Shown: piece after piece, positions 1-64,000 of the stretch | Layout of the letters: every line of letters starts with the position of its first letter | Position numbering within the stretch: the first letter of the stretch is position 1 | Origin: Thermoanaerobaculia bacterium | GTDB taxonomy: Bacteria > Acidobacteriota > Thermoanaerobaculia > Multivoradales > JAIOJS01 | Direction of reading: 5' to 3' | Assembly: GCA_036005845.1 (NCBI GenBank) | Contig: DASYQD010000117.1 | Span: 49,581-113,580 of the forward strand | DNA: 64,000 nt | Notes under the pieces: generated by a model | What the model saw: the letters and a program-made list of their open reading frames with translations, nothing else | What the model was told of the DNA's origin: nothing | Database searches by the model: none | Made by a program: the position numbers and the translations under genes

Positions 1-1170
1 GTGGCGCAGGAGAGCGGTGGACCGACGGCGGGAACCGACGCCGCCGCCCGCGGCATCGAAGCCGGCGGCATGCAAGTGATCCATCCCTATCTCGGCTTCG
101 TGCTCAACCCCTCCTTCAAGGTCGACTGGCGGGACATCGACGCGCAAGGCTTCATGCGGCGGCCGGGCGAAGTCGACCCGCCGGCGGGCACGCCGCGCTT
201 CGTGTTCGGCCTGTTCGGCGGCTCCGTCGCCGGCGGGCTCTGCATGCGCGGCCGGGACGACCTCCTGGCGGAGCTCCGGCGTTCGCCGCGCGTCCAGGGG
301 AAGGCCATCGTCGTGCGCTGCCTGGCGATGGGCGGCTACAAGCAGCCGCAACAGCTGATGGCGCTCGCCTACGTGCTGTCGTTGGGATACCAGTTCGACC
401 TCGTCGTCGACGTCGACGGCGCCAACGAGGCGGCGCTGGCGATCCACGACAACTTGAATCAGGGCGTCTACCCGTTCTATCCGCGCGGCTGGTCGGCGAT
501 GGTTGCCGGCGCTCCCTCCGTCGAGGCGCTACGGACCGTCGGCCGCATCGCTGCAGCGAAGGAAGAGAGGCTGCGGTGGAGCAGCCTGTGCGCCTCGCGG
601 CCCCTGGCCTGGAGCCCGAGCTGCCATCTGCTCTGGACGGCGCTCGACCGCCGGCTCGCGCGGCGGATCTACGCAGCCGAAAGCGCGCTGGCCCGCCTCG
701 AGCCGCCCGCACAGAGTTTCGCCGCCCGCGGGCCGGCATTCGGCGACTTGCCGCGGCAGCAGGTCTGCCGACAGCTGGCGGATGAATGGGCGCGGTCCTC
801 GACGTTGATGTCCGCGCTCGCCCGCGATCGCGGCACGCCCTTCCTCCACTTCCTGCAACCCAATCAATATCTGCGGGGTTCGAAGCCAATGGGCCGCCAG
901 GAAAGGCTCGTTGCCATCGATCCGGCGCAGCCCTACAAAGGGCCGCTCGAGGACTGTTATCCGGCGTTCGTCGAGGCTGGCAAGCAGCTCGCCGCGCACG
1001 GCGTGGCCTTCCACGATCTCACCGGACTCTTCGCCGATCACCGCGAGCCGCTCTACGACGACACCTGTTGTCACTACAACGATAAGGGCTATCGCCTGGT
1101 CGCCCAGGCGATCGGCCGGGCGGCCGTCGAAGCGCTGGCCCACTCGCCCGAACGGCACGCCGATTGGTGA
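1..1170 (+). CDS. SGNH/GDSL-like hydrolase-fold protein, probably 5'-truncated by the window edge
   Basis: Motifs resemble SGNH blocks: FGLFGGSVA, GGYKQPQQL, DGANE and DTCCHYNDKGY (DxxH-like). The frame is open from base 1. Confidence 0.55.
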   Translation: MAQESGGPTAGTDAAARGIEAGGMQVIHPYLGFVLNPSFKVDWRDIDAQGFMRRPGEVDPPAGTPRFVFGLFGGSVAGGLCMRGRDDLLAELRRSPRVQGKAIVVRCLAMGGYKQPQQLMALAYVLSLGYQFDLVVDVDGANEAALAIHDNLNQGVYPFYPRGWSAMVAGAPSVEALRTVGRIAAAKEERLRWSSLCASRPLAWSPSCHLLWTALDRRLARRIYAAESALARLEPPAQSFAARGPAFGDLPRQQVCRQLADEWARSSTLMSALARDRGTPFLHFLQPNQYLRGSKPMGRQERLVAIDPAQPYKGPLEDCYPAFVEAGKQLAAHGVAFHDLTGLFADHREPLYDDTCCHYNDKGYRLVAQAIGRAAVEALAHSPERHADW

Positions 1171-1224
1171 TCGCTCCGGCTCAGGCCCGGCAGCGATCCG
1201 AATATGGGCGAAGCATCGTTCGAT

Positions 1225-1253
1225 TTGACCAGGCTTCATCCGTCCTTTAGCAT
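1225..1253 (+). promoter_or_regulatory. sigma70-type promoter for the beta-helix/S8 genes
   Basis: TTGACC (1225-1230), 17-nt spacer, TAGCAT (1248-1253), in an AT-richer intergenic region. Confidence 0.6.
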
Positions 1254-1336
1254 GTCAGCGATCCCAGACACCGGCCGTGCGGTCTCATCGAGGTGGGGAC
1301 TCGTGTACAAACCGACGAAAAATTAGGGGGAGAATC

Positions 1337-2278
1337 GTGAAAGAACATTCCAGATTTGCCATCGCGGTCTCGACGACGGGGGTCGTGCTCTTTCTCGCCG
1401 CCAGCCATGCCGCCTTATGCCTGTCGGCGCGCGCCTGGGTATCCGTCAGCGGCAACGACGGCAATGATTGCAGCCGATCGACTCCCTGCCGCACGCTCAC
1501 GGGCGCGCTGGCAAAGACCTCTTCCGGCGGTGAGATCGACGTCCTCGACTCTGGTGATTTCGGTGCCGTTACCCTCGACAGGGCGGTCTCGGTAGTGACC
1601 CCCGGGGTGCTGGGCGGGCTGCAGGCCACCAGCAGCGCCGCTATCACCGTCAATGCTGGCGCCGCCGACCGCATCGTGCTGCGGGGCCTCACCATCGACG
1701 GGCTCGGCACGGCACAGGACGGCATCGTCTTCGTCGCCGGCGGCAGCTTGTACGTCGAGAACTGCACCATCAACAATTTCGCCCGCTACGGGATCGAATT
1801 CGCGCCTACCAGCGGCAGCGGCAAGCTGTTCGTGACCGACACCATCGTGCGCAACACCGGTGTGGGATCGATAGGCGGGGGCGTGCACATGATTTCCACC
1901 GTCGCGCCGGGCTTCATCGCCTCCCTCGACGGCTTGCGGACCGAGAACAACACGTTCGGTCTGAAGGCGGAGACTTGGGGGGTCGTCACCGTTCGCAACA
2001 GCCTGTCGGCCAACAACGCCTTCAGCGGAATGACCGCGGTTACCCCTCTCGGCACGGGCGACGTACGCTTGTTCGTCGAAAACAGCGTGTCCACCAATAA
2101 CTTGTACGGAGTGATCTCCTCCGGCACCTCTGTGGCCATCATCAGCAACATGGCCATCACCAGCAATACGACCGGGCTGGGCATCAGCAATGGCGGTCTG
2201 ATCCAGTCGTTCGGCAACAACAAGATTTACGCCAACGGGACGAACGGCGCTCCGACGGCGACCGTGCCGCAGATCTAG
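1337..2278 (+). CDS. Secreted right-handed parallel beta-helix protein
   Basis: GTG at 1337 follows a purine-rich RBS (AGGGGGAG). Signal peptide, then AWVSVSGNDGNDCSRSTPCRT and beta-helix repeats (IVLRGLTIDG, LYVENCTINN). Confidence 0.8.
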   Translation: MKEHSRFAIAVSTTGVVLFLAASHAALCLSARAWVSVSGNDGNDCSRSTPCRTLTGALAKTSSGGEIDVLDSGDFGAVTLDRAVSVVTPGVLGGLQATSSAAITVNAGAADRIVLRGLTIDGLGTAQDGIVFVAGGSLYVENCTINNFARYGIEFAPTSGSGKLFVTDTIVRNTGVGSIGGGVHMISTVAPGFIASLDGLRTENNTFGLKAETWGVVTVRNSLSANNAFSGMTAVTPLGTGDVRLFVENSVSTNNLYGVISSGTSVAIISNMAITSNTTGLGISNGGLIQSFGNNKIYANGTNGAPTATVPQI

Positions 2279-2297
2279 CGCACGGCGACACGACGCC

Positions 2298-5200
2298 ATG
2301 AGCCGCTACTCGTCGTTCACCGCCCGCCGTGTGTTGGTCGCCGCCCTCGCCGCGCTGGGGTTCGCCGCGTCGGCGGCGGCAAGTCCTCCGACATCTCCGC
2401 CGCCGCAAACCGGCAACGATCCCGTCGAGCTGATCGTACTGCTCGCGGCCGGCCCCGGGGTTCCCACCCCCGAGACCTTCGTCGACGACGTCAATCACGG
2501 ACGCCCGGGCATCCCGTTGCCGGTCCCGGCGCAGAGCGCACGGACGGCGCTCACCTTCCGTGCGTCAGGGCGCAGCCTCGCCTTGCTGCGTGCCCATCCC
2601 GAAAGCGCCGCCGCTCGCCTCGAGCGCTACGTCGTCTTGAGCTTCCCGGCCGGCGCCAACGTCGAGGCCATCGAGCGTGCCCTGGAAAGGCACCCTTGGG
2701 TGCTCCTCGTCGAGGAGAACACTTTCGCGTCGTTCTCCGTCACCCCCAACGACCCCAAGTTCCCGGTGCAATCGGACCCCACGCAGTACCAATGGGGAAG
2801 CCATGCGCTGAACCTGCCGGCCGCGTGGGACCGCATCGAAGGACATGCCTACATCGGCATGGCCGACACCGGTCTCGAGGTCAATCACCCCGATCTGCGC
2901 GCCTTTCATTTGGCCGGGGCCAGCTACGTCTACGACGGCGGCAACTTCCGGCCGCAGCTGTCGTGGGATTTCATCCACAACGACAACAACGTCGACGAAG
3001 GGGACGGCTCCTTCGGTGGTTCGCTGGCCGGTCACGGTACGCACACCAGCGGCATCGTCGCCGCAACCGCCAACAATGGTATCGGCGTCGCCGGTGCCTG
3101 TTGGCACTGCAGCCTGCTGATGGGCAGGATGAGTGGCAGCAAGACGAGCGTCGCGAACGCCATCAGTTGGGACGCCAGGCACGGTGCCCAGATCGTCAAT
3201 GCCAGCCTGGGCTGGCCGACCAACGATCCCAACCTCGGCATCGTCCTCACGGCGGTGGCATTGGCCGACGACCGCGACATCGCCATGTTCGCGTCGCCGG
3301 GCAATGACAAGATGGACATCGAGTTTCCCGCCAGCGATTCGCGGGTGATTTCCGTCGGCGGCACCGAGTTCGACGGCTCGTTCTGGGTCGAAGAAGTCTG
3401 CCCTCGGCCCGGTTACACCGGCACCATCGAGTGCGGCTCGAACTACACCGTCACGCCCGGCACGAAGATGCAGGACCTGGTAGCCCCGGCCCAGAAGGTG
3501 TTGTCGACCTTCTATACCGGCGCCGAGTGGAACACCGCCCTGGGTTGTGGCGACAGCACCGATCCGACCCCCGGTTATGGTCTCTGCACGGGCACGTCGA
3601 TGTCAGCTCCCTACGCCGCCGGCGCCGCCGGCCTGTTGCGGTCCGCCAATCCGCTGCTCTCGAAAGGCGCCATCCGCAGCCTGTTGGTCAACTACGCGAG
3701 CCGTGCGAACGCCTGGAGCCCGCAGTTCGGGTATGGCCTTCCCAATGTCGCTGCCTCGGTGACGGCTGCATTGGGTTTCGCGGCCAGCCAATCGCTGCCG
3801 AACCGTCTGACTCCGTTCTTCAGCCTTTACAGCTCGATTGCCACCGACTTTTCCTACACCACAGTGCCGCAAGCGGCGGCTGCGGCGATCCTCGATTCGG
3901 GGTCCGCCTACGATCCGACCGGCCCAGCCGTTGCTGGCTACCCGAAGTTTCCCGGCGACCCCCTGTGCTCGGGCGTTCCCTGCTTCCCCCCGCGAGCCTC
4001 GGTCTTCGTGTTTGCCGGCGAGAAGCCACCGTTCGCCGGCGCTCCGCCGCTGGTGCCCTTGTACCGGATGACGTTCACACCCGCCGATTCTCAAGACGTC
4101 AACCGCGACGTCAGCTATGCCACCACCATCACCGAGGTCCTCGGCTTCAAGAACGGTTTCGGCTACGACCTCGACGGAATCGAGGGTTATATCTACCAGC
4201 CCTGCACGCCCGAGCCTTCGTGCATCCCGGCGGGAGCGGTGCGCCTCTACCGTCGGTACAACTCGACGCGCCTCGACTATGCGATCTTTCCGGAATCGGA
4301 GCTCGTCAGCATGGCGAGCCTGGGATACACCTCGCCGGGCGCTTTCGCCGAAGTGCTCGGCTACGCGTATCCCAACATCGACAGCGATGGCGACAGCTTG
4401 ATCGACGGCTTCGAGCTGTTGATGGGCACCAATCCGGTGGTGGCCGACAGCGACGGTGACGGCAGCTCGGACGGTGCCGAAGCCCTCAACTATCCCTACT
4501 GCGACCCGCTCCGGCCTGGGTGCGGCGGATCGTCCGTGTGGGTGTCGGTCGGCGGCACGGACGCCAACGACTGCAGCCGAGCCATGCCGTGCCGGACTTT
4601 TGCCACAGCGCTCGCCAAGAGCCCTCCGGGCGGCGAGATCAGAGTCTTGGACTCCGGCGACTTCGGGCCGCTGACGATCAACAAGGCGATTTCCGTCGTC
4701 GCCAACGGCGTCCTCGGCGGCATCCAGGCCGGCGGCGGCAGCACCGCCATTACCGTCAATGCCGGCGCCGGCGACAAGGTCGTCTTGCGCGGCCTCACCA
4801 TCGACGGCCTGAGCGCAGGGCTAGACGGCATTTCCTTCGTCGCGGGTGGCTCGCTGTTCGTCGAGAGCTGCACGATCAACAACTTCAGCCGCTATGGGAT
4901 CGACTTCGTGCCGACGGGCGGCAGCGGCGCTCTGGCGGTCACCGACACGGTCCTCCGCAACAACGGCGTCGGCGCCACCGGCGGCGGCCTTCACTTGCTC
5001 GCGACCGCCGCGCCAGGCCCGGTCGCGGCGATCGACGGACTGCGATCCGAGAACAACGTTTTCGGGCTCAAGGCAGAGACCTATGGGGCGGTCACGATTC
5101 GCCACAGTCTCGCCGCGAGCAACGCCTTCAGCGGATTCTCGGCGGTGACGCCGGGCGGCTCCGCCAGCGATGCGGTCCGCATGCTGATCGAAAACAGCGT

Positions 5201-5396
5201 CGCCACCCACAACGGGACCAATGGCGTCGTGGCCAGCGGCCCCGGCTCGACGGTCACCATCAGCAACCTGGCGGTGACCGACAATCAGACCGGGCTGATC
5301 ACCGGCTCGAACGGCGTCATCGTCTCGCTCGGCAACAACAAGGTGTCGGGCAACGTCACCAACGGTACGCCGACGCAGACCGTTCCGAACCAGTAG
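2298..5396 (+). CDS. Secreted S8 (subtilase) serine protease with acidic Ca-binding repeats and a C-terminal beta-helix domain
   Basis: Catalytic motifs IGMADTG (Asp), GHGTHTSG (His) and GTSMSAP (Ser). Signal peptide and prodomain present; DSDGDSLIDGFE/DSDGDGSSDGAE repeats; the last ~285 aa are paralogous to 1337-2278. Confidence 0.9.
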   Translation: MSRYSSFTARRVLVAALAALGFAASAAASPPTSPPPQTGNDPVELIVLLAAGPGVPTPETFVDDVNHGRPGIPLPVPAQSARTALTFRASGRSLALLRAHPESAAARLERYVVLSFPAGANVEAIERALERHPWVLLVEENTFASFSVTPNDPKFPVQSDPTQYQWGSHALNLPAAWDRIEGHAYIGMADTGLEVNHPDLRAFHLAGASYVYDGGNFRPQLSWDFIHNDNNVDEGDGSFGGSLAGHGTHTSGIVAATANNGIGVAGACWHCSLLMGRMSGSKTSVANAISWDARHGAQIVNASLGWPTNDPNLGIVLTAVALADDRDIAMFASPGNDKMDIEFPASDSRVISVGGTEFDGSFWVEEVCPRPGYTGTIECGSNYTVTPGTKMQDLVAPAQKVLSTFYTGAEWNTALGCGDSTDPTPGYGLCTGTSMSAPYAAGAAGLLRSANPLLSKGAIRSLLVNYASRANAWSPQFGYGLPNVAASVTAALGFAASQSLPNRLTPFFSLYSSIATDFSYTTVPQAAAAAILDSGSAYDPTGPAVAGYPKFPGDPLCSGVPCFPPRASVFVFAGEKPPFAGAPPLVPLYRMTFTPADSQDVNRDVSYATTITEVLGFKNGFGYDLDGIEGYIYQPCTPEPSCIPAGAVRLYRRYNSTRLDYAIFPESELVSMASLGYTSPGAFAEVLGYAYPNIDSDGDSLIDGFELLMGTNPVVADSDGDGSSDGAEALNYPYCDPLRPGCGGSSVWVSVGGTDANDCSRAMPCRTFATALAKSPPGGEIRVLDSGDFGPLTINKAISVVANGVLGGIQAGGGSTAITVNAGAGDKVVLRGLTIDGLSAGLDGISFVAGGSLFVESCTINNFSRYGIDFVPTGGSGALAVTDTVLRNNGVGATGGGLHLLATAAPGPVAAIDGLRSENNVFGLKAETYGAVTIRHSLAASNAFSGFSAVTPGGSASDAVRMLIENSVATHNGTNGVVASGPGSTVTISNLAVTDNQTGLITGSNGVIVSLGNNKVSGNVTNGTPTQTVPNQ

Positions 5397-5413
5397 ACGA
5401 GTCACCCGCAGAG

Positions 5414-5444
5414 CCTGGAGCGCGGCGGCGGTCCGCGCTCCAGG
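5414..5444 (+). terminator. 12-bp perfect hairpin downstream of the S8 gene, possible terminator or mRNA stabiliser
   Basis: CCTGGAGCGCGG (5414-5425) and CCGCGCTCCAGG (5433-5444) with a 7-nt loop. No U-tract. Confidence 0.4.
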
Positions 5445-5665
5445 TGTCATGGCGGTGGCCGGGCGAGCAGATGCGGCCGGCCACCGAGCTCACGCTCGCC
5501 CCACGGGATGACCGAGTCGAGCACCGCGGCACCTACCCCGCGCCGTCGCGGGCCTCCGGCGGCGCCAAGTGACGGGGCTCACGCGTAGGTCGGCGTGACG
5601 GCGGCTAAGCTTGGGGATGGGACGGCACGCCGTTTGCGCGCCTTCCATCCCCCAGGAGGAGCCGC

Positions 5666-8600
5666 ATGCGGGCCGTAATCGCGGTAGCAGTGTTGTCGGT
5701 GCTGGTTGCGGGCGGTCCGCTGGCGGCGGTGACCTTTACCGTCAACAACGTCGGCGACCAGCCGGACGCCAACACCGCTGACAACGTCTGCTCGATCGCC
5801 GGCCAGCCGACCATCTGTACCTTGCGGGCGGCGATCCAGCAGGCCAACGCCACCGCCGGCACCGACACCATCGCCTTCAGCATCACCGGCGCCGGCCCGC
5901 ACGTGTTCGCGCCGGGCTCGGCGCTGCCGAGCTTCACGCAGGCGGTGATCGTCGACGGCACCACCGAGCCGAGCTACGCCCAGTTCGCGCCAGTGGTGGT
6001 GATCAACGGCGCCGGCGCCGGCGCGGGAGTCAACGGGCTGGTCTTCGCGGCGGGCTCCAACGGCAGCACGCTGCGCGGCGTCGTCGTGCAGGGCTTCGGC
6101 GGCAACGGCGTGGTGGTGCAGTCGGACGGCTGCACCGTGGAGCGCACCTACTCCGGCACCAACAACGTCGGCACCACCGCCGCCGGCAACACCGGCGCCG
6201 GCTTCCTGGTGAGCGGCAACTCCAACACCTTGGGGGTGAGCAACGACAGCCCGAAGCGCATCCTCGCCTCCGCCAACGGCGGCGGCGGAGTCGTCATCAC
6301 CGGCAGCTCGAACGCCCTGCACTCCTCGCACGTGGGCACCAACCTGGGAGGGAGCGCGGCGCTGGGCAACACCGGGGCCGGCGTCGCCATCTCGGGCTCT
6401 TCGAACACGCTCAACCACAACCTCGTCTCCGGCAACTCGCAGGAAGGCGTACGCATCACCGCCGGCTCCGGCAACGTGGTGGGCGGCAATCACCTGATCG
6501 GCATGAACGCCACCGGCACCGCCGCCCTGCCCAACGGCGGCGACGGGGTGAGCATCCAGGGCGGCACCGGCAACACCATCGGCGACTTCAACACCATCTC
6601 CGGCAACAGCGGCAACGGCGTGTCGATCTCCGGCGCGTCGACGACCGGCAACGTCGTGCGCAGCAACTTCATCGGCACCGCGGTGTCGGGGACCACGGCG
6701 CTGCCCAACGCGATGGTAGGCGTGCTCCTCTCCGCCACCGTCGGCAACACCGTCGGCGGCACCGCCGCGGGCGCCGGCAACGTCATCTCGGGCAACGGCG
6801 GCATCGGCGTGCGGGTGGCGTCGGGCAGCGGCAACTTCATCCAGTCCAACGACATCGGCACCAACCCCAGCGGCAACGGCGCCATCGCCAACGGCGGCAC
6901 CGGCATCACGGTGGAGGGATCGCCGAACACCACCGTCGGCGGCGGCGAGGGCGACGGCAACCTGGTGTCGGGAAACGTCGGGTCCGGCATCGTGGTCAGC
7001 GGCGCTGCCAACGGCACCATCGTCATCGGCAACACCGTCGGCACCGCCGTGGCGGGCACCCCGGCGCTGCCCAACACCGTCGACGGCATCGCCCTCTTCG
7101 GCACCAGCGGCGTCATCGTCGGCGGCGACGCGACGGTGGGCTCGGACAACGTCGTCAGCGGCAACGGCAGGCACGGCATCTACGTCTCGGGCGGCAGCGG
7201 CAACCAGATCCGCATCAACGAGATCGGCACCGACGGCCTGGGCACCACCGGCGTCGGCAATGCCGGCCACGGCCTGTTCCTCGAGAACACTTCGACCAAC
7301 ACGGTCGACACCTCGTTGATCAGCGCCAACCACCTCGACGGCGTGCGCATCTCCGGCGGCAACGCCAACACGCTCACCGCGCTGGTCGTCGGTGTCGACG
7401 TCACCGGTATGACGGCGCTCGGCAACTGGGGAAACGGCCTCACCATCCTCAACGCGACGAACACCGTCATCGGGCAGAGCGTCGGCGGCAAGGGCAACAC
7501 CTTCAGCGGCAACTTGCAGTCGGGAATCGTCATCAGCGGCGCCGGGTCGTTCGGCAACACCATCCACAACACCCTGATCGGCCCCAATACCGCCGACAGC
7601 GCCAACATCGGCAACGGCGGCTGGGGCGTGCTGATCGCCGGCAGCGTCGACAACACCATCGGCGGTCCGCTTTCGGTGGACGCCAACCGCATCCGCGGCA
7701 ACGGCGTTTTCTTCAATGCCGCCAACGGCGGCAACGGCACCGGCGGCATCGGCATCCTCTCCGGCAACGGCAACGAGATCCGGCACAACCTGATCTCGGG
7801 CAACTACGGCCTGGGCATCGACCTCGACGCCGACGGCGCGCTACCCTTCGACGGCATCAGCGCCAACGACGCGAGCGACGCCGACAACGGCGCCAACCTG
7901 CTGCAGAACCGGCCGGTGATCACCAGCGCCACGATCGGCGCCGGCAACACCGCGGTGGCGGGCACGCTGACGAGCACCCCCAACACCACCTTCGACATCG
8001 AGATCTACACCAGCTCGCGCTGCGACCCCAGCGGTGCCGGCGAGGGGACGTCGGCCTCGGCCACGGTGAGCACCACCACCAACGGCAGCGGGCAGGCGAG
8101 CTGGTCCTCCAACTTCGCCCAGGCGCCGGCCGGATCGGTGTTCACCGCCGTCGCCACCGATCCCAACGGCAACAGCTCGGAGTTCTCCAACTGCGTCCCC
8201 ATCTACTCGGGGGCGCCGATCGAGTTCGACGGCGATCCCGCCTCCGAGATCTTCGTCTTCTCGGGCGGCGCCTGGACCCAGTTCGACTACACGACCGGCA
8301 GTCAGACGAGCTCGGTGTGGACGGGCACCGGTACCGGCTGCCGGCAGGTGATGATGGATTACGACGGCGACGGCCGTGACGATCTCACCCAGCTCTGCGG
8401 CGGCGCCTGGCACTTCTTCAACGACAACGGCAGCTACAACAAGGGCATCTGGGTGGGCGACATCCCGGGCAACCTGCCGGTGCCGGCGGACTACGACGGC
8501 GACGGCCGGGACGACGTGGTGGTCTACAACAACGGCAGCTGGAGCTTCTTCGACTTCCAGAGCGGCAACTACCAAGCCTCGCGCAGCCGCTTCACCGGCA

Positions 8601-9055
8601 GCGGCGCCGGCCAGATCCCGGCACCCATCGACTACGACGGCGACGGCAAGGCCGAGCTCAGCGTCTACAACGGCGGGGCCTGGCACTTCTTCGACGAAGC
8701 GGGCGCCTACGTGAAGGGCATCTGGGTGGGCCCCGGCGCCTTCCCGGTGCCCGGCGACTACGACGGCGACGGCCACGACGACGCCATGATCTTCCGCGAC
8801 GGCGTGTGGTCGTACTACGACTTCGCGACCGGCGCCTACGTGCCGGGCAAGTCGGTGTACACCGGCACGCCGCCGCACATCAGCGGCGGCACCACGACAC
8901 CCGAGCCGCTCGACGTCGACGGCAACGGCACGCTCGACTTCACGCTCTTCGCCGGCGGTCCGTGGCACTTCTACAACGCCAACGGCACCTACGCGAAGGG
9001 CATCTGGACGGGCGGCGTCGGCGAGAAGCCGCTGTCGGCCCGCCCGCAGCAGTAG
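5666..9055 (+). CDS. Large secreted protein: CSLREA-like N-terminus, parallel beta-helix repeats, C-terminal six-repeat DYDGDG (FG-GAP/VCBS-like) propeller
   Basis: AGGAGGAG RBS and signal peptide. CTLRAAIQQAN, many GNxISGNxGxG repeats and NLLQNRPVITSA, then six DxDGDG/GAWHFF repeats from about 8210. Confidence 0.85.
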   Translation: MRAVIAVAVLSVLVAGGPLAAVTFTVNNVGDQPDANTADNVCSIAGQPTICTLRAAIQQANATAGTDTIAFSITGAGPHVFAPGSALPSFTQAVIVDGTTEPSYAQFAPVVVINGAGAGAGVNGLVFAAGSNGSTLRGVVVQGFGGNGVVVQSDGCTVERTYSGTNNVGTTAAGNTGAGFLVSGNSNTLGVSNDSPKRILASANGGGGVVITGSSNALHSSHVGTNLGGSAALGNTGAGVAISGSSNTLNHNLVSGNSQEGVRITAGSGNVVGGNHLIGMNATGTAALPNGGDGVSIQGGTGNTIGDFNTISGNSGNGVSISGASTTGNVVRSNFIGTAVSGTTALPNAMVGVLLSATVGNTVGGTAAGAGNVISGNGGIGVRVASGSGNFIQSNDIGTNPSGNGAIANGGTGITVEGSPNTTVGGGEGDGNLVSGNVGSGIVVSGAANGTIVIGNTVGTAVAGTPALPNTVDGIALFGTSGVIVGGDATVGSDNVVSGNGRHGIYVSGGSGNQIRINEIGTDGLGTTGVGNAGHGLFLENTSTNTVDTSLISANHLDGVRISGGNANTLTALVVGVDVTGMTALGNWGNGLTILNATNTVIGQSVGGKGNTFSGNLQSGIVISGAGSFGNTIHNTLIGPNTADSANIGNGGWGVLIAGSVDNTIGGPLSVDANRIRGNGVFFNAANGGNGTGGIGILSGNGNEIRHNLISGNYGLGIDLDADGALPFDGISANDASDADNGANLLQNRPVITSATIGAGNTAVAGTLTSTPNTTFDIEIYTSSRCDPSGAGEGTSASATVSTTTNGSGQASWSSNFAQAPAGSVFTAVATDPNGNSSEFSNCVPIYSGAPIEFDGDPASEIFVFSGGAWTQFDYTTGSQTSSVWTGTGTGCRQVMMDYDGDGRDDLTQLCGGAWHFFNDNGSYNKGIWVGDIPGNLPVPADYDGDGRDDVVVYNNGSWSFFDFQSGNYQASRSRFTGSGAGQIPAPIDYDGDGKAELSVYNGGAWHFFDEAGAYVKGIWVGPGAFPVPGDYDGDGHDDAMIFRDGVWSYYDFATGAYVPGKSVYTGTPPHISGGTTTPEPLDVDGNGTLDFTLFAGGPWHFYNANGTYAKGIWTGGVGEKPLSARPQQ

Positions 9056-9097
9056 CGAGCGCGACGGCTGCGGCGGCCGCTAGAATCCCAGCCTTCC

Positions 9098-10444
9098 ATG
9101 GCGGCCGACGACGCCTTCCCACTGCCGCGGCAGCAGGCCGAGCTCTGCAGCTTCGACGGCGGCGTGGAGGAGCGCGCCTGGCTGGTGCGGCCCGACCGCT
9201 ACCGCGACCTCGAGCAGCTCCCTGACGGCATGCGCCGCATCGTGCGCGGCGGCGGCTACTCCTACGCCGCCGCGAGCTTCGGCGGCGGCGCGCTGGTGCA
9301 GGACTTCCGCGCCTTCGACCGCGTGCTGGGCTTCGACGCCGAGAGCGGCCGCGTGCGCTGCGAGGCGGGCATCACGCTCGGCAAGCTCTTCGCCTTCGCG
9401 GCGGCGCGCGGGCTGTACCTGCCGGTGCAGCCGGGGCACCCCGACATCACCGTCGGCGGCTGCATCGCCGCCGACGTCCACGGCAAGAGCCCGGCGCTGG
9501 ACGGCACCTTCCGCCGCTGGGTAGTCGAGCTGACGCTGTTCCATCCCGCGCGCGGGCTGCAGACCGCCTCAGCCGAGGAGAACGCCGAGCTGTTCGAGCT
9601 CACCTGCGGCGGCTACGGCCTCACCGGGCACATCGTCGCCGCCACGCTGCAGCTCCGGCCGCTGCCGATCGAGTGGGAGCTCGAGAACGTCGCCGCCCTG
9701 AGCCTGCTCGCCACCGTCGATCTGCTGGTCGAGCGCGGCGCCGGCGCCGGGCTCGCATACACCTGGAACGACCTCTGCGCCTCGGGTGCGGCGTTCGGCC
9801 GCGGCTTCCTGCACCTCGGTCGCGCCGTGAACGGTGATGCGGCGCGCGCGGACGGCGCGCCGCCGCGCTACCAGCGGCTGCCGCCGTGCGCGCGCTCGCC
9901 GCTGCGCGCCTGGCGGCGGCCGGTGACGCCGCTGTTCAACCGCGCCTACGGCGGGCTGCAGAGACTGGGCCGGCACCGGCAGGCGAAACCCTTCGCCCTG
10001 CTCTTCCCGATCGCCTCGCGCGCGGCCTACTTCCGTCTCTTCGGTGGCCGCGGCTTGCACGAGTATCAGGTGCTGGTGCCGAGGCCGGCCTTTGCGGCCT
10101 TCGCGCGCGGCCTGCAGGAGGCGGTACAGCGCTTGCGCGTCGCGCCCACGCTGGGTTCCTGCAAGCTGTTCACCGCCACCGGCGGGCACCTCCGTTTCGC
10201 CGGCGACGGCATCTGCATGGCGGTCGACTTCCCGCGCAGCGCGACGAGCGTCGCGTTCGCGGCGCGGCTCGACGACCTGACGGCGGAGGTCGGCGGCATC
10301 CCGAACGTGATCAAGGACTCGCGGTTGCCGCGCGCCGTCGTCGAGCGCTGCTATCCGCGGCTCGACGACTTCCGCCGCGGGCTGCTGCGCCTCGACGCCG
10401 ACCGCCTCTACCGTTCCGAGCTCGCGGAGCGGTTGGCGCTGTGA
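9098..10444 (+). CDS. FAD-binding oxidoreductase, DprE1-like
   Basis: RGGGYSY, PGHPDITVGGCIAADVHGK and CGGYGLTGHI; C-terminal GICMAVDFP and IKDSRL. These are typical of the DprE1/VAO family. Confidence 0.8.
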   Translation: MAADDAFPLPRQQAELCSFDGGVEERAWLVRPDRYRDLEQLPDGMRRIVRGGGYSYAAASFGGGALVQDFRAFDRVLGFDAESGRVRCEAGITLGKLFAFAAARGLYLPVQPGHPDITVGGCIAADVHGKSPALDGTFRRWVVELTLFHPARGLQTASAEENAELFELTCGGYGLTGHIVAATLQLRPLPIEWELENVAALSLLATVDLLVERGAGAGLAYTWNDLCASGAAFGRGFLHLGRAVNGDAARADGAPPRYQRLPPCARSPLRAWRRPVTPLFNRAYGGLQRLGRHRQAKPFALLFPIASRAAYFRLFGGRGLHEYQVLVPRPAFAAFARGLQEAVQRLRVAPTLGSCKLFTATGGHLRFAGDGICMAVDFPRSATSVAFAARLDDLTAEVGGIPNVIKDSRLPRAVVERCYPRLDDFRRGLLRLDADRLYRSELAERLAL

Positions 10445-11175
10445 CCGCGGTCGTCGTCGGCGCATCGGCGGGCCTCGGTCGCGCGCTCGCCGTCGAGCTG
10501 GCGCGTTCGGGGCGGCCGCTGCTGCTGGTGGCTTCGGACCGCCGCGACCTCGACGCCTTGGCGGGCGACCTATCGCTGCGCTTCGGCGTGGCGGCCAAGG
10601 TGCTGGCGCTCGACGCCGCCGACGCCGACGCGCTCGCCGCCGGGCTGCGCGCCGCCGCGGCGGAGCTGCCGCCGGTGGAGGCGCTGCTGCTCCCCATCGG
10701 CACCGTCGACGACGGCGACACGCCCCTGCTCGAGCCGGCGCGCGCGCGGCGGCTGATCGACGTCAACTTCACGGCGCCCGCGGCCGCCGTCCGCGAGCTG
10801 TTGCCCGGCATGCTGGAGCGCCACCGCGGCGCGGTGGTGGGTTTCGGTTCGGTGGCCGCCGCGCGCGGACGCTCGCGCAACGCCGTCTACGCCGCCGCCA
10901 AGCGCGCCCTCGCCAGCTACTTCGAGAGCCTGCGCCACCTCGCCGAACCGGCGGGCGTGGCTGTCGCCTTCTACGTGCTCGGCTACCTCGATACGCGCCT
11001 CGCCTTCGGCCGCCGCCTGCTGCTGCCCAAGGGCGCGCCGACCGCCGTCGCGCGCCGCGTGGTGCGCCGGCTGGGCCGCGACCGCGGCGTCGGGTACCTG
11101 CCGCGCTTCTGGTACCCTCTCGTGCTCGCCCTCAAGGCCCTTCCCCATGCCGTCTATGGTCGCCTCGACTTCTGA
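10441..11175 (+). CDS. Short-chain dehydrogenase/reductase, DprE2-like
   Basis: GTG overlaps the upstream stop (GTGA at 10441). VVVGASAGLGRA, DVNF, GSVAAARGR and YAAAK (YxxxK). Confidence 0.8.
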   Translation: MTAVVVGASAGLGRALAVELARSGRPLLLVASDRRDLDALAGDLSLRFGVAAKVLALDAADADALAAGLRAAAAELPPVEALLLPIGTVDDGDTPLLEPARARRLIDVNFTAPAAAVRELLPGMLERHRGAVVGFGSVAAARGRSRNAVYAAAKRALASYFESLRHLAEPAGVAVAFYVLGYLDTRLAFGRRLLLPKGAPTAVARRVVRRLGRDRGVGYLPRFWYPLVLALKALPHAVYGRLDF

Positions 11176-11932
11176 CCGCACGCTCGCGCCGCGCCCGGAC
11201 GCGGTCGAGGGGCGGCCGCGCGTCAGCCTCTTCTTTCCCGTCTACCGCGACGAGTCCACCGTCGAGCGGGTGACGCGCAAGTCGATCCGCGTGCTCGAGG
11301 AGCTCGCCTCCGACCACGAGGTGCTGATCGTCGACGACGGCTCCCCCGACCGCGCCGGCGACGTCGCCGACGAGCTGGCCCGCGAGCTGCCCAACGTGCG
11401 CGTCATCCACCACGAGCGCAACCTCGGCTACGGCGCCGCGCTGCGCACCGGCTTCCGCGCCGCCCGTCACGAGTGGATCGCCTTCACCGACGGCGACGAC
11501 GAGTACGAGGTCGACGACCTGCGCAAGCTGCTGCGGCTGCGCGACCGCTACGACCTGGTCATCACCTTCCGCTACGCCAAGCGCTACTCGAACCTGCGCA
11601 TCTTCATCTCCTTCGTCTACAACAAGCTGCTGCGGCGCGTCTTTCAGACCCGCTTCCGCGACGTCAGCTGCGGTCTGCGGCTGATCCGCAAGGAGATCGC
11701 CGACGAGCTCGAGCTGCAGTCGACGAGCCCGTTCATCGGCGCCGAGATCGCCATCAAGACGATGCTCAAGGGCTTTCGCATCGGCGAGGTGGGCATCCAG
11801 ACCTTCCCGCGCCAGTTCGGCCGCGGCGCCTCCACCTCGCCGCGCAACATCTGGGCGACGATCGTCGACATGCGGCGCGTCTACCGCGCCGTCTTCTCGC
11901 CCGAGTACGATCGGCCGCTCAACCGTGACTGA
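11147..11932 (+). CDS. GT2 glycosyltransferase, polyprenol-phosphate sugar synthase-like
   Basis: FFPVYRDE, IVDDGSPD, NLGYGAALRTG, FTDGDDEY and DVSCGLRL. Confidence 0.85.
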   Translation: MPSMVASTSDRTLAPRPDAVEGRPRVSLFFPVYRDESTVERVTRKSIRVLEELASDHEVLIVDDGSPDRAGDVADELARELPNVRVIHHERNLGYGAALRTGFRAARHEWIAFTDGDDEYEVDDLRKLLRLRDRYDLVITFRYAKRYSNLRIFISFVYNKLLRRVFQTRFRDVSCGLRLIRKEIADELELQSTSPFIGAEIAIKTMLKGFRIGEVGIQTFPRQFGRGASTSPRNIWATIVDMRRVYRAVFSPEYDRPLNRD

Positions 11933-13685
11933 CCGCATGTCCCGACTCACCACCCTGCTGTCGCAGCCGCAGCGCCGGCGCCGACTGGGCCTGGCGCTGT
12001 GTGCCGCGCCGGTGGCCATCCAGGCGCTGGCGGTGGCGCTGCTCGGCGTCAACACCATCCTCTGGGACGAGTTCTTCTACGTGCCCTTCATCCGCGAGGT
12101 GTTCGAGGGCCGCAACTGGTGGCACTGGATGACGCTGCAGCACAACGAGCACCGCGTGGTGCCGATGAAGCTGCTGATGGTGCCGCTCGCCCTGCTCACC
12201 AACTGGGACACCCGTGCCGAGATGTGGGCGAGCGTCGCGCTGGCGGCGCTGACGGTGTTCGGCCTCTGGCGTCTCTACCGCCATCTTGGCGGCGACGACC
12301 TGCTGCTCTTCGCGCCCGTCGCCTGGCTGGTCTGCAGCCTGGGGCACTACGAGAACATGCTCTACGGCATGATGGTGAGCTGGTACTTCGTGGTCGTCGG
12401 CGTGGTGTGGATGCTGGTGCTGCTGTCGGCACCGGGCGCGTTGCTGGTCGCCGGCGCGGTGCTCTGCGCCTTCACCGCCGCCTTCACCAACCTCAACGGC
12501 CTGCTCGTCTTTCCGCTCGGGTTGGGGATGCTCCTCGTCTACCGGCGCTGGAGGGCCGCCGCGGTGTGGCTCGCCGTCTCCATCGGCGCCTTCGTCCTCT
12601 ACTTCGTGAGATTCCAGATGCCCGGCGGGCAGCCGCCGCTGCCGCATCTGGGGCTCGCGGCGATCGCGCGCATCGCACGCTTCGGCATCAAGCTGCTGGG
12701 GGCGCCGCTCGCCGGCGGCAGCGTCGCCTGGAGCATCGTCATCGGCGTGCTGCTGATTGCGGCGACGGCGGCGGTCGCCCTGCGCTGGCGCCGGCCGTCA
12801 CGGCTGCGTCGCGACGTACCGGCCGCCGGCCTCATCGCCTTCGGCGCTCTCTCCGGCGCCATGATCGCCGCCGGCCGCGCTGCCTACCAGGGCATCCCGC
12901 CGCTGCAGTCACGCTACATGCTCGACACCGTCCTGGTGATCGTCGGCCTCTACCTGCTGCTCGCCCGCGCCGTGGAGCAGAGCGAGCCGGCGTCGCCCCC
13001 GCGCCGACTCCTGGTCCCCGTCCTCGCCCTGCTGGTGCCCGGCCTGCTCGCCGCCAACGCCGAGGGCCTGCGTGCGGCGCTCGAGTGGCGCAACTGGCAG
13101 CTCCAGCAGAAGGCCATCCTGCAGACGTTCGACCAGCGGCCGGCTTCCGAGCTGGGTGGGATCTACTTCCTGGAGCAGGTCCCGCCGGCGGCGAGCTGGC
13201 TGCGCCAGCACCGGGTGGGTCCCTTCGCGGATGCTCCCGAGGTCGTCTTGCTGGTGCATTGGCAGGACGGCGTACCGGCGGAGGAGATCCTTCCCGGCCG
13301 GCCGGTCGAGCAGACCCTGGTCTGTCCGGTGGGCCGGATCGAAGACGTCGCCGTGGTCTTCGCCACCTACGCGCGGCAGAACACCTCCCACGTCGTGCTG
13401 TCGCTGTCCGAGAAGGGGCGGCAGCTGGGGCGCCGCGAGCTCGCCGCCGCCGACCTCAAGGACAACGGCTGGGTCTCGCTGCCGGTGGACGTCCGCGACT
13501 GCCGCGGGCGCACTCTGGTGCTGCGCGTCGAGTCGCCCGACGCCCGGCCCGGCAACGCGGTGACGGTGTGGACCTATCCGCACTACTACGGCGGCGAGGT
13601 GAGCCAAGGCGGCAATCCGCGCATTGCTGGGCGCTCGCTCGGTCTGGCCATCAACGGCTTCACCGCGCAGCTGCTCCACGACTGA
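11925..13685 (+). CDS. Multi-pass membrane protein, putative GT-C glycosyltransferase with C-terminal extracytoplasmic domain
   Basis: About 11-12 hydrophobic segments, acidic WDE motif after TM1, QHNEHR loop, soluble beta-rich C-terminus. Confidence 0.6.
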   Translation: MTDRMSRLTTLLSQPQRRRRLGLALCAAPVAIQALAVALLGVNTILWDEFFYVPFIREVFEGRNWWHWMTLQHNEHRVVPMKLLMVPLALLTNWDTRAEMWASVALAALTVFGLWRLYRHLGGDDLLLFAPVAWLVCSLGHYENMLYGMMVSWYFVVVGVVWMLVLLSAPGALLVAGAVLCAFTAAFTNLNGLLVFPLGLGMLLVYRRWRAAAVWLAVSIGAFVLYFVRFQMPGGQPPLPHLGLAAIARIARFGIKLLGAPLAGGSVAWSIVIGVLLIAATAAVALRWRRPSRLRRDVPAAGLIAFGALSGAMIAAGRAAYQGIPPLQSRYMLDTVLVIVGLYLLLARAVEQSEPASPPRRLLVPVLALLVPGLLAANAEGLRAALEWRNWQLQQKAILQTFDQRPASELGGIYFLEQVPPAASWLRQHRVGPFADAPEVVLLVHWQDGVPAEEILPGRPVEQTLVCPVGRIEDVAVVFATYARQNTSHVVLSLSEKGRQLGRRELAAADLKDNGWVSLPVDVRDCRGRTLVLRVESPDARPGNAVTVWTYPHYYGGEVSQGGNPRIAGRSLGLAINGFTAQLLHD

Positions 13686-13741
13686 TCGCGAGGGGCCGGC
13701 GGGCTCGCCGGTCACGGATCGTAAAGCGCGGCTGAAAACGA

Positions 13742-13765
13742 AGGGCCCGCCGAACGGCGGGCCCT
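13742..13765 (-). terminator. Rho-independent terminator for the minus-strand S74 gene, possibly bidirectional
   Basis: Perfect inverted repeat AGGGCCCGCCG-AA-CGGCGGGCCCT, followed on the minus strand by TCGTTTTC. Confidence 0.65.
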
Positions 13766-13816
13766 GGGAGAGCGAAGCCGAGGCCCGCCGATCGGCAAGC
13801 CCCGGTTGCACGGCGG

Positions 13817-15460
13817 CTACTTCTGGAGCGCCGCGACCGCGGCCTCGAGAGCGGCGAGCCGCTGCTTGAGGGTGCCGATCTCGTCGTTCTTGGCCGACAG
13901 CTCCTGCTGCAGGCCCTGGATGGCGGCGAAGGCGACGCCGGCGCTGTCGGTCACCGAGATGCCCTTGGCATCGGCGCCGACCGAGAACAGCGAGTGGAAG
14001 TCCTCGGCCATCGGGCCCATGTGGCGGACGTCGGGGTCGGCCTTGTAGGACCAGGTGGTGATCGGCATGTTGGCGACCTTGGCGAGCACGTCTCGGGGGT
14101 CGACGCCGTCGAAGCCCTGCTTGACGGTGCGGCTCGAGCTCGGCGTCACGGTGCCGGAGAACACCACGTTGCCGTTCTGGTCGAGGCTCATCTCGGTGCC
14201 GGTGTGAGCCTGGTTGTCGACCACGAAGCTCGTGCTGCTGGTGCCGAACGACCAGCGCGGCGTAACGGTGGTGTCCTTGAGGATGAGGATGGCGCCGCCG
14301 TTGTTGTTGAGCTCGAGCAGCTCGCGAGGCGAGGTGGTGCCGCTGGTGTTCGAGACCAACACCTTGCCGTCGGTGGTGCCGCTGGCGCTGCTGGTCACGT
14401 GCAGGTTGGTGCTCGGGCTGGCGGTGCCGATGCCGACGTTGCCGCTGGCGTTGATGTCGATCGAGCTGGTCGGCGCGCCGGGCCGGATGCGGAAGGGCAG
14501 GCGCGAGCCGCCGGTGACGTCACGGACGAAGAAGTTCGCCTCGTTGCCGGCGATGTCCCAGGTCTGCGCCGTGAAGCCGCCCGAGTTGTTCTGCTCGAGG
14601 CGCATCGCCGGCGTGTTGCTGGTGGCGATGTGGAGGTCGAGCACCGGGGTCGAGGTGCGCAGGCCGACGCGGCCGGTGGAGTCGACGAAGATCGAGTTCG
14701 TCGAGGCGCCGGCGGTGATGGTGAAGGGCACCTTGGAGCCGGTGATGTCCTCGATGGAGAACTTGCTGCTGCCGCCGCTCGCCGAGTCGTTGGCGGTGAG
14801 CTGCCAGTCGTTGGCGGGGAAGCCCGACGAGCTCGACGTGTCGTCGAACTTGATGCGGGTGTTGTTCTCCTTGAGGCGGACGGTGTCGAAGCCGAACGAC
14901 TCGTTGTTCACGCAGTCGAGGCCGACGCAGGTGCTGCCCTGGACGATGAAGTCGTCGGCGTTGACGACGTCCTTCTCGACGATGCGGTTCGAGCCGTTCG
15001 CCCGCGCGCGCGGCGACGGCGTCTCGGTCTGCCCCTCGTCGGCGACGAAGGAGCCGTTGGCGATGGCGAAGGCGCCCGATTGCACGGCGCCGCCGCCGAC
15101 GTTGCGCTGGTCGCCATTGACGCGGGCGGCGGCGAGCTCGCGCTTGGCGGCCGCGCCGAGCACCGGGGCGGCGCTGAGCTCCCAGCGATACTGGCCGTCC
15201 GGCAGGCGCTGGCCGGCCTTGTCGAAGATGCTGAGGCTCGGCGCCTGGCCGGCGCCGAAGCTCTGCTCGATGATCAGGCCGCCAGGGCCCGACACCGTCA
15301 GCTTCATCGACTGAAACGAGCCGCGCGGCGTCCAATCGAGGCTGGCACCGCCGACACCGAGGTCCGCCACCGGACCGCGCGCCGCCATCGCCGGGACGGC
15401 GACGAGGAACGCGACTGCGAGGCAGGCGAAGACACTCCGACCCACTCTGCGATCCATCAT
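13817..15460 (-). CDS. Secreted tail-fibre-like protein with C-terminal peptidase S74 intramolecular chaperone domain
   Basis: GGAGG RBS before ATG 15460 and a signal peptide. GNVGIGTASPSTNLHV fibre motif; SSRTVK...ITTWSYK...HMGPMAEDF and a terminal coiled coil. Confidence 0.8.
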   Translation of the reverse strand: MMDRRVGRSVFACLAVAFLVAVPAMAARGPVADLGVGGASLDWTPRGSFQSMKLTVSGPGGLIIEQSFGAGQAPSLSIFDKAGQRLPDGQYRWELSAAPVLGAAAKRELAAARVNGDQRNVGGGAVQSGAFAIANGSFVADEGQTETPSPRARANGSNRIVEKDVVNADDFIVQGSTCVGLDCVNNESFGFDTVRLKENNTRIKFDDTSSSSGFPANDWQLTANDSASGGSSKFSIEDITGSKVPFTITAGASTNSIFVDSTGRVGLRTSTPVLDLHIATSNTPAMRLEQNNSGGFTAQTWDIAGNEANFFVRDVTGGSRLPFRIRPGAPTSSIDINASGNVGIGTASPSTNLHVTSSASGTTDGKVLVSNTSGTTSPRELLELNNNGGAILILKDTTVTPRWSFGTSSTSFVVDNQAHTGTEMSLDQNGNVVFSGTVTPSSSRTVKQGFDGVDPRDVLAKVANMPITTWSYKADPDVRHMGPMAEDFHSLFSVGADAKGISVTDSAGVAFAAIQGLQQELSAKNDEIGTLKQRLAALEAAVAALQK

Positions 15461-15638
15461 GACTCTGTCCTCCTTGGCCTTGAGGCCGGCCATTCTACGC
15501 TCGTTTTCAGGCGTTTGATGCGCCCAAGTGGAAGATGGTGGGAGGCACCCTGCCGAGCCGACGGAAGGGACCGCGCGGTAGCCGCAAGACGGACTCGCTG
15601 GGAGGCTCTCAAAGGTATATGCGTAAAATCGCGGCGGC

Positions 15639-17183
15639 ATGGATCACGGCGAGGCGAAGGAGCGGTTCGAGCGCCTTTGGCGACAGGTGCGCGACCTCGA
15701 GGGGGCGCGCCAGCTGTTGGAGTGGGACCAGGAGACCTACATGCCGCCCGCCGGCGCGGCGGCGCGCGGGCGCGTGCTGGGCACCCTCGCCGGTCTCGAG
15801 CACGAGCGGCTGAGCGATCCGGCCCTCGGCGAGGCGGTGGAGGCGATCGCTACCGGCGCCACCGGGTACGAAAGAAGTGACGAATGGGCGGCGCAGGCGC
15901 GCGAGGCGCGGCGCCGCATCCGGCGCGCCACCGCAGTGCCGCGACGGCTGGCCGAGGAGCTGGCCGAGGCGGCGAGCGCCGGCCTCGCGGCTTGGCAGGA
16001 GGCGCGGCGGGCGCAGGACTTCGCGCCCTTCGCGGCGCCGCTGTCGCGCCTGCTGCAGGCCAAGCGCGAGCAGGCCGCCTGCCTCGCATCCGGAGTACCA
16101 GGAGGATCGGCCTACGACGCGCTGCTCGACGAGTACGAGCCGGGTGCCACGGCCGCCGAGCTGGTGCCGCTCTTCGCCGCCTTGCGCGCGCGGCTCGTGC
16201 CACTGGTGCGCGCCGTCGTCGACAGCGGCGTCACCGCCGACGAGACACCGCTCCAGGGCCGCTTCCCGATGGAGGCGCAGCGGCAGCTCGGCACCTTCGT
16301 CGCCGCCGAGATCGGCTTCGACTGGTCGGCGGGGCGGCTCGACCGCTCGACGCACCCGTTCTGCACCGGCATCGACCGCCGCGACGTGCGCCTCACCTGG
16401 CGCGGCCAGGAGGCGGACCTGCGGCAGGCGTTGATGGGCGTGCTGCACGAGATGGGGCACGGCCTCTACGACCAGGGGCTGCCGGCGGAGTGGGAGTCGA
16501 CGCCGCTGGGCGAGCCGGCATCGACCGCGGTCCACGAGTCGCAGTCGCGGCTGTGGGAGATCCTCGTTGGCCGCGGCCGCCCGTTCTGGCGCTGGCTGCT
16601 GCCGCACGTCCGCCAGGCGTTCCCCGGCTATGCGCCTTCGCTCGACGAGGTGTGGAAGGCGCTCCATGCCATCAAGCCGACACTCATCCGGGTCGAGGCG
16701 GACGAGGCGACCTACAACCTGCACGTGCTGGTGCGCTTCGAGCTCGAGCGCGCGCTCTTCGACGGCGACCTGCAGGTGGCGGACCTGCCGGCGGCGTGGG
16801 ACGACCTCTACGCCGAGGTGCTCGGCCTGCGTCCGACCGACGTCGTGCAGGGCGTGCTGCAGGACCTGCACTGGGCGGCGGGGCTCTTCGGCTACTTCCC
16901 GACCTACACCCTCGGCACGCTGGCGGCGGTGCAGCTCTTCGACGCGGTGAGGCGCGAGCTCGGCGACCTCGACGAGCAGCTCGCGCGCGGCGAGTTCGCG
17001 CCGCTCCTCGGCTGGCTGCGCGAGCGCGTGCACCGCCACGGCGCCCGCTACACGCCGCGCGAGCTGCTGACGCGCGCCGCCGGCGCGCCGCCCTCGGCCG
17101 AACCGTTCCTCGCCTACGTCGAAGGCATCGCCGAGCAGGTCTACGGCGTGGCGCCGGCGGCGGTCGCGGCATCGAGCCGGTGA
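15639..17183 (+). CDS. Carboxypeptidase M32 (Taq family)
   Basis: WDQETYMP, HPFC, HEMGHGLY (HExxH), HESQSRLWE, IRVEADE and GYFPTY. Confidence 0.95.
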   Translation: MDHGEAKERFERLWRQVRDLEGARQLLEWDQETYMPPAGAAARGRVLGTLAGLEHERLSDPALGEAVEAIATGATGYERSDEWAAQAREARRRIRRATAVPRRLAEELAEAASAGLAAWQEARRAQDFAPFAAPLSRLLQAKREQAACLASGVPGGSAYDALLDEYEPGATAAELVPLFAALRARLVPLVRAVVDSGVTADETPLQGRFPMEAQRQLGTFVAAEIGFDWSAGRLDRSTHPFCTGIDRRDVRLTWRGQEADLRQALMGVLHEMGHGLYDQGLPAEWESTPLGEPASTAVHESQSRLWEILVGRGRPFWRWLLPHVRQAFPGYAPSLDEVWKALHAIKPTLIRVEADEATYNLHVLVRFELERALFDGDLQVADLPAAWDDLYAEVLGLRPTDVVQGVLQDLHWAAGLFGYFPTYTLGTLAAVQLFDAVRRELGDLDEQLARGEFAPLLGWLRERVHRHGARYTPRELLTRAAGAPPSAEPFLAYVEGIAEQVYGVAPAAVAASSR

Positions 17184-19441
17184 GCGCGCCCGACGGCGTG
17201 GACGTCGTGGTGCCGGTCTACGGCGCCGCCGCGGATCTGTCGCGCTGTCTCGCGAGTGTGCTGGCACACAGCGAGCTGGGGCGGCATCGGCTGGTGGTGG
17301 TGCTCGACGGGCCGCAGCAGGCAGCGGTGGAGGGGGCGCTGGCGCCGGTCGCTTCGCGAACCGAGAACGAAGTCGTGGTGCTGCGGCAGCCGCAGCGGCG
17401 CGGTTTCGCCTCGGCCGCGAACCGCGGTCTGGCCGCTTCGGAGCGCGACACGGTATTGCTCAACAGCGACACGCAGGTGACGGCGGGCTGGCTCGACAAG
17501 CTGCAACGCGCCGCCGCATCGACGCCCGACGCCGGCACCGTGACGCCGTTCTCCAACCACGCCACCATCTGCTCGCTGCCGCGCTTCCTGGAAGAGAACA
17601 ATGTTCCCGCCGGCTACGACGTCGACAGCTTCGGCGCGCTCGTCGAGCGCGTCGCGGCGCCGAGCTACCCGCGCCTGCCCACCGGCGTCGGCTTCTGCAT
17701 GCTGGTGCGGCGGCGCCTGCTCGACGAAGTCGGTACCTTCGACGAAGGTCGCTTCGGGCTCGGCTACGGCGAAGAGGTCGACCTCTGCCTGCGCGCCGCC
17801 GCGGCCGGCTTCGTGCACCTCCTCGCCGACGACACCTATGTCTGGCACCGCGGGCACGGCAGCTTTGGCGGCGCGCGCTCCGCGCGGATGCGCGGAGCCG
17901 AGCGGCGGATGCGAACGCTGCACCCGGGCTACACGCGGACGATCGCCGACTTCATGCGGCGCGATCCATTGGCGGAGGTGCGGGAGAGGGTGCTTGCAGC
18001 GCTCGCTCCGGCGCGCACAGACGACGAAGACGGAGAAAAGACTTGGCAGGCAGCGCCCTCTGCCCTGTCTTCGCAAGAGCGAGCGGTAAGGGACAGCAGG
18101 GTCAGCGGTGGGATCGTGCACTTGGTCCATGGCTGGCCGCCGTTCGCGACCGCCGGCACCGAGGTCTACGCACAAGGATTGGCGCGGCGTCAGGCGCGGC
18201 ACCACCGCGTCGCCGCCTTCGCGCGCGTGGCGCGAAGCGATCGGCAGACCGGCGATGTCGTCGAGCACTTCGACCACGGCGTGCGCGTGCGGCTGCTGGT
18301 CAACAACTTCGATCAGCGCGACCCGCTGGCGCGCAACGCGCTCGACGAGCGGCGCCAGCGCCGCGTCTTCGCGCACTTCCTCGACGAAGAACGGCCCGCG
18401 CTGCTGCACGTGCATCACCTTGCCGGGCATGTGGCGACGCTGGTGCGGGTGGCGGCGCGGCGCGGCATTCCCGTCGTCATGCAGCTCCAGGACTGGTGGC
18501 CGCTGTGCGCGCGCGTCAACCTGCTGCACCGCGACGGCTACCTCTGCCCGGGCCCGGGGATCGGCCGCTGCGCCGCCTGCGCGCCGCTCACCCGGCGGCC
18601 GCCGGCGGCGGTGTGGAACCGGCTGCTGCACGCATTGCGACGGCGCTGGATGCGGCAGGCGCTCGCCGCCGCCGACGTGCTAGTGGCGGGCTCGCGCTTC
18701 CTCGCCGACAGCTACGCGCGCCTGGGATGGGTACCGGGCGGACGCGAGATCCGCGTCATTCCCTACGGCATCGAGGCCAACGGGCTCGTCGCCGTTGCTG
18801 ATGCGCGCGTCGATGTGAGTCCGGTGAAACCACTGCGCTGCGGCTTCATCGGCTCGCTGATGGCGCACAAGGGTGCGCACGTCGCAGTCGCCGCGTTCGC
18901 TTCGATCGCAGCGAGTGATGCGACGCTCGACTTGTGGGGCGATCCGACGGCCGATCTCGACTACACGCAGCGCCTGCACGCGCTGGCGGGCCCAGCGGTG
19001 CGCTTCCGCGGCCGCTTCCCGGAAGGTGGAGAAGTCGAAGTGATGCGCGGCCTCGACCTGCTGCTCGTGCCGTCGCTCGGCCTGGAGTCGTTTGGCCTCG
19101 TGGCGCGCGAGGCGCACGCTGCGGGCGTGCCGGTGCTGGCGAGCCGGCGGGGCGCGCTGGCGGAGCTGTTCGCCGCCGATGCAGCGCCGCGCGATGGTGC
19201 GGCCGTGCACGATGCTGCGGTCGACGGCGAACGTGGTGGCGCCCTCGTCGAGCCTGACGATCCGCAGGCGATCGCGCATTGGGTGCGGCGGCTGGTCGCC
19301 GAGCCCGAGCTCCTCGCGGCGTGGCGGCGCACGCCGGCGCCGAAGTCGATGGACGAGCACGCCGAGGAGATCGAGGCGCTCTACGCCGAGGTGCTGGCGG
19401 CGCGGCGGGGCGGGCGTCGAGCGTTGCGAGGCAGGCGTTGA
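17180..19441 (+). CDS. Bifunctional glycosyltransferase, GT2 fused to GT4
   Basis: GTG overlaps the M32 stop. DVVVPVYG, GFASAANRG, LLNSDT and YGEEVDLC, then VHGWPPFATAGTE and PSLGLESFGLVAREA. Confidence 0.85.
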   Translation: MSAPDGVDVVVPVYGAAADLSRCLASVLAHSELGRHRLVVVLDGPQQAAVEGALAPVASRTENEVVVLRQPQRRGFASAANRGLAASERDTVLLNSDTQVTAGWLDKLQRAAASTPDAGTVTPFSNHATICSLPRFLEENNVPAGYDVDSFGALVERVAAPSYPRLPTGVGFCMLVRRRLLDEVGTFDEGRFGLGYGEEVDLCLRAAAAGFVHLLADDTYVWHRGHGSFGGARSARMRGAERRMRTLHPGYTRTIADFMRRDPLAEVRERVLAALAPARTDDEDGEKTWQAAPSALSSQERAVRDSRVSGGIVHLVHGWPPFATAGTEVYAQGLARRQARHHRVAAFARVARSDRQTGDVVEHFDHGVRVRLLVNNFDQRDPLARNALDERRQRRVFAHFLDEERPALLHVHHLAGHVATLVRVAARRGIPVVMQLQDWWPLCARVNLLHRDGYLCPGPGIGRCAACAPLTRRPPAAVWNRLLHALRRRWMRQALAAADVLVAGSRFLADSYARLGWVPGGREIRVIPYGIEANGLVAVADARVDVSPVKPLRCGFIGSLMAHKGAHVAVAAFASIAASDATLDLWGDPTADLDYTQRLHALAGPAVRFRGRFPEGGEVEVMRGLDLLLVPSLGLESFGLVAREAHAAGVPVLASRRGALAELFAADAAPRDGAAVHDAAVDGERGGALVEPDDPQAIAHWVRRLVAEPELLAAWRRTPAPKSMDEHAEEIEALYAEVLAARRGGRRALRGRR

Positions 19442-20898
19442 ACGGTGCGGGTGACCGCGGCGATCCGCGGCGCGGATTGCGGCGCCGCGCCTCGTTGGTC
19501 GTCGACCTGCTGCGGGCCGAGGGCGCCGCCGCCGTAGCCGACCGCGCGCTCGATCATTGGGCCGAGGGGCGGCGCCGGCGGCAGTTCGAAGCGGAAGACC
19601 TCGCGAAGCTGCCCGCTGTGCCGGTGCTGGGCGTGACAGCGGCGCCGCCGGTGCCGTGGCTCGGCGGCGTGCCGGCGCAACTCGGCGTGCGCATGCGCGA
19701 GGAGGAGCGGCTCGGCGACACGGCATTGTTGTATCCGGAATGCGGGGGGCAGCGGCTCGAGGTGGTGGCGGCTGGGCGGCGCGTAGCCACGGATCTCTCC
19801 GGTACGGCGACATTCGACCCCGACCACGCCGCCCTCGCACTTTCGGGCGAGCCGTACGACGGCCAGAAGCCGCTCGGCGAAGAGGGCGGGACCGAAGCCG
19901 CGAGCTGGACGGCGCTGGTGATGCGCGCCGCCGACGTCGTGCGCGCGCGCCTCGTGCACGTGGAAGGCGCCGCCGGGCTGCCGCTCGATGGCCTCGTCGC
20001 GCTGGCGCGGCGCCGTCCTCTCGTCCTTGCGCTGCACGACTTCGCGCTCTGCTGTCCGCGCGCGAACCTTTACGACGAGAGCCGCGGTGCTTCGTGCGGC
20101 TGCTGCGCCGATGCGGCGACCTGCCAGGCGACGCTCGCGGCGAGCGGCCACCCGGGCGCCGCGTACGCCCTGCGCTGGCGCGAGCGCGGCGCCGAGCTGG
20201 TGGCGGCTTGCCGCTGCGTCATCTATCCGTCGCAGTTCCTGCTCGACGCCCACCTTCGACTCTTCGGCAACGCGGGCGCGGACGCGCGGGTGATCGCGCC
20301 CGGCATCGAAGGGGCGCGAATGGAGCCCTGGCGCTGGCCATGGACACCGCGCTCGGCGGCGCCCACCATCGCGTTCCTCGGCGGTGGCGCGGCGCACAAA
20401 GGCTCGCTGCTGCTCGCGGCGGTGATCCGCGAGTGGCTGCGGCGTGGCCTGCAGCCCCTGCGTTGGCAAGTGCTCGGCGGCGGGCGCCCGGAGCAGCTTC
20501 GGGCACTGCGCAAGATGCCCGGCGTGCGCGTGCGCGGCTACTACCGCCACGGCTCGCTCGGCGGGCTGCTGCGTGCGCGGCGTGTCGAGCTGGCGCTGCT
20601 GCTGCCGCAAGTGCCGGAGTCGTTCTCGCTCATCCTCAGCGAGTGCCTGGCCGCCGGCGTGCCGGTGATGGCGCTGGCGCAGGGCGCGCTCGCCGAGCGG
20701 CTCGCGGCAAGCGGCGGGCATCTGCTGCCGGAAGGCGCCGGCGCCGGCGAGATAGTGGCGGCGCTCCAGGAGTGGGTCGTGGGCGGGCTCGCGGTGCCAG
20801 CGCCACCACCGCCGATGCCGAGCAGCCGCGACGCTGCCGCGGCTTTCGCGCGTCTCTACGACGAGCTCAGTCGCCACGAGCCGCCGGCGACCGAGTGA
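19438..20898 (+). CDS. GT4-like glycosyltransferase
   Basis: Probable TTG start overlapping the upstream stop. LHDFALCCPR, IAFLGG and PESFSLILSECLAAGVPV. Confidence 0.7.
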   Translation: MNGAGDRGDPRRGLRRRASLVVDLLRAEGAAAVADRALDHWAEGRRRRQFEAEDLAKLPAVPVLGVTAAPPVPWLGGVPAQLGVRMREEERLGDTALLYPECGGQRLEVVAAGRRVATDLSGTATFDPDHAALALSGEPYDGQKPLGEEGGTEAASWTALVMRAADVVRARLVHVEGAAGLPLDGLVALARRRPLVLALHDFALCCPRANLYDESRGASCGCCADAATCQATLAASGHPGAAYALRWRERGAELVAACRCVIYPSQFLLDAHLRLFGNAGADARVIAPGIEGARMEPWRWPWTPRSAAPTIAFLGGGAAHKGSLLLAAVIREWLRRGLQPLRWQVLGGGRPEQLRALRKMPGVRVRGYYRHGSLGGLLRARRVELALLLPQVPESFSLILSECLAAGVPVMALAQGALAERLAASGGHLLPEGAGAGEIVAALQEWVVGGLAVPAPPPPMPSSRDAAAAFARLYDELSRHEPPATE

Positions 20899-20927
20899 TA
20901 CTTTTTCTGACAGGGATCACGCCGCTC

Positions 20928-21335
20928 ATGTCCATCGCCACCCTCTCCGCTCCCGCCCGCGAGGTGCCGCGCTACCTCGTCGCCGGCGCCGTCAACACGG
21001 TGGGGAGCTGGCTCGTCTACGTGGCGCTGCTGCAGGTGACCTCGTACCGGCTCGCCTACACGGCGTCGTTCGCCTTCGGCATCCTGCTGTCGTTCCTGCT
21101 CAACTCCTGGTTCGTCTTCGGCGTGCCGCTGAGCTGGCGGCGGCTGCTGCCGTACCCCGGCGTCTACCTGGCGCAGTTCGCGCTCGGCTACGGCGTCGTC
21201 TGGCTGGCGGTGGAGAAGGCGGGCTGGCCGGCGTGGTCTGGCCCGCTCGTCGCGCTCGTCTTCACGACGCCGCTCGGCTTCCTGCTGACGCGGCGCCTGC
21301 TCGTCGGGGCGGCGAAGCGCGGCGGCGCGGAGTGA
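20928..21335 (+). CDS. GtrA family small membrane protein
   Basis: RYLVAGAVNT, four hydrophobic segments, SFLLNSWFVF. Confidence 0.85.
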   Translation: MSIATLSAPAREVPRYLVAGAVNTVGSWLVYVALLQVTSYRLAYTASFAFGILLSFLLNSWFVFGVPLSWRRLLPYPGVYLAQFALGYGVVWLAVEKAGWPAWSGPLVALVFTTPLGFLLTRRLLVGAAKRGGAE

Positions 21336-21339
21336 AGCG

Positions 21340-22491
21340 GTGAGCGGCGCGCCGGTCCCCTTCAACGACCTCAAGCCGGTGCAGGCGATGCTCGCCGGCG
21401 AGCTCGAGGCGGCGGCGCGCCGCGTGCTGCAGAGCGGCTGGTACATCCTCGGCCCCGAGCTCGAGGCGTTCGAGGCGGAATTCGCCGCCTACCACGGCGT
21501 GCCGCACGCGGTCGGCGTCGCCAACGGCACCGACGCGGTGGAGCTGGCGCTGCGGGCGCTCGGCATCGGCGCGGGCGACGAGGTGATCACCGTCTCGCAC
21601 ACGGCGGTCGCCACGGTCTGCGCGGTCGAGCGCGCCGGAGCGACGCCGGTGCTGGTCGACGTCGACGAGGCGACCTTCACCATCGATCCGCGCGCCGCCG
21701 AGGCGGCGATCACGCCGCGCACGCGCGCCATCGTGCCGGTGCACCTCTACGGCCAGCCGGCTGACATGGATGCCGTGCTCGACCTTGCGCGCCGTCACGG
21801 GTTGGCGGTCGTCGAAGACTGCGCGCAGGCCCACGGCGCGCGTTGGCGCGGGCAGCCCGTCGGCACGCTCGGCGACCTCGGCGCCTTCAGCTTCTACCCG
21901 ACGAAGAACCTCGGCGCCCTCGGCGACGCCGGCGCGGTGATCGCGCGCGACGCGCAGCTCGCGGCGCGCCTGCGCCGGCTGCGCAACTACGGCCAGCGCG
22001 AGCGCTACGAGCACGTCGAGACGGGAATGAACAGCCGCCTCGACGAGCTGCAGGCTGCCCTGCTGCGGGTGAAGCTGGCGCGGTTGGACGAGCACAACGC
22101 CGAGCGTCGGCGCCTCGCGCAGCTCTACTCGCGCGGCCTGACGACGGTGCGCACACCCGCTGCGCGCACCGAGGCCCACCACGTCTATCACCTCTACGTC
22201 GTACGCCACCGCGAGCGCCACCGGCTCCGCGCGCACCTCGCCGCGGCGGGCGTGCAGACGCTGCTCCACTATCCGGCGCCCGTGCACGCGCAGCCGGCCT
22301 ACGCCCACCTGCGCGAGCGCGCCGGCGCGCTGGCGGTGACCGACCGCCTCGCAAGCGAGATCCTCTCGCTGCCGCTCTTCGTCGGGCTCGCCGACGACCA
22401 GCTCCAGCGCGTGGTGGAGGTCGTGGAGAGCTTCAGCGCCACGGCTGACACGACCGACCGCGTGACGGTCACGGCGGTGGCGGAACCATGA
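21340..22491 (+). CDS. DegT/DnrJ/EryC1/StrS aminotransferase, FdtB/QdtB-like
   Basis: GVANGTDA, VPVHLYGQ, EDCAQAHG, SFYPTKNLGALGDAG (PLP lysine) and NSRLDELQAA. Confidence 0.92.
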   Translation: MSGAPVPFNDLKPVQAMLAGELEAAARRVLQSGWYILGPELEAFEAEFAAYHGVPHAVGVANGTDAVELALRALGIGAGDEVITVSHTAVATVCAVERAGATPVLVDVDEATFTIDPRAAEAAITPRTRAIVPVHLYGQPADMDAVLDLARRHGLAVVEDCAQAHGARWRGQPVGTLGDLGAFSFYPTKNLGALGDAGAVIARDAQLAARLRRLRNYGQRERYEHVETGMNSRLDELQAALLRVKLARLDEHNAERRRLAQLYSRGLTTVRTPAARTEAHHVYHLYVVRHRERHRLRAHLAAAGVQTLLHYPAPVHAQPAYAHLRERAGALAVTDRLASEILSLPLFVGLADDQLQRVVEVVESFSATADTTDRVTVTAVAEP

Positions 22492-23234
22492 CGGCGCGCT
22501 ACGCCGGCCTCGACTTCGAAGGCTTCAAGTCGCTGGCCACGGACCCGGCGCGTTCGCCGCACGAGAAGGTCGGCTTCCCCGACTCCTACCGCGAGGGCAA
22601 GGCGAAGGACATCCTGCGCGACGTCGCCGCCAAGTTGCCGGCGTTGCGGGCGCGCGGCAAGTCCGTGCTCGACATCGGCGCCGGTTGCAGCGACGTCGCC
22701 ACGTCGCTCATCGAGCTCTGCGGCGCGCGCGGCCACCGCCTCACGCTCGTCGACTCTGCCGAGATGCTGGCGCAGCTCCCGCAGCCCGCGCACGTCGAGA
22801 AGGTCGCCGGCCGCTTCCCCGATGACTGCCTGCCCTTCGTCGAGCAGCACCGCGGCGGCTTCGACGCGGTGCTCGTCTACAGCGTCCTCCACTACGTCTT
22901 CGTCGAGCGCGCCGTCTTCTCCTTCCTCGACCGCGCCATGGAGCTGCTGGCGCCGGGCGGCGCGCTGCTCATCGGCGACATCCCCAACCAGTCGATGCGC
23001 AAGCGGTTCTTCGCCTCCGCCGCCGGCGCCCGCTTCCATCAGAGCTTCACCGACAGCCCGCAGCCGCCCCTCGTCGAGCACGGCGTGCTCGAGACCGGCT
23101 TCCTCGACGACGCGGTGCTGCTCGGCCTGCTGATGCGGGCGCGCGCCGCCGGCTTCCACGGCTTCCTGGTGCCGCAGGACCCGCGGCTGCCGATGGCCAA
23201 CCGCCGCGAGGACCTGCTCGTGGTGCGGCCGTGA
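22488..23234 (+). CDS. Class I SAM-dependent methyltransferase
   Basis: VLDIGAGC motif I, YSVLHY and LAPGGALLIGDIP. Confidence 0.75.
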   Translation: MTARYAGLDFEGFKSLATDPARSPHEKVGFPDSYREGKAKDILRDVAAKLPALRARGKSVLDIGAGCSDVATSLIELCGARGHRLTLVDSAEMLAQLPQPAHVEKVAGRFPDDCLPFVEQHRGGFDAVLVYSVLHYVFVERAVFSFLDRAMELLAPGGALLIGDIPNQSMRKRFFASAAGARFHQSFTDSPQPPLVEHGVLETGFLDDAVLLGLLMRARAAGFHGFLVPQDPRLPMANRREDLLVVRP

Positions 23235-23893
23235 CCGACGCCGCCGCCTGCGGCCCGAGCCCGCAGCTGGTGCTCGTCGGCGACAGCGCCTTCGCCGAGG
23301 TCGCCTACGAATACTTCACGCACGACTCGCCGTACGAGGTGGCCGGCTTCGCCGTCGAGCGTGCCTTCCGCCGGCGCGACGACCTGTTCGGGGTGCCGGT
23401 CGTGGACTTCGAGACGATGGAGGAGCGCTTCCCGCCGGCGACCCACGACTTCTACGCCGCCCTCGTCTACACCCAGGGCAACGCGCTGCGCCGGCGGCTC
23501 TACGAGGCGGCGAAGGCGAAGGGCTACCGGCCCGCCTCCTACGTCAGCAGCCGCGCCTTCGTGTGGCGGAACGTCGAGCTGGGCGAGCACTGCTTCGTCT
23601 TCGAGAACAACGTCGTGCAGCCCTTCGTCAAGCTCGGCAACGACGTCGTGCTGTGGAGCGGCAACCACATCGGCCACCACTCCTCGATCGGCGACCACTG
23701 CTTCATCTCCTCGCACGTCGTCGTCTCGGGGTTCGTACACATCGGGAAGTCGTGCTTCCTCGGCGTCAACTCGACGTTCGCCAACAACCTGGAGGTGGGG
23801 AACGGCTGCGTCATCGGCGCCGGCGCGCTGGTGCTCGGCGACGTCGCGGACGGCGAGACGGTGGTGGGCGTCAAGAAGCGCTCCAAGAGTTGA
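23231..23893 (+). CDS. Hexapeptide-repeat acetyltransferase, NeuD/PglD-like
   Basis: N-terminal LVLVGDSAFAE domain plus left-handed beta-helix repeats (LGEHCFV, IGHHSSIGDHCFI). Confidence 0.85.
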   Translation: MTDAAACGPSPQLVLVGDSAFAEVAYEYFTHDSPYEVAGFAVERAFRRRDDLFGVPVVDFETMEERFPPATHDFYAALVYTQGNALRRRLYEAAKAKGYRPASYVSSRAFVWRNVELGEHCFVFENNVVQPFVKLGNDVVLWSGNHIGHHSSIGDHCFISSHVVVSGFVHIGKSCFLGVNSTFANNLEVGNGCVIGAGALVLGDVADGETVVGVKKRSKS

Positions 23894-23906
23894 ATTGGAT
23901 CTTGGC

Positions 23907-24905
23907 GTGATCCTGCTCGAGCCCTACGGCGACGGCGATCGCGCGGCCTGGGACGCTTTCGTGCGGGCGAGCAAGAACGGCAACTTCCTCTTCCTCCGCG
24001 ACTACATGGAGTACCACCGCGACCGCTTCGAGGATGCCTCGCTGCTGGCGCGGCGAAGGCCCGGCGGGCCGCCGCTGGCGCTGCTGCCGGCGAACCGCCG
24101 CGGTGCGACGCTCGAGAGCCACGGCGGCCTCACCTTCGGCGGCTGGGTGTGCGGCGCCGAGATGACGGCGACGGCGATGCTCGAGCTGTTCGCGGTGCTT
24201 GGGCAGCGGCTCGCCGGCGACGGCGTGTCGCTGCTGCGCTACCGCGCCGTGCCGCACGTCTACCACCGCGCGCCGGCGGACGAGGACGTCTACGCGCTGC
24301 ATCGCCTCGGCGCACGCGTCGTGCGGCGCGCGCCGCTGTCGGTCGTCGACCAGCGGCGGCCGCTGCCCTGGCAGACGCGGCGGCGCCGCGGCCTCAAGCG
24401 CGCCGCGGCGAGCGGCCTCGTCTGCGGCGAGAGCGCCGACCACGCCGGCTACTGGGAGCTGCTGACCGCCGTGCTGCAGGAGACCTACGACGCCCGACCG
24501 GTGCACACGCTGGAAGAGATCGAGCGGCTGCGCCGCGCTTTCCCCGCCAACATCCGTCTCTTCACCTGCCGCCGCGGTCAGGCCCTGCTCGCCGGAGTGC
24601 TCGTCTTCGAGAGCGAGACGGTGGCGCGCGCGCAGTACATCGCGGCGTCGGAGGAAGGCCGTCGCGAAGCCGCCCTCGATCTGCTCTTCGATCACCTGCT
24701 GCGCGAGGTCTTCGCCGGCAAGGACTGGTTCGACCTCGGCACCTCGGAAGGTGCGGAGCCGGGCACGCTCAACGGGGGCGTGCTGGAGTACAAGGAGAGC
24801 CTCGGCGCGCGGCTCGTGGCGCAGGACACCTACGAGCTCACGATCGGCGGCGACGCCGTGGCCGCGAGAGAGGAGGGGAGATGGCGCTCGCCGACTGCCG
24901 GCTGA
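23907..24905 (+). CDS. GNAT/FemAB-like N-acyltransferase
   Basis: WDAFVRASKNGNFLFLRDYMEYHRDRFED, SHGGLTFGG, YWELL and FDLGTS...YKESLG. Confidence 0.75.
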   Translation: MILLEPYGDGDRAAWDAFVRASKNGNFLFLRDYMEYHRDRFEDASLLARRRPGGPPLALLPANRRGATLESHGGLTFGGWVCGAEMTATAMLELFAVLGQRLAGDGVSLLRYRAVPHVYHRAPADEDVYALHRLGARVVRRAPLSVVDQRRPLPWQTRRRRGLKRAAASGLVCGESADHAGYWELLTAVLQETYDARPVHTLEEIERLRRAFPANIRLFTCRRGQALLAGVLVFESETVARAQYIAASEEGRREAALDLLFDHLLREVFAGKDWFDLGTSEGAEPGTLNGGVLEYKESLGARLVAQDTYELTIGGDAVAAREEGRWRSPTAG

Positions 24906-25294
24906 TCGACCTGCCGAAGGTGAACGACGCGCGCGGCAACCTCACCTTCATCGAAGGCGAGCGCCATCTGCCGTTCGAGATCCGCCGTGTCTTCTACCTC
25001 TACGACGTGCCCGGCGGCTCGACGCGCGCCGGCCACGCGCTCAAGAGCTGCCAGCAGTTCCTCGTCGCGCTCTCGGGCGCCTTCGACGTGCTGCTCGACG
25101 ACGGCGTCGAGAAGCAGCGCTTCCACTTGAACCGCGCGCACTTCGGGCTCTACGTGGCGCCGCTCGTCTGGCGCGAGCTCGACAACTTCTCCGGCAACTC
25201 GGTGTGCCTGGTGCTCGCCTCCGAGGCCTACGAACCGGCGGGGTATCTGCGCGAGTACGACGAGTTCCTGGCGGCGGTGCGCGATGGTGGATGA
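24881..25294 (+). CDS. dTDP-sugar 3,4-ketoisomerase, FdtA/QdtA cupin
   Basis: GAGGAGGGGAG RBS. DARGNLTFIEG, RRVFYLYDVP, RAGHALK and VCLVLASEAY. Confidence 0.9.
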   Translation: MALADCRLIDLPKVNDARGNLTFIEGERHLPFEIRRVFYLYDVPGGSTRAGHALKSCQQFLVALSGAFDVLLDDGVEKQRFHLNRAHFGLYVAPLVWRELDNFSGNSVCLVLASEAYEPAGYLREYDEFLAAVRDGG

Positions 25295-26279
25295 GGCGGG
25301 CGCCGAGAGCGCGGCGCCGGCGCCTCCGACGCCAGCACAGCCGGCGCCGCCGGCGATCCCCGTCGTCTCGGTGGTGGTGCCCGTCTACCGGAACGAGGGC
25401 TCGCTGCCGGCGCTCTTCGACGCGCTGCTCAGCATCGAACGCGGTCTCGCCGACCGCGGCCTCGCGCTCGAGCTGATCTTCGTCGACGACGGCTCACCCG
25501 ACGGCTCGCTCGCCGTGCTGCGCGAGCTCAAGCGCCGCCGCCCCGCCACCAAGGTGGTCAAGCTGTCGCGCAACTTCGGCGCCGTGCACGCCAGCAAGAC
25601 CGGCTTCCGCTACGTCACCGGCGGCTGCTTCTGCATCCTCGCCGCCGACCTACAGGACCCGCCGGAGCTCATCCTGCAGATGGCGGACCTCTGGCTGCAG
25701 GGCAGCAAGTTCGTCGTCTGCGTACGGCAGCGGCGCGAGGACTCGCTGCTGTCGCGCTTCTTCTCCTGGGTCCACTACCGTTCGGTGCGGCTGCTCGCCG
25801 TGCGCGACTTTCCGCTGGGCGGCTTCGACCTCGCGCTCATGAGTCGCGAGCTGCTGCCGCACATGCTCGACAGCGCGCGCCACGTCAACACGCCGCTCTT
25901 CGCCTACTGGCTGGGCTTCCGTCCCACCACCATCCACTACGTGCGGCGGCGGCGCACCCACGGCAAGTCGGGGTGGACGTTCCGCAAGCGCGTCAACTTC
26001 TACGTCGACAGCCTGGTGGGCTTCTCGATCGTGCCGCTGCGTGCGATGTCCTTCATCGGCATGGTGGTGGCGCTCCTGAGCTTCGGCTACGGCGGCACGA
26101 TCGCGGTCAACGCGCTGCGCGGGCTCAAGACGGTGCCCGGCTTCGCGGCGCTGGCGGTGCTGCTGTCGTTCCTCCTCGGCCTGGTGATCGCCATGCTCGG
26201 CGTCGTCGGCGAGTACCTCTGGCGCATCTACGACGAGGTGAGCCGCAAGCCGGAAGCGGTGGTGGACGAGGTGCTGTGA
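25284..26279 (+). CDS. GT2 glycosyltransferase with two C-terminal TM helices, GtrB-like
   Basis: SVVVPVYRNE, FVDDGSPD, LSRNFG, AADLQDPPE and GVVGEYLWRIYDE. Confidence 0.9.
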   Translation: MVDEAGAESAAPAPPTPAQPAPPAIPVVSVVVPVYRNEGSLPALFDALLSIERGLADRGLALELIFVDDGSPDGSLAVLRELKRRRPATKVVKLSRNFGAVHASKTGFRYVTGGCFCILAADLQDPPELILQMADLWLQGSKFVVCVRQRREDSLLSRFFSWVHYRSVRLLAVRDFPLGGFDLALMSRELLPHMLDSARHVNTPLFAYWLGFRPTTIHYVRRRRTHGKSGWTFRKRVNFYVDSLVGFSIVPLRAMSFIGMVVALLSFGYGGTIAVNALRGLKTVPGFAALAVLLSFLLGLVIAMLGVVGEYLWRIYDEVSRKPEAVVDEVL

Positions 26280-27205
26280 CGCCCACCGAACGGCAGCAGT
26301 GGGAGAGGCTGGGGCTTGTCTGGGTTGCAAGCGGAGAGCAGCCGTGGGCGCGCACGCACGCCGCGCTGCCGACGGCGACGATGCTCGACGAGGAGCGCAT
26401 CCGCGTCTACGTCGCCTGCCTCGACGCGGCGAAGGTGGGCCGCATCGGCTGGGTCGACGTCGCGGCGCGCGATCCGCGCCAGGTGCTCGCGGTGTCCGAG
26501 CATCCCGTGCTCGACGTCGGCGCGCCGGGCACCTTCGACGACAACGGCGTCAATCCGCTCTGGCTGGTGGAGCACGCAGGGCGCCTCTACCTCTACTACG
26601 TCGGCTGGCAGCTCGGCACCCGCGTGCGCTATTACCTCTTCTGCGGCCTCGCCGCGAGCGACGACGGCGGCAACAGCTTCCTGCGCGTGTCGCAGGCGCC
26701 GCTGCTCGACCGCACCGACGGCGAGCTGTTCGTGCGCACGGCGCCCTGCGTGCGCCGCGAGGACGGCGTGTGGAAGATGTGGTACATCGGCGGCGACAGC
26801 TGGGTGGAGGGGCGCGGCAAGCAGCTGCCGCGCTACGGGCTGCGCTACCTCGAATCGGATGACCCGCGACGCTGGCGCGGCCCGAGCCGCCCGGTCATGG
26901 ACGTGCGCGGCGGCGACGAGCATGGTTTCGGGCGGCCCTTCGTGTTGCGCGAGGATGGCCGCTACCGTATGTGGTACTCGGTGCGCACGATCAGCGCCGG
27001 CTACCGCCTCGGCTACGCCGAGTCGCCGGATGGCCTGACGTGGGAACGCATGGACGACGCGGCGGGGATCGAGCCGTCGCCGGAGGGGTGGGACTCGCAG
27101 ATGGTCTGCTACTCGTTCCTGCAGGCCACCCGCTACGGCACCTACCTCTTCTACAACGGCAACGATTACGGCGCGACGGGCTTCGGCGCGGCGGTGCTGC
27201 GGTAG
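26276..27205 (+). CDS. Five-bladed beta-propeller glycosidase-like protein (GH32/43/130-like fold)
   Basis: GAPGTFDDNGV, LYYVGW, WKMWYIGG, YRMWYS, LGYAESPDGLTW and YNGNDYG. Confidence 0.65.
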   Translation: MTPTERQQWERLGLVWVASGEQPWARTHAALPTATMLDEERIRVYVACLDAAKVGRIGWVDVAARDPRQVLAVSEHPVLDVGAPGTFDDNGVNPLWLVEHAGRLYLYYVGWQLGTRVRYYLFCGLAASDDGGNSFLRVSQAPLLDRTDGELFVRTAPCVRREDGVWKMWYIGGDSWVEGRGKQLPRYGLRYLESDDPRRWRGPSRPVMDVRGGDEHGFGRPFVLREDGRYRMWYSVRTISAGYRLGYAESPDGLTWERMDDAAGIEPSPEGWDSQMVCYSFLQATRYGTYLFYNGNDYGATGFGAAVLR

Positions 27206-27242
27206 CGGCGCTCTGTGATCGTGGCCACTTGGCAGAATTCTA

Positions 27243-27818
27243 ATGCTGTGGCAACATGTGGCCTTCCGCCGGGAACCAGACTTGCCGCGAAAGCCGCCGC
27301 TCGTCGTCCGTTGCTCGCTCGTGCTCGCGCTCACGAGCGCCGCTGCCGCGTTCGCCGGCACCTCGACGGCGCCCAACCCGGTCGTCACCTTCAGCTCGCC
27401 GGGCACGAAGCAGGTGTCGCTGCAGGCCTGCAACAGCGGCGGCTGCAACACCGTGGTCAAGTCGGTGTCGGTGCTCGACCCGATGCCGGCGGTCACCAGT
27501 CTCCTCGCCACCCCCAACCCCGTCGTCCAGGGCGACACCGTCCATCTGACGGGTGTCGGCAATGGCGCGCCGCCGCTGACCTTCAACTGGCGCATCCTCG
27601 ACCCCGGCGGAACGCAAGTGGCGACATTCTCTGGCGCCAGCGCCGACTGGACCGTCAACGTCGCGCCCGGCGTCTACTCGGTCTACCTCGACCTCGGCAA
27701 CTCGCATGGTGTGCAGACGCCGCAGCCGGCGCCGGTCGTCGTGCTCATCACGCCTTTCATCTTCAGCGACGGCTTCGAGCAGGGGAACACCAACCTCTGG
27801 CTCAGCCCGCCGCCCTGA
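27243..27818 (+). CDS. Secreted PKD-domain protein with C-terminal IFSDGFEQG..W tag
   Basis: Hydrophobic signal ending AAFA. NPVVTFSSPGTKQVSLQACN and LTFNWRI PKD motifs; ends FIFSDGFEQGNTNLWLSPPP. The start may be slightly later. Confidence 0.7.
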   Translation: MLWQHVAFRREPDLPRKPPLVVRCSLVLALTSAAAAFAGTSTAPNPVVTFSSPGTKQVSLQACNSGGCNTVVKSVSVLDPMPAVTSLLATPNPVVQGDTVHLTGVGNGAPPLTFNWRILDPGGTQVATFSGASADWTVNVAPGVYSVYLDLGNSHGVQTPQPAPVVVLITPFIFSDGFEQGNTNLWLSPPP

Positions 27819-27849
27819 GGCCGCGCGCGGCGGCGCCTCGCCGCGGTCG

Positions 27850-29190
27850 CTAGCGCGACCAGTCGCGATCCCATAGGCCGCCGACGCAGGTGGCGGCGAG
27901 CGCGGATTCGGCGCCGCCGAAGATGAGGGCAGCGAGCAGATCATCTGACGCCGCGCCGGCGAGCAGCGGCGAGGCGAGGTCGACGGCGACGAAGTCCGCC
28001 CAGGTGCCCGGCGCGATGCGTCCGGCCGGAACGCCGAGCGCGGCGGCGCCGCCCATCGTGCCGGCGGCGAGCAGCAGCGGCGCCACCGCGTCGTCCTCGC
28101 CGGCGAGCACGCCGCGCTTCTCGCTCTTGAGCCGCTGGCCGTACTCGAGCCAGCGCATCTCCTCGAGGGGCGAGATGCGTGCGTTCGAGTCGCTCCCCAG
28201 GCAGAGCCGGCGATGGCTCTCGGGGACGGTGGCGAGCGGCGGGATGCCGTCGCCGAGGTTGCCTTCGGTCGTCGGGCAGATGCAGATGCGGCCGCCGAGC
28301 TGCACGAAGCGGCGGAGCTGGTCGGGGCGGCTGTGGGTGCAGTGCACGGCGGTGACGCCGTCGAGGCCGCCGGGCTGCTCGAGCAGCAGCTCCAGCGGCC
28401 GCTTGCCGTAGGCGGCGCGGCACTCGGCGATCTCCTGCTGCTGCTCCTCGACGTGGATGTGGAACGGCAGCCCCTGCCGCCGCGACTCGGCGAGCAGGCC
28501 GCGCAGCTCCGGCAGCGGCACGGCGCGGATGCTGTGGCCGACGACGCCGAGGCTCTGCGTGCGAAGGTCGAGGCGGCCGCCGAGCTGCTCGACCTGCTTC
28601 CAGTAGCCGGCGAGCGTCGCCGTCTCGAACCGCCGCTGCGCGCCTTGCAGCGGCGCCCCGACGCCGCCGGTCTTGTAGTAGGTCTGCAGCAGCACCAGGC
28701 GGATGCCCGCCTCGGCGCCGGCGGCGAGCACCGCCTCGTCGCCGACGAAGTCCGCGCCGCCGCCGCTGTGGTGGAGGTAGTGGAACTCGCCGACGCAGGT
28801 GATGCCGGCGCGGCGCATCTCGCGAAAGGCGAGCAGCGTGAGGTCGAAGAGGCGCTCCGGCGTCAGCGACTCGACGAGCCCGTACATCGCCTCGCGCCAG
28901 CTCCAGAACGAGCCCGCGCCAGTGGGAAATCGCTCGCCCTGGCCGCGCAGGCCGCGCTGGAAGGCGTGCGAATGCGCGTTGACGAAGCCGGGGAGCAGCG
29001 CGATGCCCGGCAGCCGCAGCAGGCGCAGCGGCGGCGCCGTGCCGTCGGCGGCCTCGGCCGCCGCCGTCGCCTCGGCGAGTGGACCGATGCGCCCCACGCG
29101 TCCGTCCTCGTCGACCCACACCGCGAGCGCCGGCCTGAGGGCGCCGTCGCTCCAGGTGAGCTCGGCGGCGACGACCTGCCGCGGCGTCAC
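27850..29190 (-). CDS. hutF: Formimidoylglutamate deiminase
   Basis: PGFVNAHSHAFQRGLRG, EFHYLHH, CPTTEGNLGDG and GSDSN. GTG at 29190 overlaps the upstream stop. Confidence 0.85.
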   Translation of the reverse strand: MTPRQVVAAELTWSDGALRPALAVWVDEDGRVGRIGPLAEATAAAEAADGTAPPLRLLRLPGIALLPGFVNAHSHAFQRGLRGQGERFPTGAGSFWSWREAMYGLVESLTPERLFDLTLLAFREMRRAGITCVGEFHYLHHSGGGADFVGDEAVLAAGAEAGIRLVLLQTYYKTGGVGAPLQGAQRRFETATLAGYWKQVEQLGGRLDLRTQSLGVVGHSIRAVPLPELRGLLAESRRQGLPFHIHVEEQQQEIAECRAAYGKRPLELLLEQPGGLDGVTAVHCTHSRPDQLRRFVQLGGRICICPTTEGNLGDGIPPLATVPESHRRLCLGSDSNARISPLEEMRWLEYGQRLKSEKRGVLAGEDDAVAPLLLAAGTMGGAAALGVPAGRIAPGTWADFVAVDLASPLLAGAASDDLLAALIFGGAESALAATCVGGLWDRDWSR

Positions 29191-30365
29191 GCGTGGCGAC
29201 CCGCGGCAACACGCTCGTCGCGACAGCGGCCGGCGATCAGGCGCTCGAGCACGCGGCGCGCGGCGGCGAGGTCGGCGATCGGCACGTGCTCGTCGGGCTT
29301 GTGGGCGACGCGGATCGAGCCGGGCCCGAAGAGCGCGCACTCCATGCCCATCTTCTGCAGCCAGCCGGCGTCGGTGGCGTAGTCGGCTGCGGTCTCGCCC
29401 GGCTCGCCAACCAGCGCGCAGAGCTCGCGAAACAGCGGCGCATCCGCGGCGAGCTCCATCGGGTGCGAGACGGAGAGCAGCTCCCAGTCGGGCGCGTCGG
29501 CGCCGGTGGACGAAGCCGCGGTCTCTTGCAGCCGCGCCGCCACCGCCGCGGCGTCCATTCCCGGCAGCAGCCGCACGCCGACGTCGACGATGCAGCGGTC
29601 GGGCACCACGTTGATCGCCGTGCCGCCCTCGACGCGCGCGACGTTGAGCGACGGGCCGGGGCTCTCGCGGAAGCTCGCCGAGCTGGGCAGCCGCTCGCGC
29701 TGGAGCTCGCGTCCCAGCTCGGCGAGAGCGACGATCAGCCGCCCCGCCGGCTCGATGGCGTTCCTGCCCAGGTGCGGGTAGGCGCTGTGCGCGCTGATGC
29801 CGTGGAGGGTGAAGCGCGCCTTGAGGTGCCCCTTGTGCACGCGTACCGGCTGCAGCTCCGTTGGCTCGCCGATCACCGCCTCGCGTGGCAGCGGATGGCC
29901 GGCCGGCCAGTGGTCGTGCAGGTGGGCGGCACCGAGGGTGCCGAGCTCCTCGTCGTAGGTGAGGACGAGCACGAGCGGCTGCTGCAGCGACGCGGGCTCG
30001 ATCGCGGCGGCGAGGTTCGCGGCGACGGCGAGGAAACCCTTCATGTCGGCGGCGCCGCGCGCGAAGAACGCCCCGTTGCGCTCGTGCAGCTCGAAGGGCG
30101 GCGTCGTCCAGCCGTCGCCGGCGGGCACGACATCCATGTGCCCCGAGAGCACCAAGCCGCGCCGCGTCGACGCGTCGGTCGGCGGCCCCATCTCGACCAC
30201 CAGGTTGGTCTTCGGCTGGTCGGCCGGCGCGTCGCGGTGGATGCGCACTCCCGGCCGCTCGAGGTACTCGCAGAGGAAGTCCGCGAGCGGCAGGTTGCTG
30301 TTGCTGCTCGTGCTGTCGAAGGCGACGAGTCGCGCCAGCAGGTCGCGATCGGAAAGCAAAGGCAT
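29187..30365 (-). CDS. argE: Acetylornithine deacetylase-like M20A amidohydrolase
   Basis: LSGHMDVVP, GAADMKGF, YDEELG, IGEPT and AHKPDEHV. Confidence 0.8.
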   Translation of the reverse strand: MPLLSDRDLLARLVAFDSTSSNSNLPLADFLCEYLERPGVRIHRDAPADQPKTNLVVEMGPPTDASTRRGLVLSGHMDVVPAGDGWTTPPFELHERNGAFFARGAADMKGFLAVAANLAAAIEPASLQQPLVLVLTYDEELGTLGAAHLHDHWPAGHPLPREAVIGEPTELQPVRVHKGHLKARFTLHGISAHSAYPHLGRNAIEPAGRLIVALAELGRELQRERLPSSASFRESPGPSLNVARVEGGTAINVVPDRCIVDVGVRLLPGMDAAAVAARLQETAASSTGADAPDWELLSVSHPMELAADAPLFRELCALVGEPGETAADYATDAGWLQKMGMECALFGPGSIRVAHKPDEHVPIADLAAARRVLERLIAGRCRDERVAAGRHA

Positions 30366-30373
30366 CGGGCCGC

Positions 30374-31141
30374 TCAACTCCTCGACGCCGCGCCCGAGCT
30401 CGCACCGGACGCTCGCGGCTCCGGCATCGCGCGCGGGCGCGGCCGCCACGGCCGCAGCAGCGCCAGGTAGCTCACGCTGGTGCCGAGGATCGCCATCTTC
30501 GACCTGCCGCGGCGGCGGAACACGAAGTGGATCGGTTCCTCGCGCACCACCAGGCCGGCGGCGCGGGCCTGCAGCAGCAGCTCGGGAAGAAAGGCGAAGC
30601 CGTCGTTGACGAACGACAAACCGCGCAGCGCCGCCGCGCGGTAGACGCGAAAGCCTGAGGTCTTGTCGCCGACCTCGAGACGGAAGAGGTGGCGCATCAC
30701 GGCATTGCCGCACCACGACAACGCCCGCTTCCACGCCGGCGTGCCCTCGACGGCGCTGCCGGCGACGAAGCGCGAGCCGATCAGCAGGTCGCAGCCCGAG
30801 CGCGCCGCCGAGTCGAGCAGGCGCGGCAGCTCTTCGGGGCGGTGGTTGAGGTCGGCATCCATGGTGACCACCACGTCGACGTCGGGCGGCACCGCCGCGA
30901 AGCCGCGCCGGAAGGCGGCGCCGATGCCCGACGGCTCCTCGTGATAGAGCACCTGCAGCTGCGGCAGCTCGCCGGCGAGCCGCTCCAACACCTCGCGCGT
31001 GCCGTCGCGCCCCTCGACGACGAAGATCGCCTGCCAGCGCCAATCCTCGAGCGGCAAGAGTGCCGCCTGCAGGCGCCGCACGAGCGGCTCCACGTTCTCG
31101 CGCTCGTCGTAGGCGGCGACGACCACCGCGAGCCGCCTCAT
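30374..31141 (-). CDS. GT2 glycosyltransferase, polyprenol-phosphate mannose synthase-like
   Basis: VVVAAYDEREN, GIGAAFRRG, MDADLNH, LIGSRF and DKTSGFRVYR. Confidence 0.85.
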   Translation of the reverse strand: MRRLAVVVAAYDERENVEPLVRRLQAALLPLEDWRWQAIFVVEGRDGTREVLERLAGELPQLQVLYHEEPSGIGAAFRRGFAAVPPDVDVVVTMDADLNHRPEELPRLLDSAARSGCDLLIGSRFVAGSAVEGTPAWKRALSWCGNAVMRHLFRLEVGDKTSGFRVYRAAALRGLSFVNDGFAFLPELLLQARAAGLVVREEPIHFVFRRRGRSKMAILGTSVSYLALLRPWRPRPRAMPEPRASGASSGAASRS

Positions 31142-31818
31142 GCCGTCTTCATTCCCACCAGCACGAGGTGGATGAAGGAGTCGCGCGGCGTGAAGTCGGC
31201 GGCGAGGGGCTGCAAGCCGGCGGCGGCGAGCGTGGCGCGGCCCTGGCGGCGCGACCCGAGGCGGTTCACCTCGTCCGGGAAGAAGCGGAAACGGCGGCGG
31301 GTGGCGACGCTGCGCAGCGCCTCGACCGGCGCCAGCACGCAGCGCGAGAGGCCGAAGGAGGGCGGCCAGAACAGCACGGCGCGGCCGCCGGGACGCAGGG
31401 CGCGGCGCAGCTCGGCCAGCACGGCGAGACCGTCCGCCGGCGGGAAGTGCTCGAGCACGCCCAGGTTCCAGAAGCCGGCGACGGCGCCGTCGGCGAACGG
31501 CAGCGCGCGCAGATCGGCGGCGACGCGGAAATGGTACGGCGGCAGACCGCGGCCGGAGAGCAGGACGGGTAGCGAGAAGTCGAGGCCGACGAGGCGGCGT
31601 TTCCCGCGGCGGACGACGGCCGACGCCTCGCCGGTGCCGCAGCCGGCTTCGACGAGCACGCCCTCGGCAGCCAGCCAGCGGTCGGTGTAGTGGCGCACCG
31701 CCGGCCGCAGGACGGCGCGGCGGACCCAGCTCGCCAGCCGGCCGAAGACCGCCGAGCCGTCGAGGCTCCGCCAATGCTGGTCCCAGGCCTGCCGTCCGGC
31801 CGCGCTCGCGTTCGCCAT
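31138..31818 (-). CDS. Class I SAM-dependent methyltransferase
   Basis: VEAGCGTG, GLDFS, ADLRALPF and NLGVLEHF. Overlaps the downstream GT2 start. Confidence 0.8.
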   Translation of the reverse strand: MANASAAGRQAWDQHWRSLDGSAVFGRLASWVRRAVLRPAVRHYTDRWLAAEGVLVEAGCGTGEASAVVRRGKRRLVGLDFSLPVLLSGRGLPPYHFRVAADLRALPFADGAVAGFWNLGVLEHFPPADGLAVLAELRRALRPGGRAVLFWPPSFGLSRCVLAPVEALRSVATRRRFRFFPDEVNRLGSRRQGRATLAAAGLQPLAADFTPRDSFIHLVLVGMKTA

Positions 31819-31871
31819 GGTGAGTGCGCCGTCATGATAGCGGCTAGGCTTGCCGCCGCCTGCCACCACCG

Positions 31872-32417
31872 ATGGACGACGACGCGCGGCTCATCGCCCT
31901 GCTGCTCGCCGGAGACGACGCAGCCATCGCCGAGGTGCGTGGCTGGGTCGCCGCCGCCGTGGGCCGCTATCGCGCGCGGCTCCTCGGCGACGCCGAGGAC
32001 CTCGAGCAGGAGGCGCTGCTCGACTTGATGGAGTCGCTGGCAAACGGCCGCTTCCGCGCCCAGAGCCGGCTCGCCACCTACGTCCACTCCTACGCCCGGT
32101 TCAAGTGCATCGACCGCCTGCGCACCCTCGGCCGCCGCGACATGGTCGAGCTCGACGACGAGGCGCTGCACACGGCGGCGCCATCGCCGCTCGAAGAGCT
32201 GACGCAGCGCGAGAGCGCGGAATTGGCGCAGCGGGTCGTCGCCGCGCTGCCCGCGGGCTGCCGGGAGCTCTGGGAGATGATCGCCGACGGCATGTCCTAC
32301 CAGGCGATGAGCGCGGCGATGGGCGTCGGCGAAGGCGCCATCCGCGTGCGCGTCCACCGCTGCCGGCAGCGGGCGCTCGCCATCCGACTGCGGCTGCTCG
32401 CCGGAGAGGACCTGTAA
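31872..32417 (+). CDS. ECF RNA polymerase sigma factor
   Basis: Region 2 DAEDLEQEALL...CIDRLR; region 4 MSYQAMS...GAIRVRVHRCRQ. Confidence 0.9.
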   Translation: MDDDARLIALLLAGDDAAIAEVRGWVAAAVGRYRARLLGDAEDLEQEALLDLMESLANGRFRAQSRLATYVHSYARFKCIDRLRTLGRRDMVELDDEALHTAAPSPLEELTQRESAELAQRVVAALPAGCRELWEMIADGMSYQAMSAAMGVGEGAIRVRVHRCRQRALAIRLRLLAGEDL

Positions 32418-32440
32418 CGGAATCGGGCCGGCGACGACAA
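32413..32440 (+). promoter_or_regulatory. Putative ECF-type promoter overlapping the sigma stop codon
   Basis: TGTAAC (32413-32418), 16 nt, CGACAA (32435-32440). Fits the AAC...CG ECF consensus and lies just upstream of the anti-sigma gene. Confidence 0.55.
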
Positions 32441-32446
32441 ACCGGG

Positions 32447-33151
32447 GTGAAGGCACCCCTTGCCGTGACACCCTCCACGCCCGAGCCCTGCCGCCTCACC
32501 ACGCTGGCGCTGCCGTGGCTGCTCAACGGCAGCCTGGCGCCGGCGGAACGGTGCGAGGTGCGCGAGCACCTGATCCACTGCCCGAGCTGCCGCGCCGAGC
32601 TCGAGCGGACGCGCGAGACGCTGGTGGTGTTCCGTGCCGCCGCGGCGGCGACGGAGCAGCCGCGCGTGGCCGCGGCCGGCGCGACTCGGATCGCCAGCCG
32701 CGGCAGGGTGCTGCGGCCGCTGGCCTGGGCGGCGATGGTCGCCGCGATCCTGGGAAGCGCGTGGCTGGCGCGGACGTGGGTCGCCGGGCCCACGCCGATG
32801 CGCAGCGCCGAACGGCAACGGCAGGCACCGCCGTCCGCGCCAGCGGTCACGACGCCGGTGCGCATGGCCAGCGTCGCACCACTTGCCTCGCCGCCGCCGT
32901 CCGCCGCTCCGGTCTCCGCGTCGAGGCCGTCCGCGAGCGCCGCGCGGCCGCGGCGGCGCGCCGACAGCCACACCGCGGCGCCCACGCGTCCCGAGGTGAT
33001 CTCCGTGGCCAGCTTCGAGAACGGCACGGTCGCGTCGACGAACGGCGAGGTCGAGGTCGCGCCCGCCAGCTCGAAGATCTCGACGGTCGACTTCGAGAAC
33101 GGCGAGCTTGCCGGCAGTCAGATTCATGCCATACCTGGACGGATACAATGA
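32447..33151 (+). CDS. ZAS (zf-HC2) transmembrane anti-sigma factor with duplicated C-terminal FENG motif
   Basis: LPWLLNGSL...EHLIHCPSC (HxxxCxxC). One TM (LAWAAMVAAILGSAWLA), a Pro/Ala linker, then ISVASFENG and ISTVDFENGEL. Start is 32447 or 32465. Confidence 0.8.
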   Translation: MKAPLAVTPSTPEPCRLTTLALPWLLNGSLAPAERCEVREHLIHCPSCRAELERTRETLVVFRAAAAATEQPRVAAAGATRIASRGRVLRPLAWAAMVAAILGSAWLARTWVAGPTPMRSAERQRQAPPSAPAVTTPVRMASVAPLASPPPSAAPVSASRPSASAARPRRRADSHTAAPTRPEVISVASFENGTVASTNGEVEVAPASSKISTVDFENGELAGSQIHAIPGRIQ

Positions 33152-33198
33152 GGCCGAATCACCGGCCCAAGACGACGAGAATCACGAGGAGCTCGACC

Positions 33199-34779
33199 AT
33201 GCGTAGTGTCCTTCGTTCCACCGCCACGGCCGCCGCGCTGCTGCTGGCCGGCGCCAGCGGCCTGCTGGCCAACTCGATCGCGGTGCAGCCGGGCCGCCAC
33301 GGCGGTACCTGCGGCGTCAACAACACCAACAACGACCGCTACGGCGGCAACTGCGGCGCGCGCGTCACGCTCGACACCGGCGCTGCGCCGTTCGCCTACG
33401 TGCAGGACAACACGCCCTCGGGCGAAGGCGCTTACCGCGTCCGCTTCTACGTCAACACCAGCACGATGGCGTTCACCGCCGGCAGCTTCGACGTCTTCGC
33501 CGCCTACGATCCGGTGAGCGATCCGCCGGCCGGCAGCTCCGCCGGCACTCCGGTGCTGCGCGCCCAGCTCGGCAGCGGCAACCCGCGCGTGCTCAACGTC
33601 TTCGGGTTGCTCGACGCCGGCGGCGAGACGGCGATCGGTCCGTTCTCGATCGCCAGCGGCTGGCACGCCATCGAGATCGAGTGGACCCGCGCCGGCGCCG
33701 GCCAGAACAACGGCCACCTCAACCTCTGGCTCGACGGCGTCGCGCAGACCGGCACCAACGGCCTCGACAACGACACCCACACCATCAACACCGTCCGCTG
33801 GGGCTACGTTTCCGGCAGCCCGACGTTCAGCGGCCGCCTGCTGATCGACGAGTTCGCCTCGCAGCGCACCGGCCAGATCGGGCTCGTCCCCTTCACCGGC
33901 CAGCAGATGGCCGCCGACTTCGACGGCGACGGCGACGGCGACGTCGTCCTCGAGCGCAACGGCTCGTGGCTGTTCTACGACTACGCCACCGGCACCCTCG
34001 CCAACACGGTTGCCCTCGGCAGCGGCGGCTCGTGCATCCCCACTCCGGGTAACTACGACGGCGACTTCGACAGCGACATCTCCCGCCTCTGCTCGGGGGC
34101 GTGGCACTTCTACAACGCCAACGGCAGCTACGCGGGCGGCATCTGGACCGGCTCGCCGCCGGACGTCTATCCGGCGCCGGCGGACTACGACGGCGACGGC
34201 GACACCGACGTCGTCATCTTCGACAACGGCGCCTGGCACTTCTTCGCCTATCCCGGCGGCGCCTACCTCGGCGGCTACTGGACGGGCGGCTCCAACAGCC
34301 AGGTGCGTCCGGTGCCGCTCGACTACGACGGCGACGGCGCGGCCGAGCTCAGCCTCTACGGCCAGGGCGCCTGGCACTTCTTCAACGACAACGGGACTTA
34401 CAACCACGGTATCTGGATGGGCGACACGCCGGGCAACATCCCGGTGCCGTTTGACCGCGACGGCGACGGCGACGAGGACGCGGTGCTGTTCAACAACAAC
34501 AACACCTGGCACTTCTTCGACTTCGCGACGGGCGCCTACCAGGGCGGGGTGATCACGGCGCGCCCGGGCGGCGGCTCCTACACCAACCCGCAGCCGGCGC
34601 CGGTCGACGTCGACGGTGACGGCCACATGGAGCTGAGCGTCTACGAGGTCGTCGGTGGCAACGGGTTCTGGCACTTCTTCTCGAGCACCGGCACCTTCCT
34701 GAAGACGATCAACACCGGCGCCGCCAACAACGACAATCCGATCTCGCGCCGGTTGCGCGTGGCGTCGCCCGGCATCTAG
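33199..34779 (+). CDS. Secreted protein: jelly-roll/LamG-like N-terminal domain plus six-repeat DYDGDG propeller
   Basis: GAGGAG RBS and signal peptide. AYVQDNTP..YRVRFY..WHAIEIEW..LWLDG..LDNDT..VRWG..DEFASQR, then six DxDGDG/GAWHF repeats ending NPISRR. Confidence 0.8.
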   Translation: MRSVLRSTATAAALLLAGASGLLANSIAVQPGRHGGTCGVNNTNNDRYGGNCGARVTLDTGAAPFAYVQDNTPSGEGAYRVRFYVNTSTMAFTAGSFDVFAAYDPVSDPPAGSSAGTPVLRAQLGSGNPRVLNVFGLLDAGGETAIGPFSIASGWHAIEIEWTRAGAGQNNGHLNLWLDGVAQTGTNGLDNDTHTINTVRWGYVSGSPTFSGRLLIDEFASQRTGQIGLVPFTGQQMAADFDGDGDGDVVLERNGSWLFYDYATGTLANTVALGSGGSCIPTPGNYDGDFDSDISRLCSGAWHFYNANGSYAGGIWTGSPPDVYPAPADYDGDGDTDVVIFDNGAWHFFAYPGGAYLGGYWTGGSNSQVRPVPLDYDGDGAAELSLYGQGAWHFFNDNGTYNHGIWMGDTPGNIPVPFDRDGDGDEDAVLFNNNNTWHFFDFATGAYQGGVITARPGGGSYTNPQPAPVDVDGDGHMELSVYEVVGGNGFWHFFSSTGTFLKTINTGAANNDNPISRRLRVASPGI

Positions 34780-35203
34780 CCAAGCGGCGAGCCCTTCGGT
34801 CCCGCAGAGCTCTCGCCCGCAGCGGCGCTGGCCCTCCAAGCCGGCGCCCTGCGGGCGATTCTGGTTTTGGTCAGGGCAGCATGCGGCGCGAGATCGGGCG
34901 ATCGGTGCTGGCGGCGCCGGTGTTGACGGTGCGCAGGAAAGTGCCGTTGACCGAGAAGAAGTGCCAGAAGCCGGTGCCGCCCACCACTTCGTAGACGCCC
35001 AGCTCGGGCTTGCCGTCGCCGTCGAGATCGAGCGGCGCGGGACGGGGGTTGGTGTAGGCGCCGCCGCCGGGCCGCGGCGTCATCACGCCGCCCTGGTAGG
35101 CGCCGGTCGCGAAGTCGAAGAAGTGCCAGGAATTGTTGTTGTTGAACAGCACCGGGTCCTCGTCGCCGTCGCCGTCACGGTCGAACGGCACCGGGATGTT
35201 GCC
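34432..35203. repeat. Long imperfect inverted repeat formed by the 3' ends of two convergent propeller genes (arms about 34432-34751 and 34883-35203)
   Basis: Near-identical coding stretches such as GNIPVPFDRDGDGDED.VLFNNNN.WHFFDFATGAYQGGV, with long exact nucleotide matches. Confidence 0.85.
34813..34868 (+). terminator. Long hairpin with T-rich tail between the convergent genes
   Basis: TCGCCCGCAG (34813-34822) and CTGCGGGCGA (34849-34858) plus an inner GC stem, followed by TTCTGGTTTT. Confidence 0.65.
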
Positions 35204-35713
35204 GGCGGTGTTGCCGACCCAGATGCCCTTGAGGTAGCTGCCGTTCTCGTTGAAGAAGTGCCAGGCGCCCAGCGAGTAGAGGCTCTTGTCGGTGAAGCCG
35301 TCGCCGTTGAAGTCCAGCGGCACCGGCACAGCGCTGGGGTCGCTTCCCGTCCAGCGGCTGCGCGCGCTGTCGTAGGTGCCGGTGGTGTAATTGTAGAAGT
35401 GCCAGGCGCCGGCGTCGAAGAAGACGACGTCGGTGATGCCGTCGCCGTCGTAGTCGGCAGGCACCGGGAAAGCGCTCTGCGGCGCGCCCGTCCAAATGCC
35501 TTTGATGTAGCTGCCGTTGGCATTGTAAAAGTGCCAGGCGCCGGAGCAGAGCTGCGCGAAGTCGATGTCGCCATCGCCGTCGAAATCGCCGGGGGCCGGG
35601 ATGCAGGTGGGCCCGCCGCCGGTGACGATCGACTGCGCCCAGGCCGGCGACGCGGCGACGGCGAGCGATGCGGCGGCGAGCAGCCAGAAGCTTGCGAGGC
35701 GCAGTGGTCTCAT
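34871..35713 (-). CDS. Secreted five-repeat DYDGDG propeller protein lacking repeat 1
   Basis: GGAG RBS, ATG 35713, signal peptide MRPLRLASFWLLAAASLAVAASPAWA. Starts at the Cys-containing repeat 2 and ends RPISRRMLP. Confidence 0.85.
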   Translation of the reverse strand: MRPLRLASFWLLAAASLAVAASPAWAQSIVTGGGPTCIPAPGDFDGDGDIDFAQLCSGAWHFYNANGSYIKGIWTGAPQSAFPVPADYDGDGITDVVFFDAGAWHFYNYTTGTYDSARSRWTGSDPSAVPVPLDFNGDGFTDKSLYSLGAWHFFNENGSYLKGIWVGNTAGNIPVPFDRDGDGDEDPVLFNNNNSWHFFDFATGAYQGGVMTPRPGGGAYTNPRPAPLDLDGDGKPELGVYEVVGGTGFWHFFSVNGTFLRTVNTGAASTDRPISRRMLP

Positions 35714-35727
35714 CGTGACGTCTCCGC

Positions 35728-37296
35728 TCAATCGCCCGGCCACAGCGGGAACTCGATCCACGCGCCGGCGCCGCGGTAGACCCAGACCTCGGCGCGGCCG
35801 TCGCCGTTGAAGTCGCCCGCCGGCGCGTTGCGGCGCCGGTGGCAGGTGGTCGAGAGGCCGGCGACGAAGGCGTTCATCCGCGCCGACACGCGGTTGGGCT
35901 GGTTGCCGTAGGGGTGCGGCACGCCCGCCGCGGTGGCGCCGAAGGTCAGGCTGGTGTTGCTCATGAAGCTCGGCGCGATGTTGTGGCAGTAGCTCATGAT
36001 GGTGCCGTTGCCCTGGCCCTGCACGCCGCAGTTGGCGGTCCCCAGCGACGGCACGCAGGTGGCGCCGGAGTAGCAGGCCTGCAGCGTGCCGTTGACCGAC
36101 ATCTGCTCGCCCGAGGAGCAGCGGTCGACCTCCTGGCCGGCGCCGAAGAGCACGTTGTAGCAGTGGGTGTGCGGCGAGTTGAAGTTGTGGCCGATCTCGT
36201 GCGTGGCGCCGAGCAGGTCCCAGTTCACGGCGTTGGGGTTGGCGGGGTTGAAGGTGCCGCTGATGCCCATGGTGACGCCGTAGCCGCCGCCCCATTGGCC
36301 CGCGGCGCAGGTGCCGCCGGCGCTGAAGTCGGCCGAGCAGAGGACGCCGATCCAGGCGATTCCGGCGGTGGTGCTCTTGCCGCTCAGGAAATGAACGGTG
36401 CCACGCGGGAACGTCGGCCGGTTGGTGTGCCACCAGGTGCCGAGCTCGCACAGCGCCGTGGATGGGCTGGTGGCGGTCCAGGGATCGCTGGTGGTGGCGC
36501 CGGTCCACGCCGAGACCAGGTTGACGCGCAGCGTGGTGTTGACGTCGCGGTAGTAGATGGCCGACATCGCGCCCATCAGGTCGCCGATGTAGGCCGCCAT
36601 GGTGTCGACCGAGCCGAAGCGGTTGAACAGCTCGACGTCGGTCTCGATGGCGACGGTGATCGAGTAGAGCGCGGCGGCCTTGTCACCGGGCGCCGCCGGC
36701 TCGAAGGGAGCTGCCTCGGCGCCGGCGCCGAGCTCGTCGAGAGCGGTGGCGGGGACCGGCAGCGCGTCGGCGTCGCACTCGAAGCCGCGGGCGTCGGGCG
36801 CCGCGTCCGCCGCCGCCTTGGCGATCAGCGGCTCGCCGGCGAGGGCCGCGTCCGCGGCTCCGAGAACGTACGTCGCGCCGTCGGCGATGACCAGGCCGCG
36901 CACGTCCCCGGCCTCGCCGACGGAGAGGAAAGCCGTCGAGCTCGGATCGCCTTCGACGCCGCCCCGGAAGAACGTCCGGTTCGGCACCGCGTGCGTTGTC
37001 ACCTTGCTGCCGTTCTCGTGCACCACCACAACGGCGTCGGGCGTGAAGAGCTCGAAGCGTTCGAGGGTGAGGGCCACCTGGCGCTCTGCCAACGGCACGC
37101 CGGCGACGCGCAGGCCGCCGTCCACCGGCACTTGCCGCGCGCGGGCGGCGAGGGTTTCCTTCGGCAGCGTGAAGCTGAGCCGCATCTGCGCCGTCTGCGC
37201 GCCGGCGAGCGCGGGGCTCAGCGCGGCGAGGACGACCCAGAGGAGCGTCCAGGCCCGGCGGCGGCCCGTCCCGAGCCGGGGACGTCTAGGTGGCAT
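35728..37296 (-). CDS. Secreted M12/reprolysin-like zinc metalloprotease ending in a single DFNGDG repeat
   Basis: AGGAG RBS, signal peptide and prodomain. VAIETDVELF, GIAWIGVLC and HEIGHNFNSPH zinc motif, GTIMSYC Met-turn; C-terminus AGDFNGDGRAEVWVYRGAGAWIEFPLWPGD. Confidence 0.88.
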   Translation of the reverse strand: MPPRRPRLGTGRRRAWTLLWVVLAALSPALAGAQTAQMRLSFTLPKETLAARARQVPVDGGLRVAGVPLAERQVALTLERFELFTPDAVVVVHENGSKVTTHAVPNRTFFRGGVEGDPSSTAFLSVGEAGDVRGLVIADGATYVLGAADAALAGEPLIAKAAADAAPDARGFECDADALPVPATALDELGAGAEAAPFEPAAPGDKAAALYSITVAIETDVELFNRFGSVDTMAAYIGDLMGAMSAIYYRDVNTTLRVNLVSAWTGATTSDPWTATSPSTALCELGTWWHTNRPTFPRGTVHFLSGKSTTAGIAWIGVLCSADFSAGGTCAAGQWGGGYGVTMGISGTFNPANPNAVNWDLLGATHEIGHNFNSPHTHCYNVLFGAGQEVDRCSSGEQMSVNGTLQACYSGATCVPSLGTANCGVQGQGNGTIMSYCHNIAPSFMSNTSLTFGATAAGVPHPYGNQPNRVSARMNAFVAGLSTTCHRRRNAPAGDFNGDGRAEVWVYRGAGAWIEFPLWPGD

Positions 37297-37392
37297 GGTG
37301 AGTGTCTCCTGGGCGATCAGCATCGAGCCAAACTCTTCACACCGCACAGCCAGCAGAATGCGTACCAGCAGCCGCTCTAGAATGGGCAACGC

Positions 37393-39396
37393 ATGAAGCC
37401 CGATCCGATCTTCCGGCTCACGCCCGGCAAACGCGTCCTCTTCCTCACCAAAGACCCCGACCTCATCCGCCGCCAGCTCCGCGGCGAGCTCGACCTCGAG
37501 CTCGCCGGCCTGCGGGCGCCCGAGGACCTGCTCGACGACATCAACACCGACGTGATGACGCCGGCGTGGGTCTGTTTCCACCACCGGCCCGAAGATCTGG
37601 CGCGCGAGGCCTATGCCGGCATGATCGTCGATGGCGACCGCGTCTTCCCGCGCGACGCGCTCTACGCCGGCAACTTCGAGGTCATCGTCTCCGGCCAGCG
37701 CAAGGGCGTCGGCAGCTCGCGCGAGACGGCGACGCAGGCCGAGAAGTGGAGCGGCATCCGTCTCGCCGTCGCCGAGTCGTTCGCGCCCATCCACGCCGCC
37801 AACAACGTCAACCAGGGCGTGCTGATGGCGGGCTACGACGTGCTGGCGCGCCTGCAGCGCGGCGAGGGCGTGCCGCTCGAGGAGCTCTATCGCGGCTACG
37901 ACCCGATCACCCAGCTCATCGTGCAGCAGGGCGGTCTCTTCCCGTTCGCCAAAGCGCTGGCGCGCGGCGAGGTCGAGCTGCCGCGGCCGAACAGCGGCAA
38001 GCGGCCGATGACGATGGCGGAGAAGATCCTCGCCAAGAAGATGATCGGCGTCGAGGACGAGCAGCGCTACGTCAAGCCGGGCAACGCCGTGGTGGTCAAC
38101 GTCGACGGCGGCTACAGCCACGAGTTCACCACGGCGCAGGTGCACTACTTCCTGCAGCAGGAGTACGGCCCCGACTACCGCATCCAGCATCCAGAACGTT
38201 TCGCCGTCTTCGAGGACCACCTCGTCTACGCCGACGAGGTGCGCAAGATGCGGCCGTTCCTCGACCAGATCGAGACGCTGCGGCAGCTTCAGCGCGAGTT
38301 CCAGCGTCACACCGGTGTGCGCGATTTCTCCGCCCATGACCGCGTTTCGCCCGGCATCTGCCACGAGGTGGCGCGCGAGCAGATGATCGAGCCCGGGCAG
38401 TTCGTGCAGGCCACCGACAGCCACACCTGCATGGGCGGCGTCAACAACGCGCTGGCGTGGGGCGTCGGCTCGACCGAGTACGCGAGCCTGGTCTACGACG
38501 GCTTCACCACCGTCGAGGTGCCCGAGTCGATCCGCTTCGAGCTGGTCGGCGAGCTGCCGCCGAGCTGTACCGCGAAGGACGTCATGCTCTACATCCTCCT
38601 GCGCTACGCGCGCGAGGAGAAGACGCTCAACCGCGTCATGGAGTTCACCGGACCGGGCCTGGCATCGCTGTCACCCGACGAGCGCGCCACGCTGACCAAC
38701 ATGGCGACGGAGTGCGCGGCGCGCACCGGCATCTGCGCCGCCGACGACAAGACACTGGAGTGGATCGCGGCGCGGCGGCCCGGCACCGATATCGAAAGGT
38801 TGCGCGGGCAGGTGGTCGAGCCCGACCCCGACGCCGAGTACGCCGGCGGCATCCACGTCATCGACCTCGCGGCGCTGCGGCCGATGGTGGCCCACCCCGG
38901 CGACCCCGACCACGGCGTGCCGTCGGACCCCACCAACGGCGAGTACGTCGACCAGCTCGACGAAGTGAAGATCGACATCGCCTACGCCGGCAGTTGCACG
39001 GCCGGCAAGATCGACGACTTCGTCTTCTACCACCAGGTCTGCAAGGACGCCGTCGACCACGGCTGGAAGGTGGCTCCCGGCGTCGAGTTCATCATCCAGT
39101 TCAGCTCGCGCGAGGTGGAGGAGTACGCGCGCGAAGCCGGCTTCCTCGACACCTTCGAGAGAGCCGGCGTGCGCTTGATCCACCCCGGCTGCGGCGCCTG
39201 TATCGGCTGCGGCCCGGGTGTGTCCGAGAGCGCGGAGCAGGTCACGGTCTCGGCCATAAACCGCAACTACAAGGGCCGCTCGGGACCGGGGAAGCTCTAC
39301 CTCGCCTCGCCGCTCACTGTAGCGGCATCGGCGTTCACCGGCTACATCAGTGAGTACCGGCCGGGGATGTTCGAAAGGAAGCTCGCCGTCGTCTAG
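37393..39396 (+). CDS. Aconitase/isopropylmalate-isomerase family protein with N-terminal swivel domain fused to the large subunit
   Basis: N-terminal GVGSSRE (LeuD-like), then TMAEKIL, GICHEV, DSHTCMGG, GSCTAGK and PGCGACIG, STNR-like SAINRNYKGR. Confidence 0.85.
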   Translation: MKPDPIFRLTPGKRVLFLTKDPDLIRRQLRGELDLELAGLRAPEDLLDDINTDVMTPAWVCFHHRPEDLAREAYAGMIVDGDRVFPRDALYAGNFEVIVSGQRKGVGSSRETATQAEKWSGIRLAVAESFAPIHAANNVNQGVLMAGYDVLARLQRGEGVPLEELYRGYDPITQLIVQQGGLFPFAKALARGEVELPRPNSGKRPMTMAEKILAKKMIGVEDEQRYVKPGNAVVVNVDGGYSHEFTTAQVHYFLQQEYGPDYRIQHPERFAVFEDHLVYADEVRKMRPFLDQIETLRQLQREFQRHTGVRDFSAHDRVSPGICHEVAREQMIEPGQFVQATDSHTCMGGVNNALAWGVGSTEYASLVYDGFTTVEVPESIRFELVGELPPSCTAKDVMLYILLRYAREEKTLNRVMEFTGPGLASLSPDERATLTNMATECAARTGICAADDKTLEWIAARRPGTDIERLRGQVVEPDPDAEYAGGIHVIDLAALRPMVAHPGDPDHGVPSDPTNGEYVDQLDEVKIDIAYAGSCTAGKIDDFVFYHQVCKDAVDHGWKVAPGVEFIIQFSSREVEEYAREAGFLDTFERAGVRLIHPGCGACIGCGPGVSESAEQVTVSAINRNYKGRSGPGKLYLASPLTVAASAFTGYISEYRPGMFERKLAVV

Positions 39397-39541
39397 CTGT
39401 TGATTCTCACCCCGTTCGTCAGGTTGAGCCAGGCGACGGGTGATTGTCCACCGAGTGCGGACGACGGCCGCTGAGGTCTCGCCTCTGCCATGCCGCTGCA
39501 GTGACATACACTGTCGGCATACCCAAGAGGGAGAGGGGTGA

Positions 39542-40168
39542 TGGCGCCGCGCGCCAAGCCGGCTCGACGCCGCGGCCGCGGTCAGGCATGCAATCGCATA
39601 CGAGTTCCCTCGCGACCTGATGATCCGGCAGTCGGCCAACGATGCCGGGGGCGCGCGTAGCGCCCCACTAGGGAACAGCCCCGACATCTGGATCGGCCAT
39701 ACCGACCCCCGCTCAGTGGACAGCGTGAATGGCGACGGTTCACCATCGGAGGGACCGGTGGCCAGGTCGCGCGGCTGTTGGCTCTTCGCCCGCGTTCACA
39801 ATCGCGGTTCCGTCGAAAGCCTGGAGGCGTGGGTCCGCTTCTACGTCGCGGCGGGACAGCTCGATCCTTATCGTTTCCCGGAGGACTTCGAGTTCGCCAG
39901 GGCGCGTGTGCTCAGGCCGGGGAGGTGGAGTCGTGGCACGAGGTTTCTCGACGAGGTCCCGATCGACAAGCTGCCGCCTGGCGAGAGCCAGACGGTCGCC
40001 GTCCAGTGGATGCCCGCCCTCATCCCGCCGGTGCTCGATTCCGCGGGGAGGCGATGGAACCCCCACATCCTGGTGGCGATCTCCCCGCTCGACGGGCCCT
40101 CCGAGGGAGTGACGATGCTCGATTGCAACAACCTGGCGCAACGCGCCATCGAGATCTTCGAGGACTGA
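39542..40168 (+). pseudogene. Probable 5'-truncated remnant of a peptidase-associated C-terminal domain (hypothetical 182-aa ORF from 39620)
   Basis: The frame is open from 39542 with no start codon and reads RLDAAAAVRHA...DLMIRQSANDAG...NSPDIWI...ARVHNRG, resembling a subtilase C-terminus plus accessory domain. Confidence 0.4.
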
Positions 40169-40223
40169 GAGCGCCAGGCGTTCGCGGCCGGCAAAGGCGT
40201 CCGCGCCGACGGCTCGCGCGCGT

Positions 40224-43200
40224 TTACGGAGTCACGGCCGACCAGGGCCGATTGCCGGCCTCGAAGCCGTTGACGAAGAGCTCAACGCTCTCGAGATCGA
40301 AGTCGATGCCGTCGACCAGCGCGTCGTGGCTCGCGACCGCGATCGGCGTGCCCTTGGTGGGATCGCACAGACCCTGATATGCCGGCCCCTGCGGACACGG
40401 CAGGTTGTTCCACACCTCTTCCAGCGCGCCCATCCCACTGTCGGTCGAGGCATAGTAAGTTCCCGGATTGGGCACGAAGTGATAGCCCCCCTGAGGCCCT
40501 GTCAGGGTGCTGTCGACGTGCTCGCCGGCGGCGTCCCAGAGGTCGATGGCGACCCCAGACAAGGGATGGCCGTGGTCGGTCACGCGTCCGTCGATGCCGC
40601 GTGCGTACGAGAGCACGAAATCGATGTTGGCCGTCGTGTTCCCTGTCGTCACGACCACCGGCGTGCCGGTGGTTACGTCGCAGGAACCGAGGCAGCGAAT
40701 CCCTGAGTAGAGCTGGCCGACGAGCTCCGACCCACCGTAGGCGACCAAGTACCAGGTCCCGGGCTCGCTCGGGAGCTGGTAGTGGCCTCCTGCGTCGGTG
40801 GAGGCGTAGCCGCGATATTGGCCGGTGGCGTTGTAGAGATAGATCGTGACGTAGGGCGGCGTGGTTCCGCTGGTGTCGGTGACCAAGCCGGTGATGACAC
40901 CGGACTGTGAGAGCCCGAAGTCGATGGCCGTTGTAACGGTACCGAGCGTTACCGGGATCGGTGTCCCGGCGGTCGGGTTGCAACTTGCGCTGGGGCAGGG
41001 CAAATTGTTGTAGAGCTCGGCATCGTATTGGTTGTTGTACGGGTAGGAATCCGCGACCGCGAAGTAGTTACCCGCGTCGAGGCCGTTGACCTGATACGTG
41101 CCGTTGCTCGCGCTGTAGGTCGAGGCGACCAGCGTGCCGCTGCTGTTGTAGATCCAGACATACGAAGAAGGCAGCGGCGCCGACGTCACCGCGTCGCGAA
41201 CGGTACCGGCAATTCCCCCCTTGCGCACGAGGGCGAAGTCGATTCCCGCGGTCGGCGCGCCCAAGCTGACGGCGACGCTCGTGCCGTTCGCCGGGTTGCA
41301 GCCCGTCGGCGCACCACCGGGACAGGGGATGTCGTCGTAGAGCTCGTCGATGAACTCGTAGCTCTCGGCCACGACGAAGTAGTTGCCGGGCACGAGACCA
41401 TAGATCTGGTACGTGCCGGTGTTGCCGCTATAGGTGTAGCCCACGAAGTTGCCGGAGCTGTCCCACACCTCGACTTCGACGCCGCCGGCCGGTGCACTCG
41501 AAGCATCGGTGACCGTGCCGGCGATGCTTCCGAGCGTCGTCAGCGCGAAGTCGATGCCGTTGGTGTCCGCATCCAGCACTACCGACACGGGAGTCCCGGT
41601 CGTCGGATCGCAAGTCCCCAGGCAGGGGATGTCGTCATATAGCTCACTGCGATAGTAGTAACGGCTGGCACGCACGTAGTACGTGCCAGGGAGCAGGCCG
41701 GTGGCCGAGTACGAGCCGCCGTAGGAGTAACCGTAGGCAACGTAGGTGCCGGCCGCGTTGTAGATATCGACATAGGAATAATCGGACAGGGGATCGCCGG
41801 TGACCGCGTCCGTCAAGTGGCCCGAAATCGAGCCCAGCTTCCGCAGCGCGAAGTCGATCCCACCGGTGGTGTGATCGAGAGCCACGGAGAACGCGGTGCC
41901 GCCGGCGACGTTGCACGAGGGCTCGCAGGGCACGTCGTCGTAGAGCTCGTCCAGGTACCCGCTCCAGGTCTGGCTGGTTGCGTAATACGTTCCTGCGTTC
42001 AACCCGCCAGCCAGGTATTGGCCCGCTGCGTTGGTGTAACCGTATGAACGCTGAGAGCCTTGCGCATCCAGGATGTCGACCCGTGCATAGGTGATCGGCG
42101 CGCCGTCGGCGACTTGCGTGACCGTCCCGGCGACGACTCCGAACCGGTCGAGAAAGAAGTCCACGCCGGGAGTCGTCTGTCCGTCGGCGACCGGAATCGG
42201 CGTTCCATTCGTCATCGTGCAGCTCGGCACGCACGGGATGTCCTGGTAGAGCTCTCGGCGATACTCCGAGTTGGAGGAATCGCCGGCAACGGCGAAGGCC
42301 GTGCCGCCGGCGAGGCCGCTTACCAAGTAGCGGCCCGCCTGGTCCGTCTCCGCCATGGCGGCCAGCCCGCCGTTGGCGCCGTAAACGGCTACGTCGGCGT
42401 AGGGAAGAGCCGCGCCGGTGGCAGCATCGCGAACGCGGCCCGCGACGCTGGCGCCGTGTCCGAGCGCGAAGTCGATGCCGGTGTGAACGGCGCCGCTCTG
42501 AACCACGATCGGTGTCCCGGTCGTCGGCGTGCAGCCGGATGGAGCTCCGCCAGCGCACGGGATGTCGGCGTAGAGCTCGTCCAGGAAGCCGTCGGGATAG
42601 TAAAAGTCGCCTTGCGTCGAGGCGTAGTACGTACCAGGGCTCAAGCCGAGGACCAGATAGCTGCCGTCGCCGGCCGTGTAGTCATACCCGGCGTAAGAAC
42701 CGTTGGCGTTCCAGACCTCGACGTAGCGGTCGACGAGCGGCCCCGCGGTTGCCTCGTTGGTGACGGTGCCCGAGATCCCGGCCGAGCCACCCTCGATCTG
42801 TATCGTGGCGGTGCCCGTCGCCTGCTCCCAGCCCCGGGTGCGGATCCAGGTGGTCTCGCCGGCGGCGACGCGAAGGACGGTGCGGCCTTGCAACCCGACC
42901 TCGTCGTCGCCGTGAGCGCGTGGGGTGCCGCTGGATCCAGGGCAAGCATCGAACCAATCGACGACGGTGTCGAAGTCGGACCCGGCAGTGCTGACCACCG
43001 CCATGCCGCCCACCTTGGCCGTGTAGCGAAGCCAGATCTCGCCGCTGGTGCCGTCAGCGCGCCGGACGACCTCGCCCTGGTAGCTGCCGTCCACGACGTC
43101 GATGGCGCTGGCGCAGCTCGCAGCCGCGCCGGCATCGAACACGGTGGCGGGCTGCCGCGGCTCCCAAAACGAGGTCGGCGAGCTCGGCACGCTGCTGGCG

Positions 43201-43610
43201 CGCTCCCGGCTCTCCACCTCGCGGAGAAGGGGCATCAGGACCCCCGCCTTGCGGGCCAGGTCGCGCCCTTCCGCCGTCATCTGCTTCCTGGCTGACTCAC
43301 GCAGCACGTCGGCGAGATCCCTGAGCTCGGCTGTCTTTGCACCAGCTTCTGGAAGCTGGCGGGTCTCAGGACGCGAGATGGTGTTCAGTCGTCGACGCAG
43401 CAACCGCTCCAGGCGCCAGATCGCATCGCGGAGCGCTACGTGCTCGCTGCTCGACGAGTCCTGCGCGGCGGACGCCTTGGGCGCGGGTTGCGATGCCGTC
43501 GTGGACCGGGCGGTCTCCGTCGCGGCCCCGTCGGCCATGCCCGGTGATACCGCGGCGGCGATGAGAATGATGCCAGCCACGGCCGCCCGGCGAAGTTCAG
43601 TTGGAAACAT
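40224..43610 (-). CDS. Large secreted protein with eight carboxypeptidase-regulatory-like (prealbumin fold) repeats and C-terminal LFVNGFEAG..W tag
   Basis: Signal peptide, helical segment and PPC-like domain. Eight ~100-aa repeats (GxIxGxVxD...GxYxxxGLxPGxY...ELYxxIPC...C...GTPxxV...IDFxL); ends LFVNGFEAGNRPWSAVTP. Confidence 0.85.
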   Translation of the reverse strand: MFPTELRRAAVAGIILIAAAVSPGMADGAATETARSTTASQPAPKASAAQDSSSSEHVALRDAIWRLERLLRRRLNTISRPETRQLPEAGAKTAELRDLADVLRESARKQMTAEGRDLARKAGVLMPLLREVESRERASSVPSSPTSFWEPRQPATVFDAGAAASCASAIDVVDGSYQGEVVRRADGTSGEIWLRYTAKVGGMAVVSTAGSDFDTVVDWFDACPGSSGTPRAHGDDEVGLQGRTVLRVAAGETTWIRTRGWEQATGTATIQIEGGSAGISGTVTNEATAGPLVDRYVEVWNANGSYAGYDYTAGDGSYLVLGLSPGTYYASTQGDFYYPDGFLDELYADIPCAGGAPSGCTPTTGTPIVVQSGAVHTGIDFALGHGASVAGRVRDAATGAALPYADVAVYGANGGLAAMAETDQAGRYLVSGLAGGTAFAVAGDSSNSEYRRELYQDIPCVPSCTMTNGTPIPVADGQTTPGVDFFLDRFGVVAGTVTQVADGAPITYARVDILDAQGSQRSYGYTNAAGQYLAGGLNAGTYYATSQTWSGYLDELYDDVPCEPSCNVAGGTAFSVALDHTTGGIDFALRKLGSISGHLTDAVTGDPLSDYSYVDIYNAAGTYVAYGYSYGGSYSATGLLPGTYYVRASRYYYRSELYDDIPCLGTCDPTTGTPVSVVLDADTNGIDFALTTLGSIAGTVTDASSAPAGGVEVEVWDSSGNFVGYTYSGNTGTYQIYGLVPGNYFVVAESYEFIDELYDDIPCPGGAPTGCNPANGTSVAVSLGAPTAGIDFALVRKGGIAGTVRDAVTSAPLPSSYVWIYNSSGTLVASTYSASNGTYQVNGLDAGNYFAVADSYPYNNQYDAELYNNLPCPSASCNPTAGTPIPVTLGTVTTAIDFGLSQSGVITGLVTDTSGTTPPYVTIYLYNATGQYRGYASTDAGGHYQLPSEPGTWYLVAYGGSELVGQLYSGIRCLGSCDVTTGTPVVVTTGNTTANIDFVLSYARGIDGRVTDHGHPLSGVAIDLWDAAGEHVDSTLTGPQGGYHFVPNPGTYYASTDSGMGALEEVWNNLPCPQGPAYQGLCDPTKGTPIAVASHDALVDGIDFDLESVELFVNGFEAGNRPWSAVTP

Positions 43611-43698
43611 GAGGGCTCTCCAGAGATAAGGCACGAAAACGTCATGCAGCCGATCAGTGGGCCGCGAACATAGGACGGACTACTTTCGGGGTCATGCC

Positions 43699-43727
43699 AT
43701 TTTCGGCTCGGTATGCTGTTATGTCAA
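43699..43727 (-). promoter_or_regulatory. sigma70-type promoter for the eight-repeat protein
   Basis: Minus strand TTGACA (43722-43727), 17 nt, GAAAAT (43699-43704). Confidence 0.5.
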
Positions 43728-43761
43728 ATCCGGAGTGCCACCCGCGCTATCCTCTTGCCCC

Positions 43762-45231
43762 GTGCTCTCCCTCTCAGTCGTCGTGCCCGTCTACAACGAG
43801 CGCTACCTCGTCGTGGAGTCGGTGCGCCGCGTCCTCGCCGCGGCGCCCTCGTGGGACGGCGTTTCCGCCGTCGAAGTGCTGGTAGTCGAGGATGGCTCGA
43901 CCGACGGCACCCGCGAGATCCTGCGTGAATTCGCCGCCGCCGAGCCGCGCATCACGCTGATCGAGCATGCGAAGAACAGCGGCAAGGGCGCCGCGGTACG
44001 TACCGGCATCGCGGCGGCGCAGGGCGACCTCATCGTCTTCCACGACGCCGATCTCGAGTACGACCCGCGCGACATCGGGCGGCTCGTCAAGCCGTTCCTC
44101 GAAGACGGCGCCGACGTCGTCTACGGCTCACGCTTCTCGGCGTCGGAGCGCCGACGGGTCCTCTACTACCGCCACACGCTCGGCAACAAGCTGATCACCT
44201 TCCTCTCCGACATGGCGACCGACTTGAACCTCACCGACGTCGAGACCTGCTACAAGATGTTCCGCTCGACGCTGCTCAAGTCGCTGCCCATCCGCTCCAA
44301 CGACTTCCGGTTGGAGATCGAGGTCACCGCCAAGATCGCCAAGCGGCAGGCGCGCATCTTCGAGGTGCCGGTCTCGTACGTCGGGCGCACCTATCGCGAA
44401 GGGAAGAAGATCGGCTGGCGCGACGGCTTCAAGGCCTTGGGTGCCATCACCAAGTACTGGGTGGTCGACGACCTCTACGCCGACGACCCGTGGGGCGGCG
44501 CCATCCTGCACAACCTCGAGCGCGCGCGCCGCTTCAACCGTTGGATGGCCGACGCCATCCGCCCCTACCTTGGCGCGCGGGTGCTGGAGATCGGCGCCGG
44601 CATCGGCAACCTCACGCACTGGCTGCTGCCGCGCGAGCGCTACGTGGCGAGCGACATCAACCCGCAATATCTCGCCTACCTGCGCAACGGCACGGTGGGA
44701 AAGCCCTACCTCGAGGTGGCGCGCGTCGATCTCGAGGACCCCGCGAGCTTCGCGGCCTTGCAGGGGCAGTTCGACACCATCGTCTGCCTCAACGTGCTCG
44801 AGCACGTGCGCGACCCAATCCAGTCGCTGCACAACATGCACGGCGCGCTGGCGCCGGGCGGACGGCTGGTGCTCTACGTGCCGCAGGGGCAGGGCCTCTA
44901 TTCGACGCTCGACGAGGCGCTGGCGCACCGCGTGCGCTACGACCAGCGGATGCTCGGCGACGAGCTGCAGAAGACGGGCTTCGCGCTCGAGCATCGCGTC
45001 GACTTCAACCGCGCCTCGGTGCCGGCCTGGTGGCTCAACGGCAAGGTGCTGCGGCGGCGCAACTTCTCGCGGCTGCAGCTCAAGGGCTTCGATTGGACGG
45101 TGCCGCTGCTGCGCCGCGTCGACCGCTGGATCCCGTGGCGCGGGCTGGGGCTCATCGCCGTGGCGCGCAAGCCGGTCGAGGCGGCGGGCGAGGTCGAGGC
45201 GAAGCCGGCGGCGCTCGCCGCCGCGAGCTAG
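43762..45231 (+). CDS. GT2 glycosyltransferase fused to a class I SAM methyltransferase
   Basis: SVVVPVYNE, VEDGSTDG, GKGAAVRTG, HDADLEYDP and TDVETCYK, then VLEIGAGIG and NVLEHV. Confidence 0.88.
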   Translation: MLSLSVVVPVYNERYLVVESVRRVLAAAPSWDGVSAVEVLVVEDGSTDGTREILREFAAAEPRITLIEHAKNSGKGAAVRTGIAAAQGDLIVFHDADLEYDPRDIGRLVKPFLEDGADVVYGSRFSASERRRVLYYRHTLGNKLITFLSDMATDLNLTDVETCYKMFRSTLLKSLPIRSNDFRLEIEVTAKIAKRQARIFEVPVSYVGRTYREGKKIGWRDGFKALGAITKYWVVDDLYADDPWGGAILHNLERARRFNRWMADAIRPYLGARVLEIGAGIGNLTHWLLPRERYVASDINPQYLAYLRNGTVGKPYLEVARVDLEDPASFAALQGQFDTIVCLNVLEHVRDPIQSLHNMHGALAPGGRLVLYVPQGQGLYSTLDEALAHRVRYDQRMLGDELQKTGFALEHRVDFNRASVPAWWLNGKVLRRRNFSRLQLKGFDWTVPLLRRVDRWIPWRGLGLIAVARKPVEAAGEVEAKPAALAAAS

Positions 45232-45357
45232 CTCGCCGAGTCGCGGGCAACGCGATCAACGGCGCGCGCGCGTTGCGCGTATGAAGGCATGCCCGCGCCC
45301 GCGCGGCGAGCAGTCTCACAGTCAACGGGTTTCGCGGGCGCCCGAGGAGGACGTGCC

Positions 45358-47346
45358 ATGGGCCGCCCAGTGTTCTCGCCGCGAGCCGCCGATGCGCTCG
45401 CTCTGCTGCTGATGGCCTGCGTGAGCGCGATGCCGGCGCGAGCCGGTGTCGACAGCTGGACGCCGTTCGGCCCCGGGCAGGGCCGCATGGTCTCGGTCGC
45501 CGCGTCCTCGCGCGGCGATCTCTTCGCCGTCACGGCGTTCGGCGACCTCGCGGAGATCTGGCAGCTGCCGGCCGGCACGGCGACGTGGCGCTGGCGCAAC
45601 AACGGGCTCGGCCGCCCGGCGGTGACGGCCTTTGCCGTGCATCCGACGCAGCCCGATTCCCTCTGGGCGGCCACCGGCGGCCCGACCGCTGCGATCTTCC
45701 ATTCGACCGATGCCGGCGCCACGTGGCTGCGCGTCGCCGCTGGCCCCGCGGACTTCCCGATCAGCCAACTGCGGGTGATGCCGCTGCGCAACTCGGTGGT
45801 CCTCTTCGCCCAGCGGGGCGGCGTCTCTGCGCCGGTGCTGCTGCGCAGCGCCGACGGCGGCGTCACCTGGTCGGCGGTGACGGACGCGTGGGGGCCGGTG
45901 GCGCCGGCGATCGACCACCGTGGTTTGGTGTACGCCTCGGCGGTCGGGTTCCCCGGCCTGGTGAGGAGCACCGACGGCGGCCAGACCTTCCGGCCGGTGC
46001 AGATCGGCGTGCGCCTCATCGAGCAGCTACGCGCGTTGCACGTCACGCGCGGCCGCAGCCCGCTGGTGTTCGCCTCGTTCAGCAGCGGTTTGTACCGCAG
46101 CACCAACGGCGTGCGCTTCGAGCGTGTCGGGTTCTCCAACGAGCCGCCTTCAGCGGTTGCTTCGGATCCGCGCGACTCGCGGCGGATCTACGTCACCACC
46201 GACCTCGGCTTGTACTCCAGCTCGCGCCTCGGCCGCGCCGGCAGCTTCCGCAGCGAGGCTTCGTTCTTCTACGCTCCGTTTCCCACGCCGACGGCGCTCA
46301 TCGTTCCACCGGTGGGGCCGCTGTTCCTCAGCGAGGGCGACCTTCGCGGCAGCGGTCTCGGCTCCATCTCGGAGCGGGGCATCGCCGGCTTCGGAGCTTC
46401 CGAGATGCGCATCGCGGAGGCCGATCCGACCGCCATCGCGGTTCGCGAGTACACGCAATGCGCGCCGCAGTGCGACCTCCGCACGCTGCTCTCCTACGAC
46501 GGAGGATTCAGCTTCATTCGGCGCGGCATTCAGGTCCTGCCGCATTCCTTCGTGGACGCGCGCGATTTTGCTTTCGATCCGGCATCGTCCCGGCGGTGGC
46601 TGGAGCTCAGCGCCGGCGTGGTCCTGGTGGACGCAGCCGGCTTGCACCTGCTCAGTCCAACCGTGGTCAATACGACGCCCACCGCGGTGGAGATCGGCGC
46701 GGCCGGTGCGCTGCTCGTCGGCGCGGGAGGCGGAGTGCTGGTGAGCCGCGACGACGGCGCCAGCTGGGCGACGACGCTCGGCAACCCGGGACCGTTCGGT
46801 CCGTCGACGGTGATCGACCTGCGAGCGGACGTCGGAGCGCCCGACGGCGTGCTGGCGCTGGTAGTCGAGCCCCGCATCGTCGATCCACCGACGCCGGCGA
46901 AGCTCCTCGCCTTTCGCAGCGTTAACGCCGCTGCGCACTGGAGCCCGGTGCTGCCCGCAGTCGAGGGGCTGCTCGATGTGGAACCCGTGCCCGGGTCGCC
47001 GACGACGCTCTTCGCGCTCTTCGCGGTCGCCGGCGGCAGCGAGCTGCGGCGCAGCGATGACGGCGGCGTGACGTCGGTGCCCGTCCACACCTTCACGACC
47101 GCCGAAGCGGTGGCCGATTTCGCGCTCGACGCAGTGGCGCCCGACGTGCTCTACGCCGCCAGCGCCACCGGCGTGCTGCGCAGCCGCGACGGCGGCGCCA
47201 CCTGGGAGAGCACGCCCGGAACGCTCGACGCCTGGGGCGCCTATCGCCAACGCCTGCAGCACGTGTGGGTCCACCCGAGCGAGCCCGGCCACGTCTTCGC
47301 CGCCCCCGCCGACGGCGGCCTGTTCGAGAACCGGTTGAGCGACTAG
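45358..47346 (+). CDS. Secreted BNR/Asp-box (sialidase/YCF48-like) beta-propeller protein
   Basis: GAGGAGG RBS and signal peptide. Repeated S-x-D-x-G-x-T-W Asp boxes (STDAGATW, SADGGVTW, STDGGQTF, SRDDGASW, SRDGGATW). Confidence 0.8.
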   Translation: MGRPVFSPRAADALALLLMACVSAMPARAGVDSWTPFGPGQGRMVSVAASSRGDLFAVTAFGDLAEIWQLPAGTATWRWRNNGLGRPAVTAFAVHPTQPDSLWAATGGPTAAIFHSTDAGATWLRVAAGPADFPISQLRVMPLRNSVVLFAQRGGVSAPVLLRSADGGVTWSAVTDAWGPVAPAIDHRGLVYASAVGFPGLVRSTDGGQTFRPVQIGVRLIEQLRALHVTRGRSPLVFASFSSGLYRSTNGVRFERVGFSNEPPSAVASDPRDSRRIYVTTDLGLYSSSRLGRAGSFRSEASFFYAPFPTPTALIVPPVGPLFLSEGDLRGSGLGSISERGIAGFGASEMRIAEADPTAIAVREYTQCAPQCDLRTLLSYDGGFSFIRRGIQVLPHSFVDARDFAFDPASSRRWLELSAGVVLVDAAGLHLLSPTVVNTTPTAVEIGAAGALLVGAGGGVLVSRDDGASWATTLGNPGPFGPSTVIDLRADVGAPDGVLALVVEPRIVDPPTPAKLLAFRSVNAAAHWSPVLPAVEGLLDVEPVPGSPTTLFALFAVAGGSELRRSDDGGVTSVPVHTFTTAEAVADFALDAVAPDVLYAASATGVLRSRDGGATWESTPGTLDAWGAYRQRLQHVWVHPSEPGHVFAAPADGGLFENRLSD

Positions 47347-48140
47347 CCGAAGAGCTCGCCTTCGAGTGCCTTCGCGCGCTCGGCCGAGAGGCCGAGCGCG
47401 GCGGCGAAGGTGCCGAGCCACGCCGCCTCGGCCGGCAAGACGCCGGCGTCGGTCATGGTGACGAGAGCGGCGAAGCGGTAGAGGAGCTCGCGGTCGGCGT
47501 CGGTGGCGGCCATCGCCGCCAGCTCTTCGGGCGAGGCGGGCATCAGCAGCTCGCGGCGCACCTGCGCCGCCTGCTCCTCGGGGAGCTCGCTGCTGCCCAG
47601 CCGCTTCTGGATGCGGGCGCGCTCGGCGGGCGAGAGCGTGCCGTCCGCGAGCGCGGCGGCGACCATCGTGCGCACGACGGCAAAGAGCGTCGCCGCTGGC
47701 AGCTCGGCTCCCGCCTCGCTGGCGTTGCCACCAATCTCCGTTGCGGGCGCGGCATCATCGGCCGCCGGCACGTCCGAAGGTGGAGGAGGCGGCAGCCACG
47801 CCGGCGGCACCGCTGCCGCATCGTCCATGTCCACGGACGGCGGAGGCGGCGGCGACCACGCAGGTGCCGCGCCGCCCGCGACGTCCCGCGAACCGGGCGG
47901 AGGCGGCGGCGGTGGCGGCGGTGGCACGGAACCGGGCGGCGCCCAGGTCGACGGTCCGCCCGCCGCGCCCGGCTGCTGGCTGTGCACCATCTCGTTGATG
48001 AACGCTCCCGCCAGCGCCGCGCCACCGGCGAGCAGCAGCGGGCTGCCCACCGCGCGCCGCACGAGGCGCCGCGTCACGCGCGGCGAGACGCCGATCGACT
48101 CGGAGATCAGGTCGCCGACGAGACTGTCGAGGAAACCCAT
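47343..48140 (-). CDS. DUF533/TerB-like protein with proline-rich linker
   Basis: C-terminal VRTMVAAALADG.L...ER.RI TerB-like domain, N-terminal GGAALAG segment, poly-Pro tracts. Confidence 0.7.
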   Translation of the reverse strand: MGFLDSLVGDLISESIGVSPRVTRRLVRRAVGSPLLLAGGAALAGAFINEMVHSQQPGAAGGPSTWAPPGSVPPPPPPPPPPGSRDVAGGAAPAWSPPPPPSVDMDDAAAVPPAWLPPPPPSDVPAADDAAPATEIGGNASEAGAELPAATLFAVVRTMVAAALADGTLSPAERARIQKRLGSSELPEEQAAQVRRELLMPASPEELAAMAATDADRELLYRFAALVTMTDAGVLPAEAAWLGTFAAALGLSAERAKALEGELFG

Positions 48141-48167
48141 GGCTCGTTCTCTCCGCTTGCCGCCGGC

Positions 48168-49217
48168 TCAGCCGCCGATGCGGTACATCTCTACGCGCGG
48201 CGCCGGCACGCCATGCCCGGCCGCCAGTCGCTCGGCGCGCTCCTCGGAGTAGCGGTCGGCGCGGCGGCCCCAGAAGTCGGCGATGCGTGCCGCGAGCTCG
48301 TCGTCGCTCTCGCCGGCGCGCAGCGGCGTCTTGAGGTCGAGGCCGGTGCTGGCGAAGAGGCAGGCGAAGAGCTGGCCGTCGGCGGTGAGCCGGGCGCGCG
48401 AGCAGTCGCCGCAGAAGGGCTGGCTCACCGAGGCGATGACGCCCAGCTCGCCTGCATCTTCACCTTGGCCGTCGCGATAGCGGAAGCGCAGCGCCACGTC
48501 GTGCGCGTGGCGGCGCGGCGCCGGCTCGAGCGGCAGCTCGGCACCGACGCGGGCGACGATCTCCTCGGCGCTCACCACGCCGCCGGGCTGCCAGCCGTTG
48601 ACGGTGCCGACGTCCATGTACTCGATGAAGCGCAATACGAAGCCCGGCCGCTTGAAGAAGCGCGCCAGCTCCACCACCTCGTCGTCGTTCACACCGCGCA
48701 TGACGACCGCGTTGACCTTGATCGGCGCCAGGCCGGCCGCGGCCGCCGCCTCGATCCCGGCGAGCACGCCGGCAAGCTGGCCGCGGCTGCCGCTCAGGCG
48801 ATCAAAGGTCTCCGGCCGCAGGCTGTGCAGGCTGACAGTGACGCGCGCGAGGCCCGCGGCGCGCAGCGCCGCCGCGTCGCGGGCGAGCAGCAGCCCGTTG
48901 GTCGTCAGCGCCAGGTCGTCGATGCCCGGCGTCGCGGCGAGCAGCGTCACCAGCCGGTGCAGATCGCGGCGCAGCAGCGGCTCGCCGCCGGTGAGCCGCA
49001 CCTTGCTGACGCCGAGGCCGGCGAAGACGCGCACCAGCCGCGCCGTCTCCTCGTAGGTGAGCAGCTCGGCTCGCTGCAGGAACGTGTACTCGCGATCGCC
49101 CGGCATGCAGAAGCCGCAGCGCAGACTGCAGCGGTCGGTGACCGAGACACGGAGGTCCGTGAGCGGCCGGCCGAGAAAGTCGCGGGGCGGAGCGAGGTCG
49201 CGGGGCGGTGGCAGCAC
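48168..49217 (-). CDS. moaA: GTP 3',8-cyclase
   Basis: LRVSVTDRCSLRCGFCMP (radical SAM CxxxCxxC), RLTGGEPLLR, FCGDCSRARLTADG...C and C-terminal RIGG. Confidence 0.95.
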   Translation of the reverse strand: MLPPPRDLAPPRDFLGRPLTDLRVSVTDRCSLRCGFCMPGDREYTFLQRAELLTYEETARLVRVFAGLGVSKVRLTGGEPLLRRDLHRLVTLLAATPGIDDLALTTNGLLLARDAAALRAAGLARVTVSLHSLRPETFDRLSGSRGQLAGVLAGIEAAAAAGLAPIKVNAVVMRGVNDDEVVELARFFKRPGFVLRFIEYMDVGTVNGWQPGGVVSAEEIVARVGAELPLEPAPRRHAHDVALRFRYRDGQGEDAGELGVIASVSQPFCGDCSRARLTADGQLFACLFASTGLDLKTPLRAGESDDELAARIADFWGRRADRYSEERAERLAAGHGVPAPRVEMYRIGG

Positions 49218-49319
49218 GGCTCGATTGTAGCGACCATCCGCTCCGGCGGGCGGGCGTTGGCAGATGGTTGGCAGACGACCGACGCCCGCTGGTAGACTCT
49301 GCGCCGCGAGAGCGAGCCC

Positions 49320-49658
49320 ATGATCGTCGAAAAACGCCGCATCGAGGATTCCACCCTGCTCAACGTCGAGGGCGTCATCAAGCTCGGCGAGAGCGCGCAG
49401 TTCTTCGCCCAGGCCCTGGAGCGCGCGCTGGAGGAGGACGAGGGCAACGTGCTCGTCGACTTCTCGCGCATCAACTACATCGACTCCACCGGCATCGGCG
49501 AGCTGGTCGGCTACCTGGGACGCTTCCGCGACCGCAATCGCAAGCTCATCCTCATCAACCCCTCGGACCGCATCCGCAAGCTGCTGGCGATCGCGCAGCT
49601 CGACCGCCTGTTCACCATCTACGACAGCCTCGAGACGGCGCTCCATACGGAGAAGTAG
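49320..49658 (+). CDS. STAS domain anti-sigma factor antagonist
   Basis: VDFSRINYIDSTGIGELV (phosphorylatable Ser). Confidence 0.9.
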   Translation: MIVEKRRIEDSTLLNVEGVIKLGESAQFFAQALERALEEDEGNVLVDFSRINYIDSTGIGELVGYLGRFRDRNRKLILINPSDRIRKLLAIAQLDRLFTIYDSLETALHTEK

Positions 49659-49686
49659 CCTGGGTCTCACTGACCCGGATGGTCGC

Positions 49687-50217
49687 GTGGCGCGGCTGAG
49701 CCTCGCTGCGATGACGCGCATCGCCGCCTGCTGCGCGGCACTGGCGCTCGCCGCCTGCGCCAGCCGCGGCAGCCGGCCGCCCTACCACCGCGTGACGCCG
49801 GCGGTGGCGTTCGAGATGCTGCGCGACAACCCCGACCTGCTGGTGCTCGACGTGCGCCCGCCGGAGGAGTTCCACGGCCCGCTCGGCCACCTCTGGGGGG
49901 CCGTCAACATCCCGCTCGACCAGCTCGAGGGGCGGCTGGGCGGGCTGCGGCCGCTGGTGCAGCAGCTGCTGCTCGTCTATTGCGGACGCGGCTCGTGCGG
50001 CGTCGACGCCATGGTGCACCTCGAGGCGGCGGGGTTCTCGCTGGCCGTGCTGCTCGACGGCGGCATCGACGCCTGGGTGGAGGACGGCTTCGGCACGCTC
50101 GAGCCCGGCACCCGCGGCCACGACGAGAGCGAGCGCGCGCGGATGCGGCCGATCGGCGAAACCGCGCCGGCGCCGACACCCACGCCCGCCCCTGATTTGC
50201 CGCGCCGCCGCGGATGA
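49687..50217 (+). CDS. Rhodanese-like lipoprotein
   Basis: Lipobox LALAAC, LDVRPPEEF..GHL.GAVNIP, VYCGRG and LDGGIDAW. The start may be ATG 49711. Confidence 0.8.
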   Translation: MARLSLAAMTRIAACCAALALAACASRGSRPPYHRVTPAVAFEMLRDNPDLLVLDVRPPEEFHGPLGHLWGAVNIPLDQLEGRLGGLRPLVQQLLLVYCGRGSCGVDAMVHLEAAGFSLAVLLDGGIDAWVEDGFGTLEPGTRGHDESERARMRPIGETAPAPTPTPAPDLPRRRG

Positions 50218-50256
50218 CGTAGAAAGGCCTTCGGCGGGATTCGGAAGGAGACCTCG

Positions 50257-51735
50257 ATGGCGATCCTCAACGAGCCGGGCGTCGACGCGCCGGCTGTCGA
50301 TAGCGAAGCGGCCGGCGCGGCAGCCGCGGCCTTGCAAGAGCTGCAGGCGCGTTTCCCCGACTGGGTCACGGTGGACGGGGAGGCGCGCGAGCGCTACCGC
50401 ACCGACTACGGCCGCTGGACCTTCAAGACCCCCGGCGCGGTGGCGCGCCCGCGCACGACGGAGCAGGTGGCGGAGCTGGTGCGCTTCTGCCGCGCGCACG
50501 GCGTCACCATCACCCCGCGCGCGCAGGGGCACAGCCAGAGCGGGCAGTCGACCAACGCGGGCGGCGTGCTGCTCGACATCACCGGCATGAACGAGATCTT
50601 CGCGATCGACGGCGATGCGCTGCTCGCCGACGTGCAGGGCGGCGTCGTCTGGCGCGACCTCGTCGCCGCCACCAACGAGCGGAACCTGGTGCCGCGCGTG
50701 CTCACCAACAACCTCGGCGTCTGCGTCGCCGGCACGGTGTCGGTGGCCGGCATCGGCGTCGCCAGCTTCCGATACGGCCTGCAGGCCGACAACGTCGCCG
50801 AGCTCGAGGTCGTTACCGGCACCGGCGAGGTCGTCGTCTGCTCGCGCGAGAGCAACCGCGAGCTCTTCGACGTCGTGCGCTGCGGCTTCGGGCAGTTCGG
50901 GGTCATCACCCGCGCCAAGGTGATGCTGCGCCGCTGCAAGAGCCGCGTGCGCATGTACCACCTGCTCTACGACGACCTCGGCGCCTTCATGCGCGATGCG
51001 GAGCGCATCATGGACCCCGACGACGACAAGTACCACTCGCTGGAGTCGCGCTCGGCGCCCTGCCTCATCTTCACCAAGCGCATCGGCGACGGCATCAAGC
51101 TCGCGCAGGGAATGCAGACCTACGCCTACTGGCTCTACCCGCTGTTCCTGACCGTGGAGTACGAGCCCGGCGAGGAGATCGACGACGCGGCGTTCCTCGA
51201 AGGGCTGCGCTACTACAAGCGACTGGAGACGGTGGAGTATTCGCAGAACGAGTTCTGCAACCGCCTGGAGCCGATCTTCGAGCTCTGGCAGCGCGCCGGC
51301 GCCTGGGAGATGGCGCACCCGTGGATGGAGGTGATCCTGCCCTGGGACAAGGCGCAGGAGTACATCGAGCTGGCGCAGTCGAGCCTGCCGCCGCAGGCGC
51401 TCGGCGCCGGCGGCCACGTCCTGCTCTGGCCCGCCTACACCGGCACCTCCGACGCGCCGCTCTTCATGCATCCCGAAGGGAAGTTCCTGATGGGCTGGGG
51501 CATCCTGCCGGCGGTGCCGCAGAAGTTCCTCGACCAGGCGCTGTCGCAGCTCGAGATGGCGAGCGAGCTCGCCATCGCCTACGGCGGCAAGCGTTACCTT
51601 TCGGGCTACATAACCTTCGACACACCGGAACGCTGGGCGGCCCATTTCGGCGATGAGTGGCCGCGGGTGGTGGCGGCGAAGCAGCGCTTCGACCCCGACG
51701 CCATCCTCTCGCCGGGCTTCATCCAGTACGGGTAG
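50257..51735 (+). CDS. FAD-linked oxidase, cytokinin-dehydrogenase-like (VAO family)
   Basis: RAQGHSQSGQS (covalent FAD His), GTVSVAGIG, GFGQFGVITRA, HPWMEVILP and KQRFDPDAILSPG. Confidence 0.75.
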   Translation: MAILNEPGVDAPAVDSEAAGAAAAALQELQARFPDWVTVDGEARERYRTDYGRWTFKTPGAVARPRTTEQVAELVRFCRAHGVTITPRAQGHSQSGQSTNAGGVLLDITGMNEIFAIDGDALLADVQGGVVWRDLVAATNERNLVPRVLTNNLGVCVAGTVSVAGIGVASFRYGLQADNVAELEVVTGTGEVVVCSRESNRELFDVVRCGFGQFGVITRAKVMLRRCKSRVRMYHLLYDDLGAFMRDAERIMDPDDDKYHSLESRSAPCLIFTKRIGDGIKLAQGMQTYAYWLYPLFLTVEYEPGEEIDDAAFLEGLRYYKRLETVEYSQNEFCNRLEPIFELWQRAGAWEMAHPWMEVILPWDKAQEYIELAQSSLPPQALGAGGHVLLWPAYTGTSDAPLFMHPEGKFLMGWGILPAVPQKFLDQALSQLEMASELAIAYGGKRYLSGYITFDTPERWAAHFGDEWPRVVAAKQRFDPDAILSPGFIQYG

Positions 51736-51756
51736 CGGAAGCTGCGCGAGTTACTC

Positions 51757-52611
51757 ATGACCGAAACCGCCACGCGCACCGTCCACATCGCGCACAGCCC
51801 CGACTCCGACGACGCCTTCATGTTCTGGGCGCTGTCGCAGGGCGTGCTCGACACCGAGGGCATCGCCGTCGAGCACGTGCTCGCCGACATCGAGACGCTC
51901 AACCAGGCGGCGTTCCAGGGCCGCTACGAGGTGACGGCGCTGTCGCTCCACGCCTACGCCTACCTCCACGACCGCTACCAGCTCATGCCGTCGGGCGCCA
52001 GCTTTGGCGACGGCTATGGGCCGGTCGTGGTGGCGAAGCAGCGGCTCACGCGCGAAGACCTCGCCGGCGCCGAGGTGGCGATCCCCGGCAAGCTGACCAC
52101 CGCGGCGCTGGCGCTACGCCTCTGGCAGCCCGCGGTCGCGACGCGCATCGTGCCCTTCGACCAGGTGCTCGACGTCGTCGCCCGCGGCGAGGCGGTGGCG
52201 GGCGTCGTCATCCACGAAGGGCAGCTCACCTACGGCGAGCAGGGCCTCCACGCCGTCGTCGACCTCGGCGCCTGGTGGAAGGAGGAGACCGGCGGGCCGC
52301 TGCCGCTGGGCGCCAACGGCATCCGCCGCGACCTGCCCGAGGACACCAAGCGCCTGCTCTGCCGGCTGCTGCGCGAGAGCATCGACTGCGGGCTCGAGCG
52401 GCGCCAGGAGGCGCTCGACTACGCGCTGCGCTACGCCCGCGGCATCGAGGACGACCGCGCCCGCGCCGACCGCTTCGTCGGCATGTACGTCAACGAGTGG
52501 ACCCGCGACTACGGCGAGGCTGGGCGCGCCGCGGTACAGGGCCTGCTCGACCGCGGCCATGCTGCCGGCCTGCTCCCCGCGCGGGTCGTGGCCGAGTTCG
52601 TCGCCGGCTGA
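51757..52611 (+). CDS. mqnD: Menaquinone futalosine-pathway protein, MqnD/MqnA family
   Basis: AHSPDSDDAFMF, DIETLN, GASFGDGYGP, IHEGQLTY, PLPLGAN and MYVNEW. Confidence 0.8.
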   Translation: MTETATRTVHIAHSPDSDDAFMFWALSQGVLDTEGIAVEHVLADIETLNQAAFQGRYEVTALSLHAYAYLHDRYQLMPSGASFGDGYGPVVVAKQRLTREDLAGAEVAIPGKLTTAALALRLWQPAVATRIVPFDQVLDVVARGEAVAGVVIHEGQLTYGEQGLHAVVDLGAWWKEETGGPLPLGANGIRRDLPEDTKRLLCRLLRESIDCGLERRQEALDYALRYARGIEDDRARADRFVGMYVNEWTRDYGEAGRAAVQGLLDRGHAAGLLPARVVAEFVAG

Positions 52612-52654
52612 CCGCCGCGGCTCGCGGCCTTCAGCGCGGCGGATGGCCCGGATT

Positions 52655-54193
52655 TCAGTCGCCCGCGGCACAGGCGGCATCCTGCGCGGTGGCGGCGAGC
52701 GCGTCGTGGCGCAGCCGGTACAGGTGGTAATCCTCGGAGCGCACGATGGCGCCCGTGCGGGCGCCGGCGGCGGCGACCTCGGGCCAGGGTGGCAGCGTGC
52801 GGTTGACGACGAGCACGACGTCGCGCGCCTCGCGGCGCGCCAGCTCCCGGGCCGCGCAGCGCACCTCGGGCTCGCTCAGCTCGCGCTGGCGCGGACCCCA
52901 GTCGGGGTGCGTCGTATAGACCTTGCGCGACGGTGCGTAGAGCGGCCGCTCCAGGTAGAGCGCCACCGTCGCCGCCGGCGGCTCGCGATGGCCGAGCAAG
53001 GGGAAGCGGTCGAGGCCTTCGGCGCGGATCAGCGCGGCGGTGGCGGCGCCGTTGGAGAACGGGTGCCGGAGATCCATCCAGCTCGCGTACGCCGCGGCAG
53101 CGCATTGCACGGCGAGCATCGCCAGCAGCGTCTTCGCCCGCCAAGAGCGCGGCTCGTCGAGGAAGCCGGCGCCGCCGCCGAGCCAGAGGGCGGCGGTGAA
53201 GAGGAGCCAGAGATTGCCGTGGTGCCGCATCTCGCCCTGCAGGACCAGGTAGGAGAACGCCAGCAGGCCCGCGGCGCCGACGGCGAACGTCGTCACCGCC
53301 GCCTTCGAGCGCCAGAGCAGCGCGAAGCCGAGCGCCAGGATCGACAGACCGGCCAGCGCCTGGCAGAGAGGCCACGGGTCGAGCACGTTGCTGTTCCAGA
53401 AGCCGAGTTGGAGCCGCGGCACCGGGACGAAGGCGCGCCACGCCATCATCGCGGGCTTGAGCGCCGCCACCGGCACCCAGTCGAAGCGCCACCCGGGCAC
53501 GCGCGTGCCTGGTGCCTGATGGAGCTGCACGAGCCCGGCGATCGCCCCGGCCGCTGCGACAGCACCCGCGCTCGCAGCGTCGCTCCAGCGCCACGCCCGC
53601 GGCTCCGGCGCGATCCGCTGGCGCACCAGCCAGCCGGCGCCCAGGGCGATGGCGAGGATGAAGCCGTACACCGTGGTCTGGCAGAGGAGCGCCACCGCGG
53701 CGCCGAGGACGAGGAGCGGCCAGCGGCCGGCCGCCGCCGCGCACGCCAGCCAGAGCAACAGCGCGCTTGCCGAGTACGAGCGGCTGATCACCGCGTACTC
53801 GTAGAACGGGAAGTAGCCGAGCACGAGCAACGCACGCTCGCGGCGCTGCAGCGGTGCCCAGCGCGCGAAGACGAAAGCGGCGGCCGTCGCCAGCCCGAGA
53901 TGCACGATCTGCATCGCGCGCGGGGAGGTCGAGAGCTGCCGCGCTGCGTAGCACAGCAACGGGAAGACGTAGCCGACGCCGCCGCCGCGTGAGGTGCCGT
54001 CGAAGAGCTGACCCAGGCTGTGGCTTTCGCGCACCACCAGCCACTGCCAGGCCTCGTCGCGCCACAGCTCGTGAGCGAGCAGGCGTGGCACGGTGAGGAC
54101 GGCGAAGATCGCTGCCGCCGCCAGCGCGAAGCGGCGGCGCGCCGCAGCCGATTCCCCGCCGCCGGCGCTCGCGGACGCGGCGATGCTCGCCAC
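52655..54193 (-). CDS. Multi-pass membrane protein, putative GT-C glycosyltransferase
   Basis: HELWRDEAWQW motif after TM1, YEYAVISRSYS, about 10-11 TM segments, soluble C-terminus. Confidence 0.6.
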   Translation of the reverse strand: MASIAASASAGGGESAAARRRFALAAAAIFAVLTVPRLLAHELWRDEAWQWLVVRESHSLGQLFDGTSRGGGVGYVFPLLCYAARQLSTSPRAMQIVHLGLATAAAFVFARWAPLQRRERALLVLGYFPFYEYAVISRSYSASALLLWLACAAAAGRWPLLVLGAAVALLCQTTVYGFILAIALGAGWLVRQRIAPEPRAWRWSDAASAGAVAAAGAIAGLVQLHQAPGTRVPGWRFDWVPVAALKPAMMAWRAFVPVPRLQLGFWNSNVLDPWPLCQALAGLSILALGFALLWRSKAAVTTFAVGAAGLLAFSYLVLQGEMRHHGNLWLLFTAALWLGGGAGFLDEPRSWRAKTLLAMLAVQCAAAAYASWMDLRHPFSNGAATAALIRAEGLDRFPLLGHREPPAATVALYLERPLYAPSRKVYTTHPDWGPRQRELSEPEVRCAARELARREARDVVLVVNRTLPPWPEVAAAGARTGAIVRSEDYHLYRLRHDALAATAQDAACAAGD

Positions 54194-54200
54194 GTCGGAG

Positions 54201-55979
54201 TTAGTCGGGCCTCGCTGCCAACGACGACGATGCGGCGAGGGCGCCGCCGAGCCCGCCGTCCATCGGCAGCAGGTCGAAGAGGGGCACGAACCGTTGCGCC
54301 TGCCGCCGCCAGCTCCAGCCCTCGGCGGCGGCACGCGCGGCGCGGCCCATCCGTTGACGCAACGCCGGATCGTCGCGCAGCTGCGCCAGCCGCGCCGCCA
54401 CCTCGTCGACGTCGCGGGCGACGAGGAAGCCGTTGTCGCCGTCGCGGATCAGCTCCGGCATGTTGCCGACCGCGGTGGTCACCACCGGCAGTCCGCACGC
54501 GGACGCCTCGAGGCAGGGGTTCGGCGTCCCCTCGCTGCGGCTGGCGCAGACGTAGACGTCGAGCGAGCGGTAGAACGCCGCCATCTCGATCGGCGTGCGC
54601 CACTGCTCCTCGCGCACGGCGAGGCAAAGCTCCGCTCCCACGCGCTCGGCGGCGGGCGCGATCACCTCGTGCACGCCGCGCCGCTCGGATCCCTGGTTGC
54701 CGAGGCTTCCCGCCCAGCCCACCCGCAGGCGCCGCGCCGGCGCGGCGGCAGACTCACCGGGGCTGAACAGATCGGTGTCGACGCCGTTGGGCGTGTAGAA
54801 GAGCGGCGGGCGCAGCAGCGGCGCGAGCTCGTCCTGGAGCAGCCGGTTGTTGACGAACACGCCGGCGGCCAGCTCGTTCAGGGTGGCGAGCGCCGGCGCC
54901 CGCCAGTCGCCCTCGAGCTCGTAATGGCTGCACACGCCGATGAGGACGCGGTCGCGCAGCGCGCCAAGCGTGCGGCGCAGGTGGGGGAGCCGCTGCACTT
55001 GCAGCCAGTAGTAGAAGAGCACGCCGTCGGCGCGCTCCAAGTCGTCGGCCGTGAGCTCGGCCTGGAAGCGCTTGACCAGCCGATGGCTGCCGGCGAGCGC
55101 CCGCGCCAATGCGTCGGTCTTGCGGTCGTGCGCCCAGTGCGGGCGGTCGACGACGCAGACGATGCGCGGCGGCTCGCTCTTCTTCTTCGGCCAGACGACG
55201 CAGTGCTCGGTACGCGGCGAGGAGGCGTCGAGCTCGTCGTCGCTGCGTGCGACGCGCAACTCGGCCTTAGCCGGCAGCGGCATCGTGTCGACGCGCAGCG
55301 ACGGCCGCCAGCCGTGCCAGCCCTGATCCAGCTCCCAGGCGTCGAAGCGGCGGCGCTCGTACTTCTGTCGCGCCTGCTCGCGGCTGAGGAAGAGATAGTG
55401 GCGGAGGCGGAAGGGCTCGGGGGCGACACGCTGGCCGGGGAATCCCACACGGTGGCCGCCGGTGGACGCCAGGTCGACCGGCTGGGGCTGCCGCTTCCAC
55501 GCCCGCAGCAGGTGCAGCGGTCCGGAGCTGAAGGGGTAGTACCAGAGCATCGTGCGGCGGAAGTCCGGGTGGTCGTGGTCGGGCGACTCGCGCGTCGGCA
55601 CGAAGGTCAGCTCCTCGAACTCCGCCGCGTTGTACCCCTTGGCGTCGATGGCGACGAAGGCGTCGCGCAGGGTCGCATGACCCGGAGGCGGCAGCGGGAT
55701 CTCGTCGGCATCGAGGTGCAGGAACCAGTCGGCGGCGAGCTCGCTCGCCAGCCGTTCCTTCCAGGCGAGCAGCGTTCGCCAGTGGTAGGCGCCGTCGTAC
55801 GGCCGGGTGTCGAGGCGCAGCAGGCCGCGGCCGAGCCGCTGCGAGGCGATGGCGACGGTGTCGTCGCTCGAGCCGTCGTCGAGGAGGACGGCCTCGACGC
55901 CGTGCTCGTGCAGGTGGTCGAGACAGCCACCGATGAAGCGCGCCTCGTCGTGGGCGGCGATGAGCGCGATGATCCTCAT
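54201..55979 (-). CDS. Bifunctional glycosyltransferase, GT2-like fused to GT4
   Basis: IAAHDEARFI, LDDGSSD and LHLDADE, then YTPNGVD and SRSEGTPNPCLEASACG. Confidence 0.85.
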   Translation of the reverse strand: MRIIALIAAHDEARFIGGCLDHLHEHGVEAVLLDDGSSDDTVAIASQRLGRGLLRLDTRPYDGAYHWRTLLAWKERLASELAADWFLHLDADEIPLPPPGHATLRDAFVAIDAKGYNAAEFEELTFVPTRESPDHDHPDFRRTMLWYYPFSSGPLHLLRAWKRQPQPVDLASTGGHRVGFPGQRVAPEPFRLRHYLFLSREQARQKYERRRFDAWELDQGWHGWRPSLRVDTMPLPAKAELRVARSDDELDASSPRTEHCVVWPKKKSEPPRIVCVVDRPHWAHDRKTDALARALAGSHRLVKRFQAELTADDLERADGVLFYYWLQVQRLPHLRRTLGALRDRVLIGVCSHYELEGDWRAPALATLNELAAGVFVNNRLLQDELAPLLRPPLFYTPNGVDTDLFSPGESAAAPARRLRVGWAGSLGNQGSERRGVHEVIAPAAERVGAELCLAVREEQWRTPIEMAAFYRSLDVYVCASRSEGTPNPCLEASACGLPVVTTAVGNMPELIRDGDNGFLVARDVDEVAARLAQLRDDPALRQRMGRAARAAAEGWSWRRQAQRFVPLFDLLPMDGGLGGALAASSSLAARPD

Positions 55980-56048
55980 GGCAGGCGTTCCCTTGTGCGG
56001 GACCGATGCGGCGGCGATGATAGCGGAGCCCGTCAGGAGGTCCCCCGT

Positions 56049-57185
56049 CTGAGCTCTCCCCTCATCGTCTGCGGCATGCACCGGTCCGGCACCTCGCTTG
56101 CGGCGAGCGTGCTCCACCATGCGGGTCTGCAGATCGGCAGGAAGTTGAACGGCGCCGGTCCGGGCAACCCGCGCGGCCACTTCGAGGACATCGAGATCTG
56201 GAAGCTCCACGAGGAGATGCTCGCCGCCGCCGGCCACACCGCCTTCTCGGCCGGCCACGACTTCGTACCGCGGCGCGGCGACGGCTTCGAGCGGCGCGCC
56301 GCGGCGCTGATCGCGGCGCGGGCCGGGCAGGCGGCGTGGGGATGGAAGGACCCGCGGACCTGCCTCTTCCTCGACCTCTGGGAGCCGCTCGTCCCCGAGG
56401 CGCGCTACCTCGTTCTCTATCGCCATCCGGCTGACGTCGCGCTCTCGTTGCTGCGCCGCGACACCGAGCCCGAGCTGCGCGAGGACCCGCGGCTGGCGTT
56501 CCGGTCGTGGGCGGTGCACAACCGGCGCCTCCTCGCTCTCCTCGAACGCAATCGCTCGCGCTGCTTCGTCGCCCACGCACACGCCGTCACCACCGACGTC
56601 GAGGGGCTCGTCCGTCGGCTCGCCGAACGCTTCCGCCTGCCGCTGGTGGCGGACGGCGCTGCGGCGCCTTTCGTGCCCGGCGACCTCGCCGCCCCCGGCA
56701 GCGCCGACGAACGGCGCCCGCCATGGGATCGCGTGGTGCCCGAGGCCACCGAGCTCTACGCACGCCTGCAGGGGCTCGCCGACCTGCCCGGCCCCGAAGA
56801 ACCGCCCGCACCGGTCGAGGACGACACCGGCGGCGAGCGCCAGCCGGCGGCGCTGCGCTTGAGCGAGGCGCTGCTCTTCGAGCTGATGGGCGAGCGCGTG
56901 CTGCGCCGCCAGCAGCGGGCGGCGGCGGAGGGGTTCGCCCGGGCCTTGGAGGACGAGCGGGCCCGCCTCGCGACGTTGGAGCAGGAGCTCGCGGTGGCGA
57001 AGGGGCAGGCTGCCGAGACGAGGGCCCGCGCCGCGGAGCTGGACGCTCGCTTGCGGGACGCCGCCGAGCGCCGCGACGTCCTCGCGGCCACGCTCGACGC
57101 GATCGAGCGCTCGCGCACCTTCCGCCTGGTGTCCGGCTGGTGGCGGATCGCCGGTCGGCTGCGGCCGCGCGCGTCCGCGCGCTAA
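56049..57185 (+). CDS. Sulfotransferase-family protein with C-terminal coiled coil
   Basis: IVCGMHRSGTS (5'-PSB loop), GHFED, WGWKDPR and LYRHP; heptad-rich C-terminus. Start inferred as CTG 8 nt after AGGAGG and uncertain. Confidence 0.8.
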   Translation: MSSPLIVCGMHRSGTSLAASVLHHAGLQIGRKLNGAGPGNPRGHFEDIEIWKLHEEMLAAAGHTAFSAGHDFVPRRGDGFERRAAALIAARAGQAAWGWKDPRTCLFLDLWEPLVPEARYLVLYRHPADVALSLLRRDTEPELREDPRLAFRSWAVHNRRLLALLERNRSRCFVAHAHAVTTDVEGLVRRLAERFRLPLVADGAAAPFVPGDLAAPGSADERRPPWDRVVPEATELYARLQGLADLPGPEEPPAPVEDDTGGERQPAALRLSEALLFELMGERVLRRQQRAAAEGFARALEDERARLATLEQELAVAKGQAAETRARAAELDARLRDAAERRDVLAATLDAIERSRTFRLVSGWWRIAGRLRPRASAR

Positions 57186-57577
57186 GCCGGCGGCGGGAAG
57201 ACGAACGAGTCGGGCAGCAGCTCGGCCAGCGTGCGCTCGAGCCGCTCGCCCTCGGGGTTGACGAGCAGGATGGGCACGTCGTCGACCAGCTCGCGCAGCG
57301 TCTCGCGGCACATGCCGCAGGGCGCCGACGGCGGCGAGCTCGAGGTGACGACCACCACCGCCAGCGGCTTCTTGAGGCCTCGCCCCACCGCCGCCGTCAC
57401 CGCGTTGCGCTCGGCGCAGAGCGACAGGCCGTAAGAACGATTCTCGACGTTGCAACCGGTGACGATGGAGCCGTCCTCCATCAGCAGCGCGGCGCCGACG
57501 GCGAAACGGCTGTAGGGCGCGTGCGCCCGCGCGCGCACCTCCGCCGCGGCGGCGACCAGCGCCTCCCAGTCCACCAT
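57182..57577 (-). CDS. cdd: Cytidine deaminase
   Basis: HAPYSRFAVGAAL, GCNVEN, CAERNA and PCGMCR. Confidence 0.93.
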   Translation of the reverse strand: MVDWEALVAAAAEVRARAHAPYSRFAVGAALLMEDGSIVTGCNVENRSYGLSLCAERNAVTAAVGRGLKKPLAVVVVTSSSPPSAPCGMCRETLRELVDDVPILLVNPEGERLERTLAELLPDSFVFPPPA

Positions 57578-58555
57578 CTAGAGCAGCTCTTCGATGGCGC
57601 TCCGCTCCTCGCGCAGCTCGCGTTCGGTGGCGTCCATCTTCCCGCGCGAGAAGTCGTCGACGGCAAGGCCCTGCACGATCTCCCACTCGCCGCCCTTGCA
57701 GGTGCAGGGATACGAGTAGACGACGCCGGGTGCGATGCCGTAGCTGCCGTCGGAGGGCACCGCCATGCTCACCCAGTCGCCGTCAGCGCTACCGAGCGCC
57801 CAGTCGCGGATGTGGTCGATGGCGGCCGAGCCGGCGGAGGCGGCGGAGGAGGCGCCGCGCGCCTTGATGATCGCCGCGCCGCGCTGCTGCACGGTGGGGA
57901 TGAAGGTGTCGCGGTACCAGCTCTCGTCGACCAGCTCGCGCGCCGGCTTGCCGCCGGCCGTGCAGTGCGCGATGTCGGGGTACTGCGTTGCCGAGTGGTT
58001 GCCCCAGATGGTGACCTTCTGGATCGCCGTGGTCGGCTGCCCGGTCTTTTCGGCGAGCTGTGAGAGCGCGCGGTTGTGGTCGAGCCGCGTCATCGCCGTG
58101 AACTGCTTCGGATCGCGGTCGGGCGCGTTGCTCGCCGCGATCAGGCAGTTGGTGTTGGCGGGGTTGCCGACGACGAGCACCTTGACGTCCTTGCTCGCGT
58201 GATCGTTGATCGCCTTGCCCTGCGGCCCGAAGATCTGACCGTTGGCGGAGAGCAGGTCCTTGCGCTCCATCCCCGGCCCGCGCGGGCGGGCACCGACGAG
58301 CAGGCAGTAGTCGGCGTCGCCGAAACCGGTTTTCAGGTCGGCGGTGGCCACGGTGCCGGCGAGCGTCGGGAAGGCGCAATCGTTGAGCTCCATCACCACG
58401 CCCTGGAGAGCCGGCAGCGCCGGCTCGATCTCGATCAGCTGCAGGACGACCGGCTGGTCGGCGCCGAGCATGTCGCCGGCCGCGATCCGAAAGGCGAGGG
58501 CGTAGCCGATGTTGCCGGCGGCGCCGGTGACGGCGACGCGAACGGGACGCTTCAT
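57578..58555 (-). CDS. mdh: Malate dehydrogenase (type 2)
   Basis: [43 protein letters not shown] and WGNHS. Confidence 0.96.
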
Positions 58556-58644
58556 GGGGTTCCTCCTCGGCGATCGCTCCTCAGCATCCTGAGGGCGCCG
58601 TAGTCTATGCTCCTGCGCGTCACGATTCGGAGGGAGGGCACCCC

Positions 58645-59901
<1,257 letters not shown>

Positions 59902-59907
<6 letters not shown>

Positions 59908-59930
59908 GGTGTGCGGGGCGCACCCTACAG
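59902..59930. repeat. Palindromic hairpin overlapping the icd stop (GTAG-type, REP-like or terminator)
   Basis: CTGTAGGGTG (59902-59911) and CACCCTACAG (59921-59930). Confidence 0.45.
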
Positions 59931-60070
59931 CGGCGGCGAACCAGAGGGGCGAGCATAGCGAGCGCCGACGTCGTGGAGCGGGTGCCCGCGGCGGGTACCC
60001 GCGGAACAACCTTCGTCAGGCTCGTTCGTAAAACTAGGAACGCTTCCCGCACTCGCGAACGTTCCTCCCG

Positions 60071-62473
60071 ATGCGCGCTCGCCAGCTCCTCTTCTGGATC
60101 GCCCTCGCCGCGGCCTCGGGGCTCGCCATCGCCTGGCTGCTGCCGCGCGCCTTCCCGCTCTTCCCACGCGGCTACGAGACGGACGCGCGTGAGGCGCGGG
60201 CGATCGCGCTCGCCCGCATCCCCGAGCTCGGGCCGGTACCGCCGCGGCCGCTGCTGTCGGTGACGTGGACCGGCGACGGCACCATCGAGCGCGCCGCGCT
60301 GCAGGGCGGCGGGGCGACGCGGCGGCGGCTTGCGGGCACGCCGCTCGAGCAGGCGCTCTACGGCTGGGTGGTGCGCGTCTTCCCGCTCGACGCCAACGCC
60401 GGCGACTGGGAGTACGAGGTCCACGTCTCGCGCCGCGGCGAGGTGACCGGCCTGATGCGCAAGCTGCCGGAGACCGCACCGGCGGGGAAGCTGACGGCGG
60501 ACCAGGCACGCCAGCGCGCCCGCGCCCAGCTCGAGGAGGCCGGCTTCGACCTCACGCAGTACGGCGAGCCCGAGGTCCGCAGCGACGAACGCTCGCGGCG
60601 CACCGATACCGTGCTGCACTTCCCGGCGCGCCAGCAGCTCCTCGGCTCGACGGTGCGGCACGGCGTCGAGGTGCGCTTCCTCGGCGACCAGCCGGGCGGC
60701 TATCGCGTGTGGGTGGAACCGGTCGACCGGCAGGCGAACGAGCGGCTGGTCAGCCCCTACTTCCTGCTCTACTTCGCCAGCGAGATCGTCAGCGTGCTGC
60801 TGCTGCTCGGGCTCGGCATCCTCTTCGTGCGCAAGTACCACGCCGGCGAGGTGGGTGTGGCCCGGGGCACGCAGATCTTCCTGCTCGTGCTTCTCGCCGG
60901 CCTCGGCTTCCTCGTCGCCTACGCCGTGCCGTCGGCCGAAGGGGTGATGATCGGCGCCACCTCGCGCCGGCTCATCACCTGGGTCCTGCTGCTCGTGCGC
61001 GTGGCATTCGGCGTCCTGCCCATCGCGGCGCTTGGCTTCCTCGCCTGGACGGTGGGCGAGTCGTGGGCGCGCGAGCGGTGGGGGAGCAAGCTGGCGGCGT
61101 TCGACGCGCTCTTCAAGGGCGAGTGGCGCAACGCCACCGTGGCGCGCAGCAGCCTGCGCGGCATCGCGCTCGGCCTGGCGCTGCTGGCGGCGCTGCTCGC
61201 CGTCGCGCTGTCGCTGCAGCGGCTCGGCGCCTGGACCCTCGGGTCGCTGCTGGTGGACCTGCAGTTCGGCTCGGGGTGGCTGGGACTCGGCCAGCTCCTG
61301 CGGCTCCTCTGTTACGAGCTGCCGACCCTGCTCATCGGCTGTCTCTTCCTCACCATGCTGGCGGCGCGCAAGCTGCCGCCGGCGCTTGCCGCGGTCGTCT
61401 CCGCCCTGGGCGCGGCGGCGCTCTCGCTGCCGCCGTTCATGCCGCTGCCGATGAGCGCCGCCGCGCCGGTGTGGCTGCTCGCCGCCGGCGTGCCGGTGCT
61501 CGTCTTCTGGGGCAGCGACCTGCTGGCGGCGGTGCTGTGCGGGCTGACCGTTGCCGGCGTGATGGCGAGCCTGCCGCTGCTCCTCGCGCACGACGCGGGG
61601 ATGCAGCTCCAGGGCGCCATCCCGCTCGTCGCGCTGGCGCTGCCGCTGCTCTTGAGCGTGCGCCACCTGCACGGCGGCCGCGAGTTCGTCTACCGCTGGG
61701 AGGACGTGCCGCCGCACGTGCGCCGCATCGCCGAGCGCGAGCGCCAGCGGGTCGAGCTCGAGACTGCGCGCGAGATCCAGAGCTCGATCCTGCCGGTGCT
61801 GCCGCCGCAGCTCCACGGCGTGCAGCTCGCGCACGCCTACCAGCCGGCCACGGAGGTCGGCGGCGACTTCTACGACGTGCTCGCGCTCGACGACGGCCGC
61901 GTCGCGCTGGCGGTGGGCGACGTCGCCGGCCACGGCGTCAGCAGCGGCTTGGTGATGTCGATGGTGCGCTCGGCGCTGGCGGTGCAGGTCACCTTCGACC
62001 CGCAGGTCGAGTCGGTCTTCCACACGCTCAACCGCATGGTCTTCCAGAGCGCGCGGCGGCGGCTGCTCACGACCTTGACGTATGCGTTGCTCGATCCGAA
62101 AGCGCACGAGCTCGTCTACGCCAGCGCCGGCCACGTCTTCCCCTACCGCATCACCCGCGACGGCCGCGTCCACGAGCTCGAGGCCGGCTCCTACCCGCTC
62201 GGCGTGCGCGTCGACAGCGAGCTGCCGGTGCGCCGCGAGCGCCTCGAGCCCGGCGACACCGTGGTGCTCCTCTCCGACGGCGTCGTCGAAGGCCACCGCG
62301 AGCATGACGAAGAGCCCTTCGGCTTCAACCGCCTCGCCGACAGCCTCGCCCGCCACGCCCAAGCCGGCCCGCAAGCCCTCGTCCGCGGCGTCCTCGCCGA
62401 CCTCGAGACCTTCACCCGCCGCGCTCCGCGCGAAGACGACGTGACGGTGCTCGCTGCGCGGCTGCCGGACTAG
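60071..62473 (+). CDS. Membrane-bound PP2C/SpoIIE (RsbU-like) Ser/Thr phosphatase
   Basis: Extracytoplasmic N-terminal domain and about 10 TMs, then ELETAREIQ, EVGGDFYD, GDVAGHG, LSDGVVE and DDVT. Confidence 0.9.
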   Translation: MRARQLLFWIALAAASGLAIAWLLPRAFPLFPRGYETDAREARAIALARIPELGPVPPRPLLSVTWTGDGTIERAALQGGGATRRRLAGTPLEQALYGWVVRVFPLDANAGDWEYEVHVSRRGEVTGLMRKLPETAPAGKLTADQARQRARAQLEEAGFDLTQYGEPEVRSDERSRRTDTVLHFPARQQLLGSTVRHGVEVRFLGDQPGGYRVWVEPVDRQANERLVSPYFLLYFASEIVSVLLLLGLGILFVRKYHAGEVGVARGTQIFLLVLLAGLGFLVAYAVPSAEGVMIGATSRRLITWVLLLVRVAFGVLPIAALGFLAWTVGESWARERWGSKLAAFDALFKGEWRNATVARSSLRGIALGLALLAALLAVALSLQRLGAWTLGSLLVDLQFGSGWLGLGQLLRLLCYELPTLLIGCLFLTMLAARKLPPALAAVVSALGAAALSLPPFMPLPMSAAAPVWLLAAGVPVLVFWGSDLLAAVLCGLTVAGVMASLPLLLAHDAGMQLQGAIPLVALALPLLLSVRHLHGGREFVYRWEDVPPHVRRIAERERQRVELETAREIQSSILPVLPPQLHGVQLAHAYQPATEVGGDFYDVLALDDGRVALAVGDVAGHGVSSGLVMSMVRSALAVQVTFDPQVESVFHTLNRMVFQSARRRLLTTLTYALLDPKAHELVYASAGHVFPYRITRDGRVHELEAGSYPLGVRVDSELPVRRERLEPGDTVVLLSDGVVEGHREHDEEPFGFNRLADSLARHAQAGPQALVRGVLADLETFTRRAPREDDVTVLAARLPD

Positions 62474-62486
62474 GCGGGACGACCGA

Positions 62487-62897
62487 TCACGGAACGTCGA
62501 TCACCAGCGGGACTCCCATCAGCCTGAGATGGAAGTCGGTCGACCAGCACACACTCGATCGCCGCGATTCCATCAGCACCAATCCGCACGCATCGACGAG
62601 AGTAAGGTCTTGATCGGAGAAGCGGCGCACGACGTCAGCCGCCGCGCGCAGCTCCTCGCTGCCGACCGCGATGACCTCGAGCGGCAACGACTCGACCATG
62701 GAGAGGAACTGCAACCCTCGATGACGGTCGAAGCGCTTGAGGAACCACGCCTGGCCTTCGGCGATGACGAGCGGGATCGTCACCAGCTTCGGCGGCGCCG
62801 AGAACAAGCGGCGGAACAGCAGGTGGTGCGAGTCGGAGCTGTCGGCGAACGCGATCAGCGCCGCGGTGTCGACGTAGGCCTCAGTCCTTCTCGCCAT
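62487..62897 (-). CDS. vapC: PIN-domain toxin, VapC family
   Basis: YVDTAALIA, VIAE, LTLVDAC and WSTDFH acidic PIN motifs. Confidence 0.85.
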   Translation of the reverse strand: MARRTEAYVDTAALIAFADSSDSHHLLFRRLFSAPPKLVTIPLVIAEGQAWFLKRFDRHRGLQFLSMVESLPLEVIAVGSEELRAAADVVRRFSDQDLTLVDACGLVLMESRRSSVCWSTDFHLRLMGVPLVIDVP

Positions 62898-63105
62898 AGA
62901 CGACGTCGTCGATGCTCTGGCTCGACAGCGGATCGCCCGACGCTACGAAGCCGGCGAACCGCATCCACGGCTTGCTCTCGTCGGCCGGGATCATCGTCCG
63001 CAGCGATCGCCTGAGCAATTCCGCGAGCGAGATGCCGAGGCGCGCCGCTTCCGTCTTCGCGGCGTCGTACTCCTTTTCGCTGAGGCTCACCTGCGTTCGC
63101 ACCAT
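62881..63105 (-). CDS. Ribbon-helix-helix antitoxin, VapB/CopG-like
   Basis: MVRTQVSL...AARLGISLAELLRRSL; overlaps the toxin start. Confidence 0.8.
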   Translation of the reverse strand: MVRTQVSLSEKEYDAAKTEAARLGISLAELLRRSLRTMIPADESKPWMRFAGFVASGDPLSSQSIDDVVYGEKD

Positions 63106-63139
63106 GGTGATAACAGGCTAGCACGAACTGTTATCACCA
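63105..63139. promoter_or_regulatory. Operator-like 12-bp perfect inverted repeat at the antitoxin start
   Basis: TGGTGATAACAG (63105-63116) and CTGTTATCACCA (63128-63139), flanking a minus-strand TAGCCT -10-like box. Confidence 0.7.
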
Positions 63140-63200
63140 AGGGCAAACGGGCGCGCTACAGCGCAGCCTTCGCGAATGACGCTCAGGTAGGCTAGCGGCG

Positions 63201-64000
63201 ATGACGGTCGAGCCGCTGCAGGTGCCCTCCGTTGCCGCGCCGCAGCGGTGGGCGAAGGTGATCGACCACACGCGCTGCATCGGCTGCCACGCCTGCTCGA
63301 CGGCGTGCAAGGCCGAGAACGAGGTGCCGCTCGGCGTGCACCGCACGTACGTCAAGTACGCCGAGGTGGGCACCTTCCCGCAGGTGAAGCGCCACTACCA
63401 GGTGACGCGCTGCAACCAGTGCGACGACGCGCCGTGCGTCGAGATCTGCCCCACCGGCGCGATGTACCGGCGGCGCGACGGCATCGTCGACTTCGACAAG
63501 TCGATCTGCATCGGCTGCAAGGCCTGCATGGCGGCCTGCCCCTACGACGCCATCTTCATCAACCCCGAGGACCACTCGGCGGAGAAGTGCAACTTCTGCG
63601 CGCACCGCATCGACGTCGGCCTCGAGCCGGCGTGCGTGACGGTGTGCCCGACGCAGGCGATCCTCGTCGGCGATTTGGACGACCCACGCTCGCCCGTGGC
63701 GCAGATCGCGCACCGCGAGCCGGTGGCGGTGCGCCGGCCGGAGAAGGGGACGCAGCCGAAGCTCTTCTACAAGGGCGCGCACCAGGCGACGCTCGATCCG
63801 CTGGCGGCGCGGCGGCCGGAGGGCGGGCTGTTCCTGTGGGGCGAGCAGGCGGAGGCGCACGACCAGGTGGTGAGCGGCCATCCGCGCGCCGCCGAGTCGC
63901 GGCGCGGCTGGGGCGCGCAGCCGGGGACGTCCTCGGCGGCGGCGCTGCTCGCCTTCGACGTGCCGCACACGATCCCGTGGGACTGGCGGGTCGGGCTGTA
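63201..64000 (+). CDS. 4Fe-4S dicluster protein, NrfC/DmsB-like, probably fused to an NrfD-like membrane domain; 3'-truncated by the window
   Basis: Read by hand (absent from the ORF track): CIGCHACSTACK, RCNQCDDAPCVEICPTGA, CIGCKACMAACPY and KCNFC...PACVTVCP. The frame stays open into PHTIPWDWRV. Confidence 0.85.
   Translation, partial: MTVEPLQVPSVAAPQRWAKVIDHTRCIGCHACSTACKAENEVPLGVHRTYVKYAEVGTFPQVKRHYQVTRCNQCDDAPCVEICPTGAMYRRRDGIVDFDKSICIGCKACMAACPYDAIFINPEDHSAEKCNFCAHRIDVGLEPACVTVCPTQAILVGDLDDPRSPVAQIAHREPVAVRRPEKGTQPKLFYKGAHQATLDPLAARRPEGGLFLWGEQAEAHDQVVSGHPRAAESRRGWGAQPGTSSAAALLAFDVPHTIPWDWRVGL

Follow-up and report, generated by a model that had tools for sequence, protein, structure and literature searches.

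A zinc-finger ECF anti-sigma factor of uncultured Thermoanaerobaculia bears a tail motif that matches the strand missing from its neighbor and may report docking in the envelope

In Escherichia coli, the RseA/RseB/DegS pathway relies on a single-pass anti-sigma factor whose periplasmic part is bound by a separate periplasmic protein, and its activation depends on the C-terminal peptides of other envelope proteins. Cohesin-dockerin systems of cellulosomal clostridia place short C-terminal modules, the dockerins (~70 aa), on secreted enzymes and use scaffoldins with SLH anchors, and reviews describe an alternative sigma/anti-sigma pair built into the system, in which RsgI bears a carbohydrate-binding module. 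In chaperone-usher donor-strand complementation and in SpyTag/SpyCatcher, a strand-less domain of Ig-like or CnaB fold is completed by a foreign strand. To our knowledge, the inputs of most ECF/anti-sigma pairs are unknown, as is almost all of the envelope biology of uncultured soil Acidobacteriota.

A locus in a 64,000-nucleotide stretch of Thermoanaerobaculia DNA (here called the window) resembles each of these systems in part. Its anti-sigma factor shares with ZAS ECF anti-sigma factors (zf-HC2; the RsrA, ChrR, RslA, and RsdA class) the N-terminal HxxxCxxC domain, the sigma-adjacent gene, and one membrane helix, but it lacks a folded sensor and instead has a disordered tether with one or two strand-like motifs. 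With RseA/RseB/DegS it would share a logic of occupancy and competition, a likeness that is conceptual only: the two are unrelated in sequence and domains, the anti-sigma factor is of the ZAS type rather than RseA, the locus has no PDZ protease or RseB-like protein, and here the anti-sigma factor itself would bear the peptide-like signal. As in cellulosomes, short modules end secreted enzymes (for which we propose docking here), the putative acceptor is SLH-anchored in many members, and a sigma/anti-sigma pair belongs to the system; however, the folds are unrelated, the tag is a single strand of ~15 aa, the anti-sigma factor bears that tag where RsgI bears a carbohydrate-binding module, and the hosts are diderm Acidobacteriota. 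Completion of a strand-less domain by a foreign strand would recall chaperone-usher and SpyTag pairs, yet the domain is a ConA-like jelly roll, and there is no chaperone, usher, or sign of a covalent bond.

The sigma/anti-sigma pair and the parts of the anti-sigma product are as follows.
31872..32417, + strand: ECF sigma factor, 181 aa (Pfam Sigma70_r2 and Sigma70_r4_2 above cutoffs)
32447..33151, + strand: ZAS anti-sigma factor (cytoplasmic zinc-finger anti-sigma domain, one membrane helix, disordered tail)
32489..32593, + strand: core of the zf-HC2 anti-sigma domain, aa 15-49 (Pfam PF13490)
32714..32782, + strand: single predicted transmembrane helix, aa 90-112 (sole hydrophobic segment; helix in the AF2 model)
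32783..32995, + strand: disordered tether rich in Pro, Ala, Ser, and Arg, aa 113-183 (composition; AF2)
32999..33025, + strand: tag copy 1, ISVASFENG (ortholog consensus VIFxTSFESGSLAxL)
33077..33109, + strand: tag copy 2, ISTVDFENGEL (ortholog consensus ISTxDFENGxLxxW, then stop)

The product of 31872-32417 matches TIGR02937 (sigma70-ECF) at 61.7 bits and is 66 to 82% identical to the sigma factor of every orthologous locus. Its gene ends 29 to 47 nt before the anti-sigma start in the same orientation, an arrangement kept in all eight loci. The preliminary description had taken the translation of 32447-33151 (+) for a ZAS anti-sigma factor, and this assignment was borne out. PF13490 matches at 28.5 bits against a cutoff of 22.2, and the HxxxCxxC motif reads HLIHCPSC (aa 41-48, 32567-32590), with H41, C45, and C48 invariant across 21 anti-sigma sequences. 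AF2 places three helices in the N-terminal domain (pLDDT 86 to 95; helical region aa 13-69). With its zinc motif, a Pfam match above threshold, and an ECF neighbor, the protein thus classifies as ZAS (zf-HC2) by sequence, and the best explanation is that it is a membrane-bound partner of the adjacent sigma factor, predicted to bind zinc and to bind and inhibit that factor.

The membrane segment is moderately hydrophobic (Kyte-Doolittle 19-mer maximum of 1.47) and includes residues invariant among the 21 sequences (W94, A95, A96, A99, and W106). Given this moderate hydrophobicity and a weak positive-inside charge bias (4 versus 3), the N-in/C-out topology leans on knowledge of the family, in which the anti-sigma domain acts in the cytoplasm and the tail is thereby placed outside. 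Beyond the helix, the tether is 24% Ala, 21% Pro, 14% Ser, and 14% Arg, and its length ranges from 0 to ~110 aa across orthologs. AF2 gave residues 113-234 no secondary structure (pLDDT ~50). A self-folding mini-domain made from both motifs was considered and rejected, as the AF2 model with 21 sequences showed an unstructured tail. The extracytoplasmic part is therefore predicted to be a disordered tether rather than a folded sensor domain.

Both motifs reported in the Pro/Ala tail, ISVASFENG and ISTVDFENG(EL), are present where the preliminary description had placed them, separated by 26 codons (78 nt). They share, as it also reported, an exact 13-bp DNA repeat, CTTCGAGAACGGC, which occurs exactly twice in the window against an expected count of 0 (100 shuffles) and sits within a 28-nt direct repeat (32998-33025 and 33076-33103; 79% identical, 78-nt spacing). 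The identity of the 13-mers follows from the same four residues being encoded by preferred G/C-ending codons; we saw no separate DNA-level feature, and codon preference is an adequate explanation. Conservation of FENG had been proposed as a check, and the motif was kept throughout the 24 orthologs that we examined, which all come from uncultured Thermoanaerobaculia. These proteins are otherwise just 40 to 55% identical, and all 24 retain the core I....FE.G. In an alignment of 21 of the proteins (A1), I185 and G193 do not vary and F190 is kept in at least 90%; the motif is also found in orthologs from loci L007, L008, L014, and L021. The tail carries two copies in the clade of the window and one canonical copy in deep branches (e.g., LFHDGFDAGRLDGW), and fully canonical tags occur in deep-branching and some other orthologs, such as LFHDGFDAGRLDGWETQL (directly before the stop) and SIFSGGFENGDLGEWQ.

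Comparison with a larger protein family suggests what this motif is. By sequence, it was shown to correspond to the first β-strand (IFxDGFESGxLSAW) of a widespread, unannotated ConA-like jelly-roll domain, for which an exhaustive profile search returned 4648 cluster representatives. The consensus of 76 canonical copies opens with IFADGFESGDLSAWS (full consensus IFADGFESGDLSAWS...YFDAFESRRQTYIG), and in protein P0025 the domain opens with the motif in cis. Neither the tag nor the acceptor domain reached the threshold of any Pfam or NCBIfam model; P0025 has a weak match to Pfam CBM_4_9, and the GFE.G...W start of CBM4/9-type modules resembles the first-strand motif. We built an HMM of the first strand solely from cis copies, taken from other phyla, and scanned the six-frame translations of the window and five loci (254,000 residues). 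With few exceptions, its best matches were tags no more than 11 aa from a stop codon, those of anti-sigma factors included. In orthologs, tag copy 1 aligns to positions 1-11 of this HMM and copy 2 to positions 5-14. The two tail copies of the window are degenerate (no Trp, which copy 2 has lost, and Ser or Asp replacing the Gly before Phe) and score about -2 bits. The claim that the tail motifs are of the same kind as the C-terminal F..GFE.G....W tags of secreted proteins is supported by the canonical copies in orthologs.

The gene that follows encodes the candidate acceptor.
33199..34779, + strand: 526-aa protein encoded directly after the anti-sigma factor, the candidate acceptor
33199-33270, + strand: signal peptide
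33271-33882, + strand: ConA-like jelly-roll domain without its first strand
33916-34776, + strand: six FG-GAP blades (Pfam FG-GAP_3 and blade count)

This protein scores 95.8 bits (i-E 4e-30) against the HMM of the canonical domain, over positions 28-205 only, and other acceptors score 42 to 141 bits. All acceptors align to the HMM just from position 21-36 onward; positions 1-15 are missing from them and are found instead at the C-termini of the anti-sigma factors and of secreted proteins (hereafter, cargo). Because the acceptor domain begins at the second strand after the signal peptide, it lacks exactly the piece that the anti-sigma tail carries. Among representatives of the family, the first strand is present in 216 of 234 internal domain copies but in 2 of 19 first copies led by a signal peptide (Fisher p = 6e-15). 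An AF2 model of the acceptor domain, made with six input sequences, is all-beta with 14 strands (pLDDT 76, pTM 0.79), and its top Foldseek matches in the PDB, at probability 1.0 and TM 0.45 to 0.55, were the PL36, PL20, PL7, and PL14 lyases and BoNT Hc-N. The model thus assigns the domain to the ConA-like lectin/glucanase fold, a two-sheet jelly roll; in contrast to these structures, the acceptor family is unannotated and falls below every Pfam and NCBIfam threshold. Most Thermoanaerobaculia acceptors have a Cys-rich N-terminal segment of ~25 aa (NSIAVQPGRHGGTCG...RYGGNCG) before the aligned part, which could in principle fill the vacant strand position; in the AF2 model, the segment begins with a weak strand (pLDDT ~54). 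The C-terminal part of acceptors varies, consisting of FG-GAP blades, SLH repeats, or nothing.

Synteny with the acceptor gene had been named as a further check, and a strand-less acceptor directly follows the anti-sigma gene in 8/8 loci. The next gene, whose jelly roll lacks exactly the tag-equivalent strand, is a credible acceptor, as had been supposed. The order of ECF sigma factor, tagged anti-sigma factor, and strand-less acceptor is kept in all eight independent loci, in two of which (L008 and L021) the acceptor is a bare domain. Distant ZAS relatives in Planctomycetota, Desulfobacterota-like MAGs, and Rohdeia (L009 to L013) have no tag and no acceptor, and on this sequence sampling the tagged anti-sigma factor appears confined to the Thermoanaerobaculia family found here. 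In L018, a distant acceptor-like gene adjoins an unrelated ZAS/ECF pair without a tag, which counts against our best reading. Just upstream of the sigma gene, an element, CTAGNCTT, is conserved in the window, L001, and L006. We considered it as a shared ECF-type promoter that might mark the regulon, but since it is found nowhere else in the window, it is uninformative in that respect.

Secreted proteins with such a C-terminal tag had been noted in the window, and two were confirmed; they are listed here with two further genes near the locus.
27756..27800, + strand: first-strand tag FIFSDGFEQGNTNLW at the C-terminus of a secreted PKD-domain protein (gene 27243-27818, +)
40242..40280, - strand: first-strand tag LFVNGFEAGNRPW at the C-terminus of a secreted protein that has eight CarboxypepD_reg domains (gene 40224-43403, -)
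35728..37326, - strand: reprolysin-like (M12B) zinc metalloprotease (Pfam Reprolysin_5, _3, and _4)
34871..35716, - strand: secreted FG-GAP protein with five blades (same orientation as the metalloprotease and downstream of it)

The product of gene 27243-27818 terminates in FIFSDGFEQGNTNLWLSPPP and that of gene 40224-43403 in LFVNGFEAGNRPWSAVTP. When all six frames of the window are translated, the first-strand HMM matches FIFSDGFEQGNTNLW best (14.4 bits, 5 aa before the stop), and this tag is kept in the L001 ortholog; LFVNGFEAGNRPW is the second-best match, and the L001 ortholog of its gene terminates in IFKSGFESGDGAWLFSP. The window metalloprotease ends in a single FG-GAP-like blade, not in a first-strand tag. 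In L001, L002, L006, and L007, the reprolysin paralog whose gene directly precedes the ECF gene does end in a first-strand tag. A search with an acceptor of a non-Thermoanaerobaculia type gave four matches on short contigs, two of them informative (L019 and L020); in both, the gene of a reprolysin terminating in IFGDSFESGTTNVWQ or PFSDSFEAGTTNAWQ directly precedes that of an acceptor, which combines a signal peptide with the strand-less domain and SLH repeats, and neither a sigma nor an anti-sigma gene separates the two.

We give an even chance to the reading that strand complementation docks the tags on the strand-less acceptor and that, through this docking, the anti-sigma factor reads acceptor occupancy. 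The preliminary description had likewise supposed that the acceptor might hold or cluster the anti-sigma factor and that tagged secreted proteins would compete with it. From the domain architecture, the conserved motif, its identity with the first strand, the absence of that strand from the acceptor, and the synteny, we infer physical binding, competition by cargo, the direction of the switch, and a proteolytic step. The tail motif would insert into or augment the strand-less domain by β-strand complementation and so tether the acceptor to the anti-sigma factor. Cargo that shares the strand (metalloproteases and the PKD and CarboxypepD_reg proteins) would dock on the same acceptor, and the anti-sigma factor would report its occupancy. 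Displacement of the tail by tagged cargo, or a shortage of acceptor, would leave the tail unprotected, and its degradation would lead through regulated proteolysis to release of the sigma factor. Neither a DegS-type protease nor a PDZ domain turned up in the locus, and there was no site-1/site-2 protease among the ~50 annotated genes of the window. More tentatively, and with less confidence than in docking at this locus, we suggest an undescribed split-domain docking system in Thermoanaerobaculia and probably other lineages. Its parts would be secreted proteases and adhesin-like proteins that end in an orphan first strand; strand-less jelly-roll acceptors, fused to SLH repeats or FG-GAP propellers or standing alone; and an ECF anti-sigma factor whose disordered tether presents decoy copies of the strand. 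Transcription would then be set by how cargo and anti-sigma factor compete for acceptor sites.

An alternative that we consider unlikely, though one to be taken seriously, is that the acceptor is a detachable sensor domain, constitutively docked on the tail and without competition from cargo. The signal would then be whatever the acceptor binds, a ligand of its lectin-like face or of its variable C-terminal part, with an envelope polysaccharide or cell-wall state as candidates. The resemblance of the ConA-like fold to polysaccharide lyases and lectins is in keeping with this, as are the varying C-terminal parts of acceptors, the position of the locus amid glycosyltransferase genes in the window, L001, L002, and L021, and the bare-domain acceptors of L008 and L021, which have no tagged protease nearby. 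However, it leaves unexplained why the same strand ends unrelated secreted proteins and why tagged proteases adjoin the module in six loci.

It is also conceivable, though improbable, that another machine reads the motif, either a sorting, secretion, or processing system or a protease specific for F..GFE.G...W, and that the anti-sigma factor is a pseudo-substrate reporting its load. Like a sorting signal, the tag does stand at the very C-terminal end of many Sec-dependent proteins, and cargo tags share an additional W..(K).P end that is missing from the anti-sigma factor. Yet the tags terminate 1 to 11 aa past the Trp without a hydrophobic segment, and they have no hydrophobic helix or basic tail like those of exosortase, sortase, and rhombosortase signals. 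Curated NCBIfam sorting-signal models did not match the C-termini, even at E values up to 1, nor did a Pfam model; the sole Por_Secre_tail match was internal, within the CarboxypepD_reg repeats. We accordingly rejected the known sorting signals (LPXTG, PEP-CTERM, GlyGly-CTERM, MYXO-CTERM, and the T9SS CTD) as identities for the tag. No candidate machine conserved across loci was found, and the complementarity between tag and strand-less domain, together with the 8/8 adjacency, would go unexplained.

We give still less credence to the idea that the motif is an evolutionary leftover of a split jelly-roll sensor gene, a remaining strand without present function. This would account for its homology to a first strand whose domain is encoded directly downstream, and for the copies that appear to be decaying, both in the window, where the Trp is lost, and in L014, whose anti-sigma factor terminates in DFENGAI. 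A functionless remnant would, however, hardly be expected to keep its I....FE.G core in 24/24 orthologs inside a freely varying linker, to be duplicated with both copies retained, or to terminate unrelated proteins as well.

The C-terminus of the window protein is itself unusual. The coding frame is supported up to ~33110 by GC3 frame analysis, and the final 11 codons (SQIHAIPGRIQ), which run on to 33151, end in A/T, have low GC3, and have no ortholog counterpart; orthologs terminate 1 to 2 residues past a Trp. A DNA alignment with orthologs hinted at a lost T of TGG, and we considered an assembly frameshift or indel. An independent soil-metagenome contig is identical to the window over the odd stretch at ~10x depth, so that we reject an assembly error and take the C-terminus for real divergence; restoring the T would moreover carry the reading frame into the next gene, which counts against a frameshift. 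At the other end, the start is more likely GTG 32465 than the codon at 32447, since this choice agrees with ortholog lengths and with a 228-aa database protein (P0001). That the motif is a chance low-complexity resemblance in a G+C-rich frame, or the product of a wrong frame, has next to no probability: alternative frames are also open across the region, but GC3 is 0.82 to 0.97 in this frame and lower elsewhere, and 20 database homologs keep the motif.

Literature on GFESG-type strings, anti-sigma strand complementation, SLH or sorting in Thermoanaerobaculia, and ECF factors with FG-GAP proteins in Acidobacteria yielded no description of such an arrangement. The tagged anti-sigma factor, of which we found no description in the literature, Pfam, or NCBIfam, is a new variation on ECF/anti-sigma signaling, and, if our reading is true, it would be the first with a docking tag shared with the secretome as its input. 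It offers a concrete, testable input, a linear motif of 10 to 15 residues with an identifiable partner encoded next door, and a natural peptide/acceptor pair this small could serve as a protein-engineering tag. If docking is real, it would give a function to a large domain family (the 4648 representatives above) that lacks a Pfam or NCBIfam model, and it would constitute a new way of attaching secreted enzymes to envelope anchors, in which a strand completes a split jelly roll, together with a regulatory circuit that gauges anchor occupancy. The tail motif and its strand-less neighbor suggest a way in which the cell could sense the filling of docking sites in its envelope.

The tail motif of the ZAS anti-sigma factor and the strand-less domain encoded by its neighbor are both conserved, as is their adjacency, and secreted proteins unrelated to one another end in the strand that this motif represents. 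The features concerned, in a window of ~70% G+C, are as follows.

27243-27818, plus strand: PKD protein, C terminus FIFSDGFEQGNTNLWLSPPP and stop
31872-32417, plus strand: ECF sigma factor, with Sigma70_r2, Sigma70_r4_2, and TIGR02937 matches
32447-33151, plus strand: ZAS anti-sigma factor, with zf-HC2 and the HxxxCxxC motif HLIHCPSC (aa 41-48)
32999-33025, plus strand: anti-sigma motif copy 1, ISVASFENG
33077-33109, plus strand: anti-sigma motif copy 2, ISTVDFENGEL
33199-34779, plus strand: acceptor, with a signal peptide, a ~205-residue domain without a Pfam match, and six FG-GAP blades
40224-43403, minus strand: protein with eight CarboxypepD_reg domains, C terminus LFVNGFEAGNRPWSAVTP and stop

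By those defining features that are testable here, the anti-sigma factor belongs to the ZAS (zf-HC2) class. Its translation agrees with the preliminary description: HxxxCxxC and zf-HC2 (28.5 bits against a cutoff of 22.2), a single hydrophobic segment, a linker in which Ala, Pro, Ser, and Arg predominate, and both FENG motifs. The topology of the tail is deduced from family knowledge. A GC3 of 0.82-0.97 as far as ~33110 indicates that the reading frame is correct, and the start codon is probably GTG 32465, which would fit ortholog lengths and the database protein P0001. The exact 13-bp repeat reported for the two motif copies was recovered as the 13-mer CTTCGAGAACGGC, present twice in the window where none is expected; it falls within a 28-nt direct repeat (79% identical, 78-nt spacing), and the same residues in preferred codons suffice to explain its exact identity. 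AlphaFold2 (21 homologs) predicted a confident three-helix anti-sigma domain (aa 13-69) and a helix (aa 90-112), with residues 113 to the end lacking any structure (pLDDT, ~50), and we therefore regard both motifs as linear motifs on a disordered tether. The possibility that the two motifs form a small folded domain was ruled out by the same lack of structure.

A search of 5.8 billion proteins returned 20 anti-sigma homologs, every one with zf-HC2 and all included in alignment A1, in which FENG, whose conservation had been proposed as a check, is retained, mostly in two copies. The two-copy consensus is VIFxTSFESGSLAxL, a spacer of ~20-45 residues, and ISTxDFENGxLxxW followed by the stop. No variation occurs at I185 or G193, conservation of F190 is at least 90%, and the linker around the motif is free in sequence and length. 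The shortest, deepest-branching anti-sigmas have a single, fully canonical copy (e.g., ending in QIFTDNFDRGSASGWREQL); examples of this from genome loci are PLFHDGFDAGRLDGWETQL (L008) and EEIFSDNFDNGAAMGWRP (L021), both before the stop, and SIFSGGFENGDLGEWQ (L007). A genome scan located this tagged family in uncultured Thermoanaerobaculia (Acidobacteriota), and more distant ZAS proteins of other phyla lack such a tail. The window protein is a degenerate member, with another residue in place of the terminal Trp and a frame that continues for 11 codons, which are A/T-ending. Relative to locus L001, the Trp codon appears to have lost a T, and the former stop is now TCA; the closest relative, in L014, ends in DFENGAI. 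Because an independent soil-metagenome contig is identical across the anti-sigma 3' end, this odd C terminus is real sequence. The final 11-14 A/T-ending codons (33110-33151) are absent from orthologs, whose stop codon follows W-Q/R/H. An ATG overlapping the anti-sigma stop (ATGA, 33148-33151) opens the acceptor frame 17 codons ahead of ATG 33199, but low GC3 and ortholog lengths favor the start at 33199, which has a GAGGAG ribosome-binding site.

The order of ECF sigma, tagged anti-sigma, and strand-less acceptor recurs in 8/8 independent loci (window, L001/L004, L002/L005, L006, L007, L008, L014, and L021). The next gene, singled out in the preliminary description as the candidate acceptor, thus keeps its place throughout, with one acceptor domain per locus, always immediately 3' of the anti-sigma gene, and the encoded domain lacks the strand that matches the tag. 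None of the cargo tags is followed by a hidden rest of the domain. Three species share the element CTAGNCTT, which precedes the ECF start codon by 20-80 nt (window 31844-31851, L001 9376-9383, L006 5304-5311) and may serve the operon as a promoter or operator; it has a single match in the window, where ~1.2 are expected.

An exhaustive profile search seeded with the acceptor domain (E up to 0.001) found 4648 cluster representatives of a ConA-like family, many of them tandem copies within giant RHS- or adhesin-like proteins. Neither Pfam nor NCBIfam has a model for this family, and the tag is likewise without a curated model. Among P0027-P0174, the canonical domain often occurs as 2-6 tandem copies in RHS/YD-repeat or adhesin-like giants, and a divergent subtype (P0110, P0117, P0154, P0163) has internal copies without the first strand. 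Since the consensus of 76 canonical copies (IFADGFESGDLSAWSSSSTDGGDLSVSAAAALVGSYGLQAVIDD...YRARFYFDPNS...NNGGLTLWIDG...DNDTRRID.VRLGAV...YFDAFESRRQTYIG) opens with the tail/tag motif, the canonical domain starts with it; P0025 has the motif in cis (LIFKDGFETGSFSAWSGS), aligned from HMM position 1. We applied an HMM of the first 20 positions, from cis copies of other lineages, to every six-frame ORF. For the window alone (120,000 residues), its top two matches were both cargo tags; with five loci added (254,000 residues in total), almost every top match lay <=11 residues from a stop codon, and the anti-sigmas of L007, L006, and L002 were among the top matches. Anti-sigma orthologs align at positions 1-11 (copy 1) and 5-14 (copy 2); both window copies score weakly, at about -2 bits only. 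These profile comparisons show homology between the tail motif and strand 1 of the ConA-like domain.

The acceptor domain was modeled by AlphaFold2 as an all-beta jelly roll (pLDDT 76, pTM 0.79), which Foldseek groups with ConA-like lyases and lectins. In every acceptor-type protein (window, L001, L002, L006, L007, L008, L014, L021, and 17 database representatives), the match to the canonical HMM begins only at position 21-36, and in the simplest acceptors the mature protein begins at the second strand (e.g., after the signal-peptide Ala, GSLTVQAGSRYAGGYGL or GTLTVRPG). Among representatives, the first strand is present in 216/234 internal copies versus 2/19 copies after a signal peptide (Fisher p = 6e-15). 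Judged from these alignments, the acceptor is shown to be a ConA-like domain minus its first strand. In most Thermoanaerobaculia acceptors, a Cys-rich N-terminal segment might take the place of the missing strand. What follows the domain differs: the window and L001 have FG-GAP blades; L002, L006, L007, and many of the representatives have SLH repeats (Pfam E = 4e-11, 6e-8); P0022 has one blade; and L008 and L021 have nothing. In L018 (2686-5134), the distant acceptor-like P0026 has an inserted beta-helix-like segment; its gene and an unrelated ZAS/ECF pair are convergent, and the anti-sigma of that pair is untagged and carries a folded domain in the periplasm.

We consider it moderately likely that the tail strand would dock on the domain that lacks it, either complementing that domain or augmenting its edge. 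That the anti-sigma would thereby compete with tagged cargo for acceptor sites is a further step, about half as probable. A free tail would then be degraded, releasing sigma, and the acceptor would protect the tail in an RseB-like role; no protease of this presumed cascade was identified among the ~50 annotated genes of the window. Counting against docking, tags in the window's own genome are degenerate.

Related tags had been described on secreted proteins of the window, and those of the PKD and CarboxypepD_reg proteins are retained in their L001 orthologs. In L001, L002, L006, and L007, the gene immediately preceding the ECF gene encodes a reprolysin-type (M12B) metalloprotease that also ends with the tag (e.g., IFSNGFETGLAPPWSGKVP), as do a CAP-domain protein in L002 and further L006 proteins. 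In L019 and L020, the gene for a reprolysin ending in GTIFGDSFESGTTNVWQ or SLPFSDSFEAGTTNAWQ immediately precedes that for an acceptor (signal peptide, strand-less domain, and SLH repeats) with no sigma or anti-sigma between, from which we infer a two-gene module of tagged protease and acceptor; in the window's family, the sigma/anti-sigma pair sits between these genes. One main rival to the docking and competition mechanism is that some machine other than the acceptor reads the tag. Pfam and NCBIfam, including all curated sorting-signal models, gave no match at tagged C termini, which have no hydrophobic helix of the kind found in sortase- and exosortase-type signals. Another main rival is that the strand is the relic of a split gene. 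Two adjacent secreted proteins, 1595-2278 (+) and 2298-5396 (+), the latter an S8 subtilase with a beta-helix region, share another C-terminal element (SFGNNKIYANGTNGAPTATVPQI and SLGNNKVSGNVTNGTPTQTVPNQ).

A separate split may involve FG-GAP blades. The window reprolysin (35728-37326, -) has one FG-GAP-like blade, DFNGDGRAEVWVYRGAGAWIEFPLWPGD, at its C terminus, and the product of the gene after it (34871-35716, -) is an FG-GAP protein of five blades; the acceptor, in which the blades are fused, has six (33916-34776, +). The same blade tail occurs on reprolysins of L001 (12549-14926) and L014 (1543-4850) and on the short acceptor P0022, whose gene is followed by a separate FG-GAP gene. From these arrangements, five blades plus one could be a second split-domain pair in the same locus.

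In every long locus, the sigma/anti-sigma/acceptor module lies inside glycosyltransferase- and methyltransferase-rich envelope-polysaccharide clusters (window 9098-31869 and 43657-56582; flanks of L001, L002, and L021), and polysaccharide pyruvyl transferase genes in L001 and L002 fit SLH-type anchoring. Also among the main rivals is that the acceptor is simply a detachable lectin-like sensor domain reading an envelope glycan. A secreted protein at 13817-15493 (-) combines a coiled-coil-like C terminus with Peptidase_S74, the endosialidase intramolecular chaperone domain that is typical of phage tail fibers.

Docking of the tag on the acceptor would be like donor-strand complementation, although the fold differs. 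The system is conceptually like RseA/RseB/DegS, in which an anti-sigma is under the control of peptides from the C termini of envelope proteins, and resembles cohesin-dockerin display with RsgI anti-sigmas, but is unrelated to either. We rate it as a variant within ECF/anti-sigma signaling, for which our literature search found no prior description of such a tag/acceptor/anti-sigma system. Tentatively, it may mark a tag/acceptor docking system of a new kind, which an anti-sigma factor would sense. Because the acceptor gene follows the sigma and anti-sigma genes in the same orientation, such a circuit could match acceptor supply to cargo load.

Follow-up and report, generated by a model that had tools for sequence, protein, structure and literature searches.

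In chaperone-usher pili, subunits of an Ig-like fold lack their C-terminal strand and carry an N-terminal donor extension, and assembly uses a periplasmic chaperone and an outer-membrane usher. In cohesin-dockerin systems, enzymes carry a dockerin, a calcium-binding domain of 60–70 residues, and the scaffold that bears the cohesins may be anchored by SLH repeats. Strand donation between jelly-roll proteins has been described for the archaeal cannulae (CanA, CanX and Hyper2), TasA and AbpA, where a jelly roll receives strand A in trans, placed between strand B and the final strand with no help from a chaperone (bioRxiv 10.1101/2024.12.30.630787). Here we describe a locus in a 64,000-nucleotide stretch of Thermoanaerobaculia DNA (hereafter the window) that encodes a secreted protein with a jelly-roll domain missing its first strand (hereafter the socket), along with other secreted proteins that end in a short tag resembling that strand. 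We lean, if only modestly, towards reading socket and tag as a docking pair that arose from a split domain and acts by strand complementation.

Results

A secreted jelly-roll domain without its first strand

The ORF at 33199–34779 (+ strand) starts with an ATG at 33199, preceded by a GAGGAG ribosome-binding site, and its product consists of a signal peptide, a concanavalin-like jelly roll of about 210 amino acids and six FG-GAP blades. As read from the translation, the signal peptide (33199–33270, +; MRSVLRSTATAAALLLAGASGLLA, followed by NSIAV) has no lipobox cysteine, and this signal-peptide-led layout is common to all relatives. The socket itself (residues 25–234; 33271–33900, +) was defined by profile search, AF2, Foldseek and N-terminal comparison. 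Every element of the motif string by which an earlier, sequence-only reading had described it (AYVQDNTP, YRVRFY, WHAIEIEW, LWLDG, LDNDT, VRWG and DEFASQR) can be read in the translation, and Pfam and NCBIfam scans produced no match on the domain. Between its strands 1 and 2 lies a Cys-bracketed insert (33295–33357, +; RHGGTCGVNNTNNDRYGGNCG, with Cys38 and Cys52), which had low pLDDT in both AF2 models. The insert is present in the window, P0001/2, L009–L016, L019, L028, L031 and L032, and absent from sockets of the GTLTV type.

The blades (33910–34779, +) are FG-GAP/VCBS-like with DxDGDG motifs, end at the stop codon and match PF13517 at 8.2e-12; their count combines pattern matches with one blade that the pattern missed (GNYDGDFDSD), seen by eye. 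FG-GAP and VCBS repeats (PF13517 and PF01839) form closed beta-propellers, typically of seven blades. In the window protein the blades stand where most relatives have SLH repeats (PF00395, found on P0003-5, P0011 and most relatives), usually three of them.

A profile search with the socket domain returned 3,075 representative proteins, and ordinary copies of the family carry I-F-x-D-G-F-E-S-G-x-L-S-A-W ahead of the domain at a fixed distance. The sequence-only reading had it that the domain elsewhere opens with an IFADGFESG..W strand, and the family bears this out: the 150 best matches of the 3,075 contain 254 domain copies that could be scored, and 179 of these had [GSDNA][FYLV][ED]x[GSND..]x(3-5)W immediately before the domain. 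In 115 copies the motif W stands 16 residues ahead of profile position 14. In many of the copies outside the 179, a degenerate form of the motif can be seen. When the window protein is aligned with ordinary copies, its mature N-terminus (A|NSIAVQPG) falls on the strand just after the motif (...SAWSxxxTDGG-DLSVS...). The mature protein thus begins downstream of the motif position, as had been proposed, and the alignment to full-length homologues, which had been named as the check on that proposal, left the window domain without the motif-bearing N-terminal segment. About 30 other family representatives also begin at the following strand directly after a signal peptide; each socket has its own signal peptide exactly at the break point, and no socket protein starts or ends with the tag. 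As with the acceptors of donor-strand systems, then, the socket lacks one strand that its complete homologues have.

The fold of the domain was recovered from predicted structure. A sequence search of the PDB with the domain profile returned only noise (E ~0.6), and the window protein had no match to PF14099 (gathering threshold 29.9 bits), for which ordinary relatives score 17–31 bits and only P0074 passes 29.9. The N-terminal ~40 residues of ordinary members, including the motif, gave weak CBM_4_9 matches at the start of that profile. Two AF2 models of the socket had pLDDT of 74.7 and 76.8, and the domain was modelled confidently without a docked tag, mostly above 90 in the second. Foldseek against the PDB returned 2zzj at E = 1e-7 and 6kzk, 5gmt and 8q2a at about 2e-6, with TM-scores up to 0.63; the best matches were PL20, PL36, PL14 and PL7 lyases and the lectin-like domains of neurotoxin Hc, which identifies the modelled domain as a two-sheet jelly roll of the PL20/PL7/PL14/PL36-like kind. 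When the socket was modelled together with a natural 40-amino-acid linker and the tail of the PKD protein described below, the tag was left undocked at pLDDT 31–43 and formed no strand. This result does not refute docking because the tag has no alignment depth and the model covered one topology, with no scrambled control.

Tags with the profile of the missing segment

Two secreted proteins of the window carry the tag where the earlier reading had placed it. The first is a 191-amino-acid PKD-domain protein (27243–27818, +), which has FIFSDGFEQGNTNLW at 27756–27800, 5 residues before the stop, so that the full tag tail reads FIFSDGFEQGNTNLWLSPPP (27756–27815). The second has eight CarboxypepD_reg repeats (40224–43610, −); its minus-strand ORF, 40224–43634, ends in ELFVNGFEAGNRPWSAVTP and a stop, with the tag LFVNGFEAGNRPWSAVTP at 40227–40280. 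The L009 orthologue of the eight-repeat protein ends in ...RIFKSGFESGDGAWLFSP and a stop, and a TIGR04183 match in the window protein is internal (residues 821–859). The window tags lie beyond chance because GFE.[GN] occurs only three times in the six-frame translation, with the PKD and eight-repeat cases (14–15 residues from the stop) the only ones in long ORFs, and because the strict C-terminal tag pattern was expected 0.015 times per dinucleotide-shuffled window and observed 3 times, one of these being a loose false match. The two clear tags lie 5.4 and 5.4–6.4 kb from the socket gene, neither of them adjacent to it. Scanned alone, the tag tails had no Pfam or NCBIfam match.

We compared the tag profile with that of the N-terminal strand of ordinary family members. 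The mean per-position correlation was r = 0.81 in register and did not exceed 0.16 when shifted. The two profiles also agree on I, F and D at positions −4, −3 and −1, and the G-to-W spacing is 9 in 171 of 183 ordinary copies and in 32 of 44 tags; neither these positions nor this spacing formed part of the search pattern. The profile of the missing segment is therefore found, as in a donor, on the C-termini of partner polypeptides.

The tag is portable and conserved. Its carriers belong to unrelated secreted families (M12, S8, CAP, PKD, CarboxypepD_reg and zf-HC2 anti-sigma), and its 15 residues are kept in 27 of 31 homologues of the window PKD protein and in 89 of the 120 best M12 homologues, across identities of 44–99%. 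It alternates with other C-terminal modules (the PKD homologue at L002 has SLH repeats instead), and poly-Pro or Gly/Ser linkers precede it. This pattern bears on a reading in which the domain, though strand-less, works by itself as a glycan-binding lectin, carbohydrate-binding module or degenerate lyase, and the tags have no role, being neutral leftovers of a lost or split domain. Such a domain would have the fold seen here, which is like that of polysaccharide lyases, sialidase CBMs and galectins, and could be modelled confidently without the strand; and 21 of the 120 M12 homologues stop just before the tag position, at ...CLAP. A relic should decay, however, yet the tag is retained at the rates given above and in at least four unrelated carrier families, linkers stand in front of it, and the sockets have acquired a signal peptide of their own at the break point. 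We consider this explanation very unlikely. In a search for an unsplit ancestor, none of the 120 best M12 homologues had a complete domain fused in cis; this weighs against the split-domain reading.

The tags also vary with the sockets. Partner tags have at least 4 residues after the W in 16 of 21 cases where the socket has the Cys insert, and end at W+1 followed by the stop in 23 of 24 cases where it does not (Fisher p = 7.6e-7, uncorrected for phylogeny; the co-variation may represent a single evolutionary event). It had been cautioned that the Cys insert might fill the groove of the domain instead of a tag. As a general answer this is unlikely, as insert-less sockets exist and tagged neighbours are found beside sockets that do have the insert; it may still apply to the window protein.

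Tag and socket genes are linked in relatives

We examined 31 non-redundant loci with an upstream ORF, drawn from Thermoanaerobaculia genomes or similar metagenome contigs. At 27 of them, the nearest same-strand ORF upstream has the tag at its C-terminus. The gaps between tag ORF and socket ORF range from −14 to +293 nt, most being under about 110 nt; overlaps of 4 or 10 nt between tag stop and socket start hinge on the choice of ATG, as public gene calls start the socket 39–52 nt downstream. Of 1,698 long ORFs, 42 have a genuine tag, and none of these is more than 10 kb from a socket gene. The socket loci form 10 clusters at 70% socket identity, and the distant sockets of L100 and L102 (34–36% identity) repeat the arrangement, with tags that end LFIDGFETANTSAWISVQQ-stop (L100) and IIFRNGFDSGNDAAWRSPA-stop (L102). 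Pyruvyl-transferase genes lie nearby at L002 and L102. A pseudogene or assembly artefact was ruled out, since stops, break-point signal peptides and tags are conserved across the 10 clusters and an independent assembly agrees.

The adjacent carriers are mostly M12 or S8 proteases, whose genes come directly before that of the socket and are probably translated together with it, which is what one would expect if the socket were a dedicated escort or inhibitor of co-encoded proteases, keeping them latent or handing them over to secretion, and no general scaffold. Against this, PKD, CarboxypepD_reg, CAP and anti-sigma proteins also carry the tag, the SLH or FG-GAP fusions suggest anchoring and not transient escort, and the protease that neighbours the socket gene in the window is untagged; we find such a role extremely doubtful.

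Taken from the tag side, the linkage is looser. In a reverse scan, a socket follows 9 of 40 metagenome tags that have at least 500 nt of downstream sequence; because these contigs are short, a socket may lie elsewhere in the same genomes. On about 45 contigs of other composition, which span a wide range of GC content (0.45–0.75), DUF11, GEVED, Calx-beta, S8 and He_PIG proteins carry the tag and no socket lies within reach. A phage origin of the tag was ruled out, the whole viral collection containing one match.

Tags on so many unrelated secreted proteins with no socket nearby could mean that the tag works on its own as a C-terminal signal, whether for sorting, secretion or processing or for another partner, and is read by unrelated machinery, with co-regulation or shared ancestry behind the linkage in Thermoanaerobaculia. 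The undocked tag in the AF2 model fits this explanation, as does the W-Q/H-stop ending, which is strikingly uniform among tags, as in recognition signals. The tails, however, end 1–9 residues past the Trp with no transmembrane helix and no basic tail, no curated sorting-signal model matches them, and no conserved candidate processing enzyme recurs at the loci. An autonomous signal would also have to coincide with exactly the segment missing from the neighbouring domain and to follow the socket in its subtype. We judge this explanation unlikely.

The neighbourhood of the socket gene

In the window, the socket gene is the third in a string that begins with an ECF sigma factor (31872–32417, +; Sigma70_r2/r4_2 on the JGI gene call) and continues with a zf-HC2 anti-sigma factor (32447–33151, +), directly upstream of the socket gene and with a degenerate tag at its end. 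The extracytoplasmic tail of the anti-sigma factor (32996–33148) has two tag-like motifs, VASFENGTVAS and VDFENGELAGS, neither with a Trp. Its orthologues at L009 and L016, both of which match PF13490, end in ...ADFENGELTWQ and ...VDFETGHLGAWR, each followed by a stop; in the Trp codon, the window and L009 genes differ by one base, and the stretch 32900–33400 of the window reads the same in an independent assembly. The order sigma, anti-sigma, socket also occurs in L003–L006, L009 and L016, and L102, too, has an ECF sigma/anti-sigma pair upstream.

Downstream of the socket gene, on the minus strand, are a secreted protein of five FG-GAP blades (34871–35713), a paralogue of blades 2–6 of the socket protein, and a reprolysin-like M12 metalloprotease (35728–37389) that ends in a short FG-GAP-like blade (GDFNGDGRAEVWVYRGAGAWIEFPLWPGD, about 35731–35817). 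At other loci, M12 relatives are the commonest tag carriers. Two features of the window speak against docking: the gene directly upstream has only its degenerate, Trp-less tag, and the adjacent M12 protease has none.

Discussion

The sequence-only reading had suggested that the tag could be a donor strand for truncated domains. Profile identity, linkage, portability, conservation, the matching of tag and socket subtypes and the usual SLH fusion of the sockets support this suggestion; the tag that AF2 left undocked and the absence of a socket beside most metagenome tags weigh against it. On balance we modestly favour a docking pair; binding, its geometry and an anchoring role are inferred from the evidence above.

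The N-domain of 33199–34779 would then be the receptor half of a split concanavalin-like (PL20/CBM4_9-like) jelly roll. In the Thermoanaerobaculia lineage of the window, the first segment would have been transferred to the very end of other Sec-secreted proteins, and what remains of the domain would be exported as a separate protein with a signal peptide of its own. After export, the tag would serve as the missing edge strand against the first (SIAVQ or TLTV) and last (LLIDEFASQR) strands of the socket, in a non-covalent donor-strand complementation like that of jelly-roll filament subunits. Cargo would thereby be tethered to the fusion partner of the socket, which is three SLH repeats in most relatives and the putative six-blade FG-GAP propeller in the window; given the SLH fusion in most relatives, it would be held on the cell wall. 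In the window, the PKD protein and the CarboxypepD_reg protein with eight repeats would be the likely cargo, perhaps joined by the tail of the adjacent anti-sigma factor.

If the tag does bind the socket, this would be a new bacterial route to extracellular assembly, in which a domain is split at its first strand and a 15-residue tail suffices to dock any secreted protein on an SLH-anchored or propeller-bearing partner. It would account for a C-terminal motif that lacks annotation but is widespread in soil and sediment metagenomes, on proteases and adhesin-like proteins, tell how the abundant, uncultured Thermoanaerobaculia hold proteases at the cell surface, and supply protein engineering with a tag-and-catcher pair that is natural, minimal and non-covalent. 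A broader idea, which we regard as distinctly improbable, is that the IFxDGFExGxxxxW tail is a general 'strand-tag' code in several phyla with strand-less sockets as its receptors, and that cargo tags and the anti-sigma tail compete, sensing docking occupancy and tuning the ECF regulon. With anti-sigma factors that have the same terminal motif, a link between surface occupancy and gene regulation is directly testable.

We found no published description or curated family model of a tag-socket pair; among the papers searched, none contained a DGFESG-type tag motif and none linked Thermoanaerobaculia with SLH domains. The tag is like LPXTG, PEP-CTERM, GlyGly-CTERM, MYXO-CTERM and the T9SS CTD in being a short C-terminal element common to unrelated secreted proteins, but unlike them it lacks a hydrophobic helix and a basic tail, is not accompanied by a dedicated sortase-like gene and matches no NCBIfam model. 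The socket is closest in structure to PL20 (PF14099) and CBM4_9-like jelly rolls (best match 2zzj), from which it differs in lacking the first strand and any Pfam match.

The arrangement as a whole recalls SLH-anchored scaffoldins, where a short C-terminal module is likewise found on diverse secreted enzymes and its receptor on a separate protein with three SLH repeats (FG-GAP blades instead in the window). Neither dockerin (PF00404) nor cohesin (PF00963) turned up when the socket, the cargo proteins of the window and ten tag carriers were scanned with Pfam. Unlike a dockerin, the tag has only about 15 residues; the contact we propose would complete one fold and not join two folded domains, and the cargo is mainly proteases where that of cohesin-dockerin systems is glycoside hydrolases. 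With chaperone-usher pili the pair would share the completion of an incomplete beta-sandwich by a strand of another envelope polypeptide, and no PapD or usher family occurs among the called genes of the window locus. The nearest parallel is with the cannulae, TasA and AbpA, to which we see no sequence relationship: there too the first jelly-roll strand is what is passed between proteins, as it is the element missing from the socket and present on its partners. In those systems donor and acceptor lie on one subunit, giving homopolymers, whereas here the donor lies at the C-terminus of heterologous cargo and the acceptor on an untagged anchor protein, so that the strand insertion we propose would be expected to yield a 1:1 docked pair and not a filament.

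A secreted jelly-roll domain without its N-terminal segment

The window, a soil-metagenome contig whose nearest relatives among genomes are without exception Thermoanaerobaculia (Acidobacteriota) MAGs, contains an ORF at 33199-34779 (+) with an ATG start, GAGGAG just 5' of it, and a product of 526 residues. The protein begins with a typical Sec signal peptide (MRSVLRSTATAAALLLAGASGLLA, then NS...), followed by a ~210-residue domain that matched nothing in Pfam or NCBIfam and by six FG-GAP/VCBS-like blades (33910-34779 (+); PF13517, 8.2e-12, and blade count). AlphaFold2 folded the domain as a two-sheet jelly roll in both models containing it (mean pLDDT 74.7 in the first and 76.8 in the second, where the domain was mostly >90). 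The best PDB matches to the model were polysaccharide lyases (PL20, PL36, PL14, PL7) and lectin-like domains, with 2zzj at E = 1e-7.

A word-indexed search found only five relatives of this domain, against 3,075 representative proteins with a full profile search. The majority are large and multi-domain and contain copies in tandem. In such ordinary copies, the motif (I/L)-F-x-D-G-F-E-S-G-x-(L/F)-S-x-W precedes the domain at a fixed distance, with 179 of 254 scorable copies matching the strict pattern and many others degenerate. When aligned, ordinary copies read IFADGFESGDLSAWSxxxTDGG-DLSVSxxAAxxGxYGLQA..YRARFY, whereas the window protein and about 30 other representatives have a signal peptide ending in Ala, followed by GTLTVQAGSKHAGSFGLEV..YRVRFY or by NSIAVQPG... 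The signal peptide thus stands precisely where the motif-bearing segment was, so the sequence-only reading was right that the domain elsewhere begins with IFADGFESG..W and that the window copy starts downstream of it. The motif-bearing segment gave weak matches where the CBM_4_9 and PF14099 profiles begin, consistent with its being the first strand of the sandwich. We refer to the domain without this segment as the socket. Most sockets continue into three SLH repeats; the L009 orthologue of the window protein likewise has six FG-GAP blades replacing them, and two related proteins, P0001 and P0002, have one blade each.

C-terminal tags resemble the missing segment

Segments of the type IFxDGFESGxLSAW, hereafter tags, end two other proteins in the window, exactly at the positions where the sequence-only reading had placed them. 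FIFSDGFEQGNTNLWLSPPP ends a 191-aa PKD protein (27243-27818 (+)) and LFVNGFEAGNRPWSAVTP is the C-terminus of an eight-repeat CarboxypepD_reg protein of ~1,130 aa (40224-43610 (-)). Both proteins have signal peptides. Relative to the socket gene, the PKD tag is 5.4 kb upstream and that of the eight-repeat protein 5.4-6.4 kb downstream. In shuffled windows, the expected count of the strict tag pattern at long-ORF ends is 0.015 per window. The eight-repeat protein also matched the NCBIfam T9SS type A sorting domain (TIGR04183, 36.6 bits, residues 821-859), which we rejected as a T9SS signal because the match sits in an internal CarboxypepD_reg repeat, away from the C-terminus.

The 44 tags collected in this analysis were set against 183 N-terminal segments of ordinary copies. 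The mean per-position correlation was 0.81, compared with at most 0.16 when the register was shifted, and both sets share a G-to-W spacing of 9. Positions outside the search pattern had similar frequencies in tags and segments (I, 63% vs 68%; F, 88% vs 86%; D, 75% vs 89%). Judged by sequence, the tag is the very segment that the socket lacks.

Most tag carriers are M12 reprolysin-like proteases; the others are S8 subtilases, one CAP-family protein, and PKD, CarboxypepD_reg and zf-HC2 anti-sigma proteins, often with a short Gly/Ser or poly-Pro linker before the tag. The tag is kept in 89 of 120 M12 homologues, none of which carries an unsplit domain, and in 27 of 31 homologues of the window PKD protein. 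Tag-less homologues in these families have an FG-GAP propeller, a module ending in IDVNGYFQ, or nothing at that place, and the PKD protein at L002 has SLH repeats there. The module has ~100 aa, ends in GTIGVQN.S.G..HVIIDVNGYFQ or VIDVSGYY, and stands in for the tag in M12 (P0163, P0166, P0168-P0170, P0179) as well as PKD (P0302, P0303, P0305) proteins; it has no Pfam family in precomputed lists and may provide another means of anchoring or binding. Another 21 of the 120 M12 homologues (P0217-P0273) stop exactly at NP(A/S)CLAP, just before their relatives' linker and tag, and may be naturally tag-less (free) forms or the result of gene-calling or contig-end effects.

Most sockets are encoded next to tagged proteins

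Scanning one genome per species for sockets yielded 29 loci, all from Thermoanaerobaculia or Acidobacteriota. Pooled with those of the first five relatives and made non-redundant, they left 31 that have an upstream ORF. In 27 of these, the nearest upstream ORF on the same strand ends in a tag, usually no more than about 110 nt from the socket. At L028, one of the loci outside these 27, the tag has a longer tail; at L036, the tagged ORF lies about 350 nt upstream; and at L003 and in the window, an anti-sigma factor with a degenerate tag precedes the socket. Genuine tags numbered 42 among the 1,698 long ORFs in the flanks of socket loci, whose sockets group into 10 clusters at 70% identity. Tagged ORFs also precede two sockets of much greater divergence: at L100 (GC 0.50), the upstream ORF ends in LFIDGFETANTSAWISVQQ 22 nt before the socket, and at L102, a 241-aa secreted protein ends in IIFRNGFDSGNDAAWRSPA 84 nt before an SLH-bearing socket. 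The short contigs of two other distant loci, L099 and L101, had no tag. We consider it probable that tag and socket are functional partners.

The Cys-bracketed insert of some sockets co-varies with the tail of the partner tag. Sockets with the insert have partner tags with at least four residues after the Trp in 16 of 21 cases (e.g., PGPWSGKTP or LWLSPPP), and insert-less sockets have tags stopping one residue past it (SWQ) in 23 of 24 (Fisher p 7.6e-7, for pairs that are phylogenetically non-independent). Counted by 70% clusters, the comparison is 5 vs 4, and the co-variation could reflect a single event. It nonetheless argues against the caveat, raised in the sequence-only reading, that the insert simply replaces the strand.

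Loci with NSIRVPNG-type sockets (L014 6584-8182, L032 6554-8158, L045, L055, L059, L061, L084 and L098) encode two tandem M12 proteases, the first with a Gly-rich then poly-Pro linker and the ending LPFSDGFESGTMGSW(H/Q), the second ending in FxDGFEGGxxPGxWSGKTP, and so have two tag subtypes per one visible socket. Pyruvyl-transferase genes (PS_pyruv_trans, CsaB-like) lie within 6 kb of SLH-type sockets at unrelated loci (L002 15666-17765; L102 13337-16006). SLH repeats are known to bind pyruvylated wall polymer (PMC6030368, PMC6081394), and the position of these genes is consistent with such a polymer being the ligand of the socket SLH repeats.

Tags without a socket, and a structural model of the proposed docking

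For the reverse direction, we scanned metagenome contigs for DNA encoding F-x-[DN]-G-F-E-x-G-x4-W-[QH]-stop, obtaining 61 loci, 53 of them true ORF ends. Where at least 500 nt lay downstream, a socket followed in 9 of 40 cases, all of the Thermoanaerobaculia type. At the remaining ~45 loci (L038-L098; GC 0.45-0.75), the tag ends DUF11, GEVED, Calx-beta, S8, He_PIG or unknown secreted proteins with no socket on the contig, so the tag has a far wider distribution than this socket family. Socket-less tags may either have partners elsewhere in those genomes or play an additional, independent role. The tail itself, F-x-D-G-F-E-x-G-x4-W-Q/H-stop, is a widespread C-terminal motif without annotation, with a single match (L103) in a viral contig collection.

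We also modeled, with AlphaFold2 and an alignment of 28 socket homologues, a construct joining the window socket, the natural 40-aa Pro/Ala/Ser anti-sigma linker and the PKD tail. In this one tethered construct the socket folded with high confidence, but the tag had a pLDDT of 31-43 and formed no strand, and so the donor-strand capture proposed from sequence was not reproduced. The main rival explanation, which we regard as unlikely, is an autonomous role for the tag as a signal that something other than the socket reads.

Anti-sigma tails and propeller blades

The window socket gene is third in an ECF sigma/anti-sigma/socket string, an order also found at L003-L006, L009 and L016. The anti-sigma factor (32447-33151 (+)) has two tag-like motifs in its extracytoplasmic tail (32996-33151 (+); VASFENGTVAS...VDFENGELAGS), and its orthologues end in ADFENGELTWQ (L009, 8745-9839) and VDFETGHLGAWR (L016, 9177-9809). 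Compared with L009, the window gene has one base missing in the Trp codon, so that the Trp is lost and the tail is 15 residues longer; the sequence here is identical in an independent assembly from the same soil run. One or two tag-like terminal motifs (SFE[SN]G... or DFE[NT]G.L..W; also L003 748-1470) occur in zf-HC2 anti-sigma factors encoded immediately before FG-GAP-type sockets and some SLH-type ones. Possibly, the socket also reads the anti-sigma tail.

At the C-terminus of the M12 protease adjoining the socket gene is one short FG-GAP-like blade (35731-35817 (-), GDFNGDGRAEVWVYRGAGAWIEFPLWPGD) very similar to the single blade ending the P0001 and P0002 sockets. There are six blades in the socket protein (33910-34779 (+)) and five in its neighbor (34871-35713 (-)); the sums 6+1 in the window and 1+5+1 in the L003 type (L003 1543-2355) both give seven, the usual propeller size. 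These counts hint at a second plug-in mode, blade complementation, at the same locus, and the window socket protein appears to combine a P0001-like gene and the 5-blade gene in one fusion.

Comparison with known systems

In the reading that we propose and that fits the evidence, the first strand of a jelly roll would have become a portable C-terminal tag, and the rest of the domain, exported alone, would serve as a receptor attached to a module for anchoring or scaffolding. This full statement, a split-domain docking pair including strand complementation, is one that we favor mildly. Curated models, solved structures and the searchable literature contain no description of the tag, of the strand-less subfamily or of how the two are linked, and a heterologous tag-and-socket pair from a split jelly roll was, as far as we could find, not known. 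Donor-strand complementation as a mechanism class is already known: in archaeal cannulae, TasA and AbpA, strand A of the jelly roll is supplied in trans and fits between strand B and the final strand, with no chaperone (bioRxiv 10.1101/2024.12.30.630787). Unlike in those systems, donor and acceptor here are on different proteins, so the expected product would be a docked heterodimer and no polymer. Although tag and socket have no sequence family in common with cohesin and dockerin, their proposed function would be similar to cohesin-dockerin display on SLH-anchored scaffoldins.

Follow-up and report, generated by a model that had tools for sequence, protein, structure and literature searches.

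Two neighbouring genes on the minus strand of the window (the whole stretch of 64,000 nucleotides analysed here) probably encode a naturally split six-bladed FG-GAP/VCBS propeller with calcium loops, in which a blade tag on a secreted enzyme would serve as a docking device onto a lectin-like propeller. By analogy with Sec13 and its partners, the tagged enzyme and the five-blade partner most likely snap together, here outside the cytoplasm. A split propeller with the protease tail as docking tag had been proposed in a sequence-only reading of this DNA. The core of this proposal agrees with all of the comparative evidence. The split point, however, does not lie between blades 1 and 2: the outer strand of blade 1 remains with the partner, which also has a presumed C-terminal closing strand. 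The host group consists of soil Acidobacteria of the Thermoanaerobaculia lineage.

The protease, the partner and their junction

The cargo gene (37296-35728, minus strand) codes for an M12B (reprolysin-like) zinc metalloprotease of 522 amino acids with an N-terminal signal peptide. A comparison with Pfam gave 65.1 bits for Reprolysin_5 (cut-off 27), 46.4 bits for Reprolysin_3 (cut-off 22.4) and 45.7 bits for Reprolysin_4 (cut-off 22). The called gene P0001 is identical to the protease of the window, and the relatives carry the name [quoted passage not shown]. The zinc-binding motif HEIGHNFNSPH (36201-36169, minus strand) comprises the three histidines and the catalytic glutamate. Compared with the pattern HExxHxxGxxH, the usual metzincin glycine is exchanged for asparagine, and the motif is kept in the protease homologues.

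As claimed in the earlier reading, the protease ends with one repeat-1-like unit: the tail APAGDFNGDGRAEVWVYRGAGAWIEFPLWPGD (35826-35731, minus strand) is directly followed by the TGA stop codon. It consists of a calcium-loop motif of the type DxNxDG (DFNGDG), two clear strands and the cap FPLWPG. Similarity alone failed to identify the tail as blade 1, as blades 1, 3 and 5 of the fused proteins give equal scores; the blades of these propellers alternate between two types. The assignment to blade 1 is based on the position ahead of the Cys-pair unit in the fused proteins and on the start with DF instead of DY.

Among 10 orthologues with overall identities of 47-80%, 15 of the 34 tail positions are invariant, and the pN/pS ratio is 0.36 in the tail compared to 0.63 in the protease body (the preceding 220 codons). 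By these sequence measures the tail is under purifying selection. Both values argue against a tail left over from the fission or truncation of a gene and now decaying without function, and so does the retention of such tails on at least five unrelated cargos. The fused forms make it clear that a fused ancestor did undergo fission, but we consider a functionless remnant very improbable.

The partner gene (35713-34871, minus strand), which would supply blades 2-6, encodes a precursor of 280 amino acids and a mature protein of 254 amino acids. Its signal peptide MRPLRLASFWLLAAASLAVAASPAWA (35713-35636, minus strand) comprises 26 amino acids as read from the sequence, with predicted cleavage after AWA and ahead of QS. 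A hydrophobic leader ending just ahead of (D)VWTG is present in all 21 aligned stand-alone homologues. The mature N-terminus QSIVTGGG (35635-35612, minus strand) appears to be strand 4 of blade 1, an outer strand separated from its blade: the IVTG sequence lines up with VWTG at the end of blade 1 in the fused proteins, and T31 and G32 are invariant in the 21 partners. The claim that the partner begins precisely at repeat 2 had to be corrected accordingly, as the mature protein starts eight residues earlier, with this counterpart of VWTG.

The five FG-GAP/VCBS units of the partner were located by Pfam and in the sequence at 35599-35525, 35467-35393, 35326-35252, 35194-35117 and 35041-34955 (all minus strand). 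The protein scores 55.3 bits against FG-GAP_3 (PF13517; cut-off 26.9), and neither Pfam nor NCBIfam revealed a family beyond FG-GAP. The units contain putative cation loops of the DxDxDG type, namely DFDGDG, DYDGDG, DFNGDG, DRDGDG and DLDGDG. The Cys pair C37...C56 (35605-35546, minus strand) is located around the first unit (blade 2), and both residues are invariant in the 21 partners and in every fused form. Exactly five repeats, the first with the Cys pair, had been expected and were found; the count is five in each of the 21 stand-alone partners, compared to six in every fused relative. The C-terminal motif PISRR (34897-34883, minus strand) stands at the end of each propeller in the family, whether split or fused; S275 does not vary among the 21 partners, and R276 is conserved in at least 90%. 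Conservation and models point to a presumed closing ("velcro") strand which requires blade 1.

The two genes are in different frames. Between them, the minus strand contains the TGA stop and a 14-nt spacer (35730-35714), with the stop at 35730-35728, the spacer at 35727-35714 and a GGAG sequence at 35726-35723, eight bases ahead of the partner ATG at 35713. This agrees with the description of a next gene 14 nt on with its own ribosome binding site and signal peptide. At the other split loci the spacer comprises 3, 9, 15, 17, 20, 21 or 53 nt, or the genes overlap; with such variation in length, a conserved site for frameshifting or readthrough is absent.

The short gap of only 14 nt, together with the overlap of the frames in a long spurious ORF (34871-36508), could be taken as a sign of an assembly or sequencing artefact, or of two genes joined by a programmed frameshift or readthrough. 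An explanation of this kind is extremely improbable. In the source soil-metagenome run, an independent contig reproduces 35437-36100 with zero differences, and a contig of a second run (about 90% identical, a divergent strain) spans the junction with substitutions only and without indels. The check for an assembly error suggested in the earlier reading therefore left the split in place in two independent contigs, and an artefact was ruled out by this read and contig check. In addition, the split is present in more than 15 independent assemblies with differing spacers and frames, and every partner has retained a complete signal peptide, a segment that a fusion protein would bury in its interior. 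These observations ruled out a fusion by frameshift or readthrough.

A terminator-like hairpin (34845-34857, plus strand) is located after the partner, in the 91-nt gap between this gene and the convergent gene at 33199-34779, and no terminator-like site was found between protease and partner. From the 14-nt gap and the placement of the terminator-like site, co-transcription of both genes is plausible.

Split and fused forms in the window and in related loci

The window contains two unsplit examples of the propeller, and the earlier description of both as intact modules was confirmed, with six units each and a Cys pair in unit 2. The convergent paralogue (33199-34779, plus strand) combines a "lectin-like" N-domain, for which Pfam and NCBIfam revealed no family, with a complete six-unit propeller and represents the unsplit reference state. 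In the second example (5666-9055, plus strand), the complete six-unit propeller is joined to a beta-helix protein of the NosD-like type. The two six-unit proteins reach 45.9 and 43.3 bits against FG-GAP_3 (PF13517; cut-off 26.9).

A five-unit gene with signal peptide was identified directly downstream and on the same strand in 11 of 14 distinct M12-tail loci (the window, L001, L003, L081, L082, L083, L086, L087, L091, L099 and L100). Fused proteins consisting of M12 and six units are also present (P0031, P0034 and P0080), and one of these shares a contig with a split pair. The cargo which is fused at 33199-34779 in the window is split likewise in L002, L088, L090, P0388 and P0389. The search of related genomes proposed earlier thus yielded tailed cargos beside five-repeat genes as well as fused counterparts. 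As the split recurs, is conserved and is subject to purifying selection, and as two cargos have fused counterparts, the suggestion of a one-off fission or artefact does not hold.

Single-unit tails beside five-unit partners are not restricted to M12 proteases. They are present on GSDH-type dehydrogenases (L003, L082 and L100) and on a trypsin-like/lysyl endopeptidase and an amine-oxidase-like protein (L085); a 218-aa protein of L085 matched no family in Pfam or NCBIfam. Five loci (L002, L003, L082, L085 and L100) have two tails per partner. The pairing has exceptions: in L092 an M12 tail is present without an FG-GAP gene within 4.6 kb downstream, L002 and L090 contain a tailed protease without a partner of its own, and in L096 and L097 the gene preceding the partner has no tail.

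The non-M12 tails end directly after strand 3 (with FFP, FFPP, PFAVP or SYPIP ahead of the stop) and are without strand 4, which is exactly what the N-terminus of the partner would offer. The M12-type tails carry an extra PxWPG, which resembles strand 4 and would duplicate the N-terminal strand of the partner, a point that speaks against a simple fit.

In a search for the pattern of one unit followed by a stop codon, the expected genes were the sole matches in the window and in related loci, and 77 unrelated FG-GAP loci gave none. The latter were collected by a contig scan with the generic pattern PADY[DN]GDG from the partner alignment, show 24-40% identity and serve as a negative control only. 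With the 34-residue tail as query, an exhaustive profile search resulted in 24,705 matches, and the best 150 all had 5-25 repeats. Because whole-protein scores sum over repeats, this search was swamped by multi-repeat FG-GAP proteins, and tailed cargos could not be separated in it.

The short length of the tail, its invariable position at the extreme C-terminus, the conserved motif at its end (FPxWPG or a Pro cap) and its presence on unrelated secreted enzymes would also fit a C-terminal sorting or retention signal that is derived from a blade but no longer forms one, with a partner nearby through shared ancestry only. We regard this as improbable. Pfam detected no known sorting-domain family (PEP-CTERM, T9SS CTD and similar) in the protease, and the last 32 residues are without the hydrophobic helix or basic tail of the PEP-CTERM type. 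The tail retains the full calcium-loop and strand pattern of a blade, and in the fused proteins the whole propeller occupies its position. A conserved candidate for a sorting enzyme was absent from the loci examined.

Structure models and the proposed docking

An AlphaFold2 model of the mature partner alone showed five four-stranded blades (pLDDT 90.5, pTM 0.84), and the six-unit propeller of 33199-34779 was modelled with similar confidence (pLDDT 92.4, pTM 0.88); the units in both models comprise 3-4 strands. The models differ at the ends of the propeller. The N-terminal segment of the partner alone forms no strand (pLDDT 73), whereas the equivalent segment of the six-unit paralogue is a strand (residues 31-36, pLDDT above 90). 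PISRR is disordered in the partner alone, with the pLDDT falling from 76 to 54, and is a strand (residues 277-279, pLDDT about 89) in the six-unit model. The query for the latter began at the Met just before ADFDGDG and excluded residues from which the first strand of blade 1 could be formed; the role of PISRR is therefore tentative. That these termini are disordered in the partner and ordered in the paralogue points to a completion in trans of the type "three strands plus one", like that of Sec13 with Sec16 or Nup145C.

Foldseek assigned a probability of 1.00 to PVL, UmbA4, the TcB propeller and ITFG2. The best match of the six-unit model was UmbA4, a six-bladed lectin, followed by the GlcNAc lectins PVL and AAL-2. 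Both models matched the propeller lectins with TMq values of 0.60-0.66, E-values of 1e-8 to 4e-11 and 13-18% identity. The five-unit model gave TM-scores of about 0.6 to six- and seven-bladed targets alike, and a profile search against the PDB resulted in no match at E ≤ 0.001. For the role of the partner, "adaptor, anchor or inhibitor" had been suggested; only a lectin-like adaptor is retained, based on the Foldseek matches to PVL and UmbA4, and neither an anchor motif nor a sign of inhibition was found.

The compact and confident model indicates that the partner alone may be stable and functional by itself. If so, the two pieces could be independent: the five-unit protein would be a self-sufficient lectin, as a closed ring or a working arc, and the tail would have its own role, for example in a calcium-dependent homo-oligomerisation of enzymes into a propeller of several tails. 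Engineered single propeller motifs do form homo-pentamers, and natural genomes encode single-motif FG-GAP proteins (PMC4735018). The tailed proteases without a partner of their own nearby (L092, L002, L090) point in the same direction. We nevertheless consider independent pieces unlikely. They would leave unexplained why the neighbour has precisely one blade fewer than the six of the family, why it retains two conserved orphan strands which are ordered only in the presence of blade 1, and why the same cargos are fused to exactly six units. The top 50 Foldseek matches of the partner model also contained no five-bladed propeller, which is weak evidence against a closed five-blade ring.

For the split propeller we propose the following course of events. 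In this lineage, many secreted proteins normally carry a six-blade, lectin-like propeller at their C-terminus. Where the propeller is split, a tag of about 30 residues, most of one blade, would remain on the enzyme with the calcium loop and the inner strands of blade 1, and blades 2-6 would be provided by the next gene. To judge from their signal peptides, enzyme and partner would be exported separately. The partner is predicted to fold as an open five-blade arc with loose N-terminal VWTG and C-terminal PISRR strands. The tag would then insert between blades 6 and 2, the N-terminal strand of the partner would become the outer strand of the composite blade, and the C-terminal strand would aid ring closure. 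As a result, the enzyme would be tied non-covalently to a propeller which, according to its structural neighbours, may bind glycans and may place the enzyme on a polysaccharide substrate or on the surface polymer of the cell itself.

One partner could serve several differently tagged enzymes. With somewhat less confidence than an even chance would justify, we extend this to a general modular "blade-tag" system of the Thermoanaerobaculia, in which any secreted enzyme with such a tag could dock extracellularly into a shared open five-blade lectin. A junction cassette consisting of the tail end, stop, ribosome binding site, signal peptide and VWTG would spread between fused genes by recombination of homologous blades.

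Relation to known propellers and significance

Nearly all propellers consist of a single chain, and rings assembled from different chains are very rare in nature. To our knowledge, the only well-known partner-donated blades are those of eukaryotic coat and pore proteins. The closest likeness is with Sec13 and Seh1, in which an open propeller that lacks one blade receives a short one from another protein, donated by Nup145C, Sec31 or Sec16 in the case of Sec13 and by Nup85 in the case of Seh1; for the split system the same completion is proposed here. Sec16 supplies three strands of the seventh blade of Sec13, and residues 1-6 of Sec13 supply the outermost strand (PMC2922654). Three donor strands plus an own N-terminal outer strand would correspond to the tail plus the VWTG of the partner, and one open propeller accepts several different donors there, as is proposed for the partner here. 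Sec13 differs in that it is eukaryotic, cytoplasmic and of the WD40 type, is extended from six to seven blades, and receives a donor blade that is internal or N-terminal in large helical scaffolds. The split system is bacterial with signal peptides on both parts, belongs to the FG-GAP/VCBS type with calcium loops and would be extended from five to six blades. Its donor would be a C-terminal enzyme tag, fused and split versions exist in one lineage, and the complex is a proposed one. A membership of the partner in the Sec13/Seh1 (WD40) family was rejected, as Pfam finds FG-GAP families only; it is an analogue.

The best structural matches, UmbA4 of the Streptomyces umbrella toxin particles (PDB 9oee), PVL of Psathyrella velutina (2bwr) and Agrocybe AAL-2 (4tqm), are six- and seven-bladed propellers of the FG-GAP-like or VCBS-like group with glycans bound between the blades. 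UmbA4 binds teichuronic acid (PMC13274773). These matches suggest a glycan as ligand of the reconstituted propeller, but the lectins are single-chain proteins with low identity to our models. Multi-chain rings are known from fragment propellers (tachylectin-2 fragments, ancestral motifs, WRAP, Pizza and natural RSL-type lectins), and propellers built from fragments occur in the same VCBS/tachylectin supercluster (PMC4735018, PMC6805158, PMC8023676). In contrast to the proposed asymmetric 1+5 hetero-assembly, which would link an enzyme to a binding module, they are assembled from identical pieces as homo-oligomers and are for the most part engineered; among all propellers, natural oligomeric ones make up "a minute fraction" (PMC9218822). 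Chaperone-usher pili, with their donor-strand complementation, likewise complete an incomplete secreted bacterial beta fold outside the cytoplasm with a strand of another subunit. They differ in having an Ig-like fold and only one donor strand, in forming polymers and in requiring a dedicated chaperone and usher.

The earlier statement that no such arrangement had been described is too broad, since completion of a propeller by a partner is known from Sec13 and Seh1. It stands for the present version, as our literature searches revealed no bacterial, secreted, FG-GAP-type blade completion with multiple cargos.

The analysis also bears on annotation: hundreds of "hypothetical" five-repeat genes of about 275 amino acids belong with the C-terminal extension of these M12 peptidases. 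If the proposal is true, the tag of about 30 residues and the receiver of 254 residues could possibly be used as a calcium-dependent peptide-protein coupling tool, and the system would be a bacterial, extracellular counterpart of the blade insertion of Sec13 and a natural ring made from unequal chains. If confirmed, it would work after export, link proteases and dehydrogenases to a probable glycan-binding module and coexist with its fused ancestors. It would then provide a clean natural experiment on how a repeat fold tolerates fission, and a new bacterial route to extracellular enzyme-lectin complexes from interchangeable parts.

The protease gene, its tail and the downstream partner

The split pair is encoded on the minus strand, in surrounding DNA with about 70% G+C. 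The first gene runs from 37296 to a TGA at 35730-35728, and its called product (P0001) is an M12B protease of 522 aa with a leader that resembles a signal peptide. The protein scores well over the cut-offs for M12B reprolysin-like families (Reprolysin_5, 65.1 bits in the profile match), contains the zinc site HEIGHNFNSPH and ends with a tail of one FG-GAP-type unit, the final 32 residues APAGDFNGDGRAEVWVYRGAGAWIEFPLWPGD. The 14 nt 3' of the stop codon, GCGGAGACGTCACG, include a GGAG 8 bases before the ATG at 35713, where the partner gene (35713-34871) starts. Its product of 280 aa consists of a typical leader, MRPLRLASFWLLAAASLAVAASPAWA, and five units (FG-GAP_3, 55.3 bits), the first of which is bracketed by two Cys. 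A search for a terminator-like site between the two genes was negative; such a site is located directly 3' of the partner gene, within the 91 nt that separate it from the convergent gene. The genes at 5666-9055 and 33199-34779 each contain a six-unit module whose second unit has the Cys pair. The sequence-only reading had described the protease tail, the spacing with its own GGAG and leader, the five units with the Cys pair at the first and the two intact six-unit modules in the same way.

The blades of the six-unit propellers alternate between two types (P0031, P0034, P0080, P0124, P0135 and others, and the window gene 33199-34779), with odd blades of the type vvvFRnGAWlFyDy.TG and even blades of the type dfsvYxnGAWHFYNxDGSYxKGIWTG, so the module resembles a two-blade unit present in three copies. 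By BLOSUM score, the tails belong to the odd type (70/71/67 for blades 1/3/5; 44/59/47 for blades 2/4/6). Many secreted hydrolases with add-on modules are encoded in the window, and directly upstream of 5666-9055 a large S8 subtilase-like secreted protein with a beta-helix-like C-terminal part is encoded (2298-5396, plus strand). Genes for an ECF-type sigma factor (31872-32417) and a zf-HC2-type anti-sigma factor (about 32414-33151), both on the plus strand, are located just upstream of 33199-34779. This block of sigma factor, anti-sigma factor, propeller protein and M12 protease is syntenic in the loci L001 and L002; in both, it is followed by a second reprolysin gene.

Recurrence of the split among M12 proteases and other cargos

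Homologues of P0001 are annotated as M12 peptidases of Thermoanaerobaculia. The close homologues (47-80% identity, 487-527 aa) all end in the tail unit, with the consensus DAPPxDFNGDGRSEVxIYRNGAWLEFPxWPG and 15 of 34 positions invariant. Fused forms were also found: in three more distant proteins of about 750 aa (P0031, P0034 and P0080) six units follow the M12 protease in one chain, and the Cys-pair unit comes after blade 1 (ADFDGDG...AWxxY...VWTG). P0080 shares its contig with a split pair. The adjacency count is based on DNA from 14 distinct loci, each with a gene for a tailed M12 protease. A five-unit gene with a signal peptide was present immediately downstream on the same strand in 11 of them (the window, L001, L003, L081, L082, L083/84, L086, L087, L091, L099 and L100), a pairing that the sequence-only reading had suggested looking for in related genomes. 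Two further loci (L002 with its copies L088 and L089, and L090) converge on the five-unit gene of another tailed cargo, and the remaining one, L092, had no FG-GAP gene in the 4.6 kb downstream. As a negative control, 77 unrelated FG-GAP loci were inspected and the single-unit tail was absent from them. At some loci the protease and partner genes overlap; elsewhere the spacer between them is 3, 9, 14, 15, 20, 21 or 53 nt. The frames also vary, which excludes a conserved recoding site at the junction.

The split is not a one-off fission, as it recurs across loci, and an artefact is very unlikely, as contigs agree over the junction. A Logan contig of the soil-metagenome run holding the window sequence covered 35437-36100 with zero differences, and a contig of another run, about 90% identical, crossed the junction with substitutions only. 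In four soil and rhizosphere metagenomes the contig depth at 35400-35830 rises 10- to 30-fold over the stretches of the DxDGDG loops (35424-35471, 35568-35591 and 35784-35831); the DNA words of these loops are shared by a very large number of related repeat genes in those communities. An interpretation of the tail as a remnant is less well supported. Pooled Nei-Gojobori analysis of the ten loci with DNA yielded a pN/pS of 0.36 for the tail and 0.63 for the preceding 220 protease codons; these figures are rough, with synonymous sites near saturation, but even so the tail is constrained at least as strongly as the enzyme body.

Single-unit tails are also found on other secreted proteins beside five-unit partners: on GSDH-type dehydrogenases at L003, L082 and L100 (...AWLFFPP, ...SWYFFP, ...SWHFLAE) and, at L085, on a trypsin-like/lysyl endopeptidase (...TWVSYPIP) and an amine-oxidase-like protein (...TWVPFAVP). 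A search for other cargos had been suggested in the sequence-only reading. The window gene 33199-34779 combines an N-domain of no known family with six units. This domain stands alone in L002, L088, L090, P0388 and P0389 as a protein of 270 aa ending in ...ADFNDDGRSDVVIYRNGTWIDYPLWPNG, and 3' of its gene lies a gene for a signal peptide and five units starting with (V)ITG...C. Two tails and one partner occur together at L002, L003, L082, L085 and L100, and the genome GCA_031396975.1 contains at least two partners and three tails. Complete six-unit fusions were found with an S8 peptidase (L081), beta-helix proteins (window, L100) and an IPT-domain protein (P0124). Judged by these fused and split cargos, secreted proteins of this lineage commonly carry the six-blade module at their C-terminus, in both states.

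The six-unit propeller also occurs on a bare lipoprotein leader (L003, P0143-P0151). In the product of the L003 gene at 11769-12830 and in P0143, P0144, P0148 and P0151, nothing but a short linker joins the lipoprotein-type leader (LTGC) to the complete propeller, which therefore has an envelope function of its own, independent of an enzyme cargo.

Some arrangements deviate from the simple pair. The variant tail encoded by a partial gene at L098 (3-350) has about 45 further residues, rich in Cys, C-terminal to its single unit (ADFDGDGVSDWVVYRSGTWFYLGP); the gene overlaps the 5' end of the five-unit partner gene downstream. At L085 (8207-9983), L096 (4451-6605) and L097 (1254-2722) a trio recurs in varying order: the five-unit partner is accompanied by a secreted protein without a family (about 215 aa) and by a protein of 371 aa whose copper-amine-oxidase-like match is weak and whose C-terminus is a single-blade tail. 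In the window, a large inverted repeat is made up of the partner gene and the propeller-coding part of the convergent fused gene (34309-34756/34879-35326, 448 nt, 82%; further part 34017-34273/35365-35621, 257 nt, 75%). In the L002/L090 lineage the split version of the 33199-34779 gene has a tail far closer to the M12 tail than to its own blade 1. Both observations suggest that a junction cassette may move among genes via recombination or gene conversion.

Proposed position of the cut within the propeller

An alignment of 21 stand-alone partners shows that the leader of every one stops right before (D)VWTG, with T and G invariant (IVTG in the window), and the first Cys follows about 5 residues past this motif. 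The partner had been described as beginning at the Cys-pair repeat 2; the Cys-pair unit is indeed its first unit, but the mature protein starts at IVTG, ahead of the first Cys. In the fused proteins VWTG is the strand after the blade 1 hairpin. The motif ...D.PISRR.L ends every propeller of the family, split or fused.

AlphaFold2 predicted the mature window partner alone (21-sequence alignment) with five blades, a pLDDT of 90.5 and a pTM of 0.84; strands were absent from the N-terminal 10 residues (pLDDT 73) and the C-terminal 13 (76 falling to 54). The propeller of the window paralogue was modeled with six units (pLDDT 92.4, pTM 0.88) and a fully ordered blade 1, from a query that starts just before ADFDGDG and leaves out residues able to form strand 1 of this blade. 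Here the VWTG equivalent is a strand (31-36), as is the 'NPI' of PISRR (277-279). In most non-M12 tails a proline cap closes the sequence directly behind strand 3, so that a fourth strand is absent; M12-type tails carry an extra PxWPG.

The conserved partner termini, the two models and the tails without strand 4 lead us to propose a cut through blade 1. The Ca loop and the inner strands most likely come from the tail, the extreme N-terminus of the partner would supply the outer strand, and the C-terminus of the partner may help ring closure. An autonomous partner with a self-associating tail is a less well supported alternative; engineered single motifs of the superfamily can make homo-oligomeric propellers (PMC4735018). 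Five-bladed structures were absent among the top 50 structural matches of the partner model, at most a hint against a closed ring of five blades. A role of the tail as a sorting signal is likewise less well supported. The case for a split propeller so far comes only from comparison of loci and predicted structures.

Relation to known propellers and probable function

A literature phrase search for split, blade-complemented, open, incomplete or heteromeric beta-propellers returned no paper. The view that the arrangement had no prior description holds for its setting and use but not for its principle, which is common to Sec13 and Seh1, open propellers completed by a blade of their partner. Unlike Sec13/Seh1, the proposed system is bacterial, both parts carry signal peptides for export and the propeller is of the FG-GAP/VCBS type with Ca loops. 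Moreover, enzymes of several kinds carry the donor as a C-terminal tag, and the split state is found alongside the fused one. One receiver apparently serving several donors is part of what is new.

A profile search for solved structures related by sequence found none. Closest in fold to the six-unit model was UmbA4 of the Streptomyces umbrella toxin particles (PDB 9oee), followed by PVL and AAL-2, both GlcNAc lectins. UmbA4 is a six-bladed lectin with teichuronic acid bound between the blades (PMC13274773). Genes for glycosyltransferases, methyltransferases and epimerases often surround the split loci. At L003, L081, L082 and L100 split pairs often flank long exopolysaccharide-type gene runs, and a GSDH-type dehydrogenase with its own single-blade tail is also located near these runs. 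With this lectin-like fold and the glycan-related neighbours, our best guess is that the propeller binds glycans; it could then tether enzymes either to a surface polymer of the cell itself or to a polysaccharide that serves as substrate.
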